Source of the DNA: an uncultured Acidobacteriota bacterium
Lineage (GTDB): Bacteria; Acidobacteriota; Vicinamibacteria; Vicinamibacterales; CAVVIG01
Assembly (NCBI GenBank): GCA_963696165.1
Contig: CAVOIY010000004.1
Coordinates: 44,753-108,752, forward strand
Length of the DNA: 64,000 bases
Direction: 5' to 3'
A model generated the notes under the pieces. It searched no databases. It had not been told where the DNA came from and saw nothing but the letters and a program-made list of their open reading frames with translations. Each line of letters begins with the position of its first letter. Positions within the stretch are counted from its first letter, which is position 1. Below, one piece after another: positions 1 through 64,000 of the stretch. The position numbers and the translations under genes are program-made.

Positions 1-1
1 G

Positions 2-85
2 ATGCCGATGGATGCGCCGGGCGGGATCCTCGAAGCTTTCATCTCGGGTACCCAGCCCGGCGCGAACATCAACCGGCAGCCATAA
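2..85 (+). CDS. 3' end of an unidentified CDS entering from the left window edge (partial)
   Basis: Frame is open from the edge to TAA 83-85. 22 of 27 third-codon positions are G/C, like the confident genes. 27 aa are too few to name a family. Confidence 0.3.
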   Translation: MPMDAPGGILEAFISGTQPGANINRQP

Positions 86-100
86 CCGAATACCTTTTCA

Positions 101-2231
101 TCACCCCGCTATTGCTGTGCCGTCGAGGTGCGCGCTGGCTGATCGATCAGCCAGGACCTGGAACCAGCTGCGAATCCGTTCGAGGCGATCCACGAGCAGC
201 CACGGCTCGCCGGTGCGCGAGAGATTGTGTCCGGAGCGCGGATAGCGCACGAGCTCGACCGGCACGTTGCGTTTTCTGAGCGCCATGAACCACTGCTCGT
301 TGTCGCTGATCGGCGTGCGGTAATCGTTTTCACCCATCAGAATCAGCGTCGGCGCCTTCACCTTTTCGACGTACGAGATGGGCGACAGCCGGCGATAGAG
401 ATCGCGCTGCTCCCACGGCGCGCCGAAGAAGGCGTGCTCGGTGAGCCCCTGAGCATCGGAACTGCCATACCAGCTCTCCCAGGTCGTGATCGACCGCGCC
501 GTCACGGCGGCGGCCCAGCGATCGGGCACGGTGGCGGTGAGCCAGTTCGTCATGAACCCGCCGTAGCTGCCGCCGGAAATGCCGACGCGGCGCGGGTCTA
601 TGTCGGGGAACTTCGCCAGCGTGGCGTCGACGCCTCCCAGATAGTCTTCCTTGTCCACCTCGCCCCATTTGCCGCGCGTCGCCCACTGGAAGGCATGGCC
701 GTAGCCGGTCGAGCCGCGCGGATTCGTGAACAGCACGAAGAACCCCGACGCCGACAGCATCTGGAACTGATCGAACCAGCCGGTGCCGTACGCGCCGTAC
801 GGTCCGCCGTGGATCTTCAGGATCATCGGGTACTTCTTGCCAGGCGTGTAATCGAGCGGTTTCATCACCCAGCCCTCGACCGACAGGCCGCCGCTCACCT
901 TCCAGGACAGCCGCTCCGCCGGCGCGAGGCGGACGTCCGCTAGCCATTTGTCGTTGAACGAGGTGAGCCGCTGCTCTCCGCTGCCATCGCTCTTGGCGAC
1001 GAAGACCTCGCTCGGGTGCGTGACGTCGTTCTCGATGTACGCGAGTGCCGCGCCGTCTTTCGACGCCGAGAAGTTCGTGAGGTGCCGGTCGCCGCTGGTC
1101 AGTTGCCGCACCGACTTCCCTTGCAGCGAGACCTCGTACAAGTGGTTGTTGCCGTGCAGGCCCGCCGCGAACCGCAGCGCGCGGCCATCGGCTGTCCACA
1201 TCGGCGCCCCCGGAATGTCGTCCCATGACGGCGTGAGATTCTGCGGCTGGCCGCGGAAGAGACCGTCCGGGCCGAGGTCGGCGACCATCAGATCGGTTTC
1301 CTCGCCCTGCTTGGGCGTTCGGAGGAACGCGAGGCGCGTTCCGTCCGGCGAGACGGCGATCTGCGCGTGGGCGCCGTTCGTCGCGGTGAGCTTGCGCGGA
1401 GCGCCGCCTTCGCGTGGCACGGAGTAGATCGCCGTGGACGGATCGCGTCCGAGCACGTTGTCGTCCTGATGTTCATCGCCGGTGAACAGGACCGCCCCGC
1501 TGTCGGCCGACCACACGGCATCCCCCGTATCGAACATCGTCTTTGTGAGCTGCCGCGGCGTACCGCCCTCGGACGGGACGACGAAGATCTGCGTTTTCGG
1601 GTGAATCGACGGATCCGGGAGCAGGTCGAGCGTGCCGTCGCGCTTGTAGTGCACCGATGTGATCACGCGGCCATCGAACCGTTTGGGATCGAGCGTGTGG
1701 CTGTGCGCATCAGGCGCCACCCAGCCCTCGTGCGGATTGCGGGCCTCCCCTTCCTCGGCGGGGGACGGCGATTTTTCGAACGCGATCCACTTGCCGTCGT
1801 GCGACCAGATCGGCGGCGCGGTGACGCCCTCGATGTGATGCGCCTCTCCGCCCGGCTGCGCGACGCGGACGAACCAGACGTCGTTCGGATCCTTTCCGCG
1901 ATGCGACGTAAAGCTGAGCAGCGCTCCATCCGGCGACCAGCGCGGCGCCGATGAGTCGGCGGTCGGATCGCTGAACCTGAACGGCGCGCCGTCAGGCGCT
2001 CCGGCCTTCACCCGCGTCATCCAGATACTCGCGGTGCCGGCGGTTCTCTTTCTCCACGACCGTCGAGACGGTGAAGGCGACGAGGTCACCAGCTGGCGAG
2101 ATCGCAACGTCGCCCGGTACGATCTCCTTGTAGTAATCGGTCGCGACGAAGCCGCGCTTCTGCGCGAGCGCCGAGGCGGCGGCCAGCAGGACAACCAGGA
2201 ACACGCCGGCGGACTGGATGGTGCGTCGCAT
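101..2231 (-). CDS. secreted S9-family serine peptidase (beta-propeller + prolyl-oligopeptidase/acylaminoacyl-peptidase catalytic domain); one frame break near the 5' end
   Basis: ORF 101..2194 has TolB-like propeller repeats (WSPDG.., SPDGTRLAF) and an alpha/beta-hydrolase C-terminus with nucleophile elbow GGSYGGFM. The signal peptide MRRTIQSAGVFLVVLLAAASALA lies in ORF 1992..2234 in another frame, with the junction at about 2035-2043. GGAGG lies 6 nt upstream of ATG 2231. Confidence 0.85.
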
Positions 2232-2241
2232 CACACGCCTC

Positions 2242-4987
2242 CTAGAAATTCACGCGGAAACCGAGCTCGACGCGGCGAGGCGCCGCGCCGTTCGACAGCG
2301 CAGTCGACTGGCCGAAGGTGGACGAGCGAAGATTGCCCGTCGGAAGACCCAGATTTACGTGGTTGGTCAGGTTGAACGCTTCGGCGAAGAGCTCCACTTT
2401 CGTTTTCCTAATCGGCACGAACTTCGACAGCCGCGCGTCGAGCACGAAGTAATTCGGACCGCGCAGCGTATTCCGACCGAGATTGCCGTTGCCGACGAAG
2501 TTCGCATCGTAGGTGGGCTTGCTGAGCGGATCACCCGCTGGCGAAACGAGGTTAGGCCGATCGTTAGTCGTGTTCAGATCCTTGTTGTTGTCGACACCGG
2601 TCGTCACCGTCCACGGCAAGCCCGATCGCGCCGACGCGAGGCCCGCGAGCTGGAAGCCGGCAGGCAGCGCCCAGTTGAAATTGACGACGAGCTGGTGAGT
2701 GCGATCGTTGTTGGCCGGCCCCTTGTCGGCCTCCGGATTGAGTCCATTCATCCAGAAGTACTGGAAGTCTTCGACGTCCCGCAGCGCTCGCGACAGCGTG
2801 TACGCCACGCCGACGCTCGGCCCCCGCTTCGGTCGATATTGGACGTTCGTCAGCAGCGCGGTCGACCACGAACTGCCCTGCATGGCGAACTCGATGATTT
2901 GCCCGAACGCCGGATCCGGGCGGGGGCCGCCGGGAAACGCCGGATAGTTCACGTCGATGTTGTTGAACAGATTGTAGCCGCGGCTGTAGACGCCGTCGGC
3001 CGAGACGGTGAGGCCAGGTCGGATCTCGCGCTGGATGCCGACGCTCGTGCTCGCGGTCTTCGGCGTTTTGGGACTCGGCTGAATGATCGTCTTGCTCGGC
3101 AACGTGGTCGCGAGCGTGCCGCGGGCAAGCGGATCCGGGTAGCCGGGATTGTTGATGATGACGGTCTGCGAATTCTCGGCCGCCACCACGTCGAGCGCCA
3201 CATTGGTGAAGGAGCGATCAGAGTACAAGCCGAAACCGCCGCGGATGGCGGTCTTCGTGTCGTTGAACGGTGCCCAGACGAACCCTAGCCGCGGCTGCAG
3301 GTTCGATCGGTCGTTCGGAATGTTCAGGATGTCGCGATACGACGCCTCGAGATCGTACCGAAGGCCCAGGTTGAGCGTGAGGCCGCCGCCCACACGCCAG
3401 GCGTCCTGCGTAAAGAACGAGTACAGCTCATTCGGCAGGCTGATATTCGGATTGAAGTGCTCCACCTTGTACTGCGTCGGATAGGTCGACAGATCGTTCG
3501 GATCGAACGGCCGGTCTGTCGTGAACGTGAAGCTGCCGTCTCGCGTACGCGGAAAGAAGCTCGACCCCCGGATGATGCTGATGTCGGTGCCGACCTTCAG
3601 GTCGTGCTGACCCTTGGTGATCGAGAAATTCTCCACGAATTGAAATCGATTCTCGGTGCGCCCCTGCGGCAGGTTCACTGCCTTGCCGAAGTTGCCTGAG
3701 GGGCGCGCAATGGCTGGCGTGCCGTCCGGGCTGAAACCGATGGTATCGGTGTTGTTGTATCGCTGACTGACCTGGAAGCGGAACTCGTTCAACGCCTGAT
3801 TGGACAGGACGAACGTGTCCGTGAAGACGCCGTCTTGGTCGCGCGTGATCGAATTGCTGCCGCGATCGTGGGTGTTCAAGCCGCCGATGCCATCGCCTTG
3901 CGTTCGATTGTTGTCGAGGCGGTACCGCGCGCTCACCGAATGGTGCGCGCTCAACTGCGCGTCCGTCTTGATGAAGCCCTGGTGCTCGTCGTTGGGATTC
4001 GAAAATTCACGCTGATCCACTGGCACGTCGGGCGAGGTCACGACTGACGTCTGACGCAGGCGCAGCCCTTCGTACGATCCGAAGTAGAAGAGATGGTCCT
4101 TGACGATCGGGCCGCCGTAGAAATCCGCCGAACCGCTGCTGGCTGAACGGCGCCTTGCCAGACCCTTGCGCGTGCGAGAACGGATCCTGCGCGTCGAGGC
4201 TCTCACTGCGATCGAAGAAGAACGCACGCCCTTCGTTCTTGTTCGTACCCGACCGGGTGACGACGCTGACGATGGCGCCGGACGAAATGCCGTACTCAGC
4301 CGAGAACTGATTCGCGAGCACAACGTATTCGCGGACCGCTTCGAGTGAGAAGCCACCGCGCGAGCTCGAGACGATCGTATCGTCGTTGCTGACGCCGTCG
4401 ACGAGATAAGAGTTATTGCGACTCAACTGTCCCGACGTGTTCACGCCGCCGCCGCCGACGCCCGTCACTCCCGGTGTCATGTTGGCGAGGCTCAGGAAAT
4501 TCCGATCGACCAGCGGGATCGAATCGAGATCTTTGCGACTCACGGTGGTGCCAATCGTGTTGTTGCTCACGTCCACGAGCGGCGCGGCGGCGGTGACTTC
4601 GACCGACTCGGTCACCGTCGCGACCTGCAGCGTGACGTCGATGCGCACCTCCTGACCGGTCGTCAGTGTGATGCCCGCGCGTTTGTAGCTGCCGAAGCCG
4701 GCGAGTTCCGCGCTGACGTCGTACGTGCCTGGGGAGAGCGCGGGCGCACGATAGTAGCCCGCCTGATCGGTGACAACTCTCCGGACGACGCCGGTGTCCA
4801 CGTTGGTGATCGCGACGGTGGTGCCCGGCAACACCGCGTGCTGATCGTCGGTGACGGTACCGAGAAGCGTGGCGCCGATGCTCTGCGCGGCCACCGGCGC
4901 CGCGAGAAGCGCGCCGAGCACGCCGACGATCGCCATCCTCGTCAGCAGCTGCGGCCGTTCTCTGCAGATGGCTGTGTGTGCCGTCAT
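2242..4987 (-). CDS. TonB-dependent receptor with N-terminal carboxypeptidase-regulatory-like domain; one frame break
   Basis: ORF 4007..5038 supplies the signal peptide, a CarboxypepD_reg-like segment (GTVTDDQHAVLPGTTVAITNVDTG..YYRAPALSPGTY) and the plug. ORF 2242..4356 supplies the barrel, ending in the typical terminal ...LGFRVNF. The two join if one T of TTT (minus view, 4121-4123) is removed, giving RFGGFYGGPIVKDHLFYF. AAGGAGG lies 5 nt upstream of ATG 4987. Confidence 0.9.
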
Positions 4988-5162
4988 TCCCGCCTCCTTG
5001 AAGTCGTGCTCCTCAAATGGCGCGCGAACGGCGGCCATAATCGGCGTCCGCTTCAGGAGTTGTCAATTGAAAATGCGGAAGGAGTGTCGCTGATAGGACT
5101 CTAGTGACGGCGATAGGACGCGCCGCGACCGGCAGAGCTGGATCGCGGCGCGCAGACGACCT

Positions 5163-6218
5163 TACTGCGTCGCTGTCGCGCTCTTGATCTTTACCCGCGC
5201 GAGCTTGCCGACGCCGCTTTCCGCCAGCCAGAGATTGCCGCTCTTGTCGATGTCCATGTTGCGCACGGTGCCGCCGCCGCTCGGAATCGGCCAGGTCTGA
5301 AACTTCTTCGTCGACGGGCACGAAGCGCACGAGCACGTTGTGCGTATCCTCGCCGGTCTCGACGTACCAGATGGCGCCGTCGGCGGTCTGGAGAATCGCG
5401 TACGGCTTGGAATCCTCTCCGCCGGGCGACTTGAATTCGTCGACCTTCTTGGTCGCCGGATCGAGGTGACCGAGGTAGCCGCGCGCGTAGTCGCCGTACC
5501 ACACAGTGTCGTCCTTCGCGACCCAGATCCGCCGCGGCCGCGCGCCTTTGTCCGGCAGCGGATACTCGGTGATCTTCATCGTCTTCGGATCGATGCTGGC
5601 GATGTTCGGCGCGTTGAACTCGTCGAAAAAGGCGACCTCTTTCGAGTTGAGCCGAATGCCGTACGGCCGCGCGTTGGCGGTCGGCGGCGAGACGAGCTTG
5701 ATGTTGCCGTTCGGCGCCTTCGGATCGAGCGAGCCGACGAAATTGCCCGCCTGCACGGTGAACAGCATCGTGCCGTCGCTGAGGAAGACCATCGTGTGCG
5801 GATCCGTCGCCTTTGGATTCGGCATCTTGTACTCGGTGATCTTGCCGGTCTTCGGATCGATCTTGCCGATGAGCGCGGCGGCGTTACCCGTGTACCAAAT
5901 GTTGCCGGCCTTGTCGGGTGTGATGCCGTGCGGCCCGGAGTTGGGCGTTGGCAGCGGGTATTCCTTGAACTGCTGCGTGTTCGGATCGAAGCGTCCGACG
6001 ACGTTTGCCCGCTGGCCGGTGTACCAGATCATGCCGTCTGGCGCGACGGCCGGGTCGTGCGGGTACGGCGGTTTGCTCGGCGTGAGCCACTCGTCGATCT
6101 GGACGTCAACGGTATCGGCGATCGCGGCAGCGTGAACGACGCGCGCGCGGCCGGCAAAGACCACGCTGAGGGCGGCGACGCAAACGAGCACAGCGGCGGT
6201 CGTGAGAATCCTGCGCAT
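5163..6218 (-). CDS. secreted Vgb-like (virginiamycin B lyase family) beta-propeller repeat protein; one frame break
   Basis: Signal peptide MRRILTTAAVLVCVAALSVVFA, then repeated ..GPHGITPDKAGNIWYTG.. / ..PYGIRL.. blades. GGAGAG lies just upstream of ATG 6218. Removing one C from CCC (5316-5318) restores ...VRFVPSTKKFQTWPIPSGGGTVRNMDIDKSGNLWLAESGVGKLARVKIKSATATQ*, with TAA at 5163-5165. Confidence 0.8.
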
Positions 6219-6231
6219 ATACTCTCCTCTT

Positions 6232-6795
6232 GTGCGCATTCTAATCCTGACGGCGGTTGTTTTGATCGGCTTGCCGCTCGCGGCCGCCGCGTTCAAGGAA
6301 GGTCCGTATCCGAACGTCACGGGTGGGTTTGGCGAAGCGTCGTGCCACGTCTGCCACCTGGACAATCCTGTGAATGCGCCGGGCGGGACGCTGACGATCG
6401 CCGGCGCGCCGACGAGCTATTCGGCGGGTCAGACCTACAGCGTCACCGTGACGCTCGCGCGCGAAGGGCTGCGTCGCGGTGGATTCGAAATCGCGGCGCG
6501 ATTTGCTTCGGGCGCGCGGCGCGGCCGACAGGCCGGCACCTGGCGCGTGCTGGACGGCCGCGCACAGCTGATTCCGGGTGCGAAGGACCCAAAGCTTACC
6601 TTCGTCCAGCACAACCTCGCGGGATCGCGAGCCGAAACGCGCGGCAGCAACACGTGGACGATCGAGTGGACCGCGCCGTCGCCCGCGTCCGCGCCCGTGC
6701 AGTTCAACGTCGCGGCGAACGCGAGCAACAACGACGACTCGCCGCTCGGCGATTTCATCTACCTCAAGTCCGCGCACGCGCTTCCGCACCGATGA
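6232..6795 (+). CDS. secreted single-CXXCH (putative c-type heme) protein of unknown function
   Basis: Intact ORF 6202..6795. The likely start is GTG 6232 (MRILILTAVVLIGLPLAAAA signal peptide). It has a single CHVCH motif followed by a beta-rich domain ending ...VQFNVAANASNNDDSPLGDFIY. It is divergent from the Vgb-like gene. Confidence 0.7.
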   Translation: MRILILTAVVLIGLPLAAAAFKEGPYPNVTGGFGEASCHVCHLDNPVNAPGGTLTIAGAPTSYSAGQTYSVTVTLAREGLRRGGFEIAARFASGARRGRQAGTWRVLDGRAQLIPGAKDPKLTFVQHNLAGSRAETRGSNTWTIEWTAPSPASAPVQFNVAANASNNDDSPLGDFIYLKSAHALPHR

Positions 6796-6807
6796 CGCGG
6801 CGACTCG

Positions 6808-7308
6808 CTAGAACCCTGGGCAATTCGGGTTCGCGTGGGGCGGCAGGTCGGTGCGGAACAACGCGTTCACCGGCGCGATGGCCACGGTCACATCTTTGGC
6901 CGGGGTCCCTAGCTCGTTGCGTCCGATATGCCCATCGCCGGTGTCAACGAAGCCTTCGCCTGCGGACACAACCTTCGGCGTGCAGTTCGGATCGTCGGCC
7001 TCATAGAAGGTCAGCTGGCCTGTCAGGACCGTAATGAAGACGGGCCCCGGGTGTGTATGCCAACCCGTGGAGGCCGGCATGCCGTTCGTGTAGGGGCCGT
7101 AGTCGTGCGTTTGGACCACCACATCGATGTGCGACTTGGCCTTCGCCTCGAAATCGACAGGCGAGTGCGAGTCCGTCTTGAACTTGAATGGCTCGTAGGT
7201 TCCGCGGCCGATGAGCGTACCTACGACGCCGGACGGCGGCTCGGCCCACGCCACCATTGCGAACGCGAAAACAGCTGCCACGCATAGCGAACCGATTAGT
7301 CTTTTCAT
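6808..7308 (-). CDS. secreted cupin-domain protein
   Basis: Start MKRLIGSLCVAAVFAFAMVAWA (signal peptide), preceded by GGGAGGA. Cupin-like G.H.H.G motif region ..STGWHTHPGPVFITVLTGQLTFYE... The frame is intact. Confidence 0.7.
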   Translation of the reverse strand: MKRLIGSLCVAAVFAFAMVAWAEPPSGVVGTLIGRGTYEPFKFKTDSHSPVDFEAKAKSHIDVVVQTHDYGPYTNGMPASTGWHTHPGPVFITVLTGQLTFYEADDPNCTPKVVSAGEGFVDTGDGHIGRNELGTPAKDVTVAIAPVNALFRTDLPPHANPNCPGF

Positions 7309-7450
7309 CACATCCTCCCAGCGCGTGACGGTACCGGCCGGCGAAGCACCGAGCAACGCGCAAAGAAGAGCAAAGTCGCTCGTTCGTCGTCATTCGTGTT
7401 TACGGGAGGTGGACGAAGGGGCAGAATGGCCCACGGGATTCCGACGATCA

Positions 7451-10339
7451 ATGCCAGATGAGCCTCGTCCCATCACCCGTTTCCCGCGGCAACGTCCGCC
7501 CGGCATTCAGCTCGATTCGTGGAAACAGATCGCCGGGTATTTGAAGAGGCATGTCACGACCGTGCGGCGCTGGGAGCAGCACGAAGGGCTGCCGGTTCAT
7601 CGACACTTTCATTCAAAGCTAGGGTCGATCTATGCGGATTCGAACGAGCTCGACGCCTGGCTGGACACTCGGCGTCCGCCCGATCAGTCTGTAGCGTCGT
7701 CCAACCCGGCGTTCGGACCAGCCGAAATCATCGCGTTCGAGCGATTTTCTCCGCCGCCCGTTCTGCCCTCGTGGCCTGGGTCGTTTATGGGCCGCGACGC
7801 CGAGCTCGCCATCCTTTCGCGAACGTGGGAGGCCGCGCGATCGGGATGCGCGCAACTCGTGCTCGTCACCGGCGAGCCTGGCATCGGGAAGACCAGGCTG
7901 GCGACCGAGTTCGCCCGCACGCTCGGCGATCGCGCGACCGTACTGGCGGGCCGGTGTGAACCGGAAGCGATCGTGCCGTTCGCGCCGTTCATCGAGATAC
8001 TTCGGGCGCTCGTGCGAGCGATGCCGACGGCGAGGCTGCGTCCCTTGCTGAAGAGCATCGATGGTTCTGGCGAGCTCGTCCAACTGATGCCGGATCTCGC
8101 GAAACACGTTCAGTCGCGTCCCTCCGTAGTCACGACTCCCGAAGGACGACGCTTTCGAATGTTCGAGGCGCTGGCGGAGCTGGTGAGCGCGACGTCACTG
8201 CGAAACCCCTTGCTCGTGATGCTCGACGACGTGCACTGGGCCGATCGAGGATCGATGCTGCTCTTACGGCACCTCGTGCGCTCCACGCACGCCGCCGCCA
8301 TTCTGTTCATAGTCGCCTACCGCGAGGCGCCGGTCGACGAGGCGCTTTCGGCCGGAGAAATCCTGAGTCAGCTGTGGCGAGAGCCGTCGGCAGCGCAGAT
8401 CGCGGTTCAAGGGCTCGCCGATGACCACGTCTCCAATCTCATTGCAGCCACGACCGGCCCAGCGACCCCACACTGGATGACAGCCACGGTGGCCGCGAAA
8501 GCCGGAGGCAACCCGTTATTCGTGATCGAGCTGGCAAAACATCTGCTCGAGACGAACGTCGGAAGCGACGCCGTCGATGTCGGACTGCCTGAGACAATCC
8601 GTGATCTGCTCAACCAGCGGTTGCTGCGGCTGAGCGACGCCACGCGCGCGCTTCTCGCGCGCGCATCTGTCGTCGGCCGTCAATTCAACCTGGGGGTCCT
8701 CGAAGGACTTGAGCCCGTGTCGGATGCCGCGACACTCGATGCGCTCGACGAAGCCGTGGCCGCGAGGATCATTGTTGAAGACTCGCGATCGCCGGGCCGG
8801 TTTTCGTTCACGCACGCGCTGATCCGGGAAGTCCTGTTCGGGAGCATGAGCGCGACTCGTCGGGTCCGTCTTCATCATCGGATCGCGCAGGTGATCGAGC
8901 GCCAGTCCGCCGGCAACCTGCCGCTCCCGGAGCTGGCGTACCACTTTGGTCGAGCCGCTTCGTTCTGCGACGCCGAAAAGGCAACCGACTACGCGATCCG
9001 CGCGGGCGATCAGGCACTCGAGACCTTCGCCCTGGAAGACGCGGCGCGCTACTACGAGATGGCGCTGCGATCGCTCGATCGAGCGACCTCTGGGCTGGAG
9101 CTCCAGAATCGTCAGGCGGAGCTGCACGGTAAGCGAGGCCGCAGCTACGTTCAGGCGGGTCAGTGGGCATCGGCGAAAGTGGCATTCGAAGCCGCTCTGG
9201 CCCTCTTGCCTGAATGTGACGACCCGACGCGCGGCGAGCTCCTGGTGAGTCTGGCAGAGACCTCGTTCTGGCTGATGAACGTCGCCGACGTGCGCCGGTT
9301 CGCTGCCGATGCGCACACGCTGGCAGAGCGCATTGGCCGCGACGACCTGGCCGCAGATGCCCTCGCCTGGATGGCGAGCGCGACGGTCTCCGATGGCGAT
9401 GTCGTCGGCGGAATCGAAATCGATCGAACCGCGCTATCGCGCGCCGGCGGCGTGCGGTCGTTCGGATTGGCGAGAGTGCCTCTCACGTTGTATTGGGCCG
9501 GACGGACATCGGAAGCGGTTGAACGCGCCACGCAGGGGGTCGAAACCGCGCGTGCCGGCAACGACTCCGCATTCCTGCTCTATGCGCTCCAGCATTGGGG
9601 CCTGAGCCTCTGCAGCGTGGGCCGGTACGACGAATCGCTGCAGGCCTTCGAGGAAGCACGGGCGGTCGGACGCCGCAGCGGCGCGCTGCCGCTGTTGGCG
9701 CGAGCCATCTCCATGTCCGTGGCGCCGTGGCTGAGCCTCGGCGATCTGGAGAACGCGGCCGCGCGCGCGCATGAAGCGCGGGACCTGGCACGCCGTGTGG
9801 CATTTGAGCCGCCGATGGTGAGCGCCGGACTCGATCTGCTGGTCATCTTTGCGCGCAAACACGATCCGGGATCGGCCGACGCGCTGCTCGACGAGATCGA
9901 CCGCGCCACCCGCGCTGCGCGCGGCTGGCATGCGTGGAAGTGGACGCTTCGGCTGAGTCACGCTCGAAGTGAACTTGCGATCGCGCGCGGTGCGTGGGCC
10001 GAGGCCATTCAGGAAGCCGACCGCGTCGTGGAGCACAGTCGCGCGCGCACGCGCGTGAAGTATGAAGCGCTCGGTCTGGCGCTGCGAGCGGCCGCCAAAC
10101 GGCAGGCTCGGCGGAAGGGTGCCGCCGCCGACGCCGATGCCGCCATCGATGTCGCTCGGCGACTCGACGACCCGGCTGTTCTTCTCCATTGCTTGACGAC
10201 GCGGCTCGAGATCGACGACGCCATCGACGTGCGGGCGGAAGCCCGGGCGACGGTCCAGCGTATGCTCGCCGGCGTTTCGAACGCGGGGCTACGACGAACG
10301 TTCTTAGCAAGCGTGATGTCCGGTGTGGCAACAGTCTGA
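7451..10339 (+). CDS. HTH (excisionase/MerR-like) + AAA/STAND-type ATPase + TPR-like regulator
   Basis: Intact 962-aa frame from ATG 7451. N-terminal ..WKQIAGYLKRHVTTVRRWEQHEGLPVH.., Walker A GEPGIGKT and Walker B-like LLVMLDDVHWAD, then a long helical-repeat C-terminus. The ORF-track 5' extension (7211-7450) overlaps the cupin gene and is not credible. Confidence 0.8.
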   Translation: MPDEPRPITRFPRQRPPGIQLDSWKQIAGYLKRHVTTVRRWEQHEGLPVHRHFHSKLGSIYADSNELDAWLDTRRPPDQSVASSNPAFGPAEIIAFERFSPPPVLPSWPGSFMGRDAELAILSRTWEAARSGCAQLVLVTGEPGIGKTRLATEFARTLGDRATVLAGRCEPEAIVPFAPFIEILRALVRAMPTARLRPLLKSIDGSGELVQLMPDLAKHVQSRPSVVTTPEGRRFRMFEALAELVSATSLRNPLLVMLDDVHWADRGSMLLLRHLVRSTHAAAILFIVAYREAPVDEALSAGEILSQLWREPSAAQIAVQGLADDHVSNLIAATTGPATPHWMTATVAAKAGGNPLFVIELAKHLLETNVGSDAVDVGLPETIRDLLNQRLLRLSDATRALLARASVVGRQFNLGVLEGLEPVSDAATLDALDEAVAARIIVEDSRSPGRFSFTHALIREVLFGSMSATRRVRLHHRIAQVIERQSAGNLPLPELAYHFGRAASFCDAEKATDYAIRAGDQALETFALEDAARYYEMALRSLDRATSGLELQNRQAELHGKRGRSYVQAGQWASAKVAFEAALALLPECDDPTRGELLVSLAETSFWLMNVADVRRFAADAHTLAERIGRDDLAADALAWMASATVSDGDVVGGIEIDRTALSRAGGVRSFGLARVPLTLYWAGRTSEAVERATQGVETARAGNDSAFLLYALQHWGLSLCSVGRYDESLQAFEEARAVGRRSGALPLLARAISMSVAPWLSLGDLENAAARAHEARDLARRVAFEPPMVSAGLDLLVIFARKHDPGSADALLDEIDRATRAARGWHAWKWTLRLSHARSELAIARGAWAEAIQEADRVVEHSRARTRVKYEALGLALRAAAKRQARRKGAAADADAAIDVARRLDDPAVLLHCLTTRLEIDDAIDVRAEARATVQRMLAGVSNAGLRRTFLASVMSGVATV

Positions 10340-10344
10340 CGACG

Positions 10345-10552
10345 ACGCGACGCCCACTTCCGGTACGCCGAGGACGGACGCGGGCCGCTCAAGAGATCCG
10401 GCACTCGATTCTCGGACGATCGAATGTATCGCGCCGTCGCCGGCGTCCACGCCGGTCCAGTTCAACGTCGCCGCCAACGCATCGAACAACTACGATCGCC
10501 GCTCGGCGATTTCATTTACGTGAAATCTGTCCCCACGGCGCCGCAGCGATGA
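10345..10552 (+). pseudogene. 3' remnant of a paralog of the CXXCH gene at 6232..6795
   Basis: 10409-10552 aligns to 6651-6795 at roughly 75-80% nt identity by eye, and both end in CGATGA. Peptide ..TIECIAPSPASTPVQFNVAANASNNYD.. versus ..TIEWTAPSPASAPVQFNVAANASNNDD... A 1-nt gap breaks the frame before ..PLGDFIY. There is no N-terminal part and no CXXCH motif. Confidence 0.65.
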
Positions 10553-11028
10553 ACCACAGCGCGGAACGAATCGCCACGGCCGTGAACTCCGTGATCGTCA
10601 TGTTCGCCCCCGCGGTCGCGATGCTGACTTTTTCAGGTGCGAGCAATTCGGTGACTGTGCACGCGCCGGGTGCATCGCCATTCATCAACGCGACCCGCTC
10701 CGCACTCATGTACGCCGCAGTCGTGTCGCCGTTTGCCGTCGCCGCAGGCTGGCGCACGTGGGTGCACGCGCAGCAGCGACGAGAGCGTCGTACGAGCGGG
10801 CTGCAAGGCATCGCTGAGGCCGGAGTGCTGGGATTCTCGATCGTTTTTGTGCCGATCGCGCTTGCGGTCTCGTCTCATCTCGCGGAGCGCCCGTGGCTCA
10901 CAATCGGATATGCGCTGTTCTACGCCGGCATCGGCCTCGCAGTGGGAGTTGTCGTAGGCTCAGTTCTCTGGGTCATCGCTACAGGCGTTCTCGCCTTGTG
11001 GGGCCGCGTGCCGACTTCATCAACGTGA
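10549..11028 (+). CDS. small integral membrane protein, unknown function
   Basis: ATG 10549 overlaps the remnant's TGA (ATGA). 159 aa with about four hydrophobic helices (VIVMFAPAVAMLTF, AGVLGFSIVFVPIALAV, LFYAGIGLAVGVVVGSVLWVIATGVLALW). No family recognised. Confidence 0.55.
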   Translation: MNHSAERIATAVNSVIVMFAPAVAMLTFSGASNSVTVHAPGASPFINATRSALMYAAVVSPFAVAAGWRTWVHAQQRRERRTSGLQGIAEAGVLGFSIVFVPIALAVSSHLAERPWLTIGYALFYAGIGLAVGVVVGSVLWVIATGVLALWGRVPTSST

Positions 11029-12606
11029 GAGCCGTCCGACGCGCGCCAGCGCGTTGGAAACCTCCGGTAGCCGGAACGCGTACGCCGCCGCGAAAAACAC
11101 GAGCCCGTACGGCGCGAGGATGAGCGTCGCGGCGACGATTGGATGGACCGGCGGCACGGAAATCTTCACAGCCCACGCAACCGCGGCGCCGGCGACCGCC
11201 GACGTCCATAGTTTCGCGACGTAAGACGCCGGCAACCCGGTCGTTCCGATGCGCGCATTCATCGTGCGCCGCAACAGCAGCATCTCAACCCACCCGGCGA
11301 TACCGGCCGACGCCGTCAGCCCCGCAGCGCCCCACGATTGATCGATGCCGATTGCGCGCGGCAGCGGTATCGCAAACAGGTAGCCGAGCACCGTCGTGAT
11401 CGCGACGCGGACGATCGCGTATTTGAGCGGCGTCCGCGTGTCGCGCAACGCGTAGTAAGTCGAGGAATAGAGTCGCCCGAGAGTCTGCGCGAGCAGCCCA
11501 ACGGCGGACCCGGCGAGAATTCCCCAGACGTACACCGAATCCGACCGGCTGAAGCGGCCGGTTTCGAAGAGCGCCCCTGCGATCACGTCGCCCAGTGCGA
11601 TAAACGCGACGGCCGAAGGCACCACGAAGAACGCGATCTGTCGCAGGCCCGCTGCAAGCCGCGCACGCAGTGCTGCAAGTCCTGCGGCATCGGCCCCCCC
11701 AATGCCCGACATCGCCGGCAGCTCCGCGGCCGACACCGACATGCCGAACAGGCTCACCGGCAGCACATACAGCATCTGCGCGTTGGACAGCGCGGCAACG
11801 GCGCCGGTCGGCAGAAGCGTGGCCAGCAGCGTATCGACGTAGACGCTCACCTGCACGACACCCCGGCTGATGAACACCGGCACGAAATTGCGGACGACGA
11901 CGCGGACGTCGTCGGAAGCGGTGTCGAGGGCGAAGCGCAAATTGGGCGCGATGCGGAAGACCGTCGGCAGCTGTATGCCGAACTGCATCACGCTGCCAGC
12001 GACGGCGCCCCACGCCAGGAGCTCGGCAAGGCGTGGGAGCGGCGTGCCGCGGCCGAACGCGATGAGCGTGACGATCATCGCCGCGTTCATCAGCACGGGC
12101 GCCGTGTAGGACAGCAGAAAGTGGTGATGACTGTTCAGCACGCCGAGGCACCACGCCGAGAGCACGAGCATGCCGAGGGCCGGAAACAGAATGCGAACGA
12201 GCTGGATCGTCAGCGCGCGCTTCTCGCCGGTGAATCCTGGCGCGACGGCGTCGATGATCCACGGGGTCGCAAAGACGCCGACGAGCACGATTACCGACAC
12301 CATGAGCGCGAGCAGTGAGGCGACAGCTCCGGCTACGCGGTCGGCCTCGCGCCCCTCTCCGCGCGACACGAGCCGCGCATACACCGGGATGAACGACGCG
12401 GAGAGCACGCCTTCGCCGAAAACGTTCTGCAGGAAATTCGGGATGCGAAACGCGGCGCTCCAGGCGTCCGCTTCGAGCTCGAGACCGAAGTAGTGCGCAA
12501 TGACGCGCTGTCGAATCAGCCCGGTGATGCGACTGCAGAAGATACCGAGCGCGACGAAGGACGCGGAGCGGCCGGTTCGCGGCGGAGATGTGGCTTGGTG
12601 TGCCAC
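11020..12606 (-). CDS. murJ: lipid II flippase MurJ
   Basis: Intact 528-aa polytopic protein. The N-terminal region ..SRITGLIRQRVIAHYFGLELEADAWSAAFRIPNFLQNVFGEGVLSASFIPVY.. is the MurJ/MviN signature as I recall it. Confidence 0.9.
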   Translation of the reverse strand: MAHQATSPPRTGRSASFVALGIFCSRITGLIRQRVIAHYFGLELEADAWSAAFRIPNFLQNVFGEGVLSASFIPVYARLVSRGEGREADRVAGAVASLLALMVSVIVLVGVFATPWIIDAVAPGFTGEKRALTIQLVRILFPALGMLVLSAWCLGVLNSHHHFLLSYTAPVLMNAAMIVTLIAFGRGTPLPRLAELLAWGAVAGSVMQFGIQLPTVFRIAPNLRFALDTASDDVRVVVRNFVPVFISRGVVQVSVYVDTLLATLLPTGAVAALSNAQMLYVLPVSLFGMSVSAAELPAMSGIGGADAAGLAALRARLAAGLRQIAFFVVPSAVAFIALGDVIAGALFETGRFSRSDSVYVWGILAGSAVGLLAQTLGRLYSSTYYALRDTRTPLKYAIVRVAITTVLGYLFAIPLPRAIGIDQSWGAAGLTASAGIAGWVEMLLLRRTMNARIGTTGLPASYVAKLWTSAVAGAAVAWAVKISVPPVHPIVAATLILAPYGLVFFAAAYAFRLPEVSNALARVGRLSR

Positions 12607-12625
12607 TGCTAACTTTTCTTACTCT

Positions 12626-12700
12626 CTCGCGGGGCCCCACCCCCGCTCGATAACGCCTTCGCGCCGTGGCGCTCGGCGTATCTAGAACAGAACGTCGCAG
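12626..12700 (-). repeat. 75-nt REP-like palindromic element, copy 1
   Basis: CTCGCGGGGCCCCACCCCCGCTCGATAACGCCTTCGCGCCGTGGCGCTCGGCGTATCTAGAACAGAACGTCGCAG differs at 4 of 75 positions from 45531-45605. Contains the nested palindrome ACGCC-TTC-GCGCC-GT-GGCGC-TC-GGCGT. Lies 20 nt upstream of the murJ start. Confidence 0.85.
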
Positions 12701-12843
12701 TGGGACACTCTCCATCGAACGCATTGATGAAATGCCGCTCGGGGCATCTAGAGGACCTCGCAGAGCAGATACCGCGTCCGATGCGTGACCGCGGGCGACC
12801 TGCGGCGCAGTCCCCGTGGGAGCGGCGCGTCGCACGCGGCAGA

Positions 12844-12930
12844 CGGGAAACCGCCAGCGCAGGGCCGAGTCCAGGCCAGGTCACGGACCTGGCCGGCGCT
12901 GTGCCCATATCCCGGAGCGGCGGTTTCCCG
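12844..12930. other. 87-nt nested stem-loop in the 390-nt non-coding prfB-murJ spacer
   Basis: Perfect 12-bp inverted repeat CGGGAAACCGCC (12844-12855) / GGCGGTTTCCCG (12919-12930). It encloses a 9-bp hairpin, GGCCAGGTC-ACG-GACCTGGCC (12874-12894). Confidence 0.6.
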
Positions 12931-12999
12931 CGCCGTCGACCCCGGGGACGCCCGTCGCAGGTCGCTCGCGATCGGGCGGACGCGGCCCGGACAGACTGC

Positions 13000-14137
13000 T
13001 CAATCAGCATCGTCGTCAGCGGCAGGTTCTCCGAGGGTGCCGGTGGATTTCTTCATCAGGTACGATTTGATCAACCCGTCGAGATCTCCGTCGAGGACGC
13101 GGTTCACGTCGCCGATCTGCTCCTTCGTCCGATGATCCTTGACGAGCTGATACGGATGCAGCACGTAGCTCCTGATCTGGCTGCCGAATGCGATTTCTTT
13201 CTTCGCGCCGCCGATCTGTTCGAGCTTCGCCTGGTTCTCTTTCATCTTGAGATCGTACAGGCGCGCCTTGAGCACGCGCATCGCGGAATCGCGGTTGCGA
13301 TGCTGCGATCGCTCGTTCTGGCATGACACGACCATCCCGGTCGGCAAGTGTGTGATGCGGACCGCGGAGTCTGTCACGTTGACGTGCTGGCCGCCGGCGC
13401 CGCTCGATCGATACGTATCGATGCGAAGATCTTTCTCTTCGACCTGGATGTCGACGTCTTCCGGCAGTTCGGGCCAGACGTACACGGAGGCAAACGACGT
13501 ATGGCGGCGCGCCGCCTGGTCGAAGGGCGAAATCCTGACGAGCCGATGCACGCCGGCTTCGGCCGAGAGCAGGCCGTAGGCGTATTCGCCCGACACGGTC
13601 AACGTCGCGCTCTTCAGCCCGGCTTCGTCGCCTGGCTGGTAGTCGATCATCTCGCGCTTGAACCCTCGACGCTCCGTCCAGCGAAGGTACATCCGCAGCA
13701 GCATCTCGGCCCAATCCTGAGACTCGGTGCCTCCCGCGCCGGGATGAATCGTGAGGATCGCGTTCGTCCGGTCGTGCTCGCCGCCGAGCATCTTCTTGAT
13801 CTCGCCCGCCTGCACTTCCTCGGCGAGCACGTCGAGCGCTTGCGCGAACTCGGCGTCGACCGGCTCGCCCGCGTCAGCCCATTCGACGAGAACGGCGAGA
13901 TCGTCGCTGCGCTTCTTCAGCGACAGCACGAGGTCCCGGTCCTGCTCCAGACGGCGGCGTCGCTGAAGGACCTTCTGAGCTTCGGCCTGATCTTTCCAGA
14001 AATCGGGCGCGGCGGCGCGCGCTTCGAGGCGGGTCAGTTCGTCGTCCGGGCGTGCGGATTCAAAGATAACTCCGCAGGTCGGTCGCGCGTTTGGTGAGGT
14101 CCGTGTAGCGGCGCATCAAATCTTCGACGGTGGGCAT
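13000..14137 (-). CDS. prfB: peptide chain release factor 2, expressed via programmed +1 frameshift
   Basis: ORF0 is ATG 14137 .. MPTVEDLMRRYTDLTKRATDLRSYL-TGA. The +1 frame continues ESARPDDELTRLEARAAAPDFWKDQAEAQKVL.. into ORF 13000..13929, which has the RF2 body (..SGAGGQHVNVTDSAVRITHLPTG..). Confidence 0.95.
14060..14073 (-). promoter_or_regulatory. prfB +1 recoding site: SD-like GGAG, spacer, slippery CTT followed by in-frame TGA
   Basis: The minus strand reads CGG AGT TAT CTT TGA A. Compare the E. coli prfB site AGG GGG TAT CTT TGA C (from memory). Confidence 0.9.
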
Positions 14138-14157
14138 GATCTCTCCGATCAACTGTT

Positions 14158-14249
14158 ATCACGAAGTCACGAAGCCGCCACGAAGTTCACGAAACAATTC
14201 TGTACAGAACGTGGTTCGTGCGCTTCGTGATTCTTCGTGCCTTCGTGAT
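14158..14249 (-). repeat. CACGAAG/CTTCGTG-family palindromic element (copy A1) between lnt and prfB
   Basis: Read on the minus strand it starts ATCACGAAGGCACGAAGAATCACGAA (identical 26 nt to 51157-51182) and ends ..CTTCGTGAT. Central palindrome TTCTGTACAGAA. Begins 8 nt after the lnt stop. Confidence 0.85.
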
Positions 14250-14257
14250 GAGGCGAC

Positions 14258-15739
14258 CTATTGTACACGCCGCCGCACGACGACCAGCAATGCGATCGTC
14301 AGCACCACCGATGCGTATGCGAACACATCGCCGAGTCTGGAGTAGACGGTGGCGGCGGTGAGAAAGCGCGCCTCGCCGACGACGACCGACGGCTCGTAGA
14401 TCCGCGTTTCGATCAGCACGCGGCCGTAGGGATCGACCACGCCGCTGATACCGGTATTCGCGGACCGAACGAGGTACCGGCCTTCCTCGATCGCACGCAT
14501 CGAAGCCTGCGCGAAGTGCTGATAGGGCGCGGACGTCCTGCCGAACCACGCGTCGTTGGTGATCGTGGAGAGGAGCTCGCTCCCGGCGGCGACAAACTGC
14601 CGTACCAGATCCGGATACACGATCTCGTAGCAAATCGCCGTGCTCATCAGATGTGTCGTCTCCGGACCTGGTTTGGTCGCCGAGCCATCCGCCTTTAGCC
14701 GTACTTCGAGCAGCGCTGCACTCTCGCCGGGCGAGAAGTCCGACACGGCCTGCACGAGCGGCGCCGCAAAGAAGAACAGCTGCTTGAGCGGCACGTACTC
14801 GCCGAATGGAACGAGGTGCATTTTCCGGTAGAAACCGGCCGTCGTACCGTCGGCCCGGACGAGAAAGGCCGAGTTGTAGTATTTCGTCGGCACGCGCTGC
14901 CCGTTCCTCGTTTCCCACCCGATCTGATCGCTTCCGAGCAGAATCGGCACGTGCGCCTGCCGCGCGAGCGTGCGCACCTGGTCCGCGCCGGGCCGATCCT
15001 CCTCGAAATAAAACGGGGTGGACGACTCCGGCCACAACACGAGCTCTGCGCCCTCTCCGATTGCCTGACGCGTCATCCGGAGATAGCTCTGAAAGATAGC
15101 TGGCTGGCGTGCAGGATCTTCGCGCTCGCTCTGCTCCACGTTTCCCTGAACCAGGCCGATGCGCACCACGTCACCTTGCCGCGTCAACTCGCTTCGCTTC
15201 ACGCGGACGCTGCCCCATCCCGCAACGGCAACGATGATCGCCGCCACGGCGGCGAATGGCAGGTACGGTGTCCAGCGATCCGCGGGAGACGTCCGGCTAA
15301 AGCCGGACGCTACGTTCGTCGCGGCTACGGTCGTCGCGGCGAAGGCGAGCGCCGCGCTCGTCGAGGCGACAAGCGCGGATACGCCGAACACGCCGACCAG
15401 GCTCGCAAGCTGAGCGATCGGGAGCACCGTGACCTGACTGTATCCGAGCAGCACCCAGGGGAAACCGGTGAATAGATGCGTGCGCCCCAGTTCGGTCGCG
15501 GTCCAGACAAACGGCGCCGTCAGCATCGCCGTGCGGCCAGTCGCAGTCAGCAGACGGCGCATGACCATCGCAAAGACGGCCGGGAAGAGCGCCAGGTACG
15601 CGATGAGCGCGGCGTTCACGAGCACTGCGACCCACGCTTGCAGGCCGCCGTACACCATCATCACGCGCGTGATCCAGTAGAGGGTGCCGCTGAAGTACAC
15701 GGCGCCCGCGACGAGCCCGAGCGCGAACGCGCGAAGCAT
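14258..15739 (-). CDS. lnt: apolipoprotein N-acyltransferase (start codon unresolved; frame stays open to about 15846)
   Basis: Polytopic N-terminus plus a CN-hydrolase domain (..VLWPESS.., ..STAICYEIVYPDL..). Upstream of ATG 15739 the same frame encodes the expected first helix ..ALAVLSGALLALSFPKFGHPAIGWIALAPLLVALASART, but it contains no ATG/GTG/TTG. Confidence 0.85.
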   Translation of the reverse strand: MLRAFALGLVAGAVYFSGTLYWITRVMMVYGGLQAWVAVLVNAALIAYLALFPAVFAMVMRRLLTATGRTAMLTAPFVWTATELGRTHLFTGFPWVLLGYSQVTVLPIAQLASLVGVFGVSALVASTSAALAFAATTVAATNVASGFSRTSPADRWTPYLPFAAVAAIIVAVAGWGSVRVKRSELTRQGDVVRIGLVQGNVEQSEREDPARQPAIFQSYLRMTRQAIGEGAELVLWPESSTPFYFEEDRPGADQVRTLARQAHVPILLGSDQIGWETRNGQRVPTKYYNSAFLVRADGTTAGFYRKMHLVPFGEYVPLKQLFFFAAPLVQAVSDFSPGESAALLEVRLKADGSATKPGPETTHLMSTAICYEIVYPDLVRQFVAAGSELLSTITNDAWFGRTSAPYQHFAQASMRAIEEGRYLVRSANTGISGVVDPYGRVLIETRIYEPSVVVGEARFLTAATVYSRLGDVFAYASVVLTIALLVVVRRRVQ

Positions 15740-15849
15740 CGTGCGCGCGGATGCGAGCGCGACGAGCAGCGGCGCGAGCGCAATCCAACCGATAGCGGGG
15801 TGGCCGAATTTTGGGAAGCTGAGCGCGAGCAGCGCGCCGGACAGAACTG

Positions 15850-16584
15850 CTAACGCGTAATCCAGGGCTTGTACGACTCTTCTTTTTGCAGCCTGGCAGC
15901 CACTGGTTCCGCATCATGCCGCGTTTTGAACTTGCCCACGCGGACGCGGTACATCGCAGCGCCGTTGCCCGGCGGCTCGACGTAGGCCCGATAGCCCTTC
16001 GAGGTCAGACGTCGAGCGATGGCTTCCGCCTCACCGCGGGCGTTGTACGCGGCGATCTGCACAGTGAACTCAGAGGACGCGTCAGCAGCGGCCGGGGTCG
16101 CCGGAGCGGGCTTTTGCGGCGCCGCTTTTTGCGGGGCCGGAGCCGCCAGTGCGGAGGCCTTCTGCGGTAGCGGCGTTGGCTTCTGCGGCACGAGTGCCGG
16201 CTTTTCGAGCGGCGCGGGCTTGTCGCCCTTCTTCAGTGCCTCTTTGGTGCCTTTGGAGTTCTCGAGGCGGTCCGGGTACGTCAGCGGCACTTCGTCGGCG
16301 GGCGCCGGAGGCGCCGCGTTCCGCGGGTCAGTGTCGGCTGGCGGCGGCGCCGGCTGAGAGGTCCGACCGGTCGTCGGCTCGGTGAGCGGCGCTGATGCAA
16401 CCGTCCCGTCGCTCAGAGGGCGCTCGGCGCGCACGCCGCGCCCGACGAGGACGCCGCACAAGAAGATCACAACCGACACCACGGTTGCCGCCATGAACAG
16501 GAATACGAGCTGCTTCCCGTTCAGCTGTATCTCGTGAAAGCCGTCGTCTTGGGAATGGTGCGCCAAACGCGGGGATTGTACCAC
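15850..16584 (-). CDS. SPOR-domain membrane protein with Pro/Ala/Lys-rich linker
   Basis: GTG 16584 (in frame, just downstream of the TPR gene stop). TM helix LVFLFMAATVVSVVIFLCGVLVG, a low-complexity linker, and a C-terminal SPOR fold ..FTVQIAAYNARGEAEAIARRLTSKGYRAYV..YRVRVGKFKTRHDAEPVAARL... Confidence 0.8.
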   Translation of the reverse strand: MVQSPRLAHHSQDDGFHEIQLNGKQLVFLFMAATVVSVVIFLCGVLVGRGVRAERPLSDGTVASAPLTEPTTGRTSQPAPPPADTDPRNAAPPAPADEVPLTYPDRLENSKGTKEALKKGDKPAPLEKPALVPQKPTPLPQKASALAAPAPQKAAPQKPAPATPAAADASSEFTVQIAAYNARGEAEAIARRLTSKGYRAYVEPPGNGAAMYRVRVGKFKTRHDAEPVAARLQKEESYKPWITR

Positions 16585-16598
16585 GGCCGCGCGCGATG

Positions 16599-18221
16599 TT
16601 AATGCTTCTGCCCCGCTCTTTCGATCAGCTTCTTCGCGTCGGCCGACGCCGGATCGAGCGCGAGCGCGCGCTCCCCTTCCGCCCGCGCGGCCGCGGCATC
16701 CTTCGCCTGCAGGTACGCATCGCCGAGCGCGACGTGCGCCTCCGCCGTTTCGTGGCTCCAGAGCGAGATCTTGAACGCGTCCATCGCTTCGTGGACGCGT
16801 CCGTTCCGCAAATGAATGCGGCCGATGAGGAGATGCGCCGCCGGCTCGTACGGCGACAGGAAAAGCGTGCGGTTCAGCTCGATGAGCGCCTCGCGATCGT
16901 TTTCGTGATCGAAGAGCCGCTTTCCACGATCGAGATAAAAGCGGGCGAGCTCCTGCTGATCGCGCTGTTCGGTCGAGGTCACCGCCTGATCGACGCGCTG
17001 CGCGTGCGGCAGTTCGACGTCGCTCTTCACCCTTTCGAGCCCCTTCGGCACGGCCTCGGCGGCCGGTCGTTTGTCCCACTGCTCGTACACCGACGAGAGC
17101 CGCTTCGCCAGCTCCTTCTCGCGCGCGGCCTCCGCCGCGTGCCCCGCCGCGGACAACGCCGAGCCCAGAATGAAGTGGGCCTCGCCGTCGGCGGGATTGC
17201 GCCGCACTGCCTCCCGCAGCCAGTAAATCACCGCCTGCGTGTCGCGCTGCGTCCAGTACGCGTACCCAATGTTGAAGAAGTAATCCGGGTCTGTGGGATC
17301 GATTTCGGCCGCGCGGTTGAAATAGTACGTCGACTGGCCGGTTTGCGGCGTCGGGCCGCGCCGAAGCTGCACGACGCCGAGGTTGTTCAGCACCGGTGCT
17401 GTCGTGGCGGCATCGTTCAAACCCCTGAACGTCGCGAACGCCTCGTCGTTCTTGTTGAGCGCGAGCTCAGACAAGCCCGCACAAAACCTCGCGCGCCGAA
17501 ACCATGGCGACGCCGCCGCCACCGGCTTCACCGCCTCGAGGGCACGATCGTGCTCGCCTTGATCCGTTTGGACGGCCCAGAGCGCGAGTCGCGCACGATC
17601 GAAATCTGGTTGAAGGCCGAGCGCCGCATTCAAGTAATTGATCGCGGTCGCAGGTGTTTCCGCCAGAAGGCCTTTGATGTATCGCTCGAACGCCGGCAAC
17701 GACGGCTGTTGCGCGGCCGCGGGCGCATTCTTGGCGGGAGGGGATCGTGGACTGAGCCGGCGAGCGACCCGTTCGTAAATCGCGAAGAGCTCCGGCATCG
17801 GGCCGCGATCGGTGACGTCGGTGTCGACGCGTCCGTTGTCCAGCCCGATGCTGCGCGCGTGGACGACCAGCGTATCGCCATCCAATTGCAGCGACCCGAC
17901 CACGACCTGAGCGGCGCCGATCAGTTGACCGATTCGAATGACGGTGGCGTCGGTCAGCGCCGCCGCGCGCGGAACTTGGAGGCGCTCGAACGCCTGAACC
18001 CGTTCATCCCGAGTGACCGCCGGCGAGCCGAGCGCGTTCAGGTCGTCGGCCAGGAGCACCGCGGACGCTTCGCCAAGCCACACGGTGCGCGCGTCGCGCG
18101 GGGTGTTGTCGAACGGCATGACGAGGATTCGGCGCGGCTCGGGCAGAGGCTGAATCCGCAGCTGGGCGCCAGCGGCTGCGCTCGACAAGAGCACAAACGC
18201 GATTGCGACGGCGCGGTTCAC
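16599..18221 (-). CDS. secreted tetratricopeptide-repeat protein
   Basis: GTG 18221 is preceded by GGAG. Signal peptide VNRAVAIAFVLLSSAAAGA, then multiple TPR-like helical hairpins through to ...ADAKKLIERAGQKH*. The frame is intact. Confidence 0.75.
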   Translation of the reverse strand: MNRAVAIAFVLLSSAAAGAQLRIQPLPEPRRILVMPFDNTPRDARTVWLGEASAVLLADDLNALGSPAVTRDERVQAFERLQVPRAAALTDATVIRIGQLIGAAQVVVGSLQLDGDTLVVHARSIGLDNGRVDTDVTDRGPMPELFAIYERVARRLSPRSPPAKNAPAAAQQPSLPAFERYIKGLLAETPATAINYLNAALGLQPDFDRARLALWAVQTDQGEHDRALEAVKPVAAASPWFRRARFCAGLSELALNKNDEAFATFRGLNDAATTAPVLNNLGVVQLRRGPTPQTGQSTYYFNRAAEIDPTDPDYFFNIGYAYWTQRDTQAVIYWLREAVRRNPADGEAHFILGSALSAAGHAAEAAREKELAKRLSSVYEQWDKRPAAEAVPKGLERVKSDVELPHAQRVDQAVTSTEQRDQQELARFYLDRGKRLFDHENDREALIELNRTLFLSPYEPAAHLLIGRIHLRNGRVHEAMDAFKISLWSHETAEAHVALGDAYLQAKDAAAARAEGERALALDPASADAKKLIERAGQKH

Positions 18222-18817
18222 GCAGGCTCCGGCGGTTTCTCGCTCCGGCCGTTCTGCAGTGCGACTTTGATCATGCACGTCGGCTCGCCGGTCGCGCGGC
18301 ATGTGACGACCTGCGCTCGCGCGCTGAGATTGAACGTCTCCATCAGGCGCCTCGCCGCCGATGCGTAGAATCCACAGAGCGGATACGACACCGGCTCCCG
18401 GACCGTACAGAAAATCGATGCACGAACTTCGAGATTCGCTGTGCCGCGGCGCAGCCGCGCGATCGCTCGATTCCCCTGGTAGCTGTTGCGCACGAGCTGA
18501 CGCGTCAGCCGCAAAATGAGCCGCCTGCGGATCCATGCAGGCGTGGCCTTTATAATCGCGCGTCCCGACGGCGCCATCGACTCGACGGTCCAATCCGCCG
18601 CGTACTCGCCGGCGCGCTCGGCGATGATCTGATAGGCATCGCCCTCCTGCCGCAGAAAACTCAGCACCGCGTAGAGAGGCGCCAGGCCGATCGTGCCCTC
18701 GCGAAGGCCTTCGGCGTTCAGCCAATTTTCATAAAAGCCGAGGCGGTTCGGCAGGATGTCGGCAATCCCCTGATGAAGGCTGGCGACGAGCACGCGACCG
18801 ATTCCGGCTTCGCGCAT
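18218..18817 (-). CDS. V4R (4-vinyl-reductase-like) domain protein
   Basis: ATG 18817 (MREAGIGRVLV..). The C-terminal Cys pattern ..IFCTVREPVSYPLCGFYASAARRL...VVTCRATGEPTCMIKV matches the V4R motif as I recall it. Its TGA overlaps the GTG of the TPR gene (GTGA). Confidence 0.65.
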   Translation of the reverse strand: MREAGIGRVLVASLHQGIADILPNRLGFYENWLNAEGLREGTIGLAPLYAVLSFLRQEGDAYQIIAERAGEYAADWTVESMAPSGRAIIKATPAWIRRRLILRLTRQLVRNSYQGNRAIARLRRGTANLEVRASIFCTVREPVSYPLCGFYASAARRLMETFNLSARAQVVTCRATGEPTCMIKVALQNGRSEKPPEPA

Positions 18818-18823
18818 AGCTAT

Positions 18824-18872
18824 GCTGGCAGCTCGTGGCGTGTGGCTGGTGGCTGGCAGCTGGTGACTGGTA
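18824..18872 (-). repeat. GCTGGTG/CCACCAG-family heptamer array (copy B1) in the V4R/mobA divergent spacer
   Basis: Plus strand: GCTGGCA GCTCGTG GCGTGTG GCTGGTG GCTGGCA GCTGGTG ACTGGTA (7 x 7 nt). Shares CTCGTGGC[G/T]TGTGGCTGGTGGC[T/C]GG with 46632-46656. Confidence 0.85.
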
Positions 18873-18885
18873 AGATCGACGCGCC

Positions 18886-19479
18886 ATGTGGAGCGCGGCA
18901 ATTCTGGCGGGTGGCAAGGCGACGAGGCTGCACGGCCGCGACAAGAGCGCGCTCGTGCTCGGCGGCGAGTCCATTCTCACGCGTCAGCTGCGCGAGCTTG
19001 CGCAAGTCACCGGCGACATCATGATCGTCGGCGGCAATCCGCCGCGCGACAGAATTGGCACGGCGCGCCTCGTCAGCGATCGCATTCCCGAGTCGGGCCC
19101 GCTCGGCGGCCTGCACGCGGCGCTCGCGGAGGCGCTCGGCAGCGCGCTGGTCGTTGTCGCGTGCGACATGCCGAACATCTGCGCGCCGTTTCTCAGCCAT
19201 CTGCTCACGCTCACATGCGAAGGCGACATCGTCGTGCCGAAGACGGCGCGCGGGTATCATCCGTTGTGCGCGGCGTACGCGCGCGCGTGCCTCGGGCCGG
19301 TGTCGCGGCGCCTCGCCGACAATCGCTTGAAGATGACAGGGCTCTTCGACGATATGCGCGTGCGGATTGTCGGGACGGAGGAAATCGGAGCATTCGGCGA
19401 TCCGGACCAACTGCTCGCCAACGTCAATACGCCGGACGAGTATCTGGAGCTCGAGTCGCTTCACGGTCACAAACTGTAA
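18886..19479 (+). CDS. mobA: molybdenum cofactor guanylyltransferase
   Basis: Intact 197 aa. N-terminal AAILAGGKATRLHGRDKSAL nucleotide-binding motif, and ..GPLGGLHAAL...VVACDMP... Confidence 0.85.
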   Translation: MWSAAILAGGKATRLHGRDKSALVLGGESILTRQLRELAQVTGDIMIVGGNPPRDRIGTARLVSDRIPESGPLGGLHAALAEALGSALVVVACDMPNICAPFLSHLLTLTCEGDIVVPKTARGYHPLCAAYARACLGPVSRRLADNRLKMTGLFDDMRVRIVGTEEIGAFGDPDQLLANVNTPDEYLELESLHGHKL

Positions 19480-19567
19480 TCTATCACGAGCTTACCGGCA
19501 GGTCTGGACCTCGCGGCGCACGTGCGGCGTCGCCCGGCCGTCCACCGATCGGTCTGACAATGCGTCC

Positions 19568-21586
<2,019 letters not shown>

Positions 21587-21604
21587 CGGCGATCTGCGTG
21601 ACAC

Positions 21605-22315
21605 ATGCCGCTGATCGCGCATCGCGCGAGCCTGCCGCAAGACTCGAGGACTACACGCAGTGCGCGTCGCTCGCACGGTGCGGCGGCGAGGTGCGCGTCG
21701 TCGACGCGTCGATGCGTCCCGAGCGACGCGCTCGCCGGCGTCGACGGCCTGCTGCTCACCGGCGGCGACGACGTCGGCGCCGTCGCGCTACGGCGAGGAC
21801 GCGCACCCGACGATCGTCGAGGCCGAACCGGGCCGCGATGCATTCGAGATCGCGCTGATCGCGCGCGGCGCGCGAGCGGCAGGCCTGCCGATCCTCGCGA
21901 TCTGCCGCGGCATGCAGGTGCTGAACGTGGCGTGCGGCGGCACGCTGGTGCAGGACATCCCATCGCAGGTGCCCGGCGCACTGCCCCACAGCCTCACGGT
22001 GCCGCCGAATCAGTCGTACGACGCTCGCGCACGAAGTCTGGATCGACAAGGACACGCTGCTCGCGGCGCTGCTGGGCGACCGCATGAGCGACCGCGACAC
22101 GTGCGAGGTGAACAGCCGCCATCATCAGGCGGTGAAAGCAGGTCGCGACGGGCTTTCGCGTCTCCGCCACCGCGCCCGACGGCGTCATCGAAGCGATCGA
22201 AGATCCGGCAGCTCGCTTCTGCGTCGGCGTCCAGTGGCATCCGGAAAACTTCTGGCGCACCGGCGAGTTCCGCTCGCTGTTCGAAGGATTCGTCGAAGCC
22301 GCTACCCGCGGCTGA
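21605..22315 (+). CDS. class-I glutamine amidotransferase, peptidase C26 / gamma-glutamyl hydrolase (PuuD-like); several frame breaks
   Basis: ..[13 protein letters not shown].., nucleophile ..[24 protein letters not shown].., ..SRHHQAV.. and ..[10 protein letters not shown].. are spread over three frames. TGA at 22313-22315. Confidence 0.8.
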
Positions 22316-23580
22316 ACGTCACAACCGTTTCGACGTGCGGCGTGTTCGGAAACAGATCGAATCCGCTGACGCCTGTCGACGCCGTAGCCCGCATCGACGA
22401 GTGCCCGCGCATCGCGCGCGAGCGTCGCGACGTCGCACGAGACGTAGACAATCCGCGGCGCGCGAAGGCGGATGACGCCCGCCAGCGCCTCTTTCGACAT
22501 GCCGGTGCGCGGCGGATCGACGATGACGACCGGCGTCGAGCGGATCGGCGCCGCGGGTCTCCGAATACATGGCATTCAAGAACTGTTCGACCGGCTGATG
22601 CACCGGCGTCATTCTCGATCTCGTCGCGGCGTTCGCCACCAGATCGGCGGCCGCTACGCGATCGCCTTCGACCGCGACCACGCGCACTCGCCGGGTCTCG
22701 GCCGCCGCGACCGAGAACAGACCGCCGCCGGCGTAGAGATCGATCGCATGCCGCCGGTCGCGATTTCACTCACGACGTGCCCTGCGAGCTGCGACAGCAG
22801 AAACCGATTGCCCTGGAAGAACGCGAGCACGTGCCGGCGCAGCGTGCACCTTCGGCGCGTTGCCAATTTCGATCGTGTCGATCACATGCGCATCGCCGAT
22901 GGCTCTGCCGGCCGCGACAACACCGGTGACGCCCTCGACCGCCGCGATGCGCTCGAAGGCGTGCGGCGGCAATCGGCGCCACTGAGTCGATCGCGAGCAC
23001 TCGCGCTGAGGCATCGCTGTTTTCGGCAAGCTCGATTTCACGGATCGCTTCGAGACCGAGCGATCGAATCACGCCCGCCGACGCGCTCGACCACGTCGCA
23101 GGTCGCCGGCAGCAGCTGACGCGTCTGCCGCGGCGTCGCACAGGTCGTGCGTGCCCTCGCGAAAGAATCCGAGCTGCCGCCGCGCACGTGCAGCCGCGCG
23201 CGCATGCGGTACCCCGCTTCCGGCGACGGGACGATCTGCGGCGGCGCGGGCAGCGCGATCCGGCCGATCCGCGCGAACGCGTCGGCGATCACTGCCGCCT
23301 TGATGTCGAGCTGCCGCGCGTAGGCGATGTGCGCGTACAGGCAGCCGCCGCACTGCGACGTCACCATCCCACGCCCGCCGATCGGGCGACGGCTCGTCGA
23401 CCGAGATCGTCTCGGCGTACACCACGCCTTGCGCGTCGAACGTTCGACGCACGCTCGCACCCGTTCGCCGGGAATCGCACCGCCGACGAGAATCACCTGA
23501 CCGTCGTGCCGCGCGATCATGCGGCCGCCAGCCGCCGGCTTCTCGATCGTCAGCGTGAGGGACTGGCCGGGGGAGAGCAT
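22302..23580 (-). CDS. rlmD: TRAM-domain 23S rRNA (uracil-5)-methyltransferase, RlmD/RumA family; several frame breaks
   Basis: N-terminal TRAM-like [41 protein letters not shown].. SAM-MTase motifs ..YAGGGLFS.. and ..[25 protein letters not shown].., then a C-terminal ..[19 protein letters not shown]. The pieces lie in different frames. Confidence 0.75.
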
Positions 23581-23606
23581 TGGGATCTGGATCAGCGATC
23601 TAAGGA

Positions 23607-24326
23607 TCTTACGGCATCAATTGAACGTGATGATGGGCAGGCCCAGGCGGTCGCGGACGAGGCGATCGAGCGCCGCCTCTCGCGCGCGGGCGAACGCGTC
23701 GGGCATCATCGTGTCGCGAAACGGCGCCAGCTCCTCGTTCGCTTCTCGCCTGAGGTCGGCCATCACGCACGTCAGCGAACAATCGGCGCGCAGCCTCCAT
23801 GAGCTCGGCGTCGAGCACGGCCAGACGTTCGATCACCGCCCGTCGCGCGTCGCCGCGCACACCCGCGCGCGCGACATCGAGTTCGCGCGCAACCCGGTCG
23901 AGCAGATCGTCGAAGGCCGCCGGCAGCAGTCCGCTCGCACGCGCCTGCGTCAGACGCATCACGACACGCTCGAGGTGCGCGGGCAACGACTGACGACTGT
24001 GCGACTGCCGACTGAAGACTGTCGACTGCCGACTGACGACCGGCGACTGACGACTGCGGCAGTCCCGTCGCCCTTCGCCACTCGTCGAACACGTCGAGCA
24101 CGTCGGCCTCGCAGAAATCGATCTTCACGGGCCGGCGGCGCGGTCCCTTGCGGTAGTAGCGCTCGAAGTACCGATCGATGCCGCGGAACGCGACCTTCAG
24201 CGGAACGCCGTCGGCCGCCCATCGCGACACGAGCTCGAACGAGGGACCGACGACGCGGATCAGATGGCCGTCGTTCTTCTGGCACAGGTACGCTTCGATC
24301 TCGCGGCAGAACTCTGAAGTCTCCAC
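23607..24326 (-). CDS. hypothetical two-domain protein whose inter-domain linker is a heptamer-repeat array
   Basis: GTG 24326 VETSEFCREIEAYLCQKNDGHLIRVVGPSFELVSRWAADGVPLKVAFRGIDRYFERYY..DEWRRATGLP. A linker follows, QSSVAGRQSAVDSLQSAVAQSSV. A helical C-domain LPAHLERVVMRLTQARASGLLPAAFDDLL.. sits in another frame, and the last part ..DRLVRDRLGLPIITFN* sits in a third. No family recognised. Confidence 0.55.
23987..24064 (-). repeat. CGACTGA/TCAGTCG-family heptamer array (copy C1) inside a CDS
   Basis: 78 nt made of 11 units. Plus strand: CGACTGA CGACTGTG CGACTGC CGACTGAA GACTGT CGACTGC CGACTGA CGACCGG CGACTGA CGACTGC GGCAGTC. Confidence 0.85.
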
Positions 24327-24341
24327 TGTCTGGCTGCGGGT

Positions 24342-25125
24342 TCAAGAACGGTTCCGTTCCCACACGATTCTGCAGGCCGTGCAGCGTCAGATCGGGATCG
24401 ACGTGCTGGATGAGCGTGGTCTCAGGCGCGATGATCGTCGGCGAGACCGCCGGTCGCGACGCAGAGCGCATTGCCGCCGAGCTCGTCGCCCATCCGGCGG
24501 ACGAGCCCTTCGACCATGCCGACGTAGCCGTAGAACAAGCCCGGACTCCATCGCGCCGACCGTCGTGCGGCCCGACGACGCTGCGGCGGCTTGCGCACGT
24601 CGATGCGCGGCAGCCGCGCTGCTCGCTGAAAGAGCGCGTCGGCCGAAATCTGCACACCTGGACAGATCGCGCCGCCCAGATATTCGCCCTGCGCGGTCAC
24701 CGCATCGAACGTCGTCGCCGTGCCGAAGTCGAGCACGATGAGCGGCCGGCTCTTGCCGCGGCCGAATTTCTCGAACGCGGCGATGGCGTTGACGATGCGA
24801 TCGGCGCCGACTTCCGCCGGGTTGTCGTACAGAATCGGCATGCCGGTGTCGACGCCGGCTCGACGATCAGCGCCGTCAGCGCGAAGTATCGCTCCGCCAT
24901 CGCACGAATCGTCGTCGTGAGCGGCGGCACGACCGAGCCGAGGATGATCGCCGAAATCCTGCGCCGGTCGATCCGGTCGTGCGCGAAGAGCCCGTCGATG
25001 AGCACGCCGAGCTCGTCGGCCGTGCGCTCGCGCAGCGTCGCCAGACGCCAGCTGTGGACGAGCGTGGCGCCGTCGAACACGCCGAGGACGATGTTCGTGT
25101 TGCCGACGTCGATGGCTAGAAGCAT
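24342..25125 (-). CDS. coaX: type III pantothenate kinase; at least 3 frame breaks; N-terminus in frame with birA
   Basis: MLLAIDVGNTNIVLGVF.. from ATG 25125. ..LIVLDFGTATTFDAV..GEYLGGAICPG.. is in ORF 24422..24841. The C-terminal ..DPDLTL.GLRIVWERNRS* is in a third frame, with TGA at 24342-24344. Confidence 0.85.
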
Positions 25126-25949
25126 CGAGTGATCATCGACCAGCGTCAGTTCGCCCGCGACGATGCCGTTCGATCCGATCTGCCGACGTCGCACGAGCAG
25201 CGCGCCCTGATCGTCGATGCCCGCGGTCGCGCCGGACAACTCGCCGCCCGGCGTCGTCCACGAAACGTCGCGCACCGCGATGGCCGGGCGAACGCGGCTG
25301 CGCCACGCGTCGAGAATAGCATCGATGCCTCCGTCGCAGCAGTTCGCCGTACCGCCGCGCGAGCGCAGCGAGCGTCTCGGCGAACACCGCGGCGCGATCG
25401 ACCGCGCGCCCGAGCTCGGTTTCGAGCGACGTCGCGCGATCGGCGAGCTCCGGCGGATACGCCATCGGCCCGACGTTGATGCCGTAGCCGAGCGTCACCG
25501 CCGGCATGTCGCGCCTTCCGCCAGAATGCCCGCCAGCTTGCGCCGCTCCACGTAACAGATCGTTCGGCCACTTGAGATCCGCGCGCAAGCCCGGTGGCCG
25601 CTTCGATCGCCTTCGACGAGCGCGACGCCGGCCGCGAGCGTCAGCAGCGCGGTTGCGCGATCGGGTTCGACGCGCGCCGAGCGCGGCATCAGCACGACCG
25701 ACACATACAGACCGCTTCCCGGCGGCGAGAACCACGTGCGGCCACGTCGTCCGCGGCCGGCGGTCTGCTCGTCGGCAACGACCACGGCGCCCTTCGCGTG
25801 CCGATCGCGGCCGCGTCGTCGTTGGTCGATCCGGTCGTGGCGAAGAAATCGCAGCGGCGCGCCCAGCGGTCCAAGCCGCGGCCGGACGCGTGCGATCGCC
25901 TCCGCGAAATCCTGCGGCAGCGAATCGGGCAGGCTCGGGCCGGCGTGGG
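25126..25949 (-). CDS. birA: biotin--[acetyl-CoA-carboxylase] ligase (no N-terminal HTH); start unresolved, at least 4 frame breaks
   Basis: ..FFATTGSTNDDAA.., ..VVADEQTAGRGRRGRTWFSPPGSGLYVSVVL.., ..LKWPNDLL...RKLAGILAE.. and the C-terminal ..ATAGIDDQGALLVRRRQIGSNGIVAGELTL lie in different frames. There is no stop before the coaX ATG. Confidence 0.8.
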
Positions 25950-26800
<851 letters not shown>

Positions 26801-26804
<4 letters not shown>

Positions 26805-29469
26805 GCAGGTGCGGCGTCTCGTAGCCGGCCACGCTGATCGTCGCGCGGCTCGCCGACGATGACGTCGAACGCCTGCACGCGAAGCGCCGATTTCAGATCG
26901 GCTTCGACGATCGGCATCAGCGCGCACCTGATCGGCTGCGCCGCTGCACCGTCACCGTGCGTGATCGGCACCTTCAGCGGCTGCTTGGCCTCCGAGCGCT
27001 GCTTGCGAACTTCGAACAGCACCTCGGTCGCCCACTGCGTACGCGCTGCTCGTCGCGACATGCGCGCCGCGTCGCTGATCGTCGGCGAGCAGCGACTCGA
27101 TCTCGTCGCGTCTCGGCCACGCGCGCCTGATGGATCGAGCCGTCCTGCCACCACGACCACACTTCTTCGGTCACAAACGGCAGGAACGGCGCGAGCAGCC
27201 GCAGCAGCACCGACAGCGCCGCGGCGAGCGCGGAGTTTGCCGACGCCGGCGCCCGCGGCGCCCTGATCGCCGTAGCGGCGTCCTTTCACGAGCTCGAGGT
27301 AGTCGTCGCAGAAGCGCCAGAAGAACGTCTCGGTCCGCTGCAGCGACGCGCGCGTAGTCGTACGCCTCGAACGCGTCGGTCGCTTCGTCGACGAGCGCGC
27401 CGAGGTTTCTGCAGCATCGCGCGGTCGACCGGCGCCGTGATCGCGCCCTGCGGCTCGGCGGCGCCGAGCGCGAACCGCGACGCGTTCAGCACCTTGATCG
27501 CCAGCCGCCGGCCGACGCGCATCTGATTGGTGTCGAAGGCCGTGTCGGTGCCCGGCCGTCCGCTCGCGGCCCAGTAGCGCACGCCGTCGGACCCGTGCTC
27601 TTCGAGCAGCGCCGATCGGCGTCACGACGTTGCCCTTGGACTTCGACATCTTCTTGCGATCGGGATCGAGCACCCAGCCCGAGATCGCGGCGTGCGTCCA
27701 CGGCAGCGAGTCGTGCTCGAGATGCGAGCGCAGCACCGAGTCGAACAGCCACGTGCGAATGATGTCGTGCGCCTGCGGACGCAGGTCCATCGGGAAACGT
27801 CCGCGCGAACAGATCGGGGTCGTCCGGCCAGCCGCAGACGATCTGCGGCGTCAGCGACGAGGTCGCCCACGTGTCCATCACGTCCGGATCGCCGACAAAG
27901 CCGCCGGGCTGCGCCGCGCTGATCCGCGCGGTAACCGGGCGGCACGTCGGTCGACGGATCGATCGGCAGCGCGTCCTCGGGCGGCGCGATCGGCTGGTCG
28001 TGTTCGACGCGTCCCAGTCGCTCGATCGGATACCACACCGGAAACGGCACGCCGAAGAACCGCTGCCGGCTGACGCACCAGTCGCCGTTCAGGCCGTTGG
28101 TCCAGTTCTCGAACCGCGCCTGCATGTACGGCGGATGCCACTGCAGCTCGCGCCCGCGCGCGAGCAGCGCCTCGCGGAACTCGATCGTCTTGATGAACCA
28201 CTGCCGGCTGGTGACGATCTCGAGCGGCCGATCGCCCTTCTCGTAGAACTTCACCGCGTGGGTGATCGGCCGCGGCTCGCCGACGAGATCGCCCGACTCC
28301 TTCAGCTGCTCGACGATCTTCGTGCGCGCCTTGGACGCCGACAGCCGCGCGAGCTCGTCGTAGTGGCGCTGCGCGCGCGCCGGCGTCGGCTGATTCCCAC
28401 CCGGGCGCGCCCCACGCGCAGCTCGCCGAGCGTGCCGTCGGCCTGGATGATGGCGCGCACCGGCAGATTCAGCTCGCGCCACCAGGTGACGTCGGTGATG
28501 TCGCCGAAGGTGCAGATCATCGCGATGCCGCTGCCCTTCTCGGGATCGGCGAGCGGATGCGCCTTCACCGGCACGCGGACGCCGAACAGCGGCGTCACGA
28601 CATGGTGATCGAACAGCGGCTGATAGCGCTCATCGTCGGGATGCGCGACGAGCGCGACGCAGGCAGGAATCAGCTCCGGGCGGGTCGTTTCGATTTCCAC
28701 GGCTCGGCCGATGATCCGCTCGCCGAGCCGGCTCCATGTCCGCATCGTCTGCCGCGAACGCGAACTTGATGCGGTGATACGCGCCCGGCATTTCGCGATC
28801 CTCGAGCTCGGCCTGCGCGACGGCGGTCTTGAAATCGACGTCCCACAGCGTCGGCGCCTCGACCTGGTAGGCGAGGCCCCGCTTCAGCAGGCGCAGGAAG
28901 GCCAGCTGCGACACCGCTGCGCGCGTCTGGCAGATCGTCGCGTAGGTCATCGACCAGTCGACCGACAGGCCGAGGTGCTTCCACAGGTGCTCGAACGCCT
29001 TTTCGTCTTCGGCCGTCAGCCGATTGCACAGCTCGATGAAGTTCGGGCGCGACACCGAAATCGGCTGCTTGGCGGGCGTCGCTGGCGGCTGAAACGCCGC
29101 GATCGTACGGCAGCGACGGATCGCAGCGAACGCCGTAGTAGTTCTGCACGCGGCGTTCGGTCGGCAGTCCGTTGTCGTCCCATCCCATCGGATAGAACAC
29201 GGCCTTGCCGCGCATCCGCTGAAAGCGGGCGATGAGGTCGGTGTGCGTGTACGAGAACACGTGGCCGACGTGCAGCGATCCGCTGACGGTCGGCGGCGGC
29301 GTGTCGATCGAGAACACGTCCTGCCGCGGCCGGCGTCCGGTCGAACCGGTAGCACGCCGGATTGCTCCCAGCGCGGCATCCATTTCGCTTCGAGCCCTTC
29401 GAGCGCAGGTTTTTCAGGCAGGCAAGCGCGCGGGATCAGCGCAGCGAGTCGACGTCGACGAGCGGACAT
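26801..29469 (-). CDS. valS: valine--tRNA ligase; about eight frame breaks by eye
   Basis: HIGH region ..[49 protein letters not shown].. (ORF 28670..29383), KMSKS ..[17 protein letters not shown].. (ORF 26801..27790) and ..[17 protein letters not shown].. (ORF 27622..28482). Confidence 0.9.
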
Positions 29470-29479
29470 CCGACCGATC

Positions 29480-30456
29480 TTACTTGATGGAGCTTTTCAG
29501 CCGCTCGATCTCTTCGCGGACGAGACGCTCCGCGATCGTCGACTACGAGCTCGGTGACCGTTTCGCGCACGACGCGATCGGAAAGCTGATCGAGCACGCG
29601 TCTGGCGACACTTGTCCACGAGTTCGTCGCCGATGATCGGCGCTGGCGGCGGCGATGCGGGCCAATGTGGCGCGTCCGGCCGGCACCGGCGCGCGCTGCT
29701 CGGCGGCGAGCAGCGCGGCGAAGCGCGTTCGGCGCATGCGACGGGAGACGTGCTCGCGGCTCGGCGCGGTGTCGTCGAGGTTCGCGGCTGCTGGCGGCTC
29801 GCTGGTGCGATGCCACGTCGAATGCTGGTTGCGGCGACGCATCGGAGCGCGGCCGATCGCGGCGGCCGATCGCGGCGGCTGCGTCGCTCCGACAGCGGCG
29901 TCGCTCCGACGATGGCGGCGGCAGGCGACGGCTCTTTCTGTCGAGCGTGGCGAACGCCGCGTCGCAGCTGATCGAAATAGCGCTCGACGTCGTCGAGAAT
30001 CGGCTTCTTCTCGGCGTCGGCATCGCGACGTGCGGCGGCGCAGCCGGCGGTGGCGGCGGCGGCGCGATCGTCGCGTGAGCTGTTCCTTGCGCGAGCAGCT
30101 CCTTGCACGCGTGCCGATGACGAGCTGCGGCTCGAACGGCTTCGCCAGCACGCCGTCGCAGCCCGCGGCGGCCGCCTTCGCCTCGTCGACCGGCTCGAAG
30201 GCGCCCGTGAGCAGGACGACCGGAATGTGCGCGAGCCGCGGGTGTCTGCTTGATGTACTGCGGCGACCTCGTAGCCGTTCTTGCCCGGCATGCCGATGTC
30301 GGCAAGCACGATGTCCGGCGGCGCGGCGTCGAGCCGCGCGATCGCCTGGTCGCCGTCGCTGACGGCGACGACCTGGACGTCCTCGTCGGCGAAGGTCAGC
30401 TCGATGACGCGCTGAATCGTGACGCTGTCGTCGGCCAGTAGCAGGGTATGTGACAC
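29480..30456 (-). CDS. CheY-like response regulator with Pro/Ala-rich linker and uncharacterised C-terminal helical domain; several frame breaks
   Basis: GTG 30456 [65 protein letters not shown].., then ..[32 protein letters not shown].. in a second frame. C-terminus ..[30 protein letters not shown], with TAA at 29480-29482. Confidence 0.75.
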
Positions 30457-30486
30457 GTTCGCCTTATCGGCCGAAGGGACTGCGGT

Positions 30487-30887
30487 CTACACGCGCACGC
30501 GCGCGTTGGCGTTGATGAACTCGATGATGTCCTGCATCGGCGTCCCGGCAGAAAGATGCCCTTGACGCCGATCTCCTTCAGCTTCGGGATGTCGAGGTCG
30601 GGGATGATCCCGCCAATCACGACCAGCACATCGTCGAGCCCCTTCTCCTTCAGCAGCTTCATGAGCTGCGGCGCGATGTGGTTGTGCGCGCCGGACAGGA
30701 TCGACAAGCCGATGACGTCGGCGTCCTCCTGGAGCGCGGCCGCCGCGATCATCTCCGGCGTCTGCCGCAGGCCGGTGTAGATCACCTCCATGCCCGCATC
30801 GCGCAGCGCGCGCGCGATGACCTTCGCGCCGCGATCGTGACCGTCGAGCCCCGGCTTCGCGATCACCACTCGTAGTTTTCTAGCCAT
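30487..30887 (-). CDS. methylmalonyl-CoA mutase family, cobalamin-binding subunit; one frame break near the 3' end
   Basis: [45 protein letters not shown].. contains the DxHxxG B12-binding motif. The likely end ..[24 protein letters not shown] needs a shift near 30545. Confidence 0.85.
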
Positions 30888-30893
30888 CGATTT

Positions 30894-30962
30894 TCCTTTG
30901 GCCTTCTGCCTTCAGCTTTCGCACTTCTGCCTTCGACCTTTTGCCTTCAGCGTAGCCTTTCA
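30894..30962 (-). repeat. GCCTTCT/GAAGGCA-family heptamer array (copy D1) filling the spacer between the two mutase genes
   Basis: Plus strand: TCCTTTG GCCTTCT GCCTTCA GCTTTCG CACTTCT GCCTTCG ACCTTTT GCCTTCA GCGTAGC ... Confidence 0.8.
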
Positions 30963-32635
30963 CTAGATGATCGGCACTTCCTCGTACTCGCCCCACACCT
31001 CGCGCAGCGCGTCGCACATTTCTCCGACCGTCGCGTACGCGCGCACCGCGTCGAGGATCGGCGGCATCAGGTTGGCGGTGTCCGCGCGCGGCGGTTCGAA
31101 GCGCGTCGAGCGCCGCGTCGACGTCGCCGTTGTTGCGCGTCTTCTTCAGCTGCTCGAGCTTCGCCAGCTGCTTCTCGGCGGCCGACTCGTCGATGTAGAG
31201 GATCTGGATCGGCGGCTCGTCTTCCTGCACGAAGTCGTTGACGCCGACGATGATCTTCTCGCGGCGCTCGACCGCCTGCTGGAAGCGGTACGAGCTTTCG
31301 GCGATCTCCTTCTGCGGGAACCCGCGCTCGATCGCCTCGACCATGCCGCCCATCCGGTCGATCTGCTCGAAGTAGGCCAGCGCGCCGTCTTCCATGTCCT
31401 TCGTCAGCTTCTCGACGAAGTACGATCCGCCGAGCGGATCGACCACGTTGGTGACGCCGCTCTCGCTGCGCGATGATCTGCTGCGTGCGCAGGGCGAGCG
31501 TCGCGGCTTCGGCCGGTCGGCAGCGCGAGCGCCTCGTCGAGCGAGTTGGTGTGCAGCGAGTTGGTGCCGCCGAGCACCGCCGAGAGCGCCTGCAGCGCCG
31601 TGCGGACGACGTTGTTGTACGGCTGCTGGGCGGTGAGCGAGACGCCGGCGGTCTGGCTGTGGAAGCGCAGCTTCCACGATCGCTCGTTCTTGGCGCCGAA
31701 GCGGTCGCGCATCGCCTCGGCCCACAACTTGCCGCGCGGCGCGGTACTTGGCGATCTCCTCGAAGAAGTCGCTGTGCGCGTTGAAGAAGAACGAAATCTG
31801 CGGCACGAACGCGTCGACGTCGAGGCCCGCGTCGACGCCCCACTGCACGTACTCGAGGCCGTCGCGCAGCGTGAACGCCAGCTCCTGCAGCGCCGTCGAT
31901 CCCGCCTCGCGGATGTGATAGCCGCTCACCGAAATCGTGTTCCACTTCGGCACCTGCGCTCGCGCAGAAGCGCGAAGATGTCGGTGATGATCCGCATCGA
32001 CGGGCGCGGCGGGAAGATGTATTCCTTCTGCGCGATGAACTCTTTGAGGATGTCGTTCTGAATCGTGCCGGAGATCGTCTTCCAGTCGGCGCCCTGCTTC
32101 TCGGCGACGACGAGATACATCGCGAAGATCATCGCGGCCGGCGAGTTGATCGTCATCGACGTCGTGACGTCGGCCGAGCGTGATGCCGTCGAACAGCGTT
32201 TCCATGTCGGCGAGCGACGTCACGTTGACGCCGCACTTCCCCACTTCGCCGAGCGACAGCTCGTGATCCGGGATCGCGGCCCATCAGCGTCGGCAGATCG
32301 AAGGCGACGCTCAGGCCGGTGCCGCCCGCCTTCAGCAGCGTCTTGTAGCGCTCGTTGGTTTCTTCCGGCGTGCCGAACCCGGCAAACTGGCGCATCGTCC
32401 ACAGCTTGCCGCGGTAGCCCGTCGGATGAATGCCGCGCGTGTACGGAAACTCGCCAGGGTTCGCGACGTCGCGCGAGTAGTCGATGCCCTCGACATCATC
32501 CTGCGCGTAGAGCCGGTCGATCGGGCGCCCGGATATCGTGGTGAAAGTCTGCGCGCGTTCCGGCGATTTCTTCAACGCGGGCTCGAGCGTCTCGCGCTCC
32601 CACCGCTGTTTCGCTGTTTCAGCAACGGTTTTCAT
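30963..32635 (-). CDS. methylmalonyl-CoA mutase family, catalytic (TIM-barrel) subunit; about six frame breaks by eye
   Basis: [19 protein letters not shown]...[57 protein letters not shown].., ..[23 protein letters not shown].. and ..[10 protein letters not shown]... It ends ..VPII*, with TAG at 30963-30965. Confidence 0.9.
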
Positions 32636-32723
32636 ACACAAGCATTATATCGGACCGCTCCTGGCAGCCTCGGGGCGACGTGAACGGTTTGGCGCGGATG
32701 TTCGAGACGTCAGAACTGGAGTT

Positions 32724-32750
32724 CAGGTTGCCGCTTTTTTCAGCAACCTG
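32724..32750. terminator. 8-bp stem-loop abutting the stop codon of the 32751..33605 gene (weak terminator candidate)
   Basis: CAGGTTGC-CGCTTTTTTCA-GCAACCTG lies directly next to TAA 32751-32753. There is no U-tract on the relevant (minus) strand, so support is weak. Confidence 0.3.
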
Positions 32751-33605
32751 TTAGTGATCGCTCATCGGACGAGCCGCCTGGAAACTCAGCTCCGGCACCA
32801 CGCGCACGACCGTCCGTTCGATGTGCGTCACGAAGCCCGCGAGCTTCTGCTGGATGGCATCCGCGCGCGCTTGCCCATAGGCGCGCACGATCGCGGGTCC
32901 CTTGTCGAGCGCCGCGAAATTGGGCAGCAGCGTCGCGACCACGAACGTGCCGCCGTCGCCTCCAAAGAGCGCCTGATGCACGATGAACCCGCCAGTCTTC
33001 AGTTGCTTGTGCGCCGGCGTCAAGTCGGTCTTGATGTACGCCTCGAAATCCGCAATGTGCCCCGCGGTGAGCGAGTACGTGCTCACGACCGCGATCCCTC
33101 CTGGAGCCGCCGCTGCGCTCGACGCCGGCTGGTAGCTCAAGTCGGTGCGCACGGTGTTCACATATGAGTGTTGCTCCGTGATGAAGTGCCGATTCTTCGC
33201 CGCGTACGCCCGTGCGCCATCCGGGCCAAGCGCCTTCACAATCGGATTGTCGCCGTCACGCTCGGCGAAGTTCTTCAGCGGTGTCAGAAAAGTCATTTCG
33301 AAGGATTCGCCGATCGCCGTGGCGATCGCCGTCCGCTCCGGCACGCCCGCTTTGCGAAGAGCCGGAATCGTTTCGCTCTTCTGAAACTCGGTAAATTCGT
33401 CGATCAGCTCGGGCTTGATGCGTACCGTCGTGACGGCCATGCGCGGCATCGACAACGGGCCTGCAGGCTTCGGGGCAGCGGCCGCTTTCGGCTGCGCGGC
33501 CGGCGCGCTCTTCGCGGCTGGCGCCTGCGCCGCAGTCATCTCCGGTGTAGCCGCCAGCGCGAGCGACACGAGGGCCAGGGATCCGACGACGAGGCGATGA
33601 TGCAT
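32751..33605 (-). CDS. secreted hypothetical protein, apparent tandem duplication of an about 100-aa alpha/beta (ABM/Dabb-like?) module
   Basis: Intact 284 aa. AAGGAGG lies upstream of ATG 33605. Signal peptide MHHRLVVGSLALVSLALAA, an Ala/Pro-rich spacer, then two similar halves (..VRIKPELIDEFTEFQKSETIPAL.. and ..YSLTAGHIADFEAYIKTDLTPAH..). Confidence 0.6.
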   Translation of the reverse strand: MHHRLVVGSLALVSLALAATPEMTAAQAPAAKSAPAAQPKAAAAPKPAGPLSMPRMAVTTVRIKPELIDEFTEFQKSETIPALRKAGVPERTAIATAIGESFEMTFLTPLKNFAERDGDNPIVKALGPDGARAYAAKNRHFITEQHSYVNTVRTDLSYQPASSAAAAPGGIAVVSTYSLTAGHIADFEAYIKTDLTPAHKQLKTGGFIVHQALFGGDGGTFVVATLLPNFAALDKGPAIVRAYGQARADAIQQKLAGFVTHIERTVVRVVPELSFQAARPMSDH

Positions 33606-33709
33606 GCTGCCTCCTTGTGGGAACGGTGCGCGGTGTGGACGAGCGATTGTTGGGTGGACGGCGAGTTATAGCGCGCGCGAACGACCGAGTCAATCGAATT
33701 GGCGCAGGC

Positions 33710-33739
33710 TTGACTTGCCCGACAAGCGCACGCTACGCT
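33710..33739 (+). promoter_or_regulatory. candidate sigma-70-type promoter for the first glutamate dehydrogenase gene
   Basis: TTGACT (33710-33715), an 18-nt spacer, then TACGCT (33734-33739), about 46 nt upstream of ATG 33786. Pattern match only. Confidence 0.3.
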
Positions 33740-33785
33740 CCGACGCTTGCTCCGGCGTGGCGCCGGAACGTGTCAAGGGAGCGCG

Positions 33786-35038
33786 ATGTCGACTGACGGA
33801 TCGACCTTCGGTGCCATGCTCCAGGAATTCGACGGAGCGGCCCGCATCCTCAACCTCGAGCCGGGCATCTGGAAGATCCTCACTCACCCGAAGCGGCAGA
33901 TCGTCGTGTCGTGCCCGGTGCAGATGGACGATGGCCAGATCGAAGTCTTCACCGGCTACCGCGTGCAGTACAACATCACCCTCGGTCCCGCGAAAGGCGG
34001 CATTCGCTATCATCCCGGCGTATCGCTCGATGAAGTGACCGCGCTGGCAGCCTGGATGACGTGGAAGTGCGCCGTCGCGCACATCCCGTTCGGCGGCGGC
34101 AAAGGCGGCGTCATCTGCGACCCGACGAAGATGTCGAAGCGCGAGCTCGAAGCGCTGACGCGCCGCTACATCGCCGAGATCGTCGACGCGATCGGCCCGG
34201 AAAAGGACGTGCCGGCGCCCGACGTGAACACCAACGAGCAGATCATGGCCTGGGTGATGGACACCTATTCGATGCACGTCGGCCATACGTCGACAGCGGT
34301 GGTCACCGGCAAACCGCTCGAGATCGGCGGATCGCTCGGCCGCCGCGAAGCGACTGGACGCGGCGTGATGATCGCGACGCGCGAATCGGCCAAACACGTC
34401 GGATTCGATCTCAAGGGCGCGACGATCGCCGTGCAGGGCTTCGGCAACGTGGGATCGATTTCCGCCGAGTTCCTCGCCGAGGCCGGCGCAAAGATCGTCG
34501 CCGTCACGGACTGGAAAGGCGGCATCCACAACGCGAAGGGACTCGACATCCCGAAGCTGACGGAGTACGTCGCCAAGACAGAAGACCGTGGACGGCTTCA
34601 GCGGCGGCGAACCGCTCTCCAACGCGGATTTGTTCACGCTGAACGTGGACGTGCTGATTCCGGCAGCGCTCGAGAAACAGATCACGATGGAGAACGCGCC
34701 GGGCATCCGCGCGAAGGTGATCATCGAAGGCGCCAACGGGCCGACCGAGCCCGACGCGAACAAGCACCTGCACGACCGCGGCGTCTTCATCGTGCCCGAC
34801 ATCCTCGCAAACAGCTCAGGCGTGACGACGCTCGTACTTCGAGTGGGTGCAGGATCGGTACGGCTACTTCTGGACCGAGAAGGAAGTGAACGAGCGGCTC
34901 GAGGCAAAGATGTGCGAGGCGTTCAACGCCGTGCTGCAGACCTCGCTCAAGTACAAGGTCGACATGCGCACCGCCGCCTATATTGTGGCGATCTCGCGCG
35001 TGGCCGCCGTCACCCGCCTGCGCGGCATGTACGCCTAG
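33786..35038 (+). CDS. Glu/Leu/Phe/Val dehydrogenase family (glutamate dehydrogenase-like), paralog 1; two frame breaks
   Basis: ..[53 protein letters not shown].., ..[10 protein letters not shown]... The frame changes near 34590 and near 34830. It ends ..[12 protein letters not shown]. Confidence 0.9.
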
Positions 35039-35076
35039 CCGCGGGAGTCGATCAAGCGACCGTTTCGGAGGCTTTT

Positions 35077-36534
35077 TTGTTGCTGCGAGCTGCCGTTCTC
35101 GTCGCCACCGCAGTCGCCTCGCTCTCCCCGTTCGCACATCCGGGCGTCAACTTCACAAGTCAGCCGCCGGTCGCGATCCCGCCGCCTCCGCCGCCGGGCG
35201 GCGCCAGTTCCCAGCAGCCGTCGCCGGAAGACCGGATGCGGGTCACGGCGCAAATGGTGCGCGGGGCCCGGGCGATCACACCGGCGCAGGCCGCGGAGTT
35301 CGAGGAACGGCTCAAGACATCGCCGCACGATCGCGGTGCGCGCGTCCTGCTGCTCGGCTACTACTTCTCGACCGGCGTGCGGACCGATGGTGTGGACGCC
35401 GCCAAGGCCGCCAGGCGGAGGCACATCATATGGATGATCGAGAACAGGCCGGATGACGAGGTCGCGATGCTCTCCGAGATGACGATCGATCCAGCCGGCC
35501 ATCAACTCGCCGACCCAGACGGATACCAGGCCGCCAAGGCCGCTTGGACCACGCAGATACGGAAGCCCTCGGCGATCCCGCCCGTGCTGCTCAACGCGGC
35601 GAATTTCTTTCGGCTCCACGACAAGGCGCTCGCGCTCGAGTGTCTGAAGCGGGCGCAGTCGTCGTCGCCTGAAGCCGCCAGGGAGCTCGGGGCCGAGTAC
35701 GCGATCGCGATCCTCGGCATCACGATGATCAACAGCAACGGCCTGCCGATGAATGCCGACCCTGCCGAGACATCGGGAGACGTCGCGCGAAACGCTGTCG
35801 ACGAGCTGGCCGCGTCGACCAACGTCGACGTCCTCGAAGCTGCGGGGAACCTGCTCTTCCAGTACGGCTCGATCATCCAGGCGATCGGCAAAGGCGCGAT
35901 CGATCGCGAGCCGCTCGCCGAACGCCTTCTGCTGAAGGTGCAGGGTCAGGCGCCGGGGAATTTCGTGGTGCCGAGGCTGCTCGCCGATCTCTATAAAGCC
36001 CGTGCGCTGAAGTCCAGGGAGCCTGGGGCTCTGCGGCAGTGGCTGACCGAGTCCACGATGGCCGCCGATCGCGCGGACGCCGCCCCCGACACCTTTCCCT
36101 TGATCGTCGAATCGCGCCCGAGCCTGCGCCTCGGTGCGGCACGTGCGGCGTTCGAAACGGGCGAGCTCGACATGGCGCGGCGCATGGCACAAGCGGCGCT
36201 CGCGCAGGTAGGCGACGAGCACGACGTGAAAAACGGTCAGGCTGTCCACGATGGCCACGCCGTGCTCGGTCGCGTCGCGTTAGCCGGCGGGCGCGTCGAG
36301 GACGCGAAAGCGCAGCTCCTCCGCGCCGGCCAGGTGGCTGGCGGCGGAGTGCTGACCTCGTTCGGACCTAACATGTCGCTCGCCAAGGAGCTGCTCGAGC
36401 ACGGTGAACGCGACACCGTCATTTCCTATCTCGCGCAGTGCCGATCGTTCTGGAAGAACCCTCGTCTGGACGAATGGATTCGTACCATTCAAGAAGGAAA
36501 GTCGCCAAATTTCGGCGCAAACCTCGTCTACTGA
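35077..36534 (+). CDS. secreted hypothetical helical-repeat protein between the two dehydrogenase paralogs
   Basis: TTG 35077 lies 7 nt after GGAGG. Signal-like [20 protein letters not shown] and a poly-Pro stretch, then a 480-aa intact frame with good GC3 bias. No family recognised. Confidence 0.6.
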
Positions 36535-36548
36535 CCTCCGGAGATCCC

Positions 36549-37820
36549 ATGCCACAGACGCTCGAACCGACCCGGCCTTCCCCGAATCCGTTTGCGATTG
36601 CACAGCAGCAATTCGACACCGCCGCTCACATTCTCAACCTCGATCCCCGGCTCCGCGCCGTGCTCCGCGAGCCGGTCCGTGAGCTGCACGTCTCGCTCCC
36701 CGTCCGCATGGACGATGGCGACGTCAAGGTGTTCAAGGGATTCCGCGTGCAGTACAACGATGCGCGCGGTCCGTCGAAGGGCGGCATCAGGTTTCATCCC
36801 GACGAGACAGTCGATACCGTTCGCGCGCTCGCGGCGTGGATGACATGGAAAACCGCGGTGATGGACCTGCCGCTCGGCGGCGGCAAAGGCGGCATCATCT
36901 GCAATCCAAAACTTCTGTCGGAGCGCGAGCTCGAACGGTTGTCGCGCGCCTACATCGACGCGATTGCATGGATCATGGGACCCGAGCGCGACATCCCGGC
37001 GCCCGACGTCTACACCACACCCCAGATCATGGGGTGGATGATGGACGAATACAGCAAGCTCCGCGGCCACTCCACGCCGGGCGCGATCACGGGCAAGCCG
37101 CTGTCGCTGTGGGGCTCGCTCGGGCGCGACGATGCGACGGCGCGCGGCACGTGGTACGCGATTCGAGAAGCAGCGCGCGTGATCGGCATCGATCTGTCGA
37201 AGGCGCGCGTGGGGATTCAGGGCTTCGGCAACGCGGGCACCTTTGCCGCGACGCTTGGGCTGGAGCTTTTCGGCTGCAAGGTCGTCGCGGTAACCGATTC
37301 CAAAGGCGGCGTCTTCAACCCGAATGGACTGCAATACGACGACGTCCGCGCGCACAAATCGGCGACGGGATCCGTGGTCGGCTTTCCGACTGGTCAGATG
37401 ATCAGCAACGCGGACATCCTCGAAGCCGACGTCGACATCCTGATCCCCGCCGCGCTGGAGAGCCAGATCACAGTGGACAACGCGCCCCGCGTGAAAGCGC
37501 GGATCGTCGCCGAAGCAGCGAACGGGCCCACGACGCCCGAGGCGGACGCGCTGTTGCACGCGCGTAACGTATTCGTGATCCCGGATTTTCTCTGCAACGC
37601 CGGCGGCGTCACGGTGTCGTATTTCGAATGGGTGCAGAACCAGCGCGGGATGCCGTGGGAGCTCGAGGACGTGCATCGCCGGCTCGATCGCAAGATGACG
37701 CGCGCCTTCGCGGAAGTGCTCGCCTCCTCACGCAAACACAACGTCGACATGCGCACCGGCGCCTACTGCGTGGCGGTTGCGCGAGTGGCCGAAGCGACCC
37801 GCGCGCGCGGCTGGGCATAA
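36549..37820 (+). CDS. Glu/Leu/Phe/Val dehydrogenase family (glutamate dehydrogenase-like), paralog 2, intact
   Basis: 423 aa. ..[53 protein letters not shown].., ..IQGFGNAGT.., ..[15 protein letters not shown]... Confidence 0.92.
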
Positions 37821-37821
37821 C

Positions 37822-37875
37822 GACTGTGGCTAGTGGCTGGTGGTCTGTGGCTGGCGCCAGCCACAAGCCACTTTC
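37822..37875. terminator. GCTGGTG/CCACCAG-family element (copy B2) forming a 15-bp hairpin between convergent genes
   Basis: GACTGTG GCTAGTG GCTGGTG GTCTGTG GCTGGCG, then CCAGCCACAAGCCAC. GTGGCTAGTGGCTGG pairs with CCAGCCACAAGCCAC with 1 mismatch. It fills the entire gap between stop codons 37820 and 37876. Confidence 0.7.
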
Positions 37876-39696
37876 CTATGACGTGATTCGAAATCCGATC
37901 ATGTCCTTCGCTTCCCCGGAGGCGCTCGTCGCGGTCAGCTCGAGTGAGTATTCACCGACGGCGAAGCCCGCCAGGGGCAGTTCTATCTGGCTTGGACCAT
38001 CGGGCCAGATGTCGCCGTCGACCCGCAGGTTGCGCAGCGGCTGGCCGAATCGACTCATGACGCGCGCCGAAATAACCGGCCGCTCGGTGCCCGGGGCGTA
38101 GCCCGATACGCGAATGATCAGCCGCTCCGTGCGACTGAACTCCCTCGAGGCGACCGGCGCCGCGTTGCGATCCGATTGCAGTGCCCGGAACTCGAGCGCA
38201 TTGCGCGCGCGCAGCACTTCTGGCGTGCCGAGAACGACTGCGTTCGCCAGATCGCGAACCGCAAGATCGCGAACGTCCGAATCGATCACCTGAAGCCCGC
38301 CGTCTTCGATCGACATGCGCAGCCGCAGGCGCCCTGGCGGCACATCGAACACCGCCCGCAGGCGTGACGCCTCCGGACCCTCGGCGGGACTGCCGCCGGT
38401 CGGAAGCACCGTGCCCTGAAATACAGGCGCATCGTCGCTTCCGAGCGCGGTGAGCTCGACGCGCGCCGCGGTGTGCCGGCTGCGTTCGCCGGGAATCCGC
38501 ACCGGCTCCCAGACGAACGTGATGCGGGTCTTGCCCGCTTCGCCGCGTTGGCTGCCGAACCACGGCCGGATGAGAAGGCTGGTGTGGCGCGGTGGTTCGA
38601 GAACGACCGGCTTCTTTGGCAGCGCTTCGCGCGCGAGCCATTCGGCGCGCAGCAAATCGTCGGCTGATGCCGCCCAGTAGCCCTTGCGCGATCGCAGCTG
38701 CACTCCACGGCGCTTGGTCCGCAGCTGAATCTCATGGAAGTGACCGTCGATCTTTCGCGGTGATCGGTAGGTCAGCAGGTAGTAAACACTCGAATCCGTC
38801 GCGATGCGCCGGAAGGCCGGTTCGAGATCGCCGTCGGTGAAAACGGCTTGCCCGTCGGTCTCGGCAGCGAGCGTCCGCAGGCCGTCGGCCTGGACGGAAT
38901 CGGTTTCGGCGGGCAGACCGCTCGGATCAATCGGGTAAATCGACACATTGAACCGATCGGCTGACTGGACAACCGAGTCGAGCGTGGGCAGGTTCAAACC
39001 GCGGCGGCGGCCGACATGCGCCACGCCTTCAGAGACGACGATGAGCGTCTTGCGCGCGTCGGTCGAGGCCCAGCCGAGATGCACGGCGAGCGCGTTGAGA
39101 GCCGACAGCGTCACCTGCGTCCGCGTTTGATCGACAGCGGCAGGCGTGCTGGCCATGTAATTCTGCTCGTAGTCGTTCCTGGGTTCGTAGTTGCCTTTCC
39201 GTCCCTCGAACGTCGCGATCGCCGACTTCGCGGATTCGCGATCGTGAGTCAGCCGGATTGCCAGCACGGAGTCGAGCGGCTTCATCACGACGAGCAGATC
39301 GCGAGGACCGAGATCTCGATCCACAAAACGCGTCACCGCCTCGCGTACGCGCGCCGTGGCCTCGCCACCTGATACGTGATACTCGTCCAGGTAAATCGCG
39401 AAGAGACGCGTCCCCGGCTGCAGCGCGTCCGCTTGTTCAGTCTCGGCTGTGCCACGCGACGCCGCCGAAACGGGCGTGGTGCCGCCCGCGCGGACCAGCT
39501 TCGCGGCCTCGATGGCCTGCGGCGCGCCGTCTTCGCGAAGCTCGAAATCAGCGGCGGTCAGCGTTTCGACGAATCGGCCGCGCGCGTCGAACGCGCCAAT
39601 ATCGATTCGTACGGTCGTGTCCGGGGTGAATGCAGGAGCCGGCGCCTGCTGAGCGGCGACGGCGGCGGCGATGAGCGCGGCGCCAAGTGCGCGCAT
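37876..39696 (-). CDS. secreted VWFA-related protein (Acidobacterial VWFA-type), intact
   Basis: 606 aa. Signal peptide MRALGAALIAAAVAA, N-terminal ..VRIDIGAFDARGRFVETLTAADFELREDGAPQAIE.., and a vWA-like core ..LFAIYLDEYHV.., ..TLIVVSEG.., ..VSIYPIDPSG... The architecture matches my recollection of TIGR03436. Confidence 0.8.
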   Translation of the reverse strand: MRALGAALIAAAVAAQQAPAPAFTPDTTVRIDIGAFDARGRFVETLTAADFELREDGAPQAIEAAKLVRAGGTTPVSAASRGTAETEQADALQPGTRLFAIYLDEYHVSGGEATARVREAVTRFVDRDLGPRDLLVVMKPLDSVLAIRLTHDRESAKSAIATFEGRKGNYEPRNDYEQNYMASTPAAVDQTRTQVTLSALNALAVHLGWASTDARKTLIVVSEGVAHVGRRRGLNLPTLDSVVQSADRFNVSIYPIDPSGLPAETDSVQADGLRTLAAETDGQAVFTDGDLEPAFRRIATDSSVYYLLTYRSPRKIDGHFHEIQLRTKRRGVQLRSRKGYWAASADDLLRAEWLAREALPKKPVVLEPPRHTSLLIRPWFGSQRGEAGKTRITFVWEPVRIPGERSRHTAARVELTALGSDDAPVFQGTVLPTGGSPAEGPEASRLRAVFDVPPGRLRLRMSIEDGGLQVIDSDVRDLAVRDLANAVVLGTPEVLRARNALEFRALQSDRNAAPVASREFSRTERLIIRVSGYAPGTERPVISARVMSRFGQPLRNLRVDGDIWPDGPSQIELPLAGFAVGEYSLELTATSASGEAKDMIGFRITS

Positions 39697-39702
39697 GGCC
39701 CG

Positions 39703-41858
39703 TCAGCCGATGATGCGGAACGCGACGAGCTCTCGCGACTCGCTCGGCGCACCATCGCCCGCGGCTTTGATCTCGAGAATGTACTCGCCGGGCGGGAACG
39801 CGGACAGCGCAAGATCAATCTGTGGATCACCGCCCGGCGCGGCTGGCGGTGCGACCGGCAGCTCGTTGATCGGATCGCCGGCACGGTTCAGGACGCGCGC
39901 CGTGAGCTGCGGTGTGGATCCGCCCGCCGCGTAAGCGGGCACACGCACGAACAGCCTGTCGGTTCGGCTGAACTCCCGCAATGCGACGGGGGCCGCATCG
40001 GGATCCGCTTTGAGCTGCTGCAGCTCACGAACCGTGCGAGCGCGGAACACGGCCGGAGTACCCAGAGCGGTTGTCGGCGCAGTGAGATCCGGGACGGTCA
40101 CCTCACGCATTTCCGTGTCGAGAACCTGCGAAGACGTGCCTTCCACCGACACGCGAAGCTCCATCTTGCCCGGCGGCACTTCGAAGACGACGCGCGAGGC
40201 TGCGCGCGGCGGACTCGCGGCGGTCGCGCCGCTGCCGGTGGTGCCGCTCGTTCCAGAGGCGGGCGCCGCCGCGCTGGCCATGACGCCCTCGGGAATCTTG
40301 CCGCGAAAATACGGCGCACCGTCGGCGCCGACGGCCATCAGCGAAACGCGCGCGGGCTGATCACGCTGCGCATCGCCAGCGGTGCGAGCGGCTGGCTCCC
40401 AGACGAACGTCACCTTCGTCTTCCCGTTCTCGCCGCGCGAGGTCCCGATCCACGTGCGGATCACTTGCGTGCGGTTCGGCCGGCTGACGGACGCGAGCGC
40501 GTCGGTCACGGCTTTCGGCGGCCCCGGCTTCGGCTTCGCCGTCGCGCGTGCCGTTTCCTCCGCCGTCAGCGCCCAGTAGCCCTTGCGCGCGCGGACCTGC
40601 GCGCCGGGGCGTTTCACGCGGACCTTGATCTCGTGGAACTTCCCGTCGGTCGGCGTCTGCGACGAGTTGTAGCCAATCAGGTAGTACGCGCTCGTGTCGC
40701 GGACGATCTGCTTCATCGCCGGTCCCGAGATCGTTGCGGTTCACGATGGCGCGGCCGTCGGTCTCGTCCGACAGCACCCGCAGCGAGTCCATCGTCGAGG
40801 TCAGGTACTGCCGGTCGGTCTGCGAACTGACGTTCTGGTCGATGTCGAACTCGTTCACGGCGAGGCCGCGCGGATCGACGGCGTAGATCGCGACGTTGTT
40901 CTTGTTCGCCGTGTCGTAGATCTCGACGCAGGTCGCTGTCGAGATCGAGCCCGGACGAACCACGCCGCACGATCTTCGTTCGGGTCGCCGACGCCCGCCA
41001 TCGGATTGCCCGCATTCGGATTGCCATAGCCGGGCATCGTCGCGATCGGATTCGCGCAGCTGCGGCGGCAGCATGCCGCTGAAGCCCTTCGCTCACGAGA
41101 ATGAGCGCCTTGCGGCCTTCCTTGAGCGAACCGAGTGCGTGATCAGACCGCGAATGGCGGTCATCGAGACCTGGTTGCGGATCTTGCTCGACGGTCTCCG
41201 CCGGGTAGTTCGCGTACTGCTCCTCGAACTCGTTCTTCGGCGTGTAGTCGAACTTCCGGCCGATGAACTGCTGGATCGCTTTCATGATCGCGTCGTGATT
41301 GCGCGTCATCCGGATCGAGGCGAGCGACTCGAGCGGATACATGATGCCGACCATGTCGGTCGGGCCGAGCTGGGTGTCGATGAACTTCGCGATCGGCTCG
41401 CGGACGGCCATGCTCGCGCCGCGGCGGACGTGATAGTCGTCGAGGAAGATCGCGAACAGCCGGACGTCTTCTTTCGCCGCTTCGGACTCTTCGTCGTAGT
41501 CGGTGCGGATCTCCTTCGGCGGTTCCTGGAGTGCGGCGGTGGTGCCGCCATCGAGCTTCACCAGCTTGAACGTTTCGATCTTCTGCGGCTTGCCGTCTTC
41601 GGTGACTTCGAAATCACCGGGCTTGCAGATCGGCGACCGCGTTGCCGTTCTTGTCGGTGACGATCACGTCGACGCGAACGAAGTTGATGCCGGTCTTGAA
41701 GGTCGGCGGAGGCTGAGGCTGATCGCCTGTTGTCGGCGGCGGAGGCGGCTGCTGCTGTTGCGGCGGCTGCGCGGCGCTGCTGCGCATCGCCTCGCGCGGC
41801 CAACGCTGACCACAACAACTGCGGCGGTCGTCGCGACGGCTCGAAGAACGCGAACCAT
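39703..41858 (-). CDS. second secreted VWFA-related protein; about five frame breaks
   Basis: GGAG upstream of ATG 41858, MVRVLRAVATTAAVVVVSVG.. N-terminal ..FKTGINFVRVDVIVTDKNGNAVADLQA.DFEVTEDGKPQKIETFKLV.., ..LFAIFLDDYHV.., ..ALILVSEG.., ..VAIYAVDPRG.. and ..YYLIGYNSSQTPTDGKFHEIKVRVKRPGAQVRARKGYW.. are spread over three frames. Confidence 0.8.
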
Positions 41859-41966
41859 ACTCCTATCTTAGACGCTCTTCCGCAGCCATGGGCCGCCGTC
41901 CACAACTTTCACACCGAAGTTAATGGTCCTTTTAGCAGCTCAACCAGTTTTATGGACGCGCGGAAC

Positions 41967-42035
41967 CGCAGGACTGAAGTCCTGCGCTACATCAGTGGTG
42001 TCTCGTCACTGGTGGCGCAGGTCTTTAGACCTGCG
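41967..42035. repeat. twin 20-nt GC-rich hairpins in the divergent VWFA/acyl-CoA-dehydrogenase spacer
   Basis: CGCAGGAC-TGAA-GTCCTGCG (41967-41986) and CGCAGGTC-TTTA-GACCTGCG (42016-42035). Each has an 8-bp stem, and they have near-identical stem sequence. Confidence 0.75.
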
Positions 42036-42052
42036 GGTCTCATAGAACCGAA

Positions 42053-43243
42053 ATGCTAACATCCATGAGCATGGCGACGCAGCACACTGAAATCACCCAG
42101 CAGCCGCTGACGGTTCTGTCCGAAGACGAACGTCTCTTCCGCGACAGCGTGTACGAGTTCGCGGATCGCGAGATCCGTCCGCTCGTCCGCGAAATGGACG
42201 AGCACGCGAAAATCGGCCGGCCGCTCATCGACAAGCTGTTCGATCTCGGCGTGATGGGCATCGAGATCCCCGAGAGCCACGGCGGCGCCGGCGCGACGCT
42301 TCTTCCACTCGGTCCTGGCCGTCGAGGCGCTGTCGCGGGTCGATCCGTCGGTCGGCGTCCTCGTCGACGTGCAGAACACGCTCGTCATCAACGCGCTGCT
42401 GCGCTGGGGCAGCGAGGACATCAAGCGACGCTATCTGCCGCGGCTCGCCGTCGAACACGATCGGCGCCTACGCGCTGTCGGAAGCCGGCTCGGGCAGCGA
42501 CGCGTTCGCGCTGGCCACGCGCGCGACCGAAGCCGGCGACGGCTTCGTGCTCACCGGCCGCAAGCTCTGGATCACCAACGGCAACGAGGCCGACCTGTTC
42601 ATCGTCTTCGCCAACGTCAATCCCGAGGCCGGCTATCGCGGCATCACCGCGTTCCTCGTCGAGCGCGGGTTCGCCGGGTTCACGGTCGGCAAGAAGGAAG
42701 ACAAGCTCGGCATCCGCGCGAGCAGCACCTGCGAGCTGATGTTCGAGGACTGCCGCGTGCCGCGCGCGAACGTGCTCGGCGAGGTCGGCAAGGGCTACAA
42801 GATCGGCGATCGAGACGCTGAACGAAGGCCGCATCGGCATCGGCGCGCAGATGATCGGCCTGGCGCAGGGCGCGCTCGATCACGCGATCGCATACACGAA
42901 AGAGCGCAAGCAGTTCGGCAAGGCGATCGCCGAGTTCCAGGCCGTGCAGCATCAGCTCGCGCGCGCGGCGACGGAGGTCGAGGCGGCGCGGCTGCTGGTC
43001 TACAACGCGGCGCGGCTGCGCGATGCGCGGCAGCCGTTTCTCACCGAAGCGGCGATGTGCAAGATCTTCTCGTCGGAAGTCGCCGAGCGCGTGACGTCGC
43101 TCGCGGTCAACCTCTTCGGCGGCAACGGCTTCGTGAAGGACTATCCGGTCGAGAAGCTGTACCGCGACGCGAAGATCGGCCAGATCTACGAAGGCACGTC
43201 GAACCTGCAGCTGCAGACGATCGCCAAGCAGATCATCGGGTAG
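42053..43243 (+). CDS. acyl-CoA dehydrogenase (short/branched-chain type); about five frame breaks
   Basis: ..[29 protein letters not shown].., ..[23 protein letters not shown].., ..[41 protein letters not shown].. and ..[27 protein letters not shown]. The start could be 42053, 42065 or 42071. Confidence 0.88.
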
Positions 43244-43244
43244 T

Positions 43245-44360
43245 TCACTCGGTTGCGTTCCCCGCGAACAGCGGCTCGGTGTCGAGCGTTTGCGGACCGT
43301 GCTCGGTGCATACGGCGTACTTCGACGCGTACATCGAGACGCCGGAATACTCGCCCTTCGCGTTCAGGATGTAGAAGTTCAACCCGAAGTTCGGCTGGTG
43401 CCGGCCATTCAACAGGCGCTTCTCGATCGTGTTCGACGCCACGCGCTTGAGCGCTGCCAGGCCCGCGTCTTTCGGATGCGCACCGCGCCGCATCTCCTCG
43501 ACGATGAAGAACGAGCAGAGGTTATAGAGGTTCGCTTCGCCGCGGCCGGTCGATCCGGCGGCCCCAACGTCGCCGTCGACATAAAGTCCGGCGCCCAGAA
43601 TCGGCGAGTCGCCGGCACGACCAGGAATCTTCCACGCAAGACCGCTCGTCGTCGTCACGCCGCAGATCTCGCCCTTCGCGTTGACGCCGTCGCAGTTGAT
43701 CGTGCCGTAATAGTGGTCCCGGTCGATCAAGCCTTCGGCGATCATGTCCATCGCGACCTGGTGATACGCGACTTGCCGATCCTTCGGCGACAGGTAGTGC
43801 AGCGGATCCGTGCGGCGCTTCCATTCGAGCCACTTGGCGCGTGAATTCTCGGTGTTCAGATCGTCCTCGATCTTGAACCCCATGCTGCGCGCGAATTCCT
43901 GCGCGCCCTTGCCGACGAGCAGATGATGATCCGTCGAGTCCATGACGAGCTGCGCCACCTTCGAAGGCGTGCGGACGCCTTCGATTTCCGCCACGCCGCC
44001 GGCACGCTTCTTCGGCCCGTGCATACAGCACGAATCGAGCTGCACGACGCCGTCGGCGTTCGGCAACCCGCCGTAGCCGACGCTGTCGTCCAGCGGATCG
44101 AGCTCGACGATGTTGACGCCGGCGATGAGCGCATCGAGCACGTCGGAGCCGCCGACGATCATCTCGTATGCAGTTTCGACGCACGTCTTCGGTCCGCCGT
44201 TCTTCGCTTTGTTGCCGTTGGCGGCCGATACGACAACCGGCTTTACGCTCTTCGGCGCCATCATCGTCGGCGCTTGCGCGAACGAAGTCTTCGGAACCGC
44301 GGCAGCGGCTACCGCGGCGGTCGTCGTTTGAACGAATTCGCGTCGATTCAGTTTTTTCAT
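43245..44360 (-). CDS. Tat-exported Ntn-hydrolase of the isoaspartyl peptidase / L-asparaginase / glycosylasparaginase family, intact
   Basis: MKKLNRREFVQTTTAAVAAAAV (twin-Arg signal). Probable autoprocessing region ..HYYGTINCD.. and ..TTTSGLAWKIPGRAGDSPILGAGLYVDGDVGAAGSTGRGE... Confidence 0.8.
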   Translation of the reverse strand: MKKLNRREFVQTTTAAVAAAAVPKTSFAQAPTMMAPKSVKPVVVSAANGNKAKNGGPKTCVETAYEMIVGGSDVLDALIAGVNIVELDPLDDSVGYGGLPNADGVVQLDSCCMHGPKKRAGGVAEIEGVRTPSKVAQLVMDSTDHHLLVGKGAQEFARSMGFKIEDDLNTENSRAKWLEWKRRTDPLHYLSPKDRQVAYHQVAMDMIAEGLIDRDHYYGTINCDGVNAKGEICGVTTTSGLAWKIPGRAGDSPILGAGLYVDGDVGAAGSTGRGEANLYNLCSFFIVEEMRRGAHPKDAGLAALKRVASNTIEKRLLNGRHQPNFGLNFYILNAKGEYSGVSMYASKYAVCTEHGPQTLDTEPLFAGNATE

Positions 44361-44377
44361 GATGGTGGTCCCCCTCG

Positions 44378-45521
44378 TCACCCGCTCGCGAGGACGTTCG
44401 CGGCGATGATCATACGCTGCGCTTCCGAAGTCCCCTGATAAATTTCCGTCGCGCGAACGTCGCGAAACAATCGCTCGACGATCGATCCGCGGCGATATCC
44501 CGCCGACGCGAGGATCTGCATCGCCTTGTCGGCAGCCTTGTGTGCCGCCTCCGATGCGGCGAGCTTGGCCATGGATGCTTCGAGCGCGCACTGCTCCTGT
44601 CGATCCTTCGCAGCGGCCGCCTTCAGGGTGAGCAGCCGCGCGCCGTCCAGCTCGGTCGCCATATCGGCGAGCATCCATTGAATCGCTTGATAATTCGCTA
44701 TCGGTTGGCCGAACTGTTCGCGCGCCTTCGCGTGCCGGATGGCTTCCGAGAGCGCCGCCTCGCCGATCCCGAGCGCCTGTGCGGCGATCGCGACCCGCCC
44801 GCCCTGCAGCGCCCACATGGCGAGCCGGAATCCCTGGTCCACCGAGCCGAGCACCTGGCTGTCGTCGACGTCCAGATCGAGCTCGAGGTCCATGCAGCCG
44901 AGCCCGCGGACGCCGAGCGAATCGGCGCGCGCCGTCCTGGTGATGCCGGCGGCATTCATCGGCACGATGAACGCCGTGACGCCCTGCCCGCGCAGGTTCG
45001 GCCGCGTCGACGCGAAAACGACCGCCACGGCCGCAACGTCTGCGTTTGCCACCCACACCTTTCGTCCGGTGAGGTGATAGCCGCGGCTGGTCTTCACGGC
45101 TTTCGTCTGCTGATTGGCGGCATCGGTTCCGGCGTCCGGCTCTGAGAGCGCAAAGGCGCCGATTGCGTCGCCGCTTGCGAGCCGCCGCAGCCACTCTTCT
45201 TTCTGCGGAGCCTTGCCGGCATGCGCGAGCAGCTCGGCGACGAGCGAATTCGTCACCGACAGCGAGACCGCGACCGTAGCGCTGGCGTTCGCGATGGCCT
45301 CGATCGCGAGCGCGTACGAAATGTAGTCGCGGCCCAGCCCGCCCCAAGCTGTCGGAATCGTCACGCCCTGAAGACCGCGCGAGGCTGCCGCGCTTGATCA
45401 CATCGGCGGGATACGCGCCCGATTCGTCGATCGCGGCCGCGCGCGGCGCGACGACGTCGCGCGCGAACGCCTGCACATCGCTTTTGAACGCCTGCTGTTC
45501 TGCCGTCAGCTCGAGAATCAT
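44378..45521 (-). CDS. acyl-CoA dehydrogenase; one frame break near 45375
   Basis: MILELTAEQQAFKSDVQAFARDVVAPRAAAIDESGAYPADVIK.., then ORF 44378..45364 ..TIPTAWGGLGRDYISYALAIEAI...FRDVRATEIYQGTSEAQRMIIA... Confidence 0.88.
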
Positions 45522-45530
45522 TTATTACTG

Positions 45531-45674
45531 CTCGCGGGGCCCCACCCCCGCTCGATGACGCCTTCGCGCCGTAGCGCTCGGCGTTCCTAGAACAGAACGT
45601 CGCAGCGGGGCCGCGGCCCTTCGCCTGCTCGTCTTCGCGCCGTAGCGCTCGGCGTTCCTAGAACAGAACGTCGC
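45531..45674 (-). repeat. 75-nt REP-like element copy 2, plus an exact 42-nt tandem partial copy
   Basis: 45531-45605 matches 12626-12700 (71 of 75). The 42-mer CTTCGCGCCGTAGCGCTCGGCGTTCCTAGAACAGAACGTCGC occurs at 45562-45603 and again, identically, at 45633-45674. It lies 9 nt upstream of the acyl-CoA dehydrogenase ATG 45521. Confidence 0.9.
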
Positions 45675-45770
45675 GGAGCGGCCTAGGGCCGAGAGAATCA
45701 TAATTGATTTGCTCTGCGCGCTCAGCGGTCTCCGCGGTTGAATCCTCGGCGGGTTTTGTGGGCTCTGCGG

Positions 45771-46265
45771 TTAGATATTTGTTGACGCCAGGCGTTCGAA
45801 AATCGGCTGCAGCCGCTTCTTCGTCGTCGCAAGGTCTTCCGGGAGGACACGCACTTCGCCGATCACCGACATGAAATTGGTGTCGCCGTTCCAGCGTGGC
45901 ACGAGGTGGACGTGAAGGTGGTCGACGACGCCGGCGCCGGCGGGCCGACCGAGGTTGATGCCCACGTTGATTCCCTGCGGCGTGTACGCCTCGGTCAGTG
46001 CCATCTCGGCGTGTCGCGTAAATGCCATCAGCTCACCGCGTTCTTCGGTGGTGGTCAGCGCGAGGGAGGCGACGTGCCGCGTCGGCACGACCATCAAATG
46101 GCCGTTGTTGTACGGATAGAGATTGAGGATGACGTAGGAAAGACGCCCGCGGGCGAGGATGAGCTCCTCGCGCCCGGGCTGAGAGGTGTCGCAGAAGATG
46201 CAGCCGCCATCGCCGCCCGCGCCCGTCACGTACGCGAGCCTCCACGGCGACCAGAGCCGCTCCAC
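45771..46265 (-). CDS. HIT-family nucleotide hydrolase/transferase
   Basis: Intact 164 aa with the histidine triad ..VVDHLHVHLVPRW... The GTG start abuts the ihfB stop (TAGGTG). Confidence 0.85.
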   Translation of the reverse strand: MERLWSPWRLAYVTGAGGDGGCIFCDTSQPGREELILARGRLSYVILNLYPYNNGHLMVVPTRHVASLALTTTEERGELMAFTRHAEMALTEAYTPQGINVGINLGRPAGAGVVDHLHVHLVPRWNGDTNFMSVIGEVRVLPEDLATTKKRLQPIFERLASTNI

Positions 46266-46619
46266 CTAAACGGCGAGGGCGTCGGGCGGAACCGATGCGT
46301 CGCCGGCTGCCGCCGTCGTGGGCGCCGGTTCCTTGTTGATCAGTTCTTTGAGCTCTTTGCCGGGCTTGAAGTACGGCACCTTCTTCGGCGGCACGTCGAC
46401 CTTGTCGCCCGTCTTCGGGTTGCGGCCTTTGCGCGGCTCGCGCTTGCGCAGCCGGAAGCTGCCGAATCCGCGCAGCTCGATCTTCTCGCCGCGATGGAGC
46501 GCGTCGATGATGCTCTTGAACACGGTGTCGACGATGACCTCCGAATGTTTCTTCGTGAGGTCGGAAACCCGTGAGACTTCCTCGACGAGCTCCGCTTTCG
46601 TCATGCTGCCGCCGGTCAT
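46266..46619 (-). CDS. ihfB: integration host factor beta-like (HU/IHF family) DNA-binding protein with Pro/Ala-rich tail
   Basis: GGGAGAG 6 nt upstream of ATG 46619. ..IELRGFGSFRLRKREPRKGRNPKTGDKVDVPPKKVPYFKPGKELKE.. resembles the IHF-beta arm. It lies directly downstream of rpsA, as in the classical cmk-rpsA-ihfB order. Confidence 0.85.
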   Translation of the reverse strand: MTGGSMTKAELVEEVSRVSDLTKKHSEVIVDTVFKSIIDALHRGEKIELRGFGSFRLRKREPRKGRNPKTGDKVDVPPKKVPYFKPGKELKELINKEPAPTTAAAGDASVPPDALAV

Positions 46620-46630
46620 TGGGTACTCTC

Positions 46631-46690
46631 CCTCGTGGCTTGTGGCTGGTGGCCGGTGACTGGTGGCGCGGGCCCTCAGCCACCGACGCA
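46631..46690 (-). repeat. GCTGGTG/CCACCAG-family heptamer array (copy B3) filling the rpsA-ihfB spacer
   Basis: Plus strand: CTCGTG GCTTGTG GCTGGTG GCCGGTG ACTGGTG GCGCGGG CCCTCAGCCACCG. It is bounded by the rpsA stop (46691) and the ihfB Shine-Dalgarno. Confidence 0.85.
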
Positions 46691-48487
46691 TCACCGATTG
46701 CGAAAGTGATCCCCGAGCGTCGCCGTGCCGTCGCCCGTCGACTCCTGATAGCTTTCCCAGTCGGCCCGGAACTCGTCGGACTTCAACGCGCGAATCGACA
46801 GGCCGATCTTCCGCTCCGCCGGCGCGAGCTTGATGATCTTCATCGGGTACGTCTCGCCGACGGTCAGCTCGATCTTCCCGTCCTTGCCGACGTGCTGCGA
46901 GTCGTCGAACTCCGAAACGTGAATCAATCCTTCGATGCCCTCATCGAGCTCCACGAAGGCGCCGAAGTTCGTCATGCGCACGACCTTCCCTTCGATCGTG
47001 TCGCCGACGTGGTGCCGCGAGAAAAAGTCGTCCCAGATGTCGGTCGCGAGCTGCTTGAGGCCGAGGGACAGCCGCTGGTTCTCTGCGTCGATGTTGAGCA
47101 CCATCGCCTCGACTACGTCGCCCTTCTTCAGCACTTCGGACGGATGCTTGATCCGCTTGCTCCACGACATGTCCGAGATGTGAATCAGGCCGTCGATCTC
47201 CTCTTCGACTTCGACGAACGCGCCGAACTCAGTGAGGTTCCGGACCTTGCCGTGAATCTTCGAGCCGACCGGATACTTGTCCGCCAGATCGTGCCAGGGG
47301 TTCGTTTCCACCTGCTTCAACCCGAGCGAAATCCGCCGGGCCGTGGGATCGACGCCGAGCACCATCGCATCGACCGTGTCGCCGACGTTGAGGATCTTCG
47401 ACGGGTGCTTGACGCGCTTGCTCCACGACATCTCGCTGACGTGAATGAGGCCTTCGACGCCGGCCTCGAGCTCCACGAATGCGCCGTAGTCGGTGAGGCT
47501 CACGACCTTGCCGGCCATGCGCGCGCCGACCGGGTAACGGTCCATCACGTTGGCCCATGGATCGGTGATGAGCTGTTTGTGCCCGAGCGACACGCGTTCG
47601 GTCGCCGGATCGTATTTCAGCACGATCACGTCGATCTCGTCGTTCACCTTGAACAGCTCGGACGGATGCCCGACGCGCCCCCACGACATGTCCGTGATGT
47701 GCAGCAACCCGTCGATGCCGCCAAGGTCGATGAACGCGCCGTAGTCGGTGATGTTCTTCACCACGCCTTTGAGCACTTTGCCCTCGGCGAGCGTCTCGAG
47801 CGTGTGCTTTTTCTTCTCGGCGTTTTCTTCTTCGAGCAGCGCCTTGCGCGACAGGACGATGTTGCCGCGCTTCTTGTTCACCTTGATGACGCGCATGCGC
47901 AGTTCTTGTCCGCGCAGCGCATCGAGGTTGCGAACCGGACGAACGTCGATCTGCGACCCGGGAAGAAACGCGCGGACGCCGATGTCCACCGCCAGGCCGC
48001 CCTTGATCCGCTCGATGACGCGGCCGATGACGACCTTGCGCTCGGCATAGGCCTTCTCGACCTCGTCCCAGATCTTCATCTTCTCGGCTTTTTCGCGCGA
48101 GAGGACGACGTAGCCTTCGCGGTCTTCAGTGCGCTCGAGCAGTACGTCGACGATGTCGCCCGCCTGAACGGTGACTTCGCCGTTTTCGTCGAGGAACTCG
48201 CTGACTTGGATGATGCCTTCGGATTTGTATCCGACGTCGACGACAACTTCAGACGCGGTGACTTTGAGAACCGTCCCCTTGACGACCTCGCCTTCCGCGA
48301 TGTTGCGGAAGCTGCTATCGTAGGAATCGAGCAGCCGCGCGTAATCGGCCGGATCCATTTGCTCGTCGTCGTCGCGCGGAAGGGCCTTGAGGCCGCCGCG
48401 CTCTCCGCGGGGTTCGCGGTCGATCGTCCCGGTGCTGCTCGTGCCTCGGGCCGATCCGGGGGTGTGCTCCTCTTCTACGTTCGCCAT
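46691..48487 (-). CDS. rpsA: 30S ribosomal protein S1
   Basis: Six S1 OB-fold repeats (..GEVVKGTVLKV.., ..GKVLKGVVKNITDYGAFIDLGGIDGLLHITDMSW.., etc.). The frame is intact. ATG 48487 is preferred because GGAGGA lies 10 nt upstream. The ORF is open to 48574. Confidence 0.93.
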   Translation of the reverse strand: MANVEEEHTPGSARGTSSTGTIDREPRGERGGLKALPRDDDEQMDPADYARLLDSYDSSFRNIAEGEVVKGTVLKVTASEVVVDVGYKSEGIIQVSEFLDENGEVTVQAGDIVDVLLERTEDREGYVVLSREKAEKMKIWDEVEKAYAERKVVIGRVIERIKGGLAVDIGVRAFLPGSQIDVRPVRNLDALRGQELRMRVIKVNKKRGNIVLSRKALLEEENAEKKKHTLETLAEGKVLKGVVKNITDYGAFIDLGGIDGLLHITDMSWGRVGHPSELFKVNDEIDVIVLKYDPATERVSLGHKQLITDPWANVMDRYPVGARMAGKVVSLTDYGAFVELEAGVEGLIHVSEMSWSKRVKHPSKILNVGDTVDAMVLGVDPTARRISLGLKQVETNPWHDLADKYPVGSKIHGKVRNLTEFGAFVEVEEEIDGLIHISDMSWSKRIKHPSEVLKKGDVVEAMVLNIDAENQRLSLGLKQLATDIWDDFFSRHHVGDTIEGKVVRMTNFGAFVELDEGIEGLIHVSEFDDSQHVGKDGKIELTVGETYPMKIIKLAPAERKIGLSIRALKSDEFRADWESYQESTGDGTATLGDHFRNR

Positions 48488-48657
48488 GCCGTGCGCGTCC
48501 TCCTGTGTCGATCGATTACTCATCCGATTACTCTTCGGCGATTGCCGGTTTGGGTTTTCTGGACCGGCGGCCATGCAGGTAATGCTGAATTCCGATAAGC
48601 AATAGAGCGTACGCCACTTATCGTCAAACTGTCAAGGTTCGAAAGGACTCTTCCGCC

Positions 48658-49287
48658 ATGGCAAAACGCCCGGCCGCCCGACGCCCCAAACCCAGCAAAT
48701 CCGCCCGGAAACGGAGCTCGGCCCGCCGATCAGCGAAGCGCCCGGCCGCCAAACGCCAGCCGAAGAAAAAGGCCGTGAGCCGTAAGAAATCGGCCAGAAA
48801 ACGGGTAGCCGCCCGTGCCACCAGTGCGCGCACGCGGCGCCCGAAGCCGGCCGCCGTCCGGTCGCCGAAACGCGCTGCCGCCGGGCCGCCGAAAGCGGCG
48901 CGGCTCGATCGGGTGCGGCGCACGCTCGATGAAACCGTGCAGACTCCCCCATCCTCGCTGAACATGGATCGCCACGCGTCGGCGGCTCGCACCGGGCGGG
49001 CCGAGCTCGCCGAGAGCCGCCAGGAACACCGGGGCATGTCGCCGGCCATCACCGGCGGCGACGTCGACGTCGATCTCGAGAATGCCTACTTCACCGGCGA
49101 CGAAGCGCCGGGCGGCGATAACCCGACGCCCGACCAGGAAGTCGTCGACGACATCGGCAAAGCGCTCGGCGTCGAATATCAGGACGATGAGGAACTGAAG
49201 GCGAGCGACAAAGTCACCGAGCGCGACCGCCACCGCTGGGAGCTCGACCCGGCCTCATCGGAGGATTACAAAGAAAGGAAAAAGTAA
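48658..49287 (+). CDS. histone-H1-like Lys/Arg/Ala-rich N-terminus fused to an acidic conserved C-terminal domain; unknown function
   Basis: Intact 209 aa. The first 90 aa or so are AKRPAARRPKPSKSARKRSSARR..-type basic repeats. The C-terminus is ..ITGGDVDVDLENAYFTGDEAPGGDNPTPDQEVVDDIGKALGVEYQDDEEL... Confidence 0.7.
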   Translation: MAKRPAARRPKPSKSARKRSSARRSAKRPAAKRQPKKKAVSRKKSARKRVAARATSARTRRPKPAAVRSPKRAAAGPPKAARLDRVRRTLDETVQTPPSSLNMDRHASAARTGRAELAESRQEHRGMSPAITGGDVDVDLENAYFTGDEAPGGDNPTPDQEVVDDIGKALGVEYQDDEELKASDKVTERDRHRWELDPASSEDYKERKK

Positions 49288-49959
49288 TCACCTTTTGCCT
49301 TTTGCCTTTTGCCTTTGCACTTCTTCCATCACATCTCTTACGACCTCCTCCACCGACTTCCCGGTGGTGTCGACAACGATCGCGTCGGCGGCGGCGTATA
49401 AGGGCGACGCCGTTCGCGTGCGGTCCTGCTGGTCGCGTTCGGTAAGGAGCGTGGCGACCTCAGAGACCGCAGCCGGAACGCCCGTATGTGCCGGATCGAC
49501 GGCGCGACGGCGCGCACGCTCCTCGGGCGACGCATCAAGATAGATTTTGACGTCGGCCCGCGGAAATACGACAGTGCCGATGTCACGGCCTTCCATCACG
49601 ATCCCTCCGTCGACACCGAGCTCCCGCTGACGCTCGACGAGCACGGACCGCACTTTTGGCAATCGCGCAACGGCGGCGGCGGCGCGGTCGATTTCAGGCG
49701 TCCGTATGGCGCGGGTGACGTCGACGTCATCGATCGTCACGGTCGCGCTGTGAACCGCAATGTGCGACTGGCGGGCGAGTTCAGCGACGAGGTCCTGATC
49801 GTCGAGCGGCACGCCGTGTTGAAGCGCCTTCCATCCCACAGCGCGGTACATGGCGCCGCTGTCGACGTGCCGGTATCCGAGGGCACTGGCGATTGCGCGA
49901 GCGACGGTACCCTTTCCGGCGCCGGACGGTCCGTCGATGGCGATGATGAGGGGCTTCAT
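49288..49959 (-). CDS. cmk: cytidylate kinase
   Basis: MKPLIIAIDGPSGAGKGTVARAIASALGYRHVDSGAMYRA.. (P-loop), intact. The C-terminal tail ..EEVQRQKAKGKR* is encoded by the heptamer array. Confidence 0.92.
   Translation of the reverse strand: MKPLIIAIDGPSGAGKGTVARAIASALGYRHVDSGAMYRAVGWKALQHGVPLDDQDLVAELARQSHIAVHSATVTIDDVDVTRAIRTPEIDRAAAAVARLPKVRSVLVERQRELGVDGGIVMEGRDIGTVVFPRADVKIYLDASPEERARRRAVDPAHTGVPAAVSEVATLLTERDQQDRTRTASPLYAAADAIVVDTTGKSVEEVVRDVMEEVQRQKAKGKR
49289..49325 (-). repeat. GCCTTTT/AAAAGGC-type heptamer array (copy D2) at the abutting stops of two convergent genes
   Basis: Plus strand: CACCTTTT GCCTTTT GCCTTTT GCCTTTG CACTTCT TCC. It shares ..TT[C]GCACTTCT.. with D1. Confidence 0.8.
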
Positions 49960-50002
49960 GTGGTCGGGTAGGTCGGGTCCCCCGTGTGCCCGTGAGAGTA
50001 AC

Positions 50003-51148
50003 ATGCGCGTCGTGCGCACCGTAGCTGCCGCCACCATCCTGATCGTGGCGGTCGCGGCGGCATGGACCGCACGCCCTTTTGTGCACGGTCTCTCGTTCGT
50101 GATTCGCGCCGCCGACATGCACGGCGCGCCTCGACGCGCAGCGGATGTGGATGCCGAGGCCGTGCGCGAACGGATTCTCACCATCCAGACGACGCGCGGC
50201 CCGCTGCGCGGCCGGATGTACGAACCGCTTCACTCATTCGATCGAGCACTCCTCCTCACCTCCGGGCTGCATCCCGCAGGCATCGACGAGCCCCGCCTCG
50301 TCGCGCTGGCGCGGCAGCTTGCAGCTTCGGGTCTCGGCGTCTTCACACCCGACATCGAGGAGCTGTCGCATTTCGCAGTGACGCCCGCGATCACCGATCA
50401 GATCGAAGCCGCGGCGGTCTGGCTCGCCGATCACGTCGTCGGGCAGCGCGGCCGACGTGTCGGATTGATGGGGATCAGCTTCAGCGGCGGCCTCTCGGTC
50501 GTCGCGGCAGGACGCCCATCGCTGCGCGACCGGGCGGCCTATGTTTTCAGCTTCGGCGGTCACGATGATCTGCCGCGCGTGCTGCGGTATCTGTGCACCG
50601 GCGTCGATGGCACTGAGCAGCGGCGTCCGCACGATTACGGCGTGGCAGTGATTCTGCTCGGCGTCGCCGAGCGAGCGGTCCCGTCCGCGCAAGTGGAGCC
50701 GCTGCGCGCCGCCGTGCGACGTTTCTTGTGGGCATCTCACTTGGACCGCGTGGACAAGGCTGACGCCGATCGTGAGTTCGCGTCGCTGCGCGCAGTGGCT
50801 GCGACGCTTCCCGAACCATCGGCAACATTTCTGCGCGACGTCAACGATCGAAACGTCGCGGACCTCGGCCCTCGGCTTCTGCCCTACATCGGGTTCTACG
50901 GCGGCGCGCCATCGCTGTCGCCCGATCGTTCAGCGAAGCCGTCGGCCCCCGTGTTCCTTCTGCACGGCATCGAGGACAACGTCGTGCCGGCCATTGAATC
51001 CGAATACCTCGCGCGGGACCTTCAATCGGCCGCGCCGACGCGTCTTCTGCTCAGCGGCCTTATCTCGCACGCGGAGGCCGACCAGCCGGTGCACGCCGCC
51101 GACGTCCTGAAGCTGGCGAGTTTCTGGGGGGACGTGCTGTCGCGCTGA
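50003..51148 (+). CDS. membrane-anchored alpha/beta-hydrolase fold protein
   Basis: ATG 50003 MRVVRTVAAATILIVAVAAAW (anchor/signal). Nucleophile elbow ..VGLMGISFSGGLSV.. and a C-terminal ..VFLLHGIEDNVVP..SH.. The frame is intact. Confidence 0.75.
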   Translation: MRVVRTVAAATILIVAVAAAWTARPFVHGLSFVIRAADMHGAPRRAADVDAEAVRERILTIQTTRGPLRGRMYEPLHSFDRALLLTSGLHPAGIDEPRLVALARQLAASGLGVFTPDIEELSHFAVTPAITDQIEAAAVWLADHVVGQRGRRVGLMGISFSGGLSVVAAGRPSLRDRAAYVFSFGGHDDLPRVLRYLCTGVDGTEQRRPHDYGVAVILLGVAERAVPSAQVEPLRAAVRRFLWASHLDRVDKADADREFASLRAVAATLPEPSATFLRDVNDRNVADLGPRLLPYIGFYGGAPSLSPDRSAKPSAPVFLLHGIEDNVVPAIESEYLARDLQSAAPTRLLLSGLISHAEADQPVHAADVLKLASFWGDVLSR

Positions 51149-51156
51149 CCCCGATC

Positions 51157-51225
51157 ATCACGAAGGCACGAAGAATCACGAACAAGAAATCTTCGTGGGC
51201 TTCGCGCCCTTCGTGGCTTCGTGAT
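51157..51225 (+). repeat. CACGAAG/CTTCGTG-family palindromic element (copy A2) between the hydrolase gene and rluB
   Basis: ATCACGAAGGCACGAAGAATCACGAACAAGAAATCTTCGTGGGCTTCGCGCCCTTCGTGGCTTCGTGAT. It begins 8 nt after the upstream stop and ends 11 nt before GTG 51237. Confidence 0.85.
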
Positions 51226-51236
51226 AAACCTGTACG

Positions 51237-51912
51237 GTGGAACGTCTACAGAAAATCCTGTCGCAAGCGGGAATCGCCTCGCGCCGCGCCAGCGAAGCGC
51301 TGATGCTCCAGGGGCGCGTCAGCGTGAACGGCGTCACCGTGCGCGAGCTCGGGACGAAAGCCGATCCAGCGCACGACGACATCCGCGTGGACGGCCGGCG
51401 CGTGAAGATCGCCGAGCATCATCGCTACCTGCTGCTGAACAAACCGCGCGGGATACGTCACGACGCGCTCCGATCCGGAGCGGCGTCCGACGGTGATCGA
51501 TCTGCTGAAGGGCGTGCGCGAGTACGTCTATCCGGTCGGGCGGCTCGATTTCGATTCCGAGGGTCTGCTGATCCTCACCAACGACGGCGATCTTGCGGCG
51601 CGACTCACCCATCCGAGGCACGAGGTGGCGCGCGTCTACGAAGTGCAGGTGCTCGGCGTTCCGGACGATCACGATCTCGAGCGGCTCCGCCGCGGCATCA
51701 TGCTCGACGGCCGGCGTACGCAGCCCGCGGACATCCGCGTCGTGAAGCCAGGCCTGCTGCTGATCACGATTCGCGAGGGGCGCAACCGCCAGGTGCGGAA
51801 GATGTGCGACGCGATCGGCCATCCGGTCGACCACTTGCGCCGCATCGCGATCGGACCGCTGAAAGATGCGCGCCTGAAGCCTGGCTACTGGCGGGACCTG
51901 ACGGCCGGATGA
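51237..51912 (+). CDS. rluB: RsuA/RluB-family rRNA pseudouridine synthase (S4 domain + catalytic domain); one frame break near 51470
   Basis: VERLQKILSQAGIASRRASEALMLQGRVSVNG.. (S4). ..YVYPVGRLDFDSEGLLILTNDGDLA.. has the catalytic Asp (ORF 51493..51912), and ..REGRNRQVRKMCDAIG... Confidence 0.85.
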
Positions 51913-52037
51913 AGTGAGAAAGCTTCAGCGGGCCACGGCGAGAAGAGCGCTCCACACAAAAAACGGCAAACTCTCCACCACAGAGGGCAAGGCGAGACGC
52001 GGAGGACGAGACCGCAAGAATGAGTGTCAGCGGTTCG

Positions 52038-52742
52038 CTAGTGCACCGCTCCGCTCGGTTCATCCTCTGAAGGCTCCTCGAGCGGCAGCATCTCCTCCGG
52101 CGGGTTCCGCTCGACGAGCAGCGGCGCCTCGAGGCCGAGCGCCTCGGCCATGTCCTCGACCTTCGGCAGGTCGTTCAGATCGTTCAGCCCGAACCGAATC
52201 AGGAATTCCTTCGTCGTCGCGTACATGAACGGCCGGCCGACGACCTGCTTGCGGCCGACGATCTTGATCAGGTGCCGCTCGAGCAGCGTGTTCAGCACGC
52301 CCGACGTGTTGACGCCGCGAATTTCGGTGATCTCGAGCGCCGTGACCGGCTGGCGGTACGCGATGACGGCCAGCGTCTCGAGCGCCTGCACCGACAGCTT
52401 CTGCGTCGTCCGCTCGTGGAACAGCCGCCGCACCCATTCGTGCAGGTCGGGGCGCGTGACGATCTGATAGCCGCCGGCGACTTCGACGAGCTGCAGCCCG
52501 CCCGGCCGCTCGTAGTCCTGCTTCAGCTCCGCGAGCGCCGCCTGGACGTCTTCCTTCGGCTCGCCGTCGAGCAGCTTGTAGATCGCCTTCGGCGTCAGCG
52601 GCTCGGGCGACGCGAAGATCAGCGCCTCGAGAATCGCCTTCAGCTCCGCGGCCGGCGCGCTTCGGCATCTCTTCGTCGGCCTCGATCCGGCCTTCCTGCC
52701 GCTTCCGATCGCTTCGTCGTTCACGAGATCGTCTTCACTCAT
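52038..52742 (-). CDS. scpB: segregation and condensation protein B
   Basis: ..LKAILEALIFASPEPLTPKAI.., ..GGLQLVEVAGGYQIVTRPD.., ..QALETLAVIAYRQPVTALEITEIRGVNTSGVLNTLLERHLI... The ATG overlaps the scpA stop (ATGA). Confidence 0.88.
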   Translation of the reverse strand: MSEDDLVNDEAIGSGRKAGSRPTKRCRSAPAAELKAILEALIFASPEPLTPKAIYKLLDGEPKEDVQAALAELKQDYERPGGLQLVEVAGGYQIVTRPDLHEWVRRLFHERTTQKLSVQALETLAVIAYRQPVTALEITEIRGVNTSGVLNTLLERHLIKIVGRKQVVGRPFMYATTKEFLIRFGLNDLNDLPKVEDMAEALGLEAPLLVERNPPEEMLPLEEPSEDEPSGAVH

Positions 52743-53542
52743 GATGGCTCTCCGGATCGCCAATCGGGTGCGGCGCGTCGGCCGGCCGCGCGCGCTTGTA
52801 GACGCGAATCGGGCCGAAGCGAGCCGGACTGGAACACCCTCACCAGCTTCAGGCGAATCATCTCGAGCAGCGCGAGAAACGTCACGATCAGCCCGCCGCG
52901 ATCGCTCGACATCGCGCGAACAGCTCCTCGAAGCCGCACGCCTCGGTTTCCGACAGGCGCGCGAGCAGCTGCTCGATGCGGACTTCGACCGGCATCTGCT
53001 CGGGCGGCAGCAGCACCTTCGGCCGCTGCTTGCGCGCTGCGACGCACGGCCTGAAACGCGTTCAGCAGGCTGAAGAGATCGACTTCGAGCTCCGGCTCGT
53101 AGTCGTCGCCGGCGATCTCGGCGACGCGCTCGTCGGGCCGCTGCCACTGCGCCGAGCGCAGCTGCTCGCGCTCGTGCAGCAGCTCGGCGGCCGCCTTGAA
53201 CTTCTGGTGCTCGAGCAGGCGCCGCACGAGCGCGTCGCGCGGATCCTCCTCCTCGCCCTCGACGCCCGCCGCCGTCTCGGGCCGCGGCAGCAGCATCTTC
53301 GACTTGATGTGGATCAGCGTCGCCGCCATCACGAGGAACTCGCCGGCGACGTCGAGGTTCAGCTCCTGCATCAGCTCGATGGCGTCGAGGTACTGCTGCG
53401 TGATCAGCGCGATCGGGATGTCGTGGATGTTCACCTCGTTCTTCTTGATGAGGTGCAGCAGCAGATCGAGCGGCCCCTCGAAGTTGTCGAGCTTGACCGG
53501 GAAGGCGTCGACGGCGGATTCGAAATCGGACTGATGTTCCAA
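52739..53542 (-). CDS. scpA: segregation and condensation protein A; 2-3 frame breaks in the 3' half
   Basis: TTG 53542 MEHQSDFESAVDAFPVKLDNFEGPLDLLLHLIKKNEVNIHDIPIALITQQYL..AGEFLVMAATLIHIKSKMLLP... The C-terminal ..GGLIVTFLALLEMIRLKLV.. is in frame with the start. Confidence 0.88.
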   Translation of the reverse strand: MEHQSDFESAVDAFPVKLDNFEGPLDLLLHLIKKNEVNIHDIPIALITQQYLDAIELMQELNLDVAGEFLVMAATLIHIKSKMLLPRPETAAGVEGEEEDPRDALVRRLLEHQKFKAAAELLHEREQLRSAQWQRPDERVAEIAGDDYEPELEVDLFSLLNAFQAVRRSAQAAAEGAAAARADAGRSPHRAAARAPVGNRGVRLRGAVRAMSSDRGGLIVTFLALLEMIRLKLVRVFQSGSLRPDSRLQARAAGRRAAPDWRSGEPS

Positions 53543-53585
53543 TCGAACCTATACACCACGGGACTCGGACGGTCATGCGGACTCT

Positions 53586-54591
53586 TCATCTGTACGAGAT
53601 CTTCACCGCGTCGCGGACGCGCGCCATCGTCTCCGCCGCCGACGCGCGCGCGCGCGCGTCGAGCCCTCGAACAGGATTTCCTTCAGCCGATCCGGCTTGG
53701 CGAGCACGGCCGCGCGCCGCTCGCGAATCGGATCGAGATGCGCGTTCAGCGCGTCCGCGAGCTTCGTCTTCACCTCGACGTCGCCGACCTTCCCCGCGCG
53801 GTAGCGCGCCTTCAGGTCGTCGACTTCCGCCGTGTTCGGGTTGAACGCGTCGTGATAGATGAACACCGGATTGCCTTCGACCGTGCCGGGGATGTCGGCG
53901 CGGACGCGCTTCGGATCCGTGTACATCCGCATGACCTTCTTCTTCACGTCGTCGGCGATGTCCGACAGGTGAATCGTGTTGCCGAGGCTCTTGCTCATCT
54001 TCTTGTCGCCGTCGAGCCCCGGCAGGCGCCCGAACGTCGTCAGCAGCGGCTGCGGCTCGACGAGCACGTCGCCGAAGAACTTGTTGAAGCGGCGGACGAC
54101 CTCGCGCGCCAGCTCGAGGTGCGCGACCTGATCTTCGCCGACCGGCACGAACCGCGCGTCGTACATCGCGACGTCGGCCGTCTGCAGCAGCGGATAGCCG
54201 AGAAAGCCGATCGACGACAGATCCTTGTCCTTCAGGTTCTCCTGCTGCTCCTTGTAGGTCGGCACGCGCTCGAGCCACGGCACCGGCACGACCATCGACA
54301 GCAGCAGATACAGCTCGGCGTGCTCGGGCACGAGCGACTGGACGAAGAACGTGCTCTTCTCGGGATCGAGCCCGGCGCCGATCCAGTCGGCGACGTTGTC
54401 GTACGCGTACGACGTCAGCTGGCTCGTGTCGGCGAAATCGCTCGTCAGCGCGTGCCAGTCGGCGACGAAATAGAAGCAGTCGTACTGCGCCTGCAGCGGC
54501 ACCCAGTTGCCGAGCGCGCCGACGAGATGGCCGAGATGCAGGCGGCCGGTCGGCCGCATGCCGGAGACGACGCGCGCGCTTGCGGCGTCAC
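53586..54591 (-). CDS. trpS: tryptophan--tRNA ligase; two frame breaks (just after the start and near the 3' end)
   Basis: ..VVSGMRPTGRLHLGHLVGAL.. (HIGH-type), ..KKMSKSLGNTI.. (KMSKS) and a C-terminal ..AAETMARVRDAVKISYR*. GTG 54591 overlaps the upstream TGA (GTGA). Confidence 0.9.
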
Positions 54592-55239
54592 TTCGTCGGC
54601 AGCCAGGAGCACGAGCAGGCGGTACGGCGGCACGACGAGGTACTCGAAGCCGCCGCGTGAGCATCAGCGCGTAGAGCAGCAGGAAGCCGTACGGCCGCAC
54701 GCAGGTCGAACGCGCGCGCGAGCCGCGCGGCAGCAGGCCGCCGAGCACGTTGCCGCCGTCGAGCGGCGGAATCGGAATCATGTTGAAGACCGCCAGCAGC
54801 ACGTTGAGCCGCATCGCGCGGCTCAGCAGTCGACGCGAGCGGCGCCGAGACGTTCGGCTCGCCGAGCGTCACCGGCGACACCGGCAGCAGCAGCAGCGCG
54901 ATCGCCGACGGCGATCGCGAGCACCAGATTGCTCGCCGGGCCGGCCGCCGCGACGAGCACGTAGTCGCGCCGCGGATGCCGCAGCTGCCGCACGTTGACC
55001 GGCACCGGCTTCGCCCAGCCGATCAGCGGAACGTTGCCGATCAGCGCGATCAGCGGAAACAGGATCGTGCCGATCAGATCCGCGTGCACGATCGGATTGA
55101 GCGACACGCGGCCGAGCAGCCGCGCCGTCGGATCGCCGAGCCGATCGGCCGTCCACGCGTGCGCCATCTCGTGCACCGTCAGGGAGAACAGCAGGACGAT
55201 GAACGCGATGAAAATCTGCGCGAAGTTGATGTCCGGCAA
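54588..55239 (-). CDS. M50-family (site-2 protease-like) membrane zinc metalloprotease; about four frame breaks
   Basis: TTG 55239 LPDINFAQIFIAFIVLLFSLTVHEMAHAWTADRLGD.. (HExxH), and ..NVLLAVFNMIPIPPLDGGNVL.. in another frame. Confidence 0.8.
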
Positions 55240-55250
55240 GGAGTAACAGG

Positions 55251-57135
55251 TTACGGCCGACTCGCGAAAAACGCAAGAACGGCATCGGCGACTTTCGCGC
55301 CGACGACGGCCGCCAGTTCCTCGCGCGTCGCGCGCCGGACGCCGGCCAGGCTGCCGAACGTCGTCAGCAGCGTCCGCCGCCGGCGCGGACCGATGCCCGG
55401 CACGTGGTCGAGCTCCGAGCGAAGATCGCGCATCGTCCGCGCCTTGCGGTGAAACGTGACGGCGAAGCGATGCGCTTCGTCGCGAATGCGCTGGATCAGC
55501 AGCAGCGCCGGATCGTTCGCGCCGAGCGCGATCGGATCGTCGCGGTCGCGCGTGAAGAGCAGCTCTTCCTTCTTCGCGATGCCGACCGCCACGAGGTTCG
55601 CGAGCCCGAGCTCCTCGAGCGCCGCGTACGCGGCCGAGAGCTGTCCCTTGCCGCCGTCGATCAGGATCAGATCGGGAAACGGTCCGCCCTGCTCGAGCAG
55701 CTTGCGATAGCGCCGCAGCACGACTTCGTGCATGGCGGCGAAGTCGTTGTTGGCGGCTGGTGGCTCGGTGGCTGGTGCGCTGGATCGACTCGAGCCACCG
55801 AGCCACCGAGCCTCGAGCCCCAGCCGCTTGATTCGGAACTTCCGGTACTCGCCGCGCCGCATGCGGCCGTCTTCGCACACGACCATCGACGCGACGGTCT
55901 CGCTGCCCTGGATCGTCGAGATGTCGAAGCACTCGATGCGGCGCGGCAGCGCCGGCAGCGCCAGCACCGCCTGCAGCGTCTCGAGCGCGTCGTACTGCGC
56001 CGCGGTCGTCTGGTTGAAGCGCGTCTGATACGCGAGCGCCGCGTTGCGGTTGGCGAGGTCGACCAGCGCCGCGCTTGTCGCCGCGCTGCGGCACGACGAT
56101 GCGCACCTGCGGCCCGGCGCGCTCGGACAGCCAGCTCTCGAGCGCCTCGCGCTCGTCCGGCTCCGACGGCACGTGGATCTCCGGCGGCGCCGTCGCGCAG
56201 CTCGTAGAACTGCTGCAGCGCCGCCTCGAGCACCTCGCCCTCGCTCGACCCGACGATCGGCGTCGTCGGTCCCGAGCTCGACGCGCTCGACGACGCGGCC
56301 GCCGCGGACCTGGAAGACCTGGACGACGACGCCGGCCGGACCGAGCTTGAGGCCGAACACGTCGCGATGCCCGAGCTCGGCCGTCGCCATCTTCTGCTGG
56401 CGATCGTGCAGCGTCTGCACCGTCCGCATCGCGTCGCGCAGCTGCGCCGCTTCTTCGAAGCGCTCGCCCGCCGCCGCGTCGAGCATCCGCGCCGCGCAGC
56501 GTCTTGATCAGCTCGTCGTTCCTGCCCTCGAGAAACAGCTGCGTCAGTCTTCGACGGCGCGCGCCGTACTCCTCCGGCGAGCAGATCGTGTCGACGCACG
56601 GCGCGATGCAGCGCTTGATGTCGTACTCGAGGCACGGCCGGTCGCGCTTGCCGGTGATCACCTCGTTGCACGATCGGATGCCGAACAGCCGGTGCGTCAG
56701 CGCCATCGTCCTCCGCGCGAAGCTGCGCCGGCAGGAACGGGCCCGGCGTAGAAGCTGCCGTCGCGCTCGACGCGCGCGCGCCACGAGCACGCGCGGAAAG
56801 GCCTCGTTCGTCGTGAGCTGCAGGTACGGATAGTTCTTGTCGTCGCGCAGCAGGATGTTGTATTTCGGCGTGCGCTGCTTGATCAGGTTGTTCTCGAGCG
56901 CGAGCGCCTCGACGACCGAGTCGGTGACGATGACCTCGAGGCGCGCGACCTCGTCGAGCAGCGCGTCGGTCTTCGGATCGGCGCCGTAGCGCGCCGAGGT
57001 AGTTGCGGACGCGGTCGCGCAGCGACGCGCGCCTTGCCGACGTAGATCGTGTCGCCGCGCCGCGTTGAAGTACAGATAGACGCCGGGCTGCTCGGGCAGC
57101 CGGGCGATCTGCTCCTTGAGTTCGTGGATGGCCAT
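55251..57135 (-). CDS. uvrC: excinuclease ABC subunit C; about ten frame breaks by eye, plus an in-frame repeat-element insertion
   Basis: GIY-YIG ..LPEQPGVYLYFNA.., ..VEALALENNLIKQRTPKYNILLRDDKNYPYL.., ..ILIDGGKGQLSAA.. and the C-terminal HhH ..VPGIGPRRRRTLLTTFGSLAGVRRATREEL... Confidence 0.9.
55752..55819 (-). repeat. GCTGGTG/CCACCAG-family palindromic element (copy B4) inside the uvrC reading frame
   Basis: Perfect 15-bp stem GGTGGCTCGGTGGCT (55759-55773) / AGCCACCGAGCCACC (55793-55807). It encodes ..GLEARWLGGSSRSSAPATEPPAAN.. in the open uvrC frame. Confidence 0.85.
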
Positions 57136-57189
57136 ACGCTACTATGTCGCGTCTTCAGTCGGTGCCTGAACCCTCCATTATACGCACTC

Positions 57190-58048
57190 GTGCCACTCAC
57201 GCGCGCGCCGCGGCCGCCACACCACTACGCGCATCCCAGTCAGGATCCCGCGGCCGAGCTGACCTTCACCGGCGCCATCGGCGCCGTCTGCATGTTTCCG
57301 CTGCGCGCGATCATCAACGGCGTGCGTGGCGCTGCGGATTCACCCGAACACGCTGACGCTCATCGGCGTCCTCATCAACGTCGCCGCGGCGTGGGCGCTC
57401 GGCTACGGACGCTTCGTGCTGGCCGGCGTCATCATGATCGTCGCCAACATCTTCGATTTCATCGACGGCAAGGTCGCGCACAGCTGCAGCTGCAGTCGCA
57501 GTTCGGCGCCTTCTGGGACTCGACGCTCGATCGCTTCTCCGACCTCGCGCTGCTCACCGGCCTGATCTTTCTGTACTCGAAGCTCGGCCGCAGCGACTAC
57601 GTGCTGGTCGCCGCGCTGACGCTGATCTTCTCGATCATGACGAGCTACGCGCGCGCGCGCGCCGAGTCGCTCGTCGAGAAGTGCAAGGTCGGCTTCATGG
57701 AGCGGCCCGAGCGGATCGTGCTGTTCATGATCGGCGCGTTCACCAACCGGATGGCCGGCGTGCTGTGGGTGATCCTCGTGCTGTCGATCCTCGCGGTCGC
57801 CGAACCGGATCTACTACACGTATCTCGCGCTGAACGCGCTGCCGATGCCGTCGCAGGCAGGGCTGCCGCGGCGCCTTCAACCGCGCGTTCTTCTGGACCG
57901 ACGAGCGCGCGACGCTGCCCTACGATCTCTGGGTGATCGCGATTCTGGCGTTCGTCTGGCTGACGCCGCCCGACTGGCTCGGCGATCCGACGGCGCACGA
58001 TGCCGGCGTGGTCGCGCTGGCTCGCAAGGCTCGCGCACGAGGAACTAG
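57190..58048 (+). CDS. CDP-alcohol phosphatidyltransferase family protein; about four frame breaks, both ends uncertain
   Basis: ..IHPNTLTLIGVLINVAAAWALGYGRFVLAGVIMIVANIFDFIDGKVA.. + ..QFGAFWDSTLDRFSD.. gives the D-G-x2-A-R...G-x3-D-x3-D motif split over two frames. More TM helices follow. The start guess is GTG 57190. The 3' end could be 57936, 58048 or about 58108. Confidence 0.7.
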
Positions 58049-58056
58049 GCCGCGTT

Positions 58057-58919
58057 CTACGCGCGCTTACGCTTCGCCGTCGCGGACTTCGCCGCTGCGG
58101 CCGGCTTGATCGTCTCGGCCTTCGCCGCCTTCTTCTTGCCGGTGCTCACCGCATCGAGGCTCTTCTTCGAGCGCTTCCATCAGGTTCACGACCTTCGGCG
58201 GCGCCTCGACGCTCGGCGCGACGATCTCTTCGCCGGCGATCTTCGCGTCGATGATCCGCTGCAGCCCTTCCTGGTATTCGTCCTTGTAGGTCGCCAGGTC
58301 GAGCGGCCCTTCGAAGGTTTCGATCACCTGCTTCGCCAGCTTGATCTCTTCCGGCTTGACCTTCGCCGGCACCGCGTTCAGCTCCTCGACCGCGTCGATG
58401 CTGCGGATCTCGGCCGCGTGGTGCAGCGTGTACATCACGATGCCGCGCTCCTGCGGCTTGCACGGCGACGAGATACTCGCGGCCGTACAGCGCGAGCTTG
58501 CCGATGCCGACCTTCCCCTTCATGCCTTCGCGCATCACGGCGAACGCGTCGGCCGCCATCGGGCCGTCGGGCGCGAGGTAGTACGCGCGGTCGACGTACA
58601 TCGGATCGATCGCCGACTCGTCGGCGAACTGCACGAGATCGATGACGCGCGTCGACTCGGGCCGGACCTTGTCGAAGTCGTCCTCCGACACGACGACGTA
58701 GCGCCCCTTCTCGAACTCGTAGCCCTTGACGATCTCGGAGTTCGGCACCTCGCGGTTGCAGTGCGGGCACCAGCGCTTCTGCTGGATGCGCGTCTGGCAC
58801 TCGCCGTGGAGCTGGTTGAACGAGATCGTCCCGCTCGATTCGGTCGCCGGGAACACCTTGACCGGGATGTTCACCAGGCTGATCTTGAGGAAGCCCTTCC
58901 AGGTTGCTCGTGCAGCCAT
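58057..58919 (-). CDS. ku: Ku-type non-homologous end-joining DNA-binding protein; 2-3 frame breaks
   Basis: MAARATWKGFLKISLVNIPVKVFPATES..ISFNQLH..CQTRIQQKRWC.., ..YYLAPDGPMAADAFAVMREGM.., ..GIVMYTLHHAAEIRS.., and a Lys-rich tail ..LMEALKKSLDAVSTGKKKAAKAE..KRKRA*, with TAG at 58057-58059. Confidence 0.88.
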
Positions 58920-58924
58920 AGTAG

Positions 58925-59110
58925 TCCTCAGTCGCCTGTCTCAGTCGCCGAGCCGTCAGTCGGCAGTCCAGATGACGGTCAGTACATGCTATATCGGCAG
59001 TCAGCGGGTTGTCCTGAACCCAATGACGATTCTGACCGGCCCGACTGACGACTCGACTGACGACTGAAGACTTACGACTGACGACTGATGACTGGCGACT
59101 GACGACTACG
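58925..59110. repeat. CGACTGA/TCAGTCG-family element (copy C2): large inverted array upstream of ku
   Basis: The left arm carries TCAGTCG-type units (58926-58968). The right arm carries 8-9 CGACTGA-type units (59043-59110). An approximately 75-nt non-repeat centre separates them. Confidence 0.85.
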
Positions 59111-59509
59111 CGTCGTCCCGCTCGTCGTGCCCGCCGAGGTCCAGGCCGGTGCCCGTGAAATGGATCTCGTGCTCGCCGATCTTGTCGCGCAGGAGCCGTC
59201 GCGCGGCGCCGTAGTTGTCGCCCGGCACGGTGAGACGGCGCGCCAGATTGCGCAGCCGCGAGATGACGATCAGCGTCACGTCGTGCTCGCCCTCGCGCCA
59301 GCTGATGCCGCCGACCTCGTTGTACGGAATGAAGGCCGAGTCGGCCCAGATGCCGTCCTCGTAGAAGCCGCGGCGGATCCGCCGGCTGAGCGGCAGCAGG
59401 TAGCGCGTAGTAGACGAACATCATCGTCTCGCCGAACGCCTGCTGGTGCGAGAACAGCGACCTTGTAGACGACGAGCAGCCCGAGCACGACGCCGATGGC
59501 GAGCGTCAT
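59106..59509 (-). CDS. small two-TM protein with C-terminal PH-like domain (DUF5673-like?); at least 2 frame breaks
   Basis: ATG 59509 [17 protein letters not shown].., ..MMFVYYA.., then ..[82 protein letters not shown], with TAG at 59106-59108. The frame is also open upstream to about 59667. The family name is from memory only. Confidence 0.5.
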
Positions 59510-59678
59510 GCCGTAGTACGGCGGCTTGCGGGCTCGGCCAGGTGAGCAGCGCCGCTGCGCCGGCGCTGCAGGAAGCGCGACGTACTCGATCAGCACCGCC
59601 GCGCGTTGGCGACCGAGAAAGCCGACGCCGAGGAGCGAGCGAGAAACGCCGTCAACGCGTTGGCCACGCGATCGCCCG

Positions 59679-60266
59679 CTACGTCTGTTCGACGCGCCGC
59701 CAGCGTCGGATCGAAGCAGTGCCGGCAGCGCGCCTCGTAGAGGCCGGTCGCGCCGACGCAGCACGCGGTCGCTGCTCGCGACGAGCCGCTGCGTGTGGTT
59801 CGCCGGATCGCCGCAGACCACGCAGATGGCGAGCGTCTTGGTGATGTATTCCGCGATCGCGAGCAGCTGCGGCATCGGCTCGAACGGCCGGCCGAGGTAA
59901 TCCTGATCGAGGCCGGCGACGATGACGCGCTTGCCGCGGTCCGCGAGCGTGTTGCACGCCGCCGGCAGGTTCGCGTCGAAGAACTGCCCTTCGTCGATGC
60001 CGACGACTTCGGTGTCGTCGGCGACCTGCAGCGATCAGCTCGTCGGAGTTGCGGACGTTCTCCGACGCGATCCGCATGTCGCTGTGCGACACGATGTGAT
60101 CGTCGCTGAAGCGATCGTCGATGAGCGGCTTGAAGATCTGGACCTTCTGGCGGGCAATCTGCGCGCGGCGCAGCCGGCGGATCAGCTCTTCGCTCTTGCC
60201 GCTGAACATGCTGCCGGTGATGACTTCGATCCAGCCGTGCTGCGGTTGGCTGCGAACGACGTCCAT
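59679..60266 (-). CDS. tdk: thymidine kinase; 2-3 frame breaks
   Basis: [47 protein letters not shown].. (P-loop), ..[11 protein letters not shown].., ..[45 protein letters not shown].. and ..YEARCRHCF... Confidence 0.88.
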
Positions 60267-60316
60267 CGATCTACCGTCGTGAAACCTCGGCGGACCAGAT
60301 CGATCGAGCAGTGCGC

Positions 60317-60886
60317 TCATACGCGCGACTGGTATTCGCCCGTTTCGGTGTTGACGCGGATCATGTCGCCTTCGTTGACGAACGGCGGCACCTGGACGAC
60401 GAGCCCGGTCTCGAGCGTCGCCGGCTTGACCTGCGCGCTCGCCGTCGCGCCCTTGATGCCGGGCACCGTTTCCTTGACGACCAGATCGACCGTCGGCGGC
60501 AGCTCGATGCCGACCGGCTCGACGTCGTAGAACTCGACGCGGATCGATCGACGTCGGCGAATCAGGTAGTCCATCGAGTCGCCGAGCGCTTCGGTCGAGA
60601 TGTGGATCTGCTCGTAGGTCGACGTGTCCATGAAGTAGTAATGGTCGCCGTCGTTGTAGAGATACTGCATCTCGCGCTCGTCGAGCATCGGCGCGCTCGA
60701 CGTCTTCTTCCGCCCGGAACTTCTCGTCGGCCAGCGTCGCCGTGCGGATGTTGCGCATCCGCACCTGGATGTGCGCGCGCTTGTTGCCGGGCGTCAGGTG
60801 GTGCAGTTCGAGGATGCGGAAGAGGTCGTTGCCGACCTTGATGAGCATGCCCTTCGGAGCCGTGTCGCTTGAATCGATGACGCCAT
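60317..60886 (-). CDS. efp: elongation factor P; 2-3 frame breaks
   Basis: ..[38 protein letters not shown].. and ..[76 protein letters not shown] 60886 (MA..) needs a shift a few codons in. Confidence 0.9.
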
Positions 60887-60952
60887 ATTGTTGTCTGTAT
60901 ATCCTTGCAATCGTAGCACATATGGCTCGGGCCCGCAACCAAACATGCTACG

Positions 60953-61379
60953 ATGCGAAACGTGGCTTTCACGCGGTGGGATCCGCTCCGCGATCTGCTC
61001 GCGCTGCACGAGCAGATCGGGCAGCTGGTCGGCACCGACGCGCCCGGCTGGACGCCGCCGGTCGATCTGTACGAAACCGCCGGCCGAGTTCGTCCTCACC
61101 GCCGAACTCCCGGGCCTCTCGCGCGACCAGATCGAGATTCACGCCGAAGACAGCCGCATCACGATCCGCGGCGCGCGCGACGTCGGCGCCGCGGCGCAGA
61201 CGTGCCGTGCGAGCAGTATCACCGCGTCGAGCGCGGCCACGGCCGCTTCTCGCGCGCGTTCGTGCTGCCCGAGCCGATCGACGTCGGACGCGATCACCGC
61301 CGATCTGAAGGACGGCCTCCTCACGGTCACGATTCCGAAGGCCAGCGGCCGCGGCGCGCGCCGCATCGACGTGACATAG
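60953..61379 (+). CDS. Hsp20/alpha-crystallin small heat-shock protein; about four frame breaks
   Basis: MRNVAFTRWDPLRDLLALHEQIGQL..GWTPPVDLYET.., ..EFVLTAELPGLSRDQIEIHAEDSRITIRG.., ..YHRVERGHGRFSRAFVLPEPID.. and ..ITADLKDGLLTVTIPKA.. alternate between two frames. Confidence 0.88.
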
Positions 61380-61390
61380 CGCGACGTCTC

Positions 61391-62617
<1,227 letters not shown>

Positions 62618-62629
62618 CGCGCGGCGCCT

Positions 62630-63903
62630 TCAGGCCGACGTCGCCGCGCTGCCGCGCTTCGCCACCAGCGCTTCGAATTCCTTGAACGCGCGGCTCGAGG
62701 CGCACCGGCTCGGTCAGCCGGTCCTGCCACGACTTCCGCCGTCTTGTAGCCGTTGCCGGTGATGCAGACGACGATCGATTCGTCGCGCGGCGATGACGCC
62801 GCGCTCGATCAGATCGATCGTCGCCGGCGAGCGTCGTGCCGCCGGCCGGCTCGGTGAAGATGCCTTCGGTTTCCGCGAGCAGCTGAATCGCGTCGACGAT
62901 CTGCGTCGTCGCGACACCGCCGCGCCGCTGCCGCCGGTCGCTCGGACCGCTCTCGAGCACCTGATAGCCGTCGGCGGGATTGCCGATCGCGATCGACTTG
63001 GCGATCGTGTCCGGCCGCACCGGCTCCGGATGCTCGAGGCCCGCCTCGAGCGCGCGCACGACCGGCGCGCAGCCCGCCGCCTGCGCGGCGTGGATGCGCG
63101 GCAGCTCGCCGTCGACGAGGCCGACCTCGCGCAGCTCGCGGAACCCGCGCAGGATGCGCGGCAGCAGCGTGCCGCCGGCGACCGGCGAGACGACGTGCTG
63201 CGGATAGCGCCAGCCGAGCTGCTCGACGATCTCGAAGCCCATCGTCTTCGCGCCTTCGGCGTAGTACGAGCGCAGGTTGATGTTCACGAATCCCCAGCCG
63301 TAGCGATCCGCCACCTGCGTGCACAGCCGGTTCACGTCGTCGTAGTTGCCGGCGATGGCGAGAATCGTCGGCCGGAAGATCGCGGAGCCGAGCACCTTGC
63401 CCGGCTTCGAGGTTGTCGGGAATGAAGACGCAGCACTCGACGCCGAGCCGCGCGGCGTGCGCCGCGACGCTGTTGGCGAGGTTGCCGGTCGAGGCGCACG
63501 CGAGCACGTTGAAGCCGAGCTCGACGCGCGCGCGTCGCCGCGACCGACACGACGCGGTCCTTGTAGGACAGCGTCGGATGGTTGACCGAGTCGTCTTTGA
63601 TGTACAGCTCGCGCACGCCGAGCCGCTCGGCCAGGCGGTCGCAGCGCACGAGCGGCGTGAAGCCGGAGTTGAAGCCGGTGCGCGGCTCGCCGGCGATCGG
63701 CAGCAGCTCGCGGTAGCGCCACAGGTTCTTCGGCCGCGCGCTCGATCTCGCGCGCGCGTGACGTGAACGGCCGCGTAGTCGTAGACCGGCTCGAGCGGAC
63801 CGAGGCAGCGGTCGCAGACGTACAGCGCTTCGGCGGGAAACAGCGCCTTACACAGATGACATTGCAGTCCGATGAGCGCGCTCACACGCCTCCGCTCGAT
63901 CAC
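62630..63903 (-). CDS. thrC: threonine synthase (long form with N-terminal Cys-rich segment); about eight frame breaks
   Basis: ..[31 protein letters not shown].., the PLP-lysine motif ..[15 protein letters not shown].. (ORF 63332..63649), ..[28 protein letters not shown].. and ..[37 protein letters not shown]... The likely end is ..[19 protein letters not shown], with TGA at 62630-62632. Confidence 0.88.
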
Positions 63904-64000
63904 GACGATCGACGATCCGTGAATCCGCCGAGACCGTCGCAGGCGCTCTCGCCTGCGGGCGCTGCGGTTTCTGCGTCGTCGCCTGCGTCCGATAATCCGC

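Follow-up and report, generated by a model that had tools for sequence, protein, structure and literature searches.

A1, the 92-nt imperfect palindrome lying between lnt and prfB, is an ordinary member of a dispersed repeat family rather than a dedicated lnt-prfB regulatory signal. The family is built from a repeated 7-nt word, a typical copy of about 88 nt consisting of four CACGAAG heptamers (spacings 8, 10 and 9 nt), a TGTACA centre and four CTTCGTG heptamers, and 41 hairpins together with 31 solo arms, about 70 copies in all, are scattered over the 4.82-Mb genome. Probably A1 is a gene-less, REPIN-like offshoot of a system that pairs a nuclease with a repeat, a non-autonomous copy within a family whose nuclease would recognise the arrays and make or maintain the copies. 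The family and its nuclease partner appear to be an undescribed variant of the theme in which a nuclease gene is accompanied by its cognate hairpins, with a mechanism that we infer.

The window (the whole 64,000-nt stretch of DNA analysed) belongs to a 4.82-Mb, 65% GC assembly, and the records that match it come from Acidobacteriota of the Vicinamibacteria type. The 4.8 Mb, in 5 contigs, reach a CheckM completeness of 53%, and about 74% of the genome lies under clean ORF calls. Many genes look split by frame changes, such as the S4-domain gene at 51237-51917, which shifts frame from about 51493. This pattern suggests long-read indel errors, so that pseudogene calls, including the frameshifted GxxExxY gene on contig C5 described below, are unsafe.

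A1 and its twin in the window

The features of the two sites are as follows.

13000..14137, minus strand: prfB, with ATG at 14135-14137 and main frame 13000-13929; PCRF and RF-1 matches
14138..14157, minus strand: 20-nt tail from A1 to prfB, with a Shine-Dalgarno-like GGAGAG at 14141-14146; missing from the empty sites of relatives
14155..14252, no strand: A1 as delimited by the family consensus, reaching about 5 nt past the outer heptamers (terminal logo of 113 arm ends)
14158..14249, minus strand: A1 core, 92-nt imperfect palindrome read in the lnt/prfB direction; predicted hairpin of -47.1 kcal/mol, z -5.4
14160..14194, plus strand: A1 arm 1, with CACGAAG at 14160, 14168 and 14179 and CACGAAA at 14188; spacing 8, 11, 9
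14201..14206, no strand: A1 centre TGTACA; GTAC is central in 25 of 41 hairpin copies
14214..14247, plus strand: A1 arm 2, with GTTCGTG at 14214 and CTTCGTG at 14223, 14233 and 14241; mirrors arm 1
14258..15739, minus strand: lnt (apolipoprotein N-acyltransferase), with stop TAG at 14258-14260; CN_hydrolase and LNT_N matches
14260..14265, minus strand: TACAAT at the lnt end, a possible -10 box of a leaderless prfB mRNA (from sequence comparison)
51157..51225, plus strand: A2, a shorter copy with 3+4 heptamers and a short loop; its neighbours are a hydrolase-like gene and an S4-domain pseudouridine-synthase-like gene

Read on the minus strand, the lnt stop (TAG, 14260-14258) is followed by 8 nt (GTCGCCTC), by A1 (14249-14158, beginning ATCACGAAG and finishing CTTCGTGAT on the gene strand), by a further 20 nt and by the prfB ATG at 14137; prfB itself has a programmed +1 frameshift site, CTTTGA, at 14060-14065. 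At the second site the order is TGA at 51146-51148, 8 nt, A2 at 51157-51225, 11 nt and GTG at 51237. An earlier note, made from the letters of the window, had described the A1 palindrome correctly, 8 nt past the lnt stop, and had rightly paired it with A2: both elements start 8 nt after the upstream stop and finish 20 nt (A1) or 11 nt (A2) before the next start, and the exact 26-mer common to them, ATCACGAAGGCACGAAGAATCACGAA, has exactly two occurrences in the window (0 expected from shuffles). This 26-mer has no further occurrence across the 4.82-Mb genome. Within the genome family the first 24 nt are identical in 0.27% of arm pairs from different copies, so the A1/A2 identity is an event of about 1%, a mild one that is suggestive of a shared sub-lineage at most. 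Missed at that first reading were the structure of the arms, which are arrays of four heptamers, and the fact that the arms also bracket a nuclease gene elsewhere in the genome. The ends first assigned to A1 and A2 fall about 5 nt short of the family consensus, which runs about 5 nt beyond the outer heptamers, as TTCAT-CACGAAG, at both ends (113 arm ends), as against outer flanks of CTCAT and ATAAC in A1.

Two further claims about the pair did not survive comparison with the rest of the family. A fixed position 8 nt after the stop had been proposed as a rule, yet over the copies the first heptamer begins anywhere from 1 to 34 nt after the stop and only A1 and A2 have that value; these distances come from a home-made codon-bias frame call, which is crude because of the many apparent frameshifts of the assembly. 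Likewise, the shared polarity of the twins carries no meaning, since the element is dyad-symmetric and each arm, followed inward along the strand to which it belongs, gives CACGAAG-purine-CACGAAG and the spacing 8/10/9.

The junction that A1 occupies has a candidate signal of its own. In at least four related genera TACAAT (TAAAAT in one genome) overlaps the lnt end and precedes the prfB ATG by 6-7 nt, and in several relatives this spacing has the geometry of a leaderless mRNA, which makes the motif a possible -10 box; in this genome A1 stands between TACAAT and the prfB ATG. At the lnt 3′ end of one relative (G009), eight tandem heptamers of the forms GACTGAG, GACTGAT and GACTGGC, with period 7, reach the TACAAT motif. 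A sigma-70-like promoter scan found none, and a terminator scan of 13900-14500 returned no intrinsic site, the U-tract being missing and the stem being followed by AUAACAGUUG. The spacer that holds A2 (51149-51236, before the S4-domain gene) also has a history of its own: heptamer hairpins occur there in many genera whatever the upstream gene, as CACGAAG hairpins, CACGAAG remnants, GCAGATT or GGCAGGA types, which suggests a recurrent or very old landing site upstream of the S4-domain gene.

A repeated DNA word and the question of an RNA fold

CACGAAG is by far the commonest phased heptamer genome-wide, with 65 triple arrays, and a control pattern read in reverse gave 0 matches in the genome. 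Smaller phased-heptamer families of the same genome use the words CACAAAG, CACGGAG, GAGAACC, TAAGGAT, GGCAGGA and GAATGCA (arrays of minor words stand, for example, at C1:876225, C2:529031, C2:246638, C1:1224512 and C4:367458), and several of them are likewise hairpins at gene ends. The same terminal CAT-CACGAAG-N-CACGAAG arrays are found in Phycisphaerae, Verrucomicrobia, Beta- and Gammaproteobacteria, Chloroflexia, Gemmatimonadales and other groups, and a strict pattern gave 0 matches to the repeat among IMG/VR viral contigs. That A1 and A2 are copies of a dispersed repeat with inverted terminal arms, as had been supposed, is supported, the copies being present or absent among relatives.

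How the arms are read is indicated by which of their positions are kept. Over the copies the heptamer positions are about 96% conserved and the spacers are nearly random. Where a paired heptamer position is altered in at least one arm, pairing is kept in 4 of 74 cases, and spacers of equal length are only 19% identical (that is, complementary) between arms, below the random expectation; the spacers, notably the first, are purine-rich on each arm's own strand. The hairpin centres show a weak TTTGTACAAA consensus only, without covariation. Since the spacers are non-complementary while the heptamers are conserved, and since 4/74 changes are compensated, the arms point to recognition of a repeated 7-nt word on double-stranded, or strand-symmetric, DNA and to no selected RNA helix. 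The same compensation count rules out compensatory evolution or RNA covariation in the arms, and the non-complementarity of the two arms' spacers rules out an origin of the gene-less copies by fold-back of one cassette end.

The earlier note had named an intercistronic RNA element as one of two possibilities, beside a MITE-like one, and in its full form this alternative holds that A1 is selected for stabilising the 3′ end of lnt, for processing by RNase III or for an attenuation that uncouples lnt from prfB, and that the family is kept for host use. The predicted folds are indeed stable, A1 forming a long, interrupted hairpin of -47.1 kcal/mol (z = -5.4) and A2 one of -33.9 kcal/mol (z = -4.5), and a hairpin placed 5-8 nt after a stop could contact the terminating ribosome. 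The copies, moreover, nearly always lie just 3′ of a stop codon in transcribed junctions: of the 23 contexts that were classified, 17 have co-directional genes, 5 are convergent and only one is divergent, as against an expected divergent share of 19-23% (p about 0.02-0.05). REP elements are known to stabilise the mRNA upstream of them, and Correia elements serve as targets of RNase III; both facts count in favour of such a role. The distribution, however, would be explained equally well by the purging of insertions from genes and promoters, and the remaining evidence speaks against selection on an RNA: with 4/74 changes compensated and the spacers anti-complementary, the symmetry is that of double-stranded DNA and not of one RNA strand. 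An Rfam covariance-model search on A1 gave 0 matches at E<=1, so that the element stands without an Rfam family as well as without a U-tract terminator or a fixed spacing; most related genera have an empty junction, and in the same-genus genome G001 the orthologous copy is decaying and has lost heptamers. We therefore regard a selected RNA element as improbable, and the recognition of a DNA word as the reading that agrees with the arms. Any effect at the RNA level is probably a by-product. On the predicted fold, the A1 hairpin would form in any read-through or promoter-proximal transcript; A1 would thereby place a stable hairpin in the lnt-prfB transcript, where prfB would depend on the Shine-Dalgarno sequence of the tail.

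In orthologous copies the heptamers diverge by about 13% as against about 43% for the spacers and about 25% for third codon positions, figures to be read with the ambiguous alignment inside repeats in mind. The slower divergence of the heptamers could reflect host constraint in situ or could be an artefact of repeat alignment.

Gain, decay and the absence of target duplication

The lnt-prfB synteny is kept across the order, and comparison of the junction among genera shows what A1 has been added to. Three other genera have little sequence separating the lnt stop from the prfB start, namely 4 nt (G013), 5 nt (G002) and 15 nt (G006); a degenerate half arm is found at the site in G014, and other sequences in G009 and G010. 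The same-genus genome G001 has an orthologous A1 with damaged or lost heptamers and an identical 20-nt tail, AACAGTTGATCGGAGAGATC. By this comparison A1 is an insertion into the lnt-prfB junction, one that would have entered a gap of 4-5 nt in the ancestor of the genus and would since have been inherited vertically while decaying.

Other copies have been gained and lost on the same scale. When 14 of them were compared with G001, about 8 were shared, 2 cleanly absent and 2 half-deleted in G001, and three short forms in this genome (G000) are internal deletions of the full-length orthologs. G001 lacks the copy at C1:569002, and so do most of 11 other related genomes in which the site was recovered, the site being clearly empty in 6-9; at the empty sites the two ABC-transporter genes either overlap (GTGA/ATGA) or are separated by 5-21 nt. 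Because it is absent in G001 and at most of the recovered related sites, this copy was gained after the genus split. It is the newest copy, and it is only about 86% identical to its nearest paralogue. A separate site differs in another way: at C1:496046-496121 a CACGAAG hairpin stands in this genome, and the orthologous site of G001 (C2:2539454-2540009) holds a hairpin with AAAAGGC/GCCTTTT arms, which seems to keep 9 nt of the loop of the CACGAAG copy, CAAGAGTTC. Arm replacement, nesting or independent insertion could each account for it.

A search of the 41 copies for target-site duplications of at least 3 nt, made at a range of boundary offsets, found none, and only the AT that belongs to the palindrome itself is repeated. 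In A1 and in the C1:569002 copy the inserted block carries a tail of 20-30 nt which has no family resemblance and is not found beside other copies, and both tails examined supply the Shine-Dalgarno sequence of the downstream gene. These private tails fit no simple cut-and-paste or copy model. Flanks brought along from a donor copy are excluded, nothing being common to them beyond chance matches of 10-12 nt.

The genome also contains a classical candidate for a mobiliser.

C1:324567-324905: RAYT-type Y1 transposase gene (PF01797), the only PF01797 gene in the genome

This gene is flanked on both sides (C1:324370-325141) by a perfect 24-nt palindrome, GGTGCCAGGCACGTGCCTGGCACC, which has 32 copies at up to 2 mismatches, so that a classical REP/RAYT system coexists with the CACGAAG family and is separate from it. 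The RAYT as mobiliser of the CACGAAG repeats is ruled out by its having a REP of its own. That A1 is an ordinary MITE or REP moved by a DDE transposase or by this RAYT is accordingly the reading to which we attach the least probability: terminal inverted repeats, small size, lack of coding capacity and high copy number would suit it, and so would the presence of a RAYT-type gene, yet no target-site duplication of at least 3 nt accompanies the copies, the only PF01797 gene has its own unrelated palindrome and lies 84 kb from the nearest CACGAAG element, and the only gene found between CACGAAG arms is a PF13366 gene. The label MITE-like, used in the earlier note, accordingly holds for the inverted terminal arms and the small, non-coding, multi-copy character of the element and fails for the target-site duplication and the associated transposase. 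Correia elements, the MITEs of Neisseria, offer the same partial likeness: they too are non-coding inverted repeats of about 100 nt in operon junctions, are co-transcribed as hairpins and have internal-deletion variants, whereas the present family has no TA or other target duplication and no transposase-bearing parent IS, and has subterminal heptamer arrays.

The GxxExxY cassette and the known nuclease-repeat systems

At C5:124069-124550 the same arms, with the same termini (TCAT-CACGAAG ... CTTCGTG-ATGA) and the same spacing as in A1, enclose about 460 bp. The coding sequence inside them is that of a GxxExxY protein (PF13366, TIGR04256), the only gene found between CACGAAG arms; it is split by a frameshift at C5:124263-124284 in this assembly, which may be an assembly error. 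Two other PF13366 loci of the genome are bracketed by arrays of other words, CACGGAG and CCGCAGAG.

C2:691150-691950: intact GxxExxY gene between CACGGAG arrays
C3:139350-139950: GxxExxY gene remnant between CCGCAGAG arrays

The association is general, since nearly all PF13366 genes in 41 related genomes have inverted arrays of 3-4 heptamers on both sides, and one Phycisphaerae copy likewise has arrays around an intact GxxExxY gene. Arm type is clustered on the protein tree, with 13 changes as against 24.1 for shuffled labels (0/200 shuffles as low), a co-phylogeny that is expected from physical linkage alone too. In 13 genomes the cassette of the CACGAAG clade, the single-substitution variants CACGAAA and CCCGAAG included, is a single-copy feature found directly 3′ of mazG; like the loci of RAYT genes, this one is fixed and passed on vertically. 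At least 10 CACGAAG arrays are present in 11 of 13 genomes with the cassette vs 1 of 12 without it (Fisher p = 2e-4, within the family and ignoring kinship). An apparent anti-correlation between an intact nuclease gene and the number of repeats, seen with a strict pattern, was gone with a looser one. Some of the mazG-linked cassettes have arms multiplied in tandem (G021:C57:12161-13108 and G004:C27:104601-105400): four units of 46 nt, each with 3x CACGAAG, stand on one side, and the other side has additional arm sets. Arms are thus amplified locally.

The GxxExxY protein itself, of about 125 aa, is of the PD-(D/E)XK type, and its residues E...D...ExK are conserved. Its AlphaFold model is confident (pLDDT 94), and the best fold matches in the PDB, all weak, are Cas4 SSO0001, lambda exonuclease and a tRNA-splicing endonuclease; among solved structures there is no sequence relative. 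The family is large, at least 7,968 clusters matching it at E<=1e-10, and a search of the literature found no description of CACGAAG repeats or of GxxExxY/PDDEXK_3 cassettes.

In the explanation that we prefer, the gene-bearing counterpart of A1 would be this single-copy cassette just 3′ of mazG, in which the arms of A1 surround the gene of about 125 aa. The nuclease would read the arrays of heptamers at the DNA level, perhaps in the form of extruded hairpins or of single strands, and would create or maintain the dispersed copies; for both steps, the binding or cutting of the arms and the driving of their spread, we argue by analogy with REP/RAYT and Ssn/NTS. Counting against this explanation is the immobility of the gene-bearing cassette, which sits at the mazG locus across the order. 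The frameshift in the CACGAAG-armed gene of this genome, unless it is an assembly error, the private tails of the inserted blocks, the low identity of the newest copy to its nearest paralogue and the possible host constraint on the heptamers weigh against it as well.

The likeness to REP/REPIN-RAYT systems lies in the general plan: there are many extragenic palindromic copies mostly at gene 3′ ends (tens to hundreds for REP), there is no target-site duplication, doublet (hairpin) and singlet forms coexist, and one single-copy, vertically inherited gene is bracketed by inverted repeat copies. The parts are different, in that the gene here encodes a PD-(D/E)XK nuclease of the GxxExxY family instead of a Y1 HUH transposase (TnpA_REP, PF01797), and the arms are 3-4 phased heptamers at 8-10-nt spacing instead of one short hairpin with a GTAG/CGTC head. 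A third comparison is with the intervening sequences of 23S rRNA that bear an ORF, which share a long two-arm stem whose loop contains a small ORF belonging to an uncharacterised family and also exist as ORF-less stems; A1 and its relatives, however, stand between protein-coding genes and not in rRNA helices, and, again as a point of difference, we know of no excision of A1-type elements.

Together with REP/RAYT, the closest published parallel is the Ssn/NTS (SRM) system, where a small GIY-YIG nuclease has dispersed hairpins on either side of its gene and cuts them as ssDNA (Chenal et al., 2025; PMC11893778). As there, a small single-domain nuclease gene has a hairpin-forming repeat on both sides, and the repeat is also dispersed in many copies, is rare inside genes and co-occurs with the gene across genomes (PMC11893778). 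The nuclease here, on the other hand, matches PF13366 only (Pfam) and is not GIY-YIG, and the repeats are dyad-symmetric multi-heptamer arrays, unlike the directional flank of NTS. Cleavage of its repeats by Ssn has been demonstrated (PMC11893778), whereas for GxxExxY the cutting of the arms is a prediction from sequence.

The parallel also allows the opposite direction of causation, in which the arrays are genomic marks that GxxExxY reads for a host function, such as restricting or steering the recombination of incoming ssDNA, and the nuclease is not what spreads them. Such a role would agree with the shared layout of a small single-domain nuclease gene flanked by its repeats with hundreds more dispersed (PMC11893778), with a gene that stays intact and fixed at mazG across an order, which suggests selection for function, and with the apparently slower divergence, between orthologous copies, of the heptamers than of the positions next to them. 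We nevertheless think it unlikely. Between sister genomes the copies come and go, are halved and suffer internal deletions in the manner of neutral or selfish DNA, the A1 ortholog decays, many relatives have neither repeats nor gene, and defence-system models (PADLOC) gave no match for GxxExxY. To our knowledge, moreover, GxxExxY has no link to competence or defence. The dispersed hairpin repeat is, on its face, selfish-looking, in keeping with the non-autonomous, nuclease-dependent copy that we take A1 to be.

A broader generalisation may be put forward tentatively, though it is at present more doubtful than credible: GxxExxY together with phased-heptamer hairpins could be a third independently evolved class of small nuclease with its own dispersed repeat, after RAYT/REP and Ssn/NTS. 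Clade-specific 7-nt words (CACGAAG, CACGGAG, CACAGAG, CGCAGAG and others) would be repeated 3-4 times per arm, and copies would be made or maintained from the fixed locus 3′ of mazG and would settle in tight gene junctions.

In the genomes that carry them, the hairpins have practical consequences. They split operon junctions, setting lnt apart from prfB and a likely promoter apart from the start codon it would serve. Gene callers and assemblers are confused by them, and strain typing can make use of the lineage-specific insertions that they mark. If the link between nuclease and repeat is true, a very large uncharacterised family would gain a function, that of a sequence-programmable nuclease reading short repeated words, and the widespread unannotated intergenic repeats of soil bacteria would be explained.

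Follow-up and report, generated by a model that had tools for sequence, protein, structure and literature searches.

How does a palindromic repeat come to be translated inside the catalytic domain of a DNA-repair nuclease? The question is raised by the uvrC gene in a 64,000-nucleotide stretch of Acidobacteriota DNA (hereafter the window, meaning the whole stretch that was analysed), where the minus-strand frame reads ...GEYRKFRI-KRLGLEARWLGGSSRSSAPATEPPAAN-NDFAAMHEVV... through a hairpin-forming sequence (Table 1). The initial annotation had taken this for a palindromic repeat translated in frame within uvrC, and the absence of any stop from the frame bears it out. UvrC is characterized by an RNase H-like endonuclease domain with a D-D-H triad (as defined in PMC10085695), followed by (HhH)2, and this is the arrangement that the window's gene encodes. 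A Pfam search gave UvrC_RNaseH_dom (PF08459, E = 3.8e-51) plus HHH_5, the former match being broken into two stretches by the insert; the product matches PDB 2NRT (E = 1.5e-46); and CFDIS, IDGG and DEAHRF motifs are present in the translation.

Table 1. Features of the uvrC locus and of related repeat arrays in the window
Feature	Position	Strand	Basis
uvrC	55251..57135	-	Three-frame translation; tblastn with L002 UvrC; alignment to L150/L124
Pfam UvrC_RNaseH_dom + HHH_5 stretch of uvrC	55254..56072	-	Pfam; PDB 2NRT; AlphaFold2
Linker KRLGLEARWLGGSSRSSAPATEPPAAN, 27 codons, in place of a 5-6 residue loop	55749..55829	-	Translation; ortholog alignment; AlphaFold2
YRKFRI codons, end of strand beta3, upstream anchor	55830..55847	-	Sequence; AlphaFold2 strand, residues 70-80
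NDFAAM codons, start of helix alpha1, downstream anchor	55731..55748	-	Sequence; AlphaFold2 helix, residues 110-128
Palindrome, full extent; outer 8-bp stem 55753-55760 / 55820-55827	55753..55827		Inverted-repeat search; MFE structure pairs the ends
Arm nearer NDFAAM; 7-8 nt tandem units GGCTGGTG / GCTCGGTG / GCTGGTG	55755..55784		Inverted-repeat search; TRF 55751-55783
Arm nearer YRKFRI; perfect 8-nt units CGAGCCAC x 2.8 (+ strand)	55790..55819		Inverted-repeat search; TRF 55791-55812, 100% matches
Perfect 15-bp stem 55759-55773 / 55793-55807, 19-nt interval	55759..55807		Inverted-repeat search; exact matches on both strands
Hairpin, GTGGCTG motif family, intergenic; tandem units then inverted arm	37824..37875		Motif scan; TRF; fold z = -3.82
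GTGGCTG heptamer array x 4.7 with partial inverted arm	46635..46692		Motif scan; TRF; fold not significant, z = -0.45
GCTGGTG heptamer array x 5.9, single orientation	18831..18871		TRF; motif scan; directly upstream of ORF starting 18886

The assembled gene is frameshifted in its N-terminal (upstream) two thirds, which hold all nine of the +1 single-base insertions that it shows in alignment with its relatives L150 and L124. Because the same excess of single-base insertions occurs in neighbouring genes, and in many genes of the window, these frameshifts look like assembly error. Could the palindrome, too, be an artefact of long reads or of the consensus in an assembly of poor quality? We find this scarcely credible: more than 100 independent assemblies, mostly short-read JGI metagenomes, have in-frame repeat inserts at the same codons, both flanks of the window's insert lie in one frame, and the four extra C/G bases that turn 7-mers into 8-mers are mirrored in both arms of the perfect stem.

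Compared with canonical UvrC the protein has surplus residues, as had been claimed: the linker is 27 residues long here, versus exactly 6 in 47 of 53 other bacterial UvrC loci outside the clade, among the matches listed from a scan of genome contigs (mostly distant UvrCs, with 4-5 Vicinamibacteria). The surplus is indeed encoded by the palindrome, an element of 65-75 nt, and the perfect 15-bp stem described earlier is present in the sequence. The 30-nt arms are 77% complementary around a 5-nt loop, and the arm nearer NDFAAM is G-rich on the plus strand and C-rich on the coding strand. As RNA the 81-nt linker folds with -53.3 kcal/mol (z = -6.13), a value equalled by none of 200 shuffles; as DNA it folds with -31.2 kcal/mol (z = -5.79). 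What the initial annotation missed is the building block, a tandem unit of 7-8 nt arranged in inverted arrays, which is evident from TRF and from the orthologous inserts. TRF gives a period of 8 for both arms of the window's copy; in the window's three sister loci the period is 7. A possible target structure, the perfect 9-bp hairpin in the DFAAMHEV codons (55720-55728 / 55739-55747), was rejected because it is largely forced by the DF and EV codons and is frequent in insert-free lineages too.

The linker had been expected in a loop that joins the Cys-rich/UVR region to the endonuclease domain. This was wrong, since Pfam, PDB and AlphaFold2 place it inside the endonuclease domain. In the AlphaFold2 model of the UvrC part (mean pLDDT 79.9), the insert is coil with pLDDT below 50 (residues 85-104) between a strand (70-80) and a helix (110-128), and the inserted loop is predicted to be disordered. 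Within the RNase H-like 5'-endonuclease domain it occupies the loop between beta3 and alpha1. At this place Thermotoga maritima UvrC has 3 residues, between YRRYKI and DDYESI, and the equivalent linker in solved UvrC structures has about 3-6. Could the site be the 17-residue 'Loop1' of Deinococcus radiodurans UvrC (Seck et al. 2023, PMC10085695)? That loop connects beta6 with beta7, past the second catalytic Asp, and was rejected as a different one. Indels vary at one further point of UvrC, following RVELGTDE, but these are ordinary indels and not repeats.

Was this an invasion specific to the lineage, as the initial annotation proposed? The ortholog alignment that it suggested as a check shows that the window's sequence does differ from those of its relatives, but also that the site is far from virgin. 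Among more than 200 Vicinamibacterales orthologs each close relative has a different insert, of 5-99 residues, at exactly the same codons; linkers measure 5-59 aa in 99 of the 120 homologs nearest to the query (73-100% identical to it), reach 74 aa in others, and measure 5-99 aa in 102 metagenome loci. Since relatives carry different inserts at the same codons, the window's copy appears to be one state of an old hotspot. In a set of representatives from clustering at 50% identity, the modal linker is 6 aa, and all the long linkers except that of P0194 (YRKFII) have flanks of the clade type, namely YRK[FY](R/K)(I/V) and DD(F/L)A[AS]M or DDFEAM.

At the DNA level most of these inserts are two inverted arrays of tandem 7-nt units, a G-rich arm and then a C-rich arm. 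Long palindromes and copies of dispersed elements account for others, and some (L001) are arrays in a single orientation. Of 63 distinct inserts that measure 45 nt or more, 46 have 7 nt, and not 3, as their best period, and fold z is below -2 in 62% of the 63. Perfect inverted repeats reach 29 bp among the inserts, and a G-rich first half with a C-rich second half was found in 24 inserts versus one with the reverse pattern. These features bear on the idea that a disordered loop by the active site has been selected for its peptide, for partner binding or regulation of 5' incision, the DNA repeats being incidental. The loop does stand directly before the conserved (D/N)D of helix alpha1, and partner binding has been suggested for species-specific loops elsewhere in the domain (Seck et al. 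2023, PMC10085695). Selection on a peptide, however, cannot yield a period of 7 rather than 3, nor halves that are reverse-complementary; the residue pattern is not conserved beyond a leading RG, the length runs from 5 to 99 aa, and divergence is about 15 times as fast in the insert as in its flanks (85% versus 99% identity in L124/L137). We accordingly regard adaptation of the protein as very improbable.

The pace of turnover can be followed between strains. Identical flanks go with identical inserts; in L124 and L137 the difference between the inserts is a register shift of one heptamer; in L083 and L099, with flanks 96.9% identical, the inserts are unrelated. The inserts of the window's closest relatives (87% nucleotide identity) are of comparable size but unrelated in sequence. 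The insert has shrunk to 5 residues in several lineages, and in an insert-free lineage the linker remains at 6 aa. Nearly all alleles are in frame (102 loci versus about 3 possibly frameshifted).

Might the nucleic acid itself be what is selected, either as a cis-acting hairpin (for example an mRNA processing or pausing site) or as 7-nt units that make uvrC phase-variable, a contingency gene? Although its sequence has turned over completely, the hairpin has endured throughout a deep clade, and in L107/L177/L128 four consecutive stem positions differ and are perfectly compensated. A 7-nt unit shifts the frame, and the insert of L175 (on a short contig) is out of frame within its C-rich heptamer arm, where one unit would restore it; moreover, Di Nocera et al. 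2013 (PMC3733652) speculated that REPs in Uvr/Rec genes favour mutator states. Against this, 38% of the 63 inserts lack a significant fold, loop length, stem length and sequence are unconstrained, and lineages have cut the insert down as noted above. Classical contingency tracts are unlike these arrays, which are short and imperfect; the source of the few frameshifted alleles is contigs that are short or error-prone; and an Rfam scan of 54000-58000 (E <= 1) gave no relevant match. A selected structure thus seems to us quite unlikely.

Related sequences also occur outside uvrC. An intergenic element between convergent ORFs (L129:6019-6110) shares 89-96% identity with the uvrC inserts of seven loci, among them the insert on the same contig, 4 kb away, to which it is about 90-95% identical; L140, L158 and L002 have same-motif arrays outside uvrC. 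In the window, the GCTGGTG/CCACCAG family of the initial annotation is real at the motif level: GTGGCTGGTGGC occurs 22 times with at most two mismatches versus 6.3 +/- 2.4 expected, the matches clustering in uvrC and at three other places (18835-18860, 37826-37871 and 46635-46683). The array at the last of these lies upstream of a minus-strand ORF beginning MTKAELVEEV, which we read as HU/IHF-like from its sequence. TRF found six period-7 arrays of at least 3.5 copies in the 64 kb, in addition to the array at 37824-37853 (consensus unit 6 nt); all seven except 23986-24056 lie at gene ends or upstream of starts. In the related loci about 3 of 95 non-uvrC arrays look intragenic, mostly as C-terminal tails.

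The same architecture is widespread in the intergenic DNA of these genomes. Tandem arrays in Vicinamibacterales DNA have a period of 7 in 131 cases, against 1, 16 and 22 for periods 6, 8 and 9, and the density of period-7 arrays is 32.6 per 100 kb versus 5.9 in other phyla; this over-representation is mainly intergenic. Apart from the catalogued inserts we listed 19 pairs of adjacent inverted arrays; two of these (L109 and L175) are uvrC inserts missing from the catalogue, leaving 17. Motifs are diverse (98 canonical motifs in 186 arrays), and insert motifs match the heptamer arrays in their own flanks no better than those of other genomes. A search of proteins with a synthetic heptamer-hairpin peptide for other host proteins gave two irrelevant matches only.

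These dispersed copies lend some colour to a recent transposition, in which a mobile palindromic element of the GTGGCTG family, discrete and MITE-, REP- or RPE-like, landed in frame in this lineage. The family is enriched and present elsewhere in the window, the L129 insert has its close intergenic copy, composite inserts resemble nested insertions, and at least nine metagenome contigs end inside the insert, as assemblies do at dispersed repeats. On the other hand, the site is already occupied in all relatives, so there is no virgin target. No full-length or high-identity paralog of the window's element occurs within the 64 kb, where the best other matches to the 15-nt stem have 2-3 mismatches, a chance level; no target-site duplication or flanking direct repeat lies beside 55753-55827; and the GTAG and CGTC tags are absent from both its ends on either strand. 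The unrelated, similar-sized inserts of the closest relatives fit replacement or remodelling equally well. Of the invasion first proposed, then, the in-frame palindrome stands and the marks of transposition that were looked for are missing, and we consider recent transposition unlikely. Within the 64 kb scanned, the likeness of the window's own copy to other loci is confined to the motif level.

We favour, with a probability of roughly 0.6, the reading that the linker is the local state of an old, clade-wide hotspot, arising from an ancient hairpin insertion that has been continuously remodelled and selected for frame. In the ancestor of the Vicinamibacterales group the canonical 6-residue loop ((K/R)TVxGx) would have been lost to a hairpin-forming repeat. 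Remodelling may then have proceeded by replication slippage of 7-nt units inside each arm, by hairpin-templated (template-switch) copying or replacement that would keep the arms complementary, and by the insertion (nested) or conversion of other dispersed palindromic elements of the same genomes. Because UvrC is needed, selection would pass a variant only if its length in nt is divisible by 3, it contains no stop and it is tolerable as a disordered surface loop, and the peptide itself is probably functionless baggage. These steps are inferred, none having been observed directly. A single ancient origin is suggested by the way the flanks cluster, short of a proper phylogeny, and a preferred site entered repeatedly and independently would look similar.

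The hotspot turns selfish repeats into protein sequence in a permissive UvrC loop. It thereby offers, within the catalytic domain of a repair enzyme of the essential type, over 100 natural alleles of 5-99 residues drawn from several repeat families, with turnover traceable between near-identical strains. Tests can accordingly be made of how coding DNA acquires and retains hairpin repeats, of how far an active-site loop of the RNase H fold tolerates insertion, and of whether the recurrence of repeats in DNA-repair genes means anything functionally. A more radical proposal, which we think distinctly improbable, is that an undescribed sequence-independent process in Vicinamibacterales (probably also in other soil bacteria) builds and renews hairpins of inverted 7-nt arrays, the UvrC loop being the sole tolerated intragenic 'nursery', with a phase-variable switch or a cis-regulatory hairpin as a consequence. 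If so, unit slippage would be a population-level on/off switch of the nucleotide-excision-repair nuclease, or the hairpin would act in cis, and the insert would not be baggage.

Has anything similar been described? Literature searches on uvrC with palindromic in-frame repeats and on Vicinamibacter repeats found nothing relevant, and one on heptanucleotide repeats in Acidobacteria found no report. The present analysis draws attention to the plentiful heptamer-array hairpins of Acidobacteriota. Heptamer repeats are known as the cyanobacterial STRR and the GGGNATC repeats of Xanthomonas and Nostoc (Rehm et al. 2015, PMC4692102) and as the TAACTGA repeats of Beggiatoaceae (MacGregor 2015, PMC4679880). 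Like the arrays described here these are tandem 7-nt units, strongly over-represented relative to other periods, mostly intergenic, often just before start codons and sometimes translated at protein ends, and there is similarity of motif (GGGATTC, CGACTGA). What the two papers report is direct arrays, whereas here a quarter of the arrays are paired in inverted orientation, forming hairpins, and one lies in a catalytic domain. The Borg proteins, by the account excerpted from PMC9879509, have tandem repeats that create disordered regions; they too are fast-evolving nucleotide repeats kept in frame, but as there described they are direct repeats in many genes of an archaeal extrachromosomal element and not palindromes in one conserved loop.

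Palindromic in-frame repeats have precedent, earlier seen as isolated events, in the Rickettsia palindromic elements (RPEs) and in REPs inside uvrA, uvrB and uvrC. The likeness to RPEs that had been pointed out holds for the outcome. As summarized in PMC10969869, RPEs (Ogata et al. 2000) are elements of about 150 bp in frame in housekeeping genes; like the uvrC insert, they are in that summary palindromic, dispersed in the genome and translated at a tolerated position of a host protein presumed functional. They differ, on the same account, in being a family of conserved sequence (about 100-150 bp, in Rickettsia) found once each in many unrelated genes; the present element is of 65-75 nt, has a Vicinamibacterales host, and in the window uvrC has the only internal in-frame copy. 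The uvrC loop is occupied clade-wide by many unrelated sequences of 15-300 nt, mostly of 7-nt units, with fast turnover. Nor does the element resemble a MITE, which would show terminal inverted repeats beside a target-site duplication and multiple near-identical copies.

REPs are recognized by a GTAG or CGTC tetranucleotide at the end of a palindromic unit of 20-40 bp, and short palindromic repeats have been reported in the UvrA, UvrB, UvrD, RecBCD and DnaE2 proteins (Di Nocera et al. 2013, PMC3733652). REPs in Uvr/Rec genes are tagged and are single events per species, in contrast to the untagged and hypervariable uvrC site. A protein search with the Xanthobacter UvrC REP peptide gave no candidate. 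The supplement of PMC3733652 includes the UvrC proteins of R. conorii (RC0864, residues 438-446) and X. autotrophicus (Xaut_2344, residues 550-585), and these REP positions, at about 69-71% of the protein length, are compatible with the same loop.

The minus-strand uvrC gene of the window carries, between its YRKFRI and NDFAAM codons, a palindrome (see table) whose 30-nt arms are 77% complementary around a 5-nt loop. The 81-nt linker folds as RNA at -53.3 kcal/mol (z = -6.13, with no equally good fold among 200 dinucleotide shuffles) and as DNA at -31.2 kcal/mol (z = -5.79). The insert is a GGTGGCT(C/G) version of the repeat, with units of 7-8 nt, and is read without stops as GEYRKFRI-KRLGLEARWLGGSSRSSAPATEPPAAN-NDFAAMHEVV, giving a linker of 27 residues that breaks the Pfam UvrC RNase H domain match (E = 3.8e-51) into two stretches. 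Of 53 UvrC loci in other Acidobacteriota and further phyla, 47 have a linker of exactly 6 residues (typically KTVEGV), which is also the modal length among representatives clustered at 50% identity, and just three residues separate the aligned blocks in the Thermotoga maritima crystal-structure chain. Stem, fold, open frame, split Pfam match and linker lengths elsewhere show that the initial annotation, which reported a palindrome translated in frame where other UvrC proteins have a short spacing, was correct in every measurable respect. A second, perfect 9-bp inverted repeat lies in the adjoining DFAAMHEV codons; it is 8-9/9 complementary in most orthologs with an insert, and is largely set by the DF and EV codons.

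Repeats features in and near uvrC and in comparison loci (window coordinates unless a locus is named)
Feature	Position	Strand	Remarks
Palindrome, full extent	55753-55827	plus	outer 8-bp stem 55753-55760 / 55820-55827
Perfect 15-bp stem	55759-55773 / 55793-55807		within the 30-nt arms
Perfect 9-bp repeat	55720-55728 / 55739-55747		ACGACTTCG / CGAAGTCGT
TRF array	start 18831		period 7
TRF array	23986-24056		period 7; CGACTGA
TRF array	30901-30948		period 7
TRF array	37824-37853		consensus unit 6 nt
GTGGCTGGTGGC locus	37815-37880		hairpin, z = -3.8
TRF array	start 46635		period 7
TRF array	49291-49316		period 7; perfect CCTTTTG, 3.7 copies
TRF array	59042-59107		period 7; CGACTGA, 9.7 copies
ku	58149-58919	minus	
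Tandem repeat	45534-45674		71-nt unit twice
L129 dispersed copy	5987-6110 of L129		~125 nt; intergenic, between 3' ends of two convergent ORFs
L039 linker	10241-10291 of L039		distant Acidobacteriota MAG
L048 array	6299-6355 of L048		Ignavibacteriales MAG

Could the insert be an assembly error? The N-terminal two thirds of uvrC show repeated frame switches, and the public record annotates solely a 411-aa C-terminal ORF (P0001). Against its closest DNA relatives (L150 and L124, 87% identity) the gene has nine single-base insertions, none in a homopolymer, and no single-base deletions. Judged against about 100 related contigs (regions 55830-57140 and 59100-63900), extra single bases are likewise in excess in neighbouring genes (for example 44 versus 7 over 60317-63895), so the excess is a property of the assembly and not a sign of a uvrC pseudogene. 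It frameshifts several window genes, spares 46700-48350 and 52100-52650, and has the appearance of consensus error in an unpolished long-read assembly. It is unlikely that the insert is such an error, because the extra base that makes a 7-mer an 8-mer is mirrored in both perfect-stem arms and both flanks are in one frame.

The insertion had also been expected to be lineage-specific. This is not so: in the protein collection, the 120 nearest homologs, which are Vicinamibacterales proteins largely from soil metagenomes and share 73-100% identity with the query, all differ exactly at the linker site. Its length is 5-59 residues in 99 of these proteins and reaches 74 in others. Searching with a DNA pattern of the DFAAMHEVV codons, which are specific to the clade, gave 120 metagenome loci; the linker is readable in 102 of them (5-99 residues). 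Thirteen further loci stop within or directly beside the insert; at least nine of these loci make up the whole contig, which thus ends at the insert; repeats are expected to stop assemblers in this way. Across 48 full-length UvrCs of the clade, strong length variation is confined to this site, with ordinary indels at one other. The more distant Vicinamibacteria loci L001-L004 have linkers of 8, 8, 24 and 48 residues, and none of the four retains the canonical TVxG loop. Among the 50% representatives all long linkers have the clade-type flanks YRK[FY](R/K)(I/V) and DD(F/L)A[AS]M or DDFEAM, except that of P0194, a Terriglobia-like protein with a 57-residue linker and a YRKFII flank. In L039 the linker at this site has 17 residues and carries a weak hairpin (z = -2.1); it and the P0194 linker may each have been inserted into the loop independently.

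Where does the insert lie in the protein? When aligned to T. maritima UvrC (2NRT), it falls between YRRYKI and DDYESI, and an AlphaFold2 model built with 20 homologs (mean pLDDT 79.9) has a strand at residues 70-80, coil at 81-109 and a helix at 110-128, with pLDDT below 50 at residues 85-104. The alignment and the predicted strand-coil-helix order indicate that the insert is the beta3-alpha1 loop inside the RNase H-like 5'-endonuclease domain, and not the interdomain linker first envisaged. The conserved (D/N)D directly after it is presumably E. coli D438, a residue at which older mutagenesis reportedly affected 5' incision. The counterparts of the D-D-H catalytic triad (Seck et al. 2023, PMC10085695), CFDIS, IDGG and DEAHRF, are all intact in the window UvrC. 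The Loop1 insertion of Deinococcus radiodurans UvrC was ruled out as the same site, being in a different loop (PMC10085695).

Repeat statistics for 63 distinct inserts of at least 45 nt gave a best autocorrelation period of 7 nt in 46, versus the 3 nt expected for coding DNA, and a fold z below -2 against shuffles in 62%; the longest perfect inverted repeats reach 29 bp. In 7-nt register, L084 reads CGTGGCT x3, CGTGACT, loop, AGCCACG, AGTCACG, and L157 reads NGGGGCT x4, loop, GCCCCCA x2 and GTCCCCA x2. The insert peptides (RGLGLGARGS...APSPQPPAP, RWDSGFGIRDS...IPNPESR, GSWLVAGGS...PATSHQLPAT) are the translation of the two arms. The first half is G-rich and the second C-rich in 24 inserts, with the reverse in one. 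Inserts of non-heptamer type include a long palindrome common to L107, L177 and L128, whose stems reach 29 bp and vary at four consecutive positions, always with perfect compensation. An ARPSTGSGRA...LVVSLSNHE palindrome and several elements of greater length also belong here. The motif families found in uvrC appear to be stop-free (GTGGCTG is so in every frame, as checked by hand); TGA is present in the GACTGAC family found upstream of ku.

The inserts turn over rapidly. Identical flanks have identical inserts, but L124 and L137, with flanks 99.0% identical, have inserts only 85% identical that differ by a one-heptamer register shift at unchanged total length, and the inserts of L083 and L099 (flanks 96.9% identical), 99 and 189 nt long, are unrelated. 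The relatives closest to the window in DNA (87% identity) likewise carry inserts unrelated to its own. Since the 6-residue loop RTVTGT stays unchanged in its lineage across 0-15% divergence, the instability is a property of the inserted repeat and not of the bare site. The frame is kept in nearly all loci: 102 are readable in frame versus about three with frame problems. Among the latter, L175 loses the frame inside the C-rich arm of heptamers and would regain it with one 7-nt unit.

Repeats of the same build are common outside uvrC. TRF detects six period-7 arrays of at least 3.5 copies in the window, plus one with a 6-nt consensus unit. In 746 kb of Vicinamibacterales DNA there are 131 arrays of period 7 versus 1, 16 and 22 of periods 6, 8 and 9. 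Period-7 arrays reach a density of 32.6 per 100 kb versus 5.9 in other phyla. Outside the catalogued inserts, 19 adjacent inverted array pairs were listed; without L109 and L175, which are uncatalogued uvrC inserts, 17 remain, 13 of them with the G-rich arm first. Matches to the motif GTGGCTGGTGGC are over-represented in the window (22 versus 6.3 +/- 2.4 expected) and cluster at uvrC and three other loci, one with a significant hairpin. In L129, a stretch of ~125 nt from the uvrC insert is found again ~4 kb away on the same contig (85-nt BLAST core, 95% identical). This intergenic copy shares 89-96% identity with the 3' part of the uvrC inserts in seven loci (its own and six others), where a heptamer array always precedes the element. 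Same-motif arrays also occur outside uvrC in L140, L158 and L002. The L129 paralog and these arrays show that dispersed repeat families contribute to the uvrC site. That said, insert motifs match flank arrays of their own genome no better than those of other genomes, and no long paralog of the window's insert was found within the 64 kb.

We consider it fairly probable (about 0.6) that an old hairpin insertion was later remodelled under selection on UvrC. In the ancestor of the group, a hairpin-type repeat would have replaced the canonical loop. We infer three remodelling mechanisms: slippage by 7-nt units, directly evidenced by the register shift between L124 and L137; copying on a hairpin template or replacement of the insert as a whole, which would keep the arms complementary, as suggested by the compensated stems and the unrelated inserts in close strains; and nesting in, or conversion of, the insert by other dispersed palindromes, to which the L129 paralog and composite inserts point. 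Selection on UvrC would pass only in-frame, stop-free, structurally tolerated variants, and the insert peptide is regarded as baggage.

The parallel drawn with Rickettsia palindromic elements (RPE) holds for the outcome, an in-frame palindrome within a gene (PMC10969869). A closer one is provided by Di Nocera et al. (2013), who found intragenic repetitive extragenic palindromes (REPs) strikingly biased to replication and repair genes, those for UvrA, UvrB and UvrC among them. Two UvrC entries in their supplement, from R. conorii (residues 438-446 of 639) and X. autotrophicus (550-585 of 779), lie at relative positions compatible with the same loop as here. By the defining tests for RPE, tagged REPs and MITEs the window's element belongs to none of these; it acts like them without being a member. 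Heptameric repeats are known in cyanobacteria, Xanthomonas and Beggiatoaceae (PMC4692102, PMC4679880), and the window array starting at 30901 resembles the start-proximal TAACTGA repeats of Beggiatoaceae. Our literature search found no report of a clade-wide hypervariable hotspot in one catalytic-domain loop, of heptamer repeats organised as inverted arrays (hairpins), or of heptamer-repeat abundance in Acidobacteriota.

Several other repeats were observed. The CGACTGA array 120-190 nt upstream of ku has counterparts in L118, L172, L180 and possibly L144, besides a second window array. Of these, only L118 and L172 demonstrably span that region of the window, so that this motif, unlike those in uvrC, may be conserved at its intergenic site. 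The CCTTTTG array (CAAAAGG on the coding strand) forms the in-frame C-terminal tail of cytidylate kinase (Pfam E = 1.4e-71), encoding its last residues, QRQKAKGKR-stop. The 71-nt tandem repeat (84% matches, TRF score 203) is seemingly intergenic. In an unrelated phylum, the UvrC of L048 has an in-frame TTACGAA x8 array (peptide ITNYELRITNYELPITN...) in another loop of the same domain, between helix alpha2 and the next strand.

Follow-up and report, generated by a model that had tools for sequence, protein, structure and literature searches.

The inverted heptamer repeats that fill the 186-nt spacer in front of ku in this Acidobacteriota genome are, with high confidence, one copy of a genome-wide intergenic class, namely of the CAGTCGT/ACGACTG family of convergent heptamer pairs. 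The complete explanation that we prefer combines this class membership with a role as an RNA hairpin and an incidental position next to ku, and as a whole we consider it somewhat more probable than improbable. Its parts differ in strength. Most likely, the position next to ku is incidental and the element has no specific role in double-strand-break repair; between an RNA-hairpin or insulator role and no function at all the balance is roughly even. Read in this way, the locus is ordinary for its lineage and does not provide the NHEJ gene ku with a special site of regulation or fragility. The genome-wide figures for pairing and polarity quantify the heptamer-array phenomenon, and the interest lies in this class rather than in the copy at ku.

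The window, i.e., the whole stretch of 64,000 nt that was analysed, spans C4:44753-108752 of a long-read MAG of the Vicinamibacterales (Acidobacteriota; 4.8 Mb in 5 contigs, 65.5% G+C, scored 53% complete). The genes efp, tdk, a membrane-protein gene and ku (58146-60938, minus strand) all change frame in the assembly. Because the same four genes are intact in relatives, the frame changes are consistent with uncorrected long-read indels rather than with pseudogenes. The intact ku orthologue in relative L031 encodes 281 aa with a match to Pfam PF02735 (Ku; E 2.8e-45), and the closest Ku sequences, up to 95% identical over 154 residues, belong to uncultured Vicinamibacteria, Vicinamibacterales and Acidobacteria 'gp6' of soil. 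The intact orthologue of the upstream gene (L031:543-1100) encodes a predicted membrane protein of 185 aa, for which a Pfam search returned no family. This gene is itself preceded by the thymidine kinase gene, and the order tdk, membrane protein, ku is kept in many relatives; synteny of the upstream gene with ku was detected in 17/29 and 38/80 relatives.

Anatomy and folding of the spacer in front of ku

The features of the locus, with coordinates in the window, are as follows.

58146..58919, minus strand: ku, open frame as assembled, broken after about residue 154 by assembly indels (three-frame translation)
58920-59105: whole spacer of 186 nt from the small membrane-protein gene to ku, both flanking genes on the minus strand
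58921..58968, minus strand: 3' arm of about 5 degenerate CGACTGA-type units, the predicted ku 5' leader (inverted-repeat pairs I1-I3, CAGTC cores)
58925..58929, minus strand: GAGGA, Shine-Dalgarno-like, 5 nt before the ku ATG, paired in the long stem (sequence, pairing probabilities)
58969..59041, minus strand: about 75 nt of non-repeat centre that make up the loop and the inner fold, with the putative ku promoter inside (sequence, folds)
58988..58997, minus strand: conserved ku-upstream motif CCGATATAGC, i.e., gCCGATA(A/T), putative -10 region, 77 nt before the ATG
59013..59018, minus strand: TTCAGG, putative weak -35-like hexamer, whose first T would be the conserved T at -22 relative to CGATA
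59042..59110, minus strand: 5' arm in the transcribed sense, about 10 TCAGTCG-type heptamer units (TRF, sequence)
59106..59279, minus strand: 3' part of the conserved upstream gene, frame-broken (ORF list, translation)

In the sense of transcription, the 186-nt spacer thus opens with about 10 TCAGTCG units, which a centre of about 75 nt separates from about 5 degenerate CGACTGA units. TRF called the right array at 59042-59107 with period 7, 9.7 copies of the unit CGACTGA, 80% matches and a score of 90. It made no call on the left side (58921-58968), where three exact copies of TCAGTCG and one GCAGTCC follow each other at irregular spacings of 13, 15 and 7 nt. The best ungapped arms between left side and right array measure 20 nt with 90% (I3), 23 nt with 83% (I2) and 30 nt with 73% (I1) complementarity and lie 62-149 nt apart; as a whole, the two arms are of unequal length (~68 vs 43 nt) and their pairing is imperfect. 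Allowing up to 2 mismatches, CGACTGACGACTG matched the window 21 times vs 4.4 times expected, a number reached in none of 100 shuffles. The phase of the units should not be over-read, as the assembly has many single-base indels. With the TRF array, the complementary left side and the excess over shuffles, the coordinates and the anatomy that the sequence-only reading had given for an inverted heptamer structure upstream of ku proved correct. So did its statement that the right end overlaps the stop codon of the preceding gene: the TAG of the upstream ORF (complement of 59106-59108) lies within the outermost repeat unit, and the 5' arm begins there. At the other end, the last CGACTGA-type unit of the 3' arm reads GACTGAGGACTACT-ATG, in which ATG is the start codon of ku (complement of 58917-58919), and the same GAGGACTACT-ATG was found in a relative of the same genus (L003/L036). 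The GAGGA stems from a variant repeat unit (GACTGAG-GACTACT). The sequence around the element shows no flanking duplication.

As RNA, the transcribed strand forms one long interrupted stem. Its predicted free energy of -99.8 kcal/mol compares with -70.0 +/- 4.5 kcal/mol for shuffled sequences (z -6.6), and the DNA fold of -51.6 kcal/mol likewise exceeds its shuffles (z -6.2), so that both folding-energy checks proposed for the structure came out in its favour. When all 200-nt segments on both strands were compared with correction for GC content, 58921-59120 on the minus strand was the top outlier (z -4.4), and a second heptamer-built element at 14121-14320 folded equally well (z -4.4). The element had also been described as the largest repeat structure in the window. 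This holds in the sense that it is jointly the strongest fold after GC correction; as a tandem repeat it is outscored by the arrays at 45534-45674 (TRF score 203) and 23987-24056 (score 103).

Several familiar identities were considered for this fold. Rfam covariance models gave no match at E <= 1 on either strand of 58700-59300, and thus nothing that points to a known structured RNA such as a riboswitch, leader or sRNA. The intrinsic terminator scan of 58700-59400 returned no terminator-like site, and the 3' arm runs into the ku ATG with no T-run behind it; both results speak against a Rho-independent terminator. A scan of the spacer for consensus sigma-70 promoters found none. A cruciform or fragile site is unlikely at this spacer: cruciform extrusion and palindrome fragility call for long near-perfect arms around a very short spacer, whereas the arms here are 20-30 nt long, 73-90% complementary and set apart by a centre of 75 nt.

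Heptamer arrays across the genome and the phylum

The genome contains period-7 arrays of about 42 word families, about 176 in all, and period 7 dominates its tandem repeats, with 169 arrays of at least 3.5 copies vs 15 for period 6. Among the families are AACTGAG with 35 arrays, ACCAGCC with 33, ACGACTG with 15, AAAAGGC with 13 and AACGACC with 11. Arrays of the CGACTGA type number 36-39 genome-wide, and several of them adjoin tRNA genes or separate unrelated genes. An inverted partner within 300 nt was found for 62 of the 176 arrays and a direct partner for only 5, so that inverted pairing is about 12 times as common as direct pairing; the control searches gave 8 partners for the reversed and 13 for the complemented word. 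Polarity is fixed within families, with CAGTCGT as the left arm in 7/7 and AACTGAG as the left arm in 20/20 cases. The order is (X)n ... (reverse complement of X)n and never the opposite. Such a paired layout is its own reverse complement, and RNA from either strand therefore has the same 5' and 3' arms.

The arrays also hold a preferred position relative to genes. In the GACTG family, 30 of the 39 arrays read CAGUC behind a gene or GACUG ahead of a gene. Within tandem gene pairs, paired elements lie at a median of 12 nt past the end of the upstream gene and 71 nt before the start of the downstream gene, and the former is a REP-like position at gene 3' ends. Convergent gene contexts outnumber divergent ones by 8 vs 4. 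The centres of the CGACTGA-family pairs are mutually non-homologous and 24-108 nt long. The AGAACTG/AACTGAG family forms hairpins of about 100 nt with loops of 25-38 nt and a conserved palindromic tip, CGGAAAtgggccaaTTTCCG, for example:

C1:754063-754158: AGAACTG/AACTGAG hairpin
C4:801789-801915: AGAACTG/AACTGAG hairpin

Elements of this family usually follow directly after a gene, and a second hairpin, CAGGCTGCTGAAAA...CAGCAGCCTG, is often found alongside.

Arrays of the GACTGNN type were present in 39 of the 301 sampled genomes of the phylum, some of them with hundreds of matches, and the reversed control word (GTCAGNN) is itself abundant in other genomes of the phylum. Heptamer arrays are thus patchy but phylum-wide, with words that are specific to lineages. 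Counting four-unit arrays, GACTGNN reached 774 matches in genome G137 and the reversed word 790 in G086, with G126 also being rich, and most of the sampled Acidobacteriota genomes were without such arrays, a very patchy and word-specific distribution. Two words taken from the ku spacers of relatives, GGTCGTT and AGAACTN, also exist as families in the focal genome, at unrelated loci.

The closest known analogue are the paired heptamer repeats of Xanthomonas (X. campestris, X. axonopodis). There, GGGAATC arrays form convergent opposite-strand pairs at 70-75 sites per genome, and the type of a site is preserved between species while its length varies (Rehm et al. 2015, PMC4692102). The focal genome resembles them in its intergenic tandem 7-nt units, in the genome-wide excess of period 7 in non-coding DNA, in the opposite-strand arrays with one fixed orientation and stem-loop potential, and in keeping the site type while length and sequence vary. 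The differences are that the Xanthomonas word is G-rich and forms G-quadruplexes, whereas CGACTGA/TCAGTCG is without G-tracts and has no run of three G or C, that the Acidobacteriota genome has many unrelated word families, and that its ku copy encloses a conserved promoter-like motif. The ku element is thus a member of the broader convergent heptamer-SSR kind, not of its G4 subclass.

Heptanucleotides are the most abundant class of long SSRs in many bacteria, as cited from Mrazek, Guo and Shah (2007) in PMC4679880, and slippage linked to the polymerase footprint is the origin proposed for long SSRs in the same study, as cited there and in PMC4692102. No Acidobacteria appear among the ten genomes richest in 5-11-nt repeats, as that survey is summarised in PMC4679880. 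SSRs of this type, including the heptanucleotides of the cyanobacteria Calothrix and Nostoc, share with the focal arrays the dominance of period 7 and a mostly non-coding location, but the surveys, as they are summarised, cover arrays and not the systematic fixed-polarity inverted pairing seen here. Another heptamer, TAACTGA, occurs as direct repeats just before start codons in marine Beggiatoaceae, cyanobacteria and Bacteroidetes (MacGregor 2015, PMC4679880), with 169 direct sets, one indirect repeat, 2-6 copies and a proposed role in translation; it provides stop codons in all three frames (PMC4679880). Its likeness to the ku leader consists in a heptamer with an ACTGA core in the 5' leader that ends a few nt before the start codon. 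Unlike the ku leader array, which has a complementary upstream partner and belongs to a multi-family system, TAACTGA is a single word in direct orientation.

Mobile palindromes were considered as well. REP units have a defined sequence of 20-40 nt and are mobilised by RAYT transposases, with REPINs being inverted doublets with a spacer. The REP, BIME and REPIN elements of enterobacteria and pseudomonads resemble the heptamer pairs as abundant extragenic palindromes close behind stop codons that form RNA hairpins and turn over fast; the heptamer arms, unlike these, are microsatellites. The genome has a single match to PF01797 (Y1, IS200/RAYT-like transposase; C1:324567-324905), with a copy of the palindrome GGTGCCAGGCACGTGCCTGGCACC on either side. 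Identity with a REP/REPIN-RAYT system was rejected, as this gene is flanked by GGTGCCAGGCACGTGCCTGGCACC and not by heptamers and the pair centres are non-homologous. Identity with a MITE was rejected too, because the centre of the ku element is unique and holds ancestral ku promoter sequence that is common to relatives without the left arm, and because of the missing flanking duplication. Together, the Y1 gene and its palindrome look like a REP/RAYT-type system of their own, with no relation to the heptamer arrays.

The ku promoter region in relatives

Within 260 nt upstream of ku, CGATA or the longer gCCGATA(A/T) was found in 72 of 81 Vicinamibacterales loci. The distance between this motif and the ATG is 12-18 nt in 24 loci, with 15 and 16 as the commonest exact values, and 19-40 nt in 13 loci, which have a GGAG-type ribosome-binding site in between. 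The C flanking the motif is almost invariant, and a T at -22 is conserved in 45 of 69 aligned ku promoter regions; beyond this T, the aligned regions contain no clear -35 element. We regard gCCGATA(A/T) as a putative promoter-like motif of ku; in the focal genome it occupies 58997-58990. If the TA of CGATA is taken as -12/-11, then +1 falls on the A of the ATG at the commonest spacing, a geometry which suggests that the ku mRNA may be leaderless in many relatives. CCGATA as a general -10 element of the genome was rejected, as it is only 1.4x enriched in non-coding DNA and is not oriented, in contrast to TATAAT, which is 18x enriched there and oriented towards genes. A 33-nt matrix built from the ku sites matched mostly non-coding sites just upstream of ORFs (among them kdsA-like, DnaJ-like and PP2C-like ones) and may mark a promoter class.

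The gene spacers of the Vicinamibacterales group are rich in arrays, and these turn over fast. In the ku loci of 80 relatives, the density of arrays amounts to 2.2/kb in the non-coding DNA upstream of ku, 1.1/kb in other spacers and 0.018/kb in coding DNA. The difference between non-coding and coding DNA is thus about 60-120x, but that between the ku upstream region and other spacers only about 2-fold, and ku upstream as a special array hotspot was rejected on this ground; it is a mild hotspot at most. Of the 80 relatives, 24 have an array of period 7, 14 or 21 in the 250 nt upstream of ku. In length, the orthologous spacers that separate ku from the membrane-protein gene vary between 10 and 313 nt, and many of them have a similar layout made of other heptamers, such as TTGGTCG...CGACCAA (L007), GTCGTTG...AACGACT (L012/L058) or GACGTTA...TAACGTC (L013).

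Strong folds (z <= -5) were found in 7 of 17 such spacers and were absent from others, including that of a genome of the same genus (z -0.7). Among 35 loci with a long leader, a strong stem enclosing the motif was seen in the focal genome (z -7.4), L058 (-5.2), L062 (-4.6) and L040 (-4.3), and perhaps also in L072 (-3.1). A long motif-enclosing stem hence occurs in only 4-5 of 81 species, and L036, of the same genus, reaches no more than z -0.3. The comparison of ku upstream regions that had been proposed as a check is accordingly divided: comparable elements exist in some relatives, but the enclosing stem is rare and missing within the genus. In evolution, the stem is labile.

The leader part is found more widely. 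Units of GACTGNN, from about 2 to 9 in number, stand between motif and ATG in L032, L036, L039, L040 and L078. These relatives have the leader array with or without the left arm upstream of the motif, and three of them adjoin a different upstream gene, for which reason the leader array seems to be older than the bracket. The left arm seems to travel with the promoter-leader module and not with the upstream gene. In L033, L034 and L063, the spacer measures 10-12 nt and has no CGATA motif, so that co-transcription of ku with the gene ahead of it is probable in these three. Close lineages differ in how ku is controlled.

Possible role and origin of the paired arrays

The preferred explanation would run as follows. 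Arrays would grow and shrink by replication slippage wherever the DNA tolerates them, and either hairpin-templated copying or selection for a stem would favour complementary arms. In the sub-lineage of the focal genome, GACTGNN has expanded between motif and ATG, from which follows a predicted repeat-built ku leader of about 64 nt, with a variant repeat unit supplying the Shine-Dalgarno sequence. Where transcription of the upstream gene continued into the spacer, the two arms would pair as a stem of roughly 60 bp, which would start at the upstream stop codon and hide the ribosome-binding site of ku; for the upstream message, this stem could serve as a REP-like 3'-end or insulator hairpin. The own transcript of ku would start in the loop, near 58983-58981, and carry the 3' arm only and no long stem. 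Promoter, transcription start, read-through and the effect of the hairpin are all predicted from the sequence. The locus may be viewed as a case study of arrays that remodel a control region: a probably leaderless ku mRNA appears to have become leadered, and the arrays appear to have built a ribosome-binding site from a repeat unit and to have wrapped the promoter in a potential 60-bp stem. Slippage alone leaves two things unexplained, namely the fixed polarity and the complementarity of arms on the two sides of an ancestral non-repeat centre, and since this centre consists of ancestral promoter sequence, models that add repeats to both ends of one break cannot account for this locus either.

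Whether the stem matters for the flanking genes is the point on which the main alternative differs. It regards the arrays as a neutral or selfish by-product, either slippage-prone microsatellites or a mobile or copied palindrome, whose hairpin is of no consequence for its neighbours, and we consider it possible although not probable. The length of the spacer and the repeat word change freely between genera and even within a genus, families such as GGTCGTT and AGAACTN are common to different genera at unrelated loci, and both the rarity of the strong promoter-spanning stem and the array density within about 2-fold of other spacers fit this reading. The weak hairpin in the same genus argues against any strongly selected function, the insulator role included. 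On the other side, the 12-fold inverted excess, the fixed polarity and the position at gene 3' ends are unexpected from unconstrained slippage, but copying could also give rise to them. A mobile origin is further disfavoured by the missing link to a RAYT, the only Y1 transposase being flanked by a different palindrome.

The sequence-only reading had found it striking that such a structure stands directly in front of a DNA double-strand-break repair gene. One could thus imagine a device specific for ku, either a stem acting as a riboregulator that hides the ribosome-binding site or a stress-responsive cruciform tying ku to DNA stress. The stem covers GAGGA and ends beside the AUG, the promoter-like motif lies within the loop, and L058, L062 and L040 have the same bracket layout made of other heptamers. 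In the read-through RNA, four of the five bases of GAGGA have a predicted pairing probability of 0.8-1.0. However, pairing of the ribosome-binding site is predicted for the short promoter-proximal transcript too, there with codons at 58887-58891, so the predictions give no clean on/off contrast between the two transcripts, and differential exposure of the ribosome-binding site was dropped as unsupported. Carrying the 3' arm only, the predicted own transcript of ku folds no better than shuffled sequence (z -1.2). The imperfect arms 75 nt apart speak against cruciform extrusion and SbcCD-type fragility as well. Moreover, most relatives, the same genus included, are without the layout, the two other ku paralogues of the focal genome have neither arrays nor a bracket structure upstream, and the same structures adjoin tRNA and housekeeping genes. 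With copies at dozens of unrelated loci and across the phylum, only 2.2 vs 1.1 arrays per kb upstream of ku and an enclosing stem in so few species, the suggested link to double-strand-break repair finds no support, and a ku-specific device is decidedly improbable.

Tuning or switching of ku by phase variation, through gain or loss of units in the 5' arm or on the stretch from promoter to start codon, is very unlikely. Repeats between a putative promoter and the ATG recall the AGAT repeats of Moraxella uspA2 as described in PMC4679880, and the number of leader copies varies from about 2 to 9 among L032, L036, L039, L040 and the focal genome. Yet changes in the leader array alter neither the reading frame nor the promoter spacing, and heptamer arrays occur genome-wide and are not concentrated at surface or contingency genes. 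That the structure is an artefact of an error-prone long-read MAG is hardly credible, even if the completeness of 53%, the many frame breaks and one out-of-phase unit (CGACT-CGACTGA) might raise the suspicion. The same family was found at the same position in independent assemblies of relatives, among them some, such as L078, L058 and L040, whose contig names (k141, k127, NODE) mark them as short-read assemblies, and the arrays recur at more than 36 loci of the genome.

The copy at ku is best placed, as set out above, within the genome-wide class of convergent pairs, and for this class a further origin deserves mention. We consider it improbable that a dedicated, hitherto undescribed process writes the arrays in place of passive slippage. 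The idea arises because a fixed polarity is common to unrelated families and distant phyla and because the arrays lie at gene borders. Hairpin- or end-templated synthesis at stalled forks or breaks could be such a process, as could a protein that reads 7-nt words. If dedicated writing were true, a copy wrapped around a promoter, such as the one at ku, could function as a switch that depends on structure.
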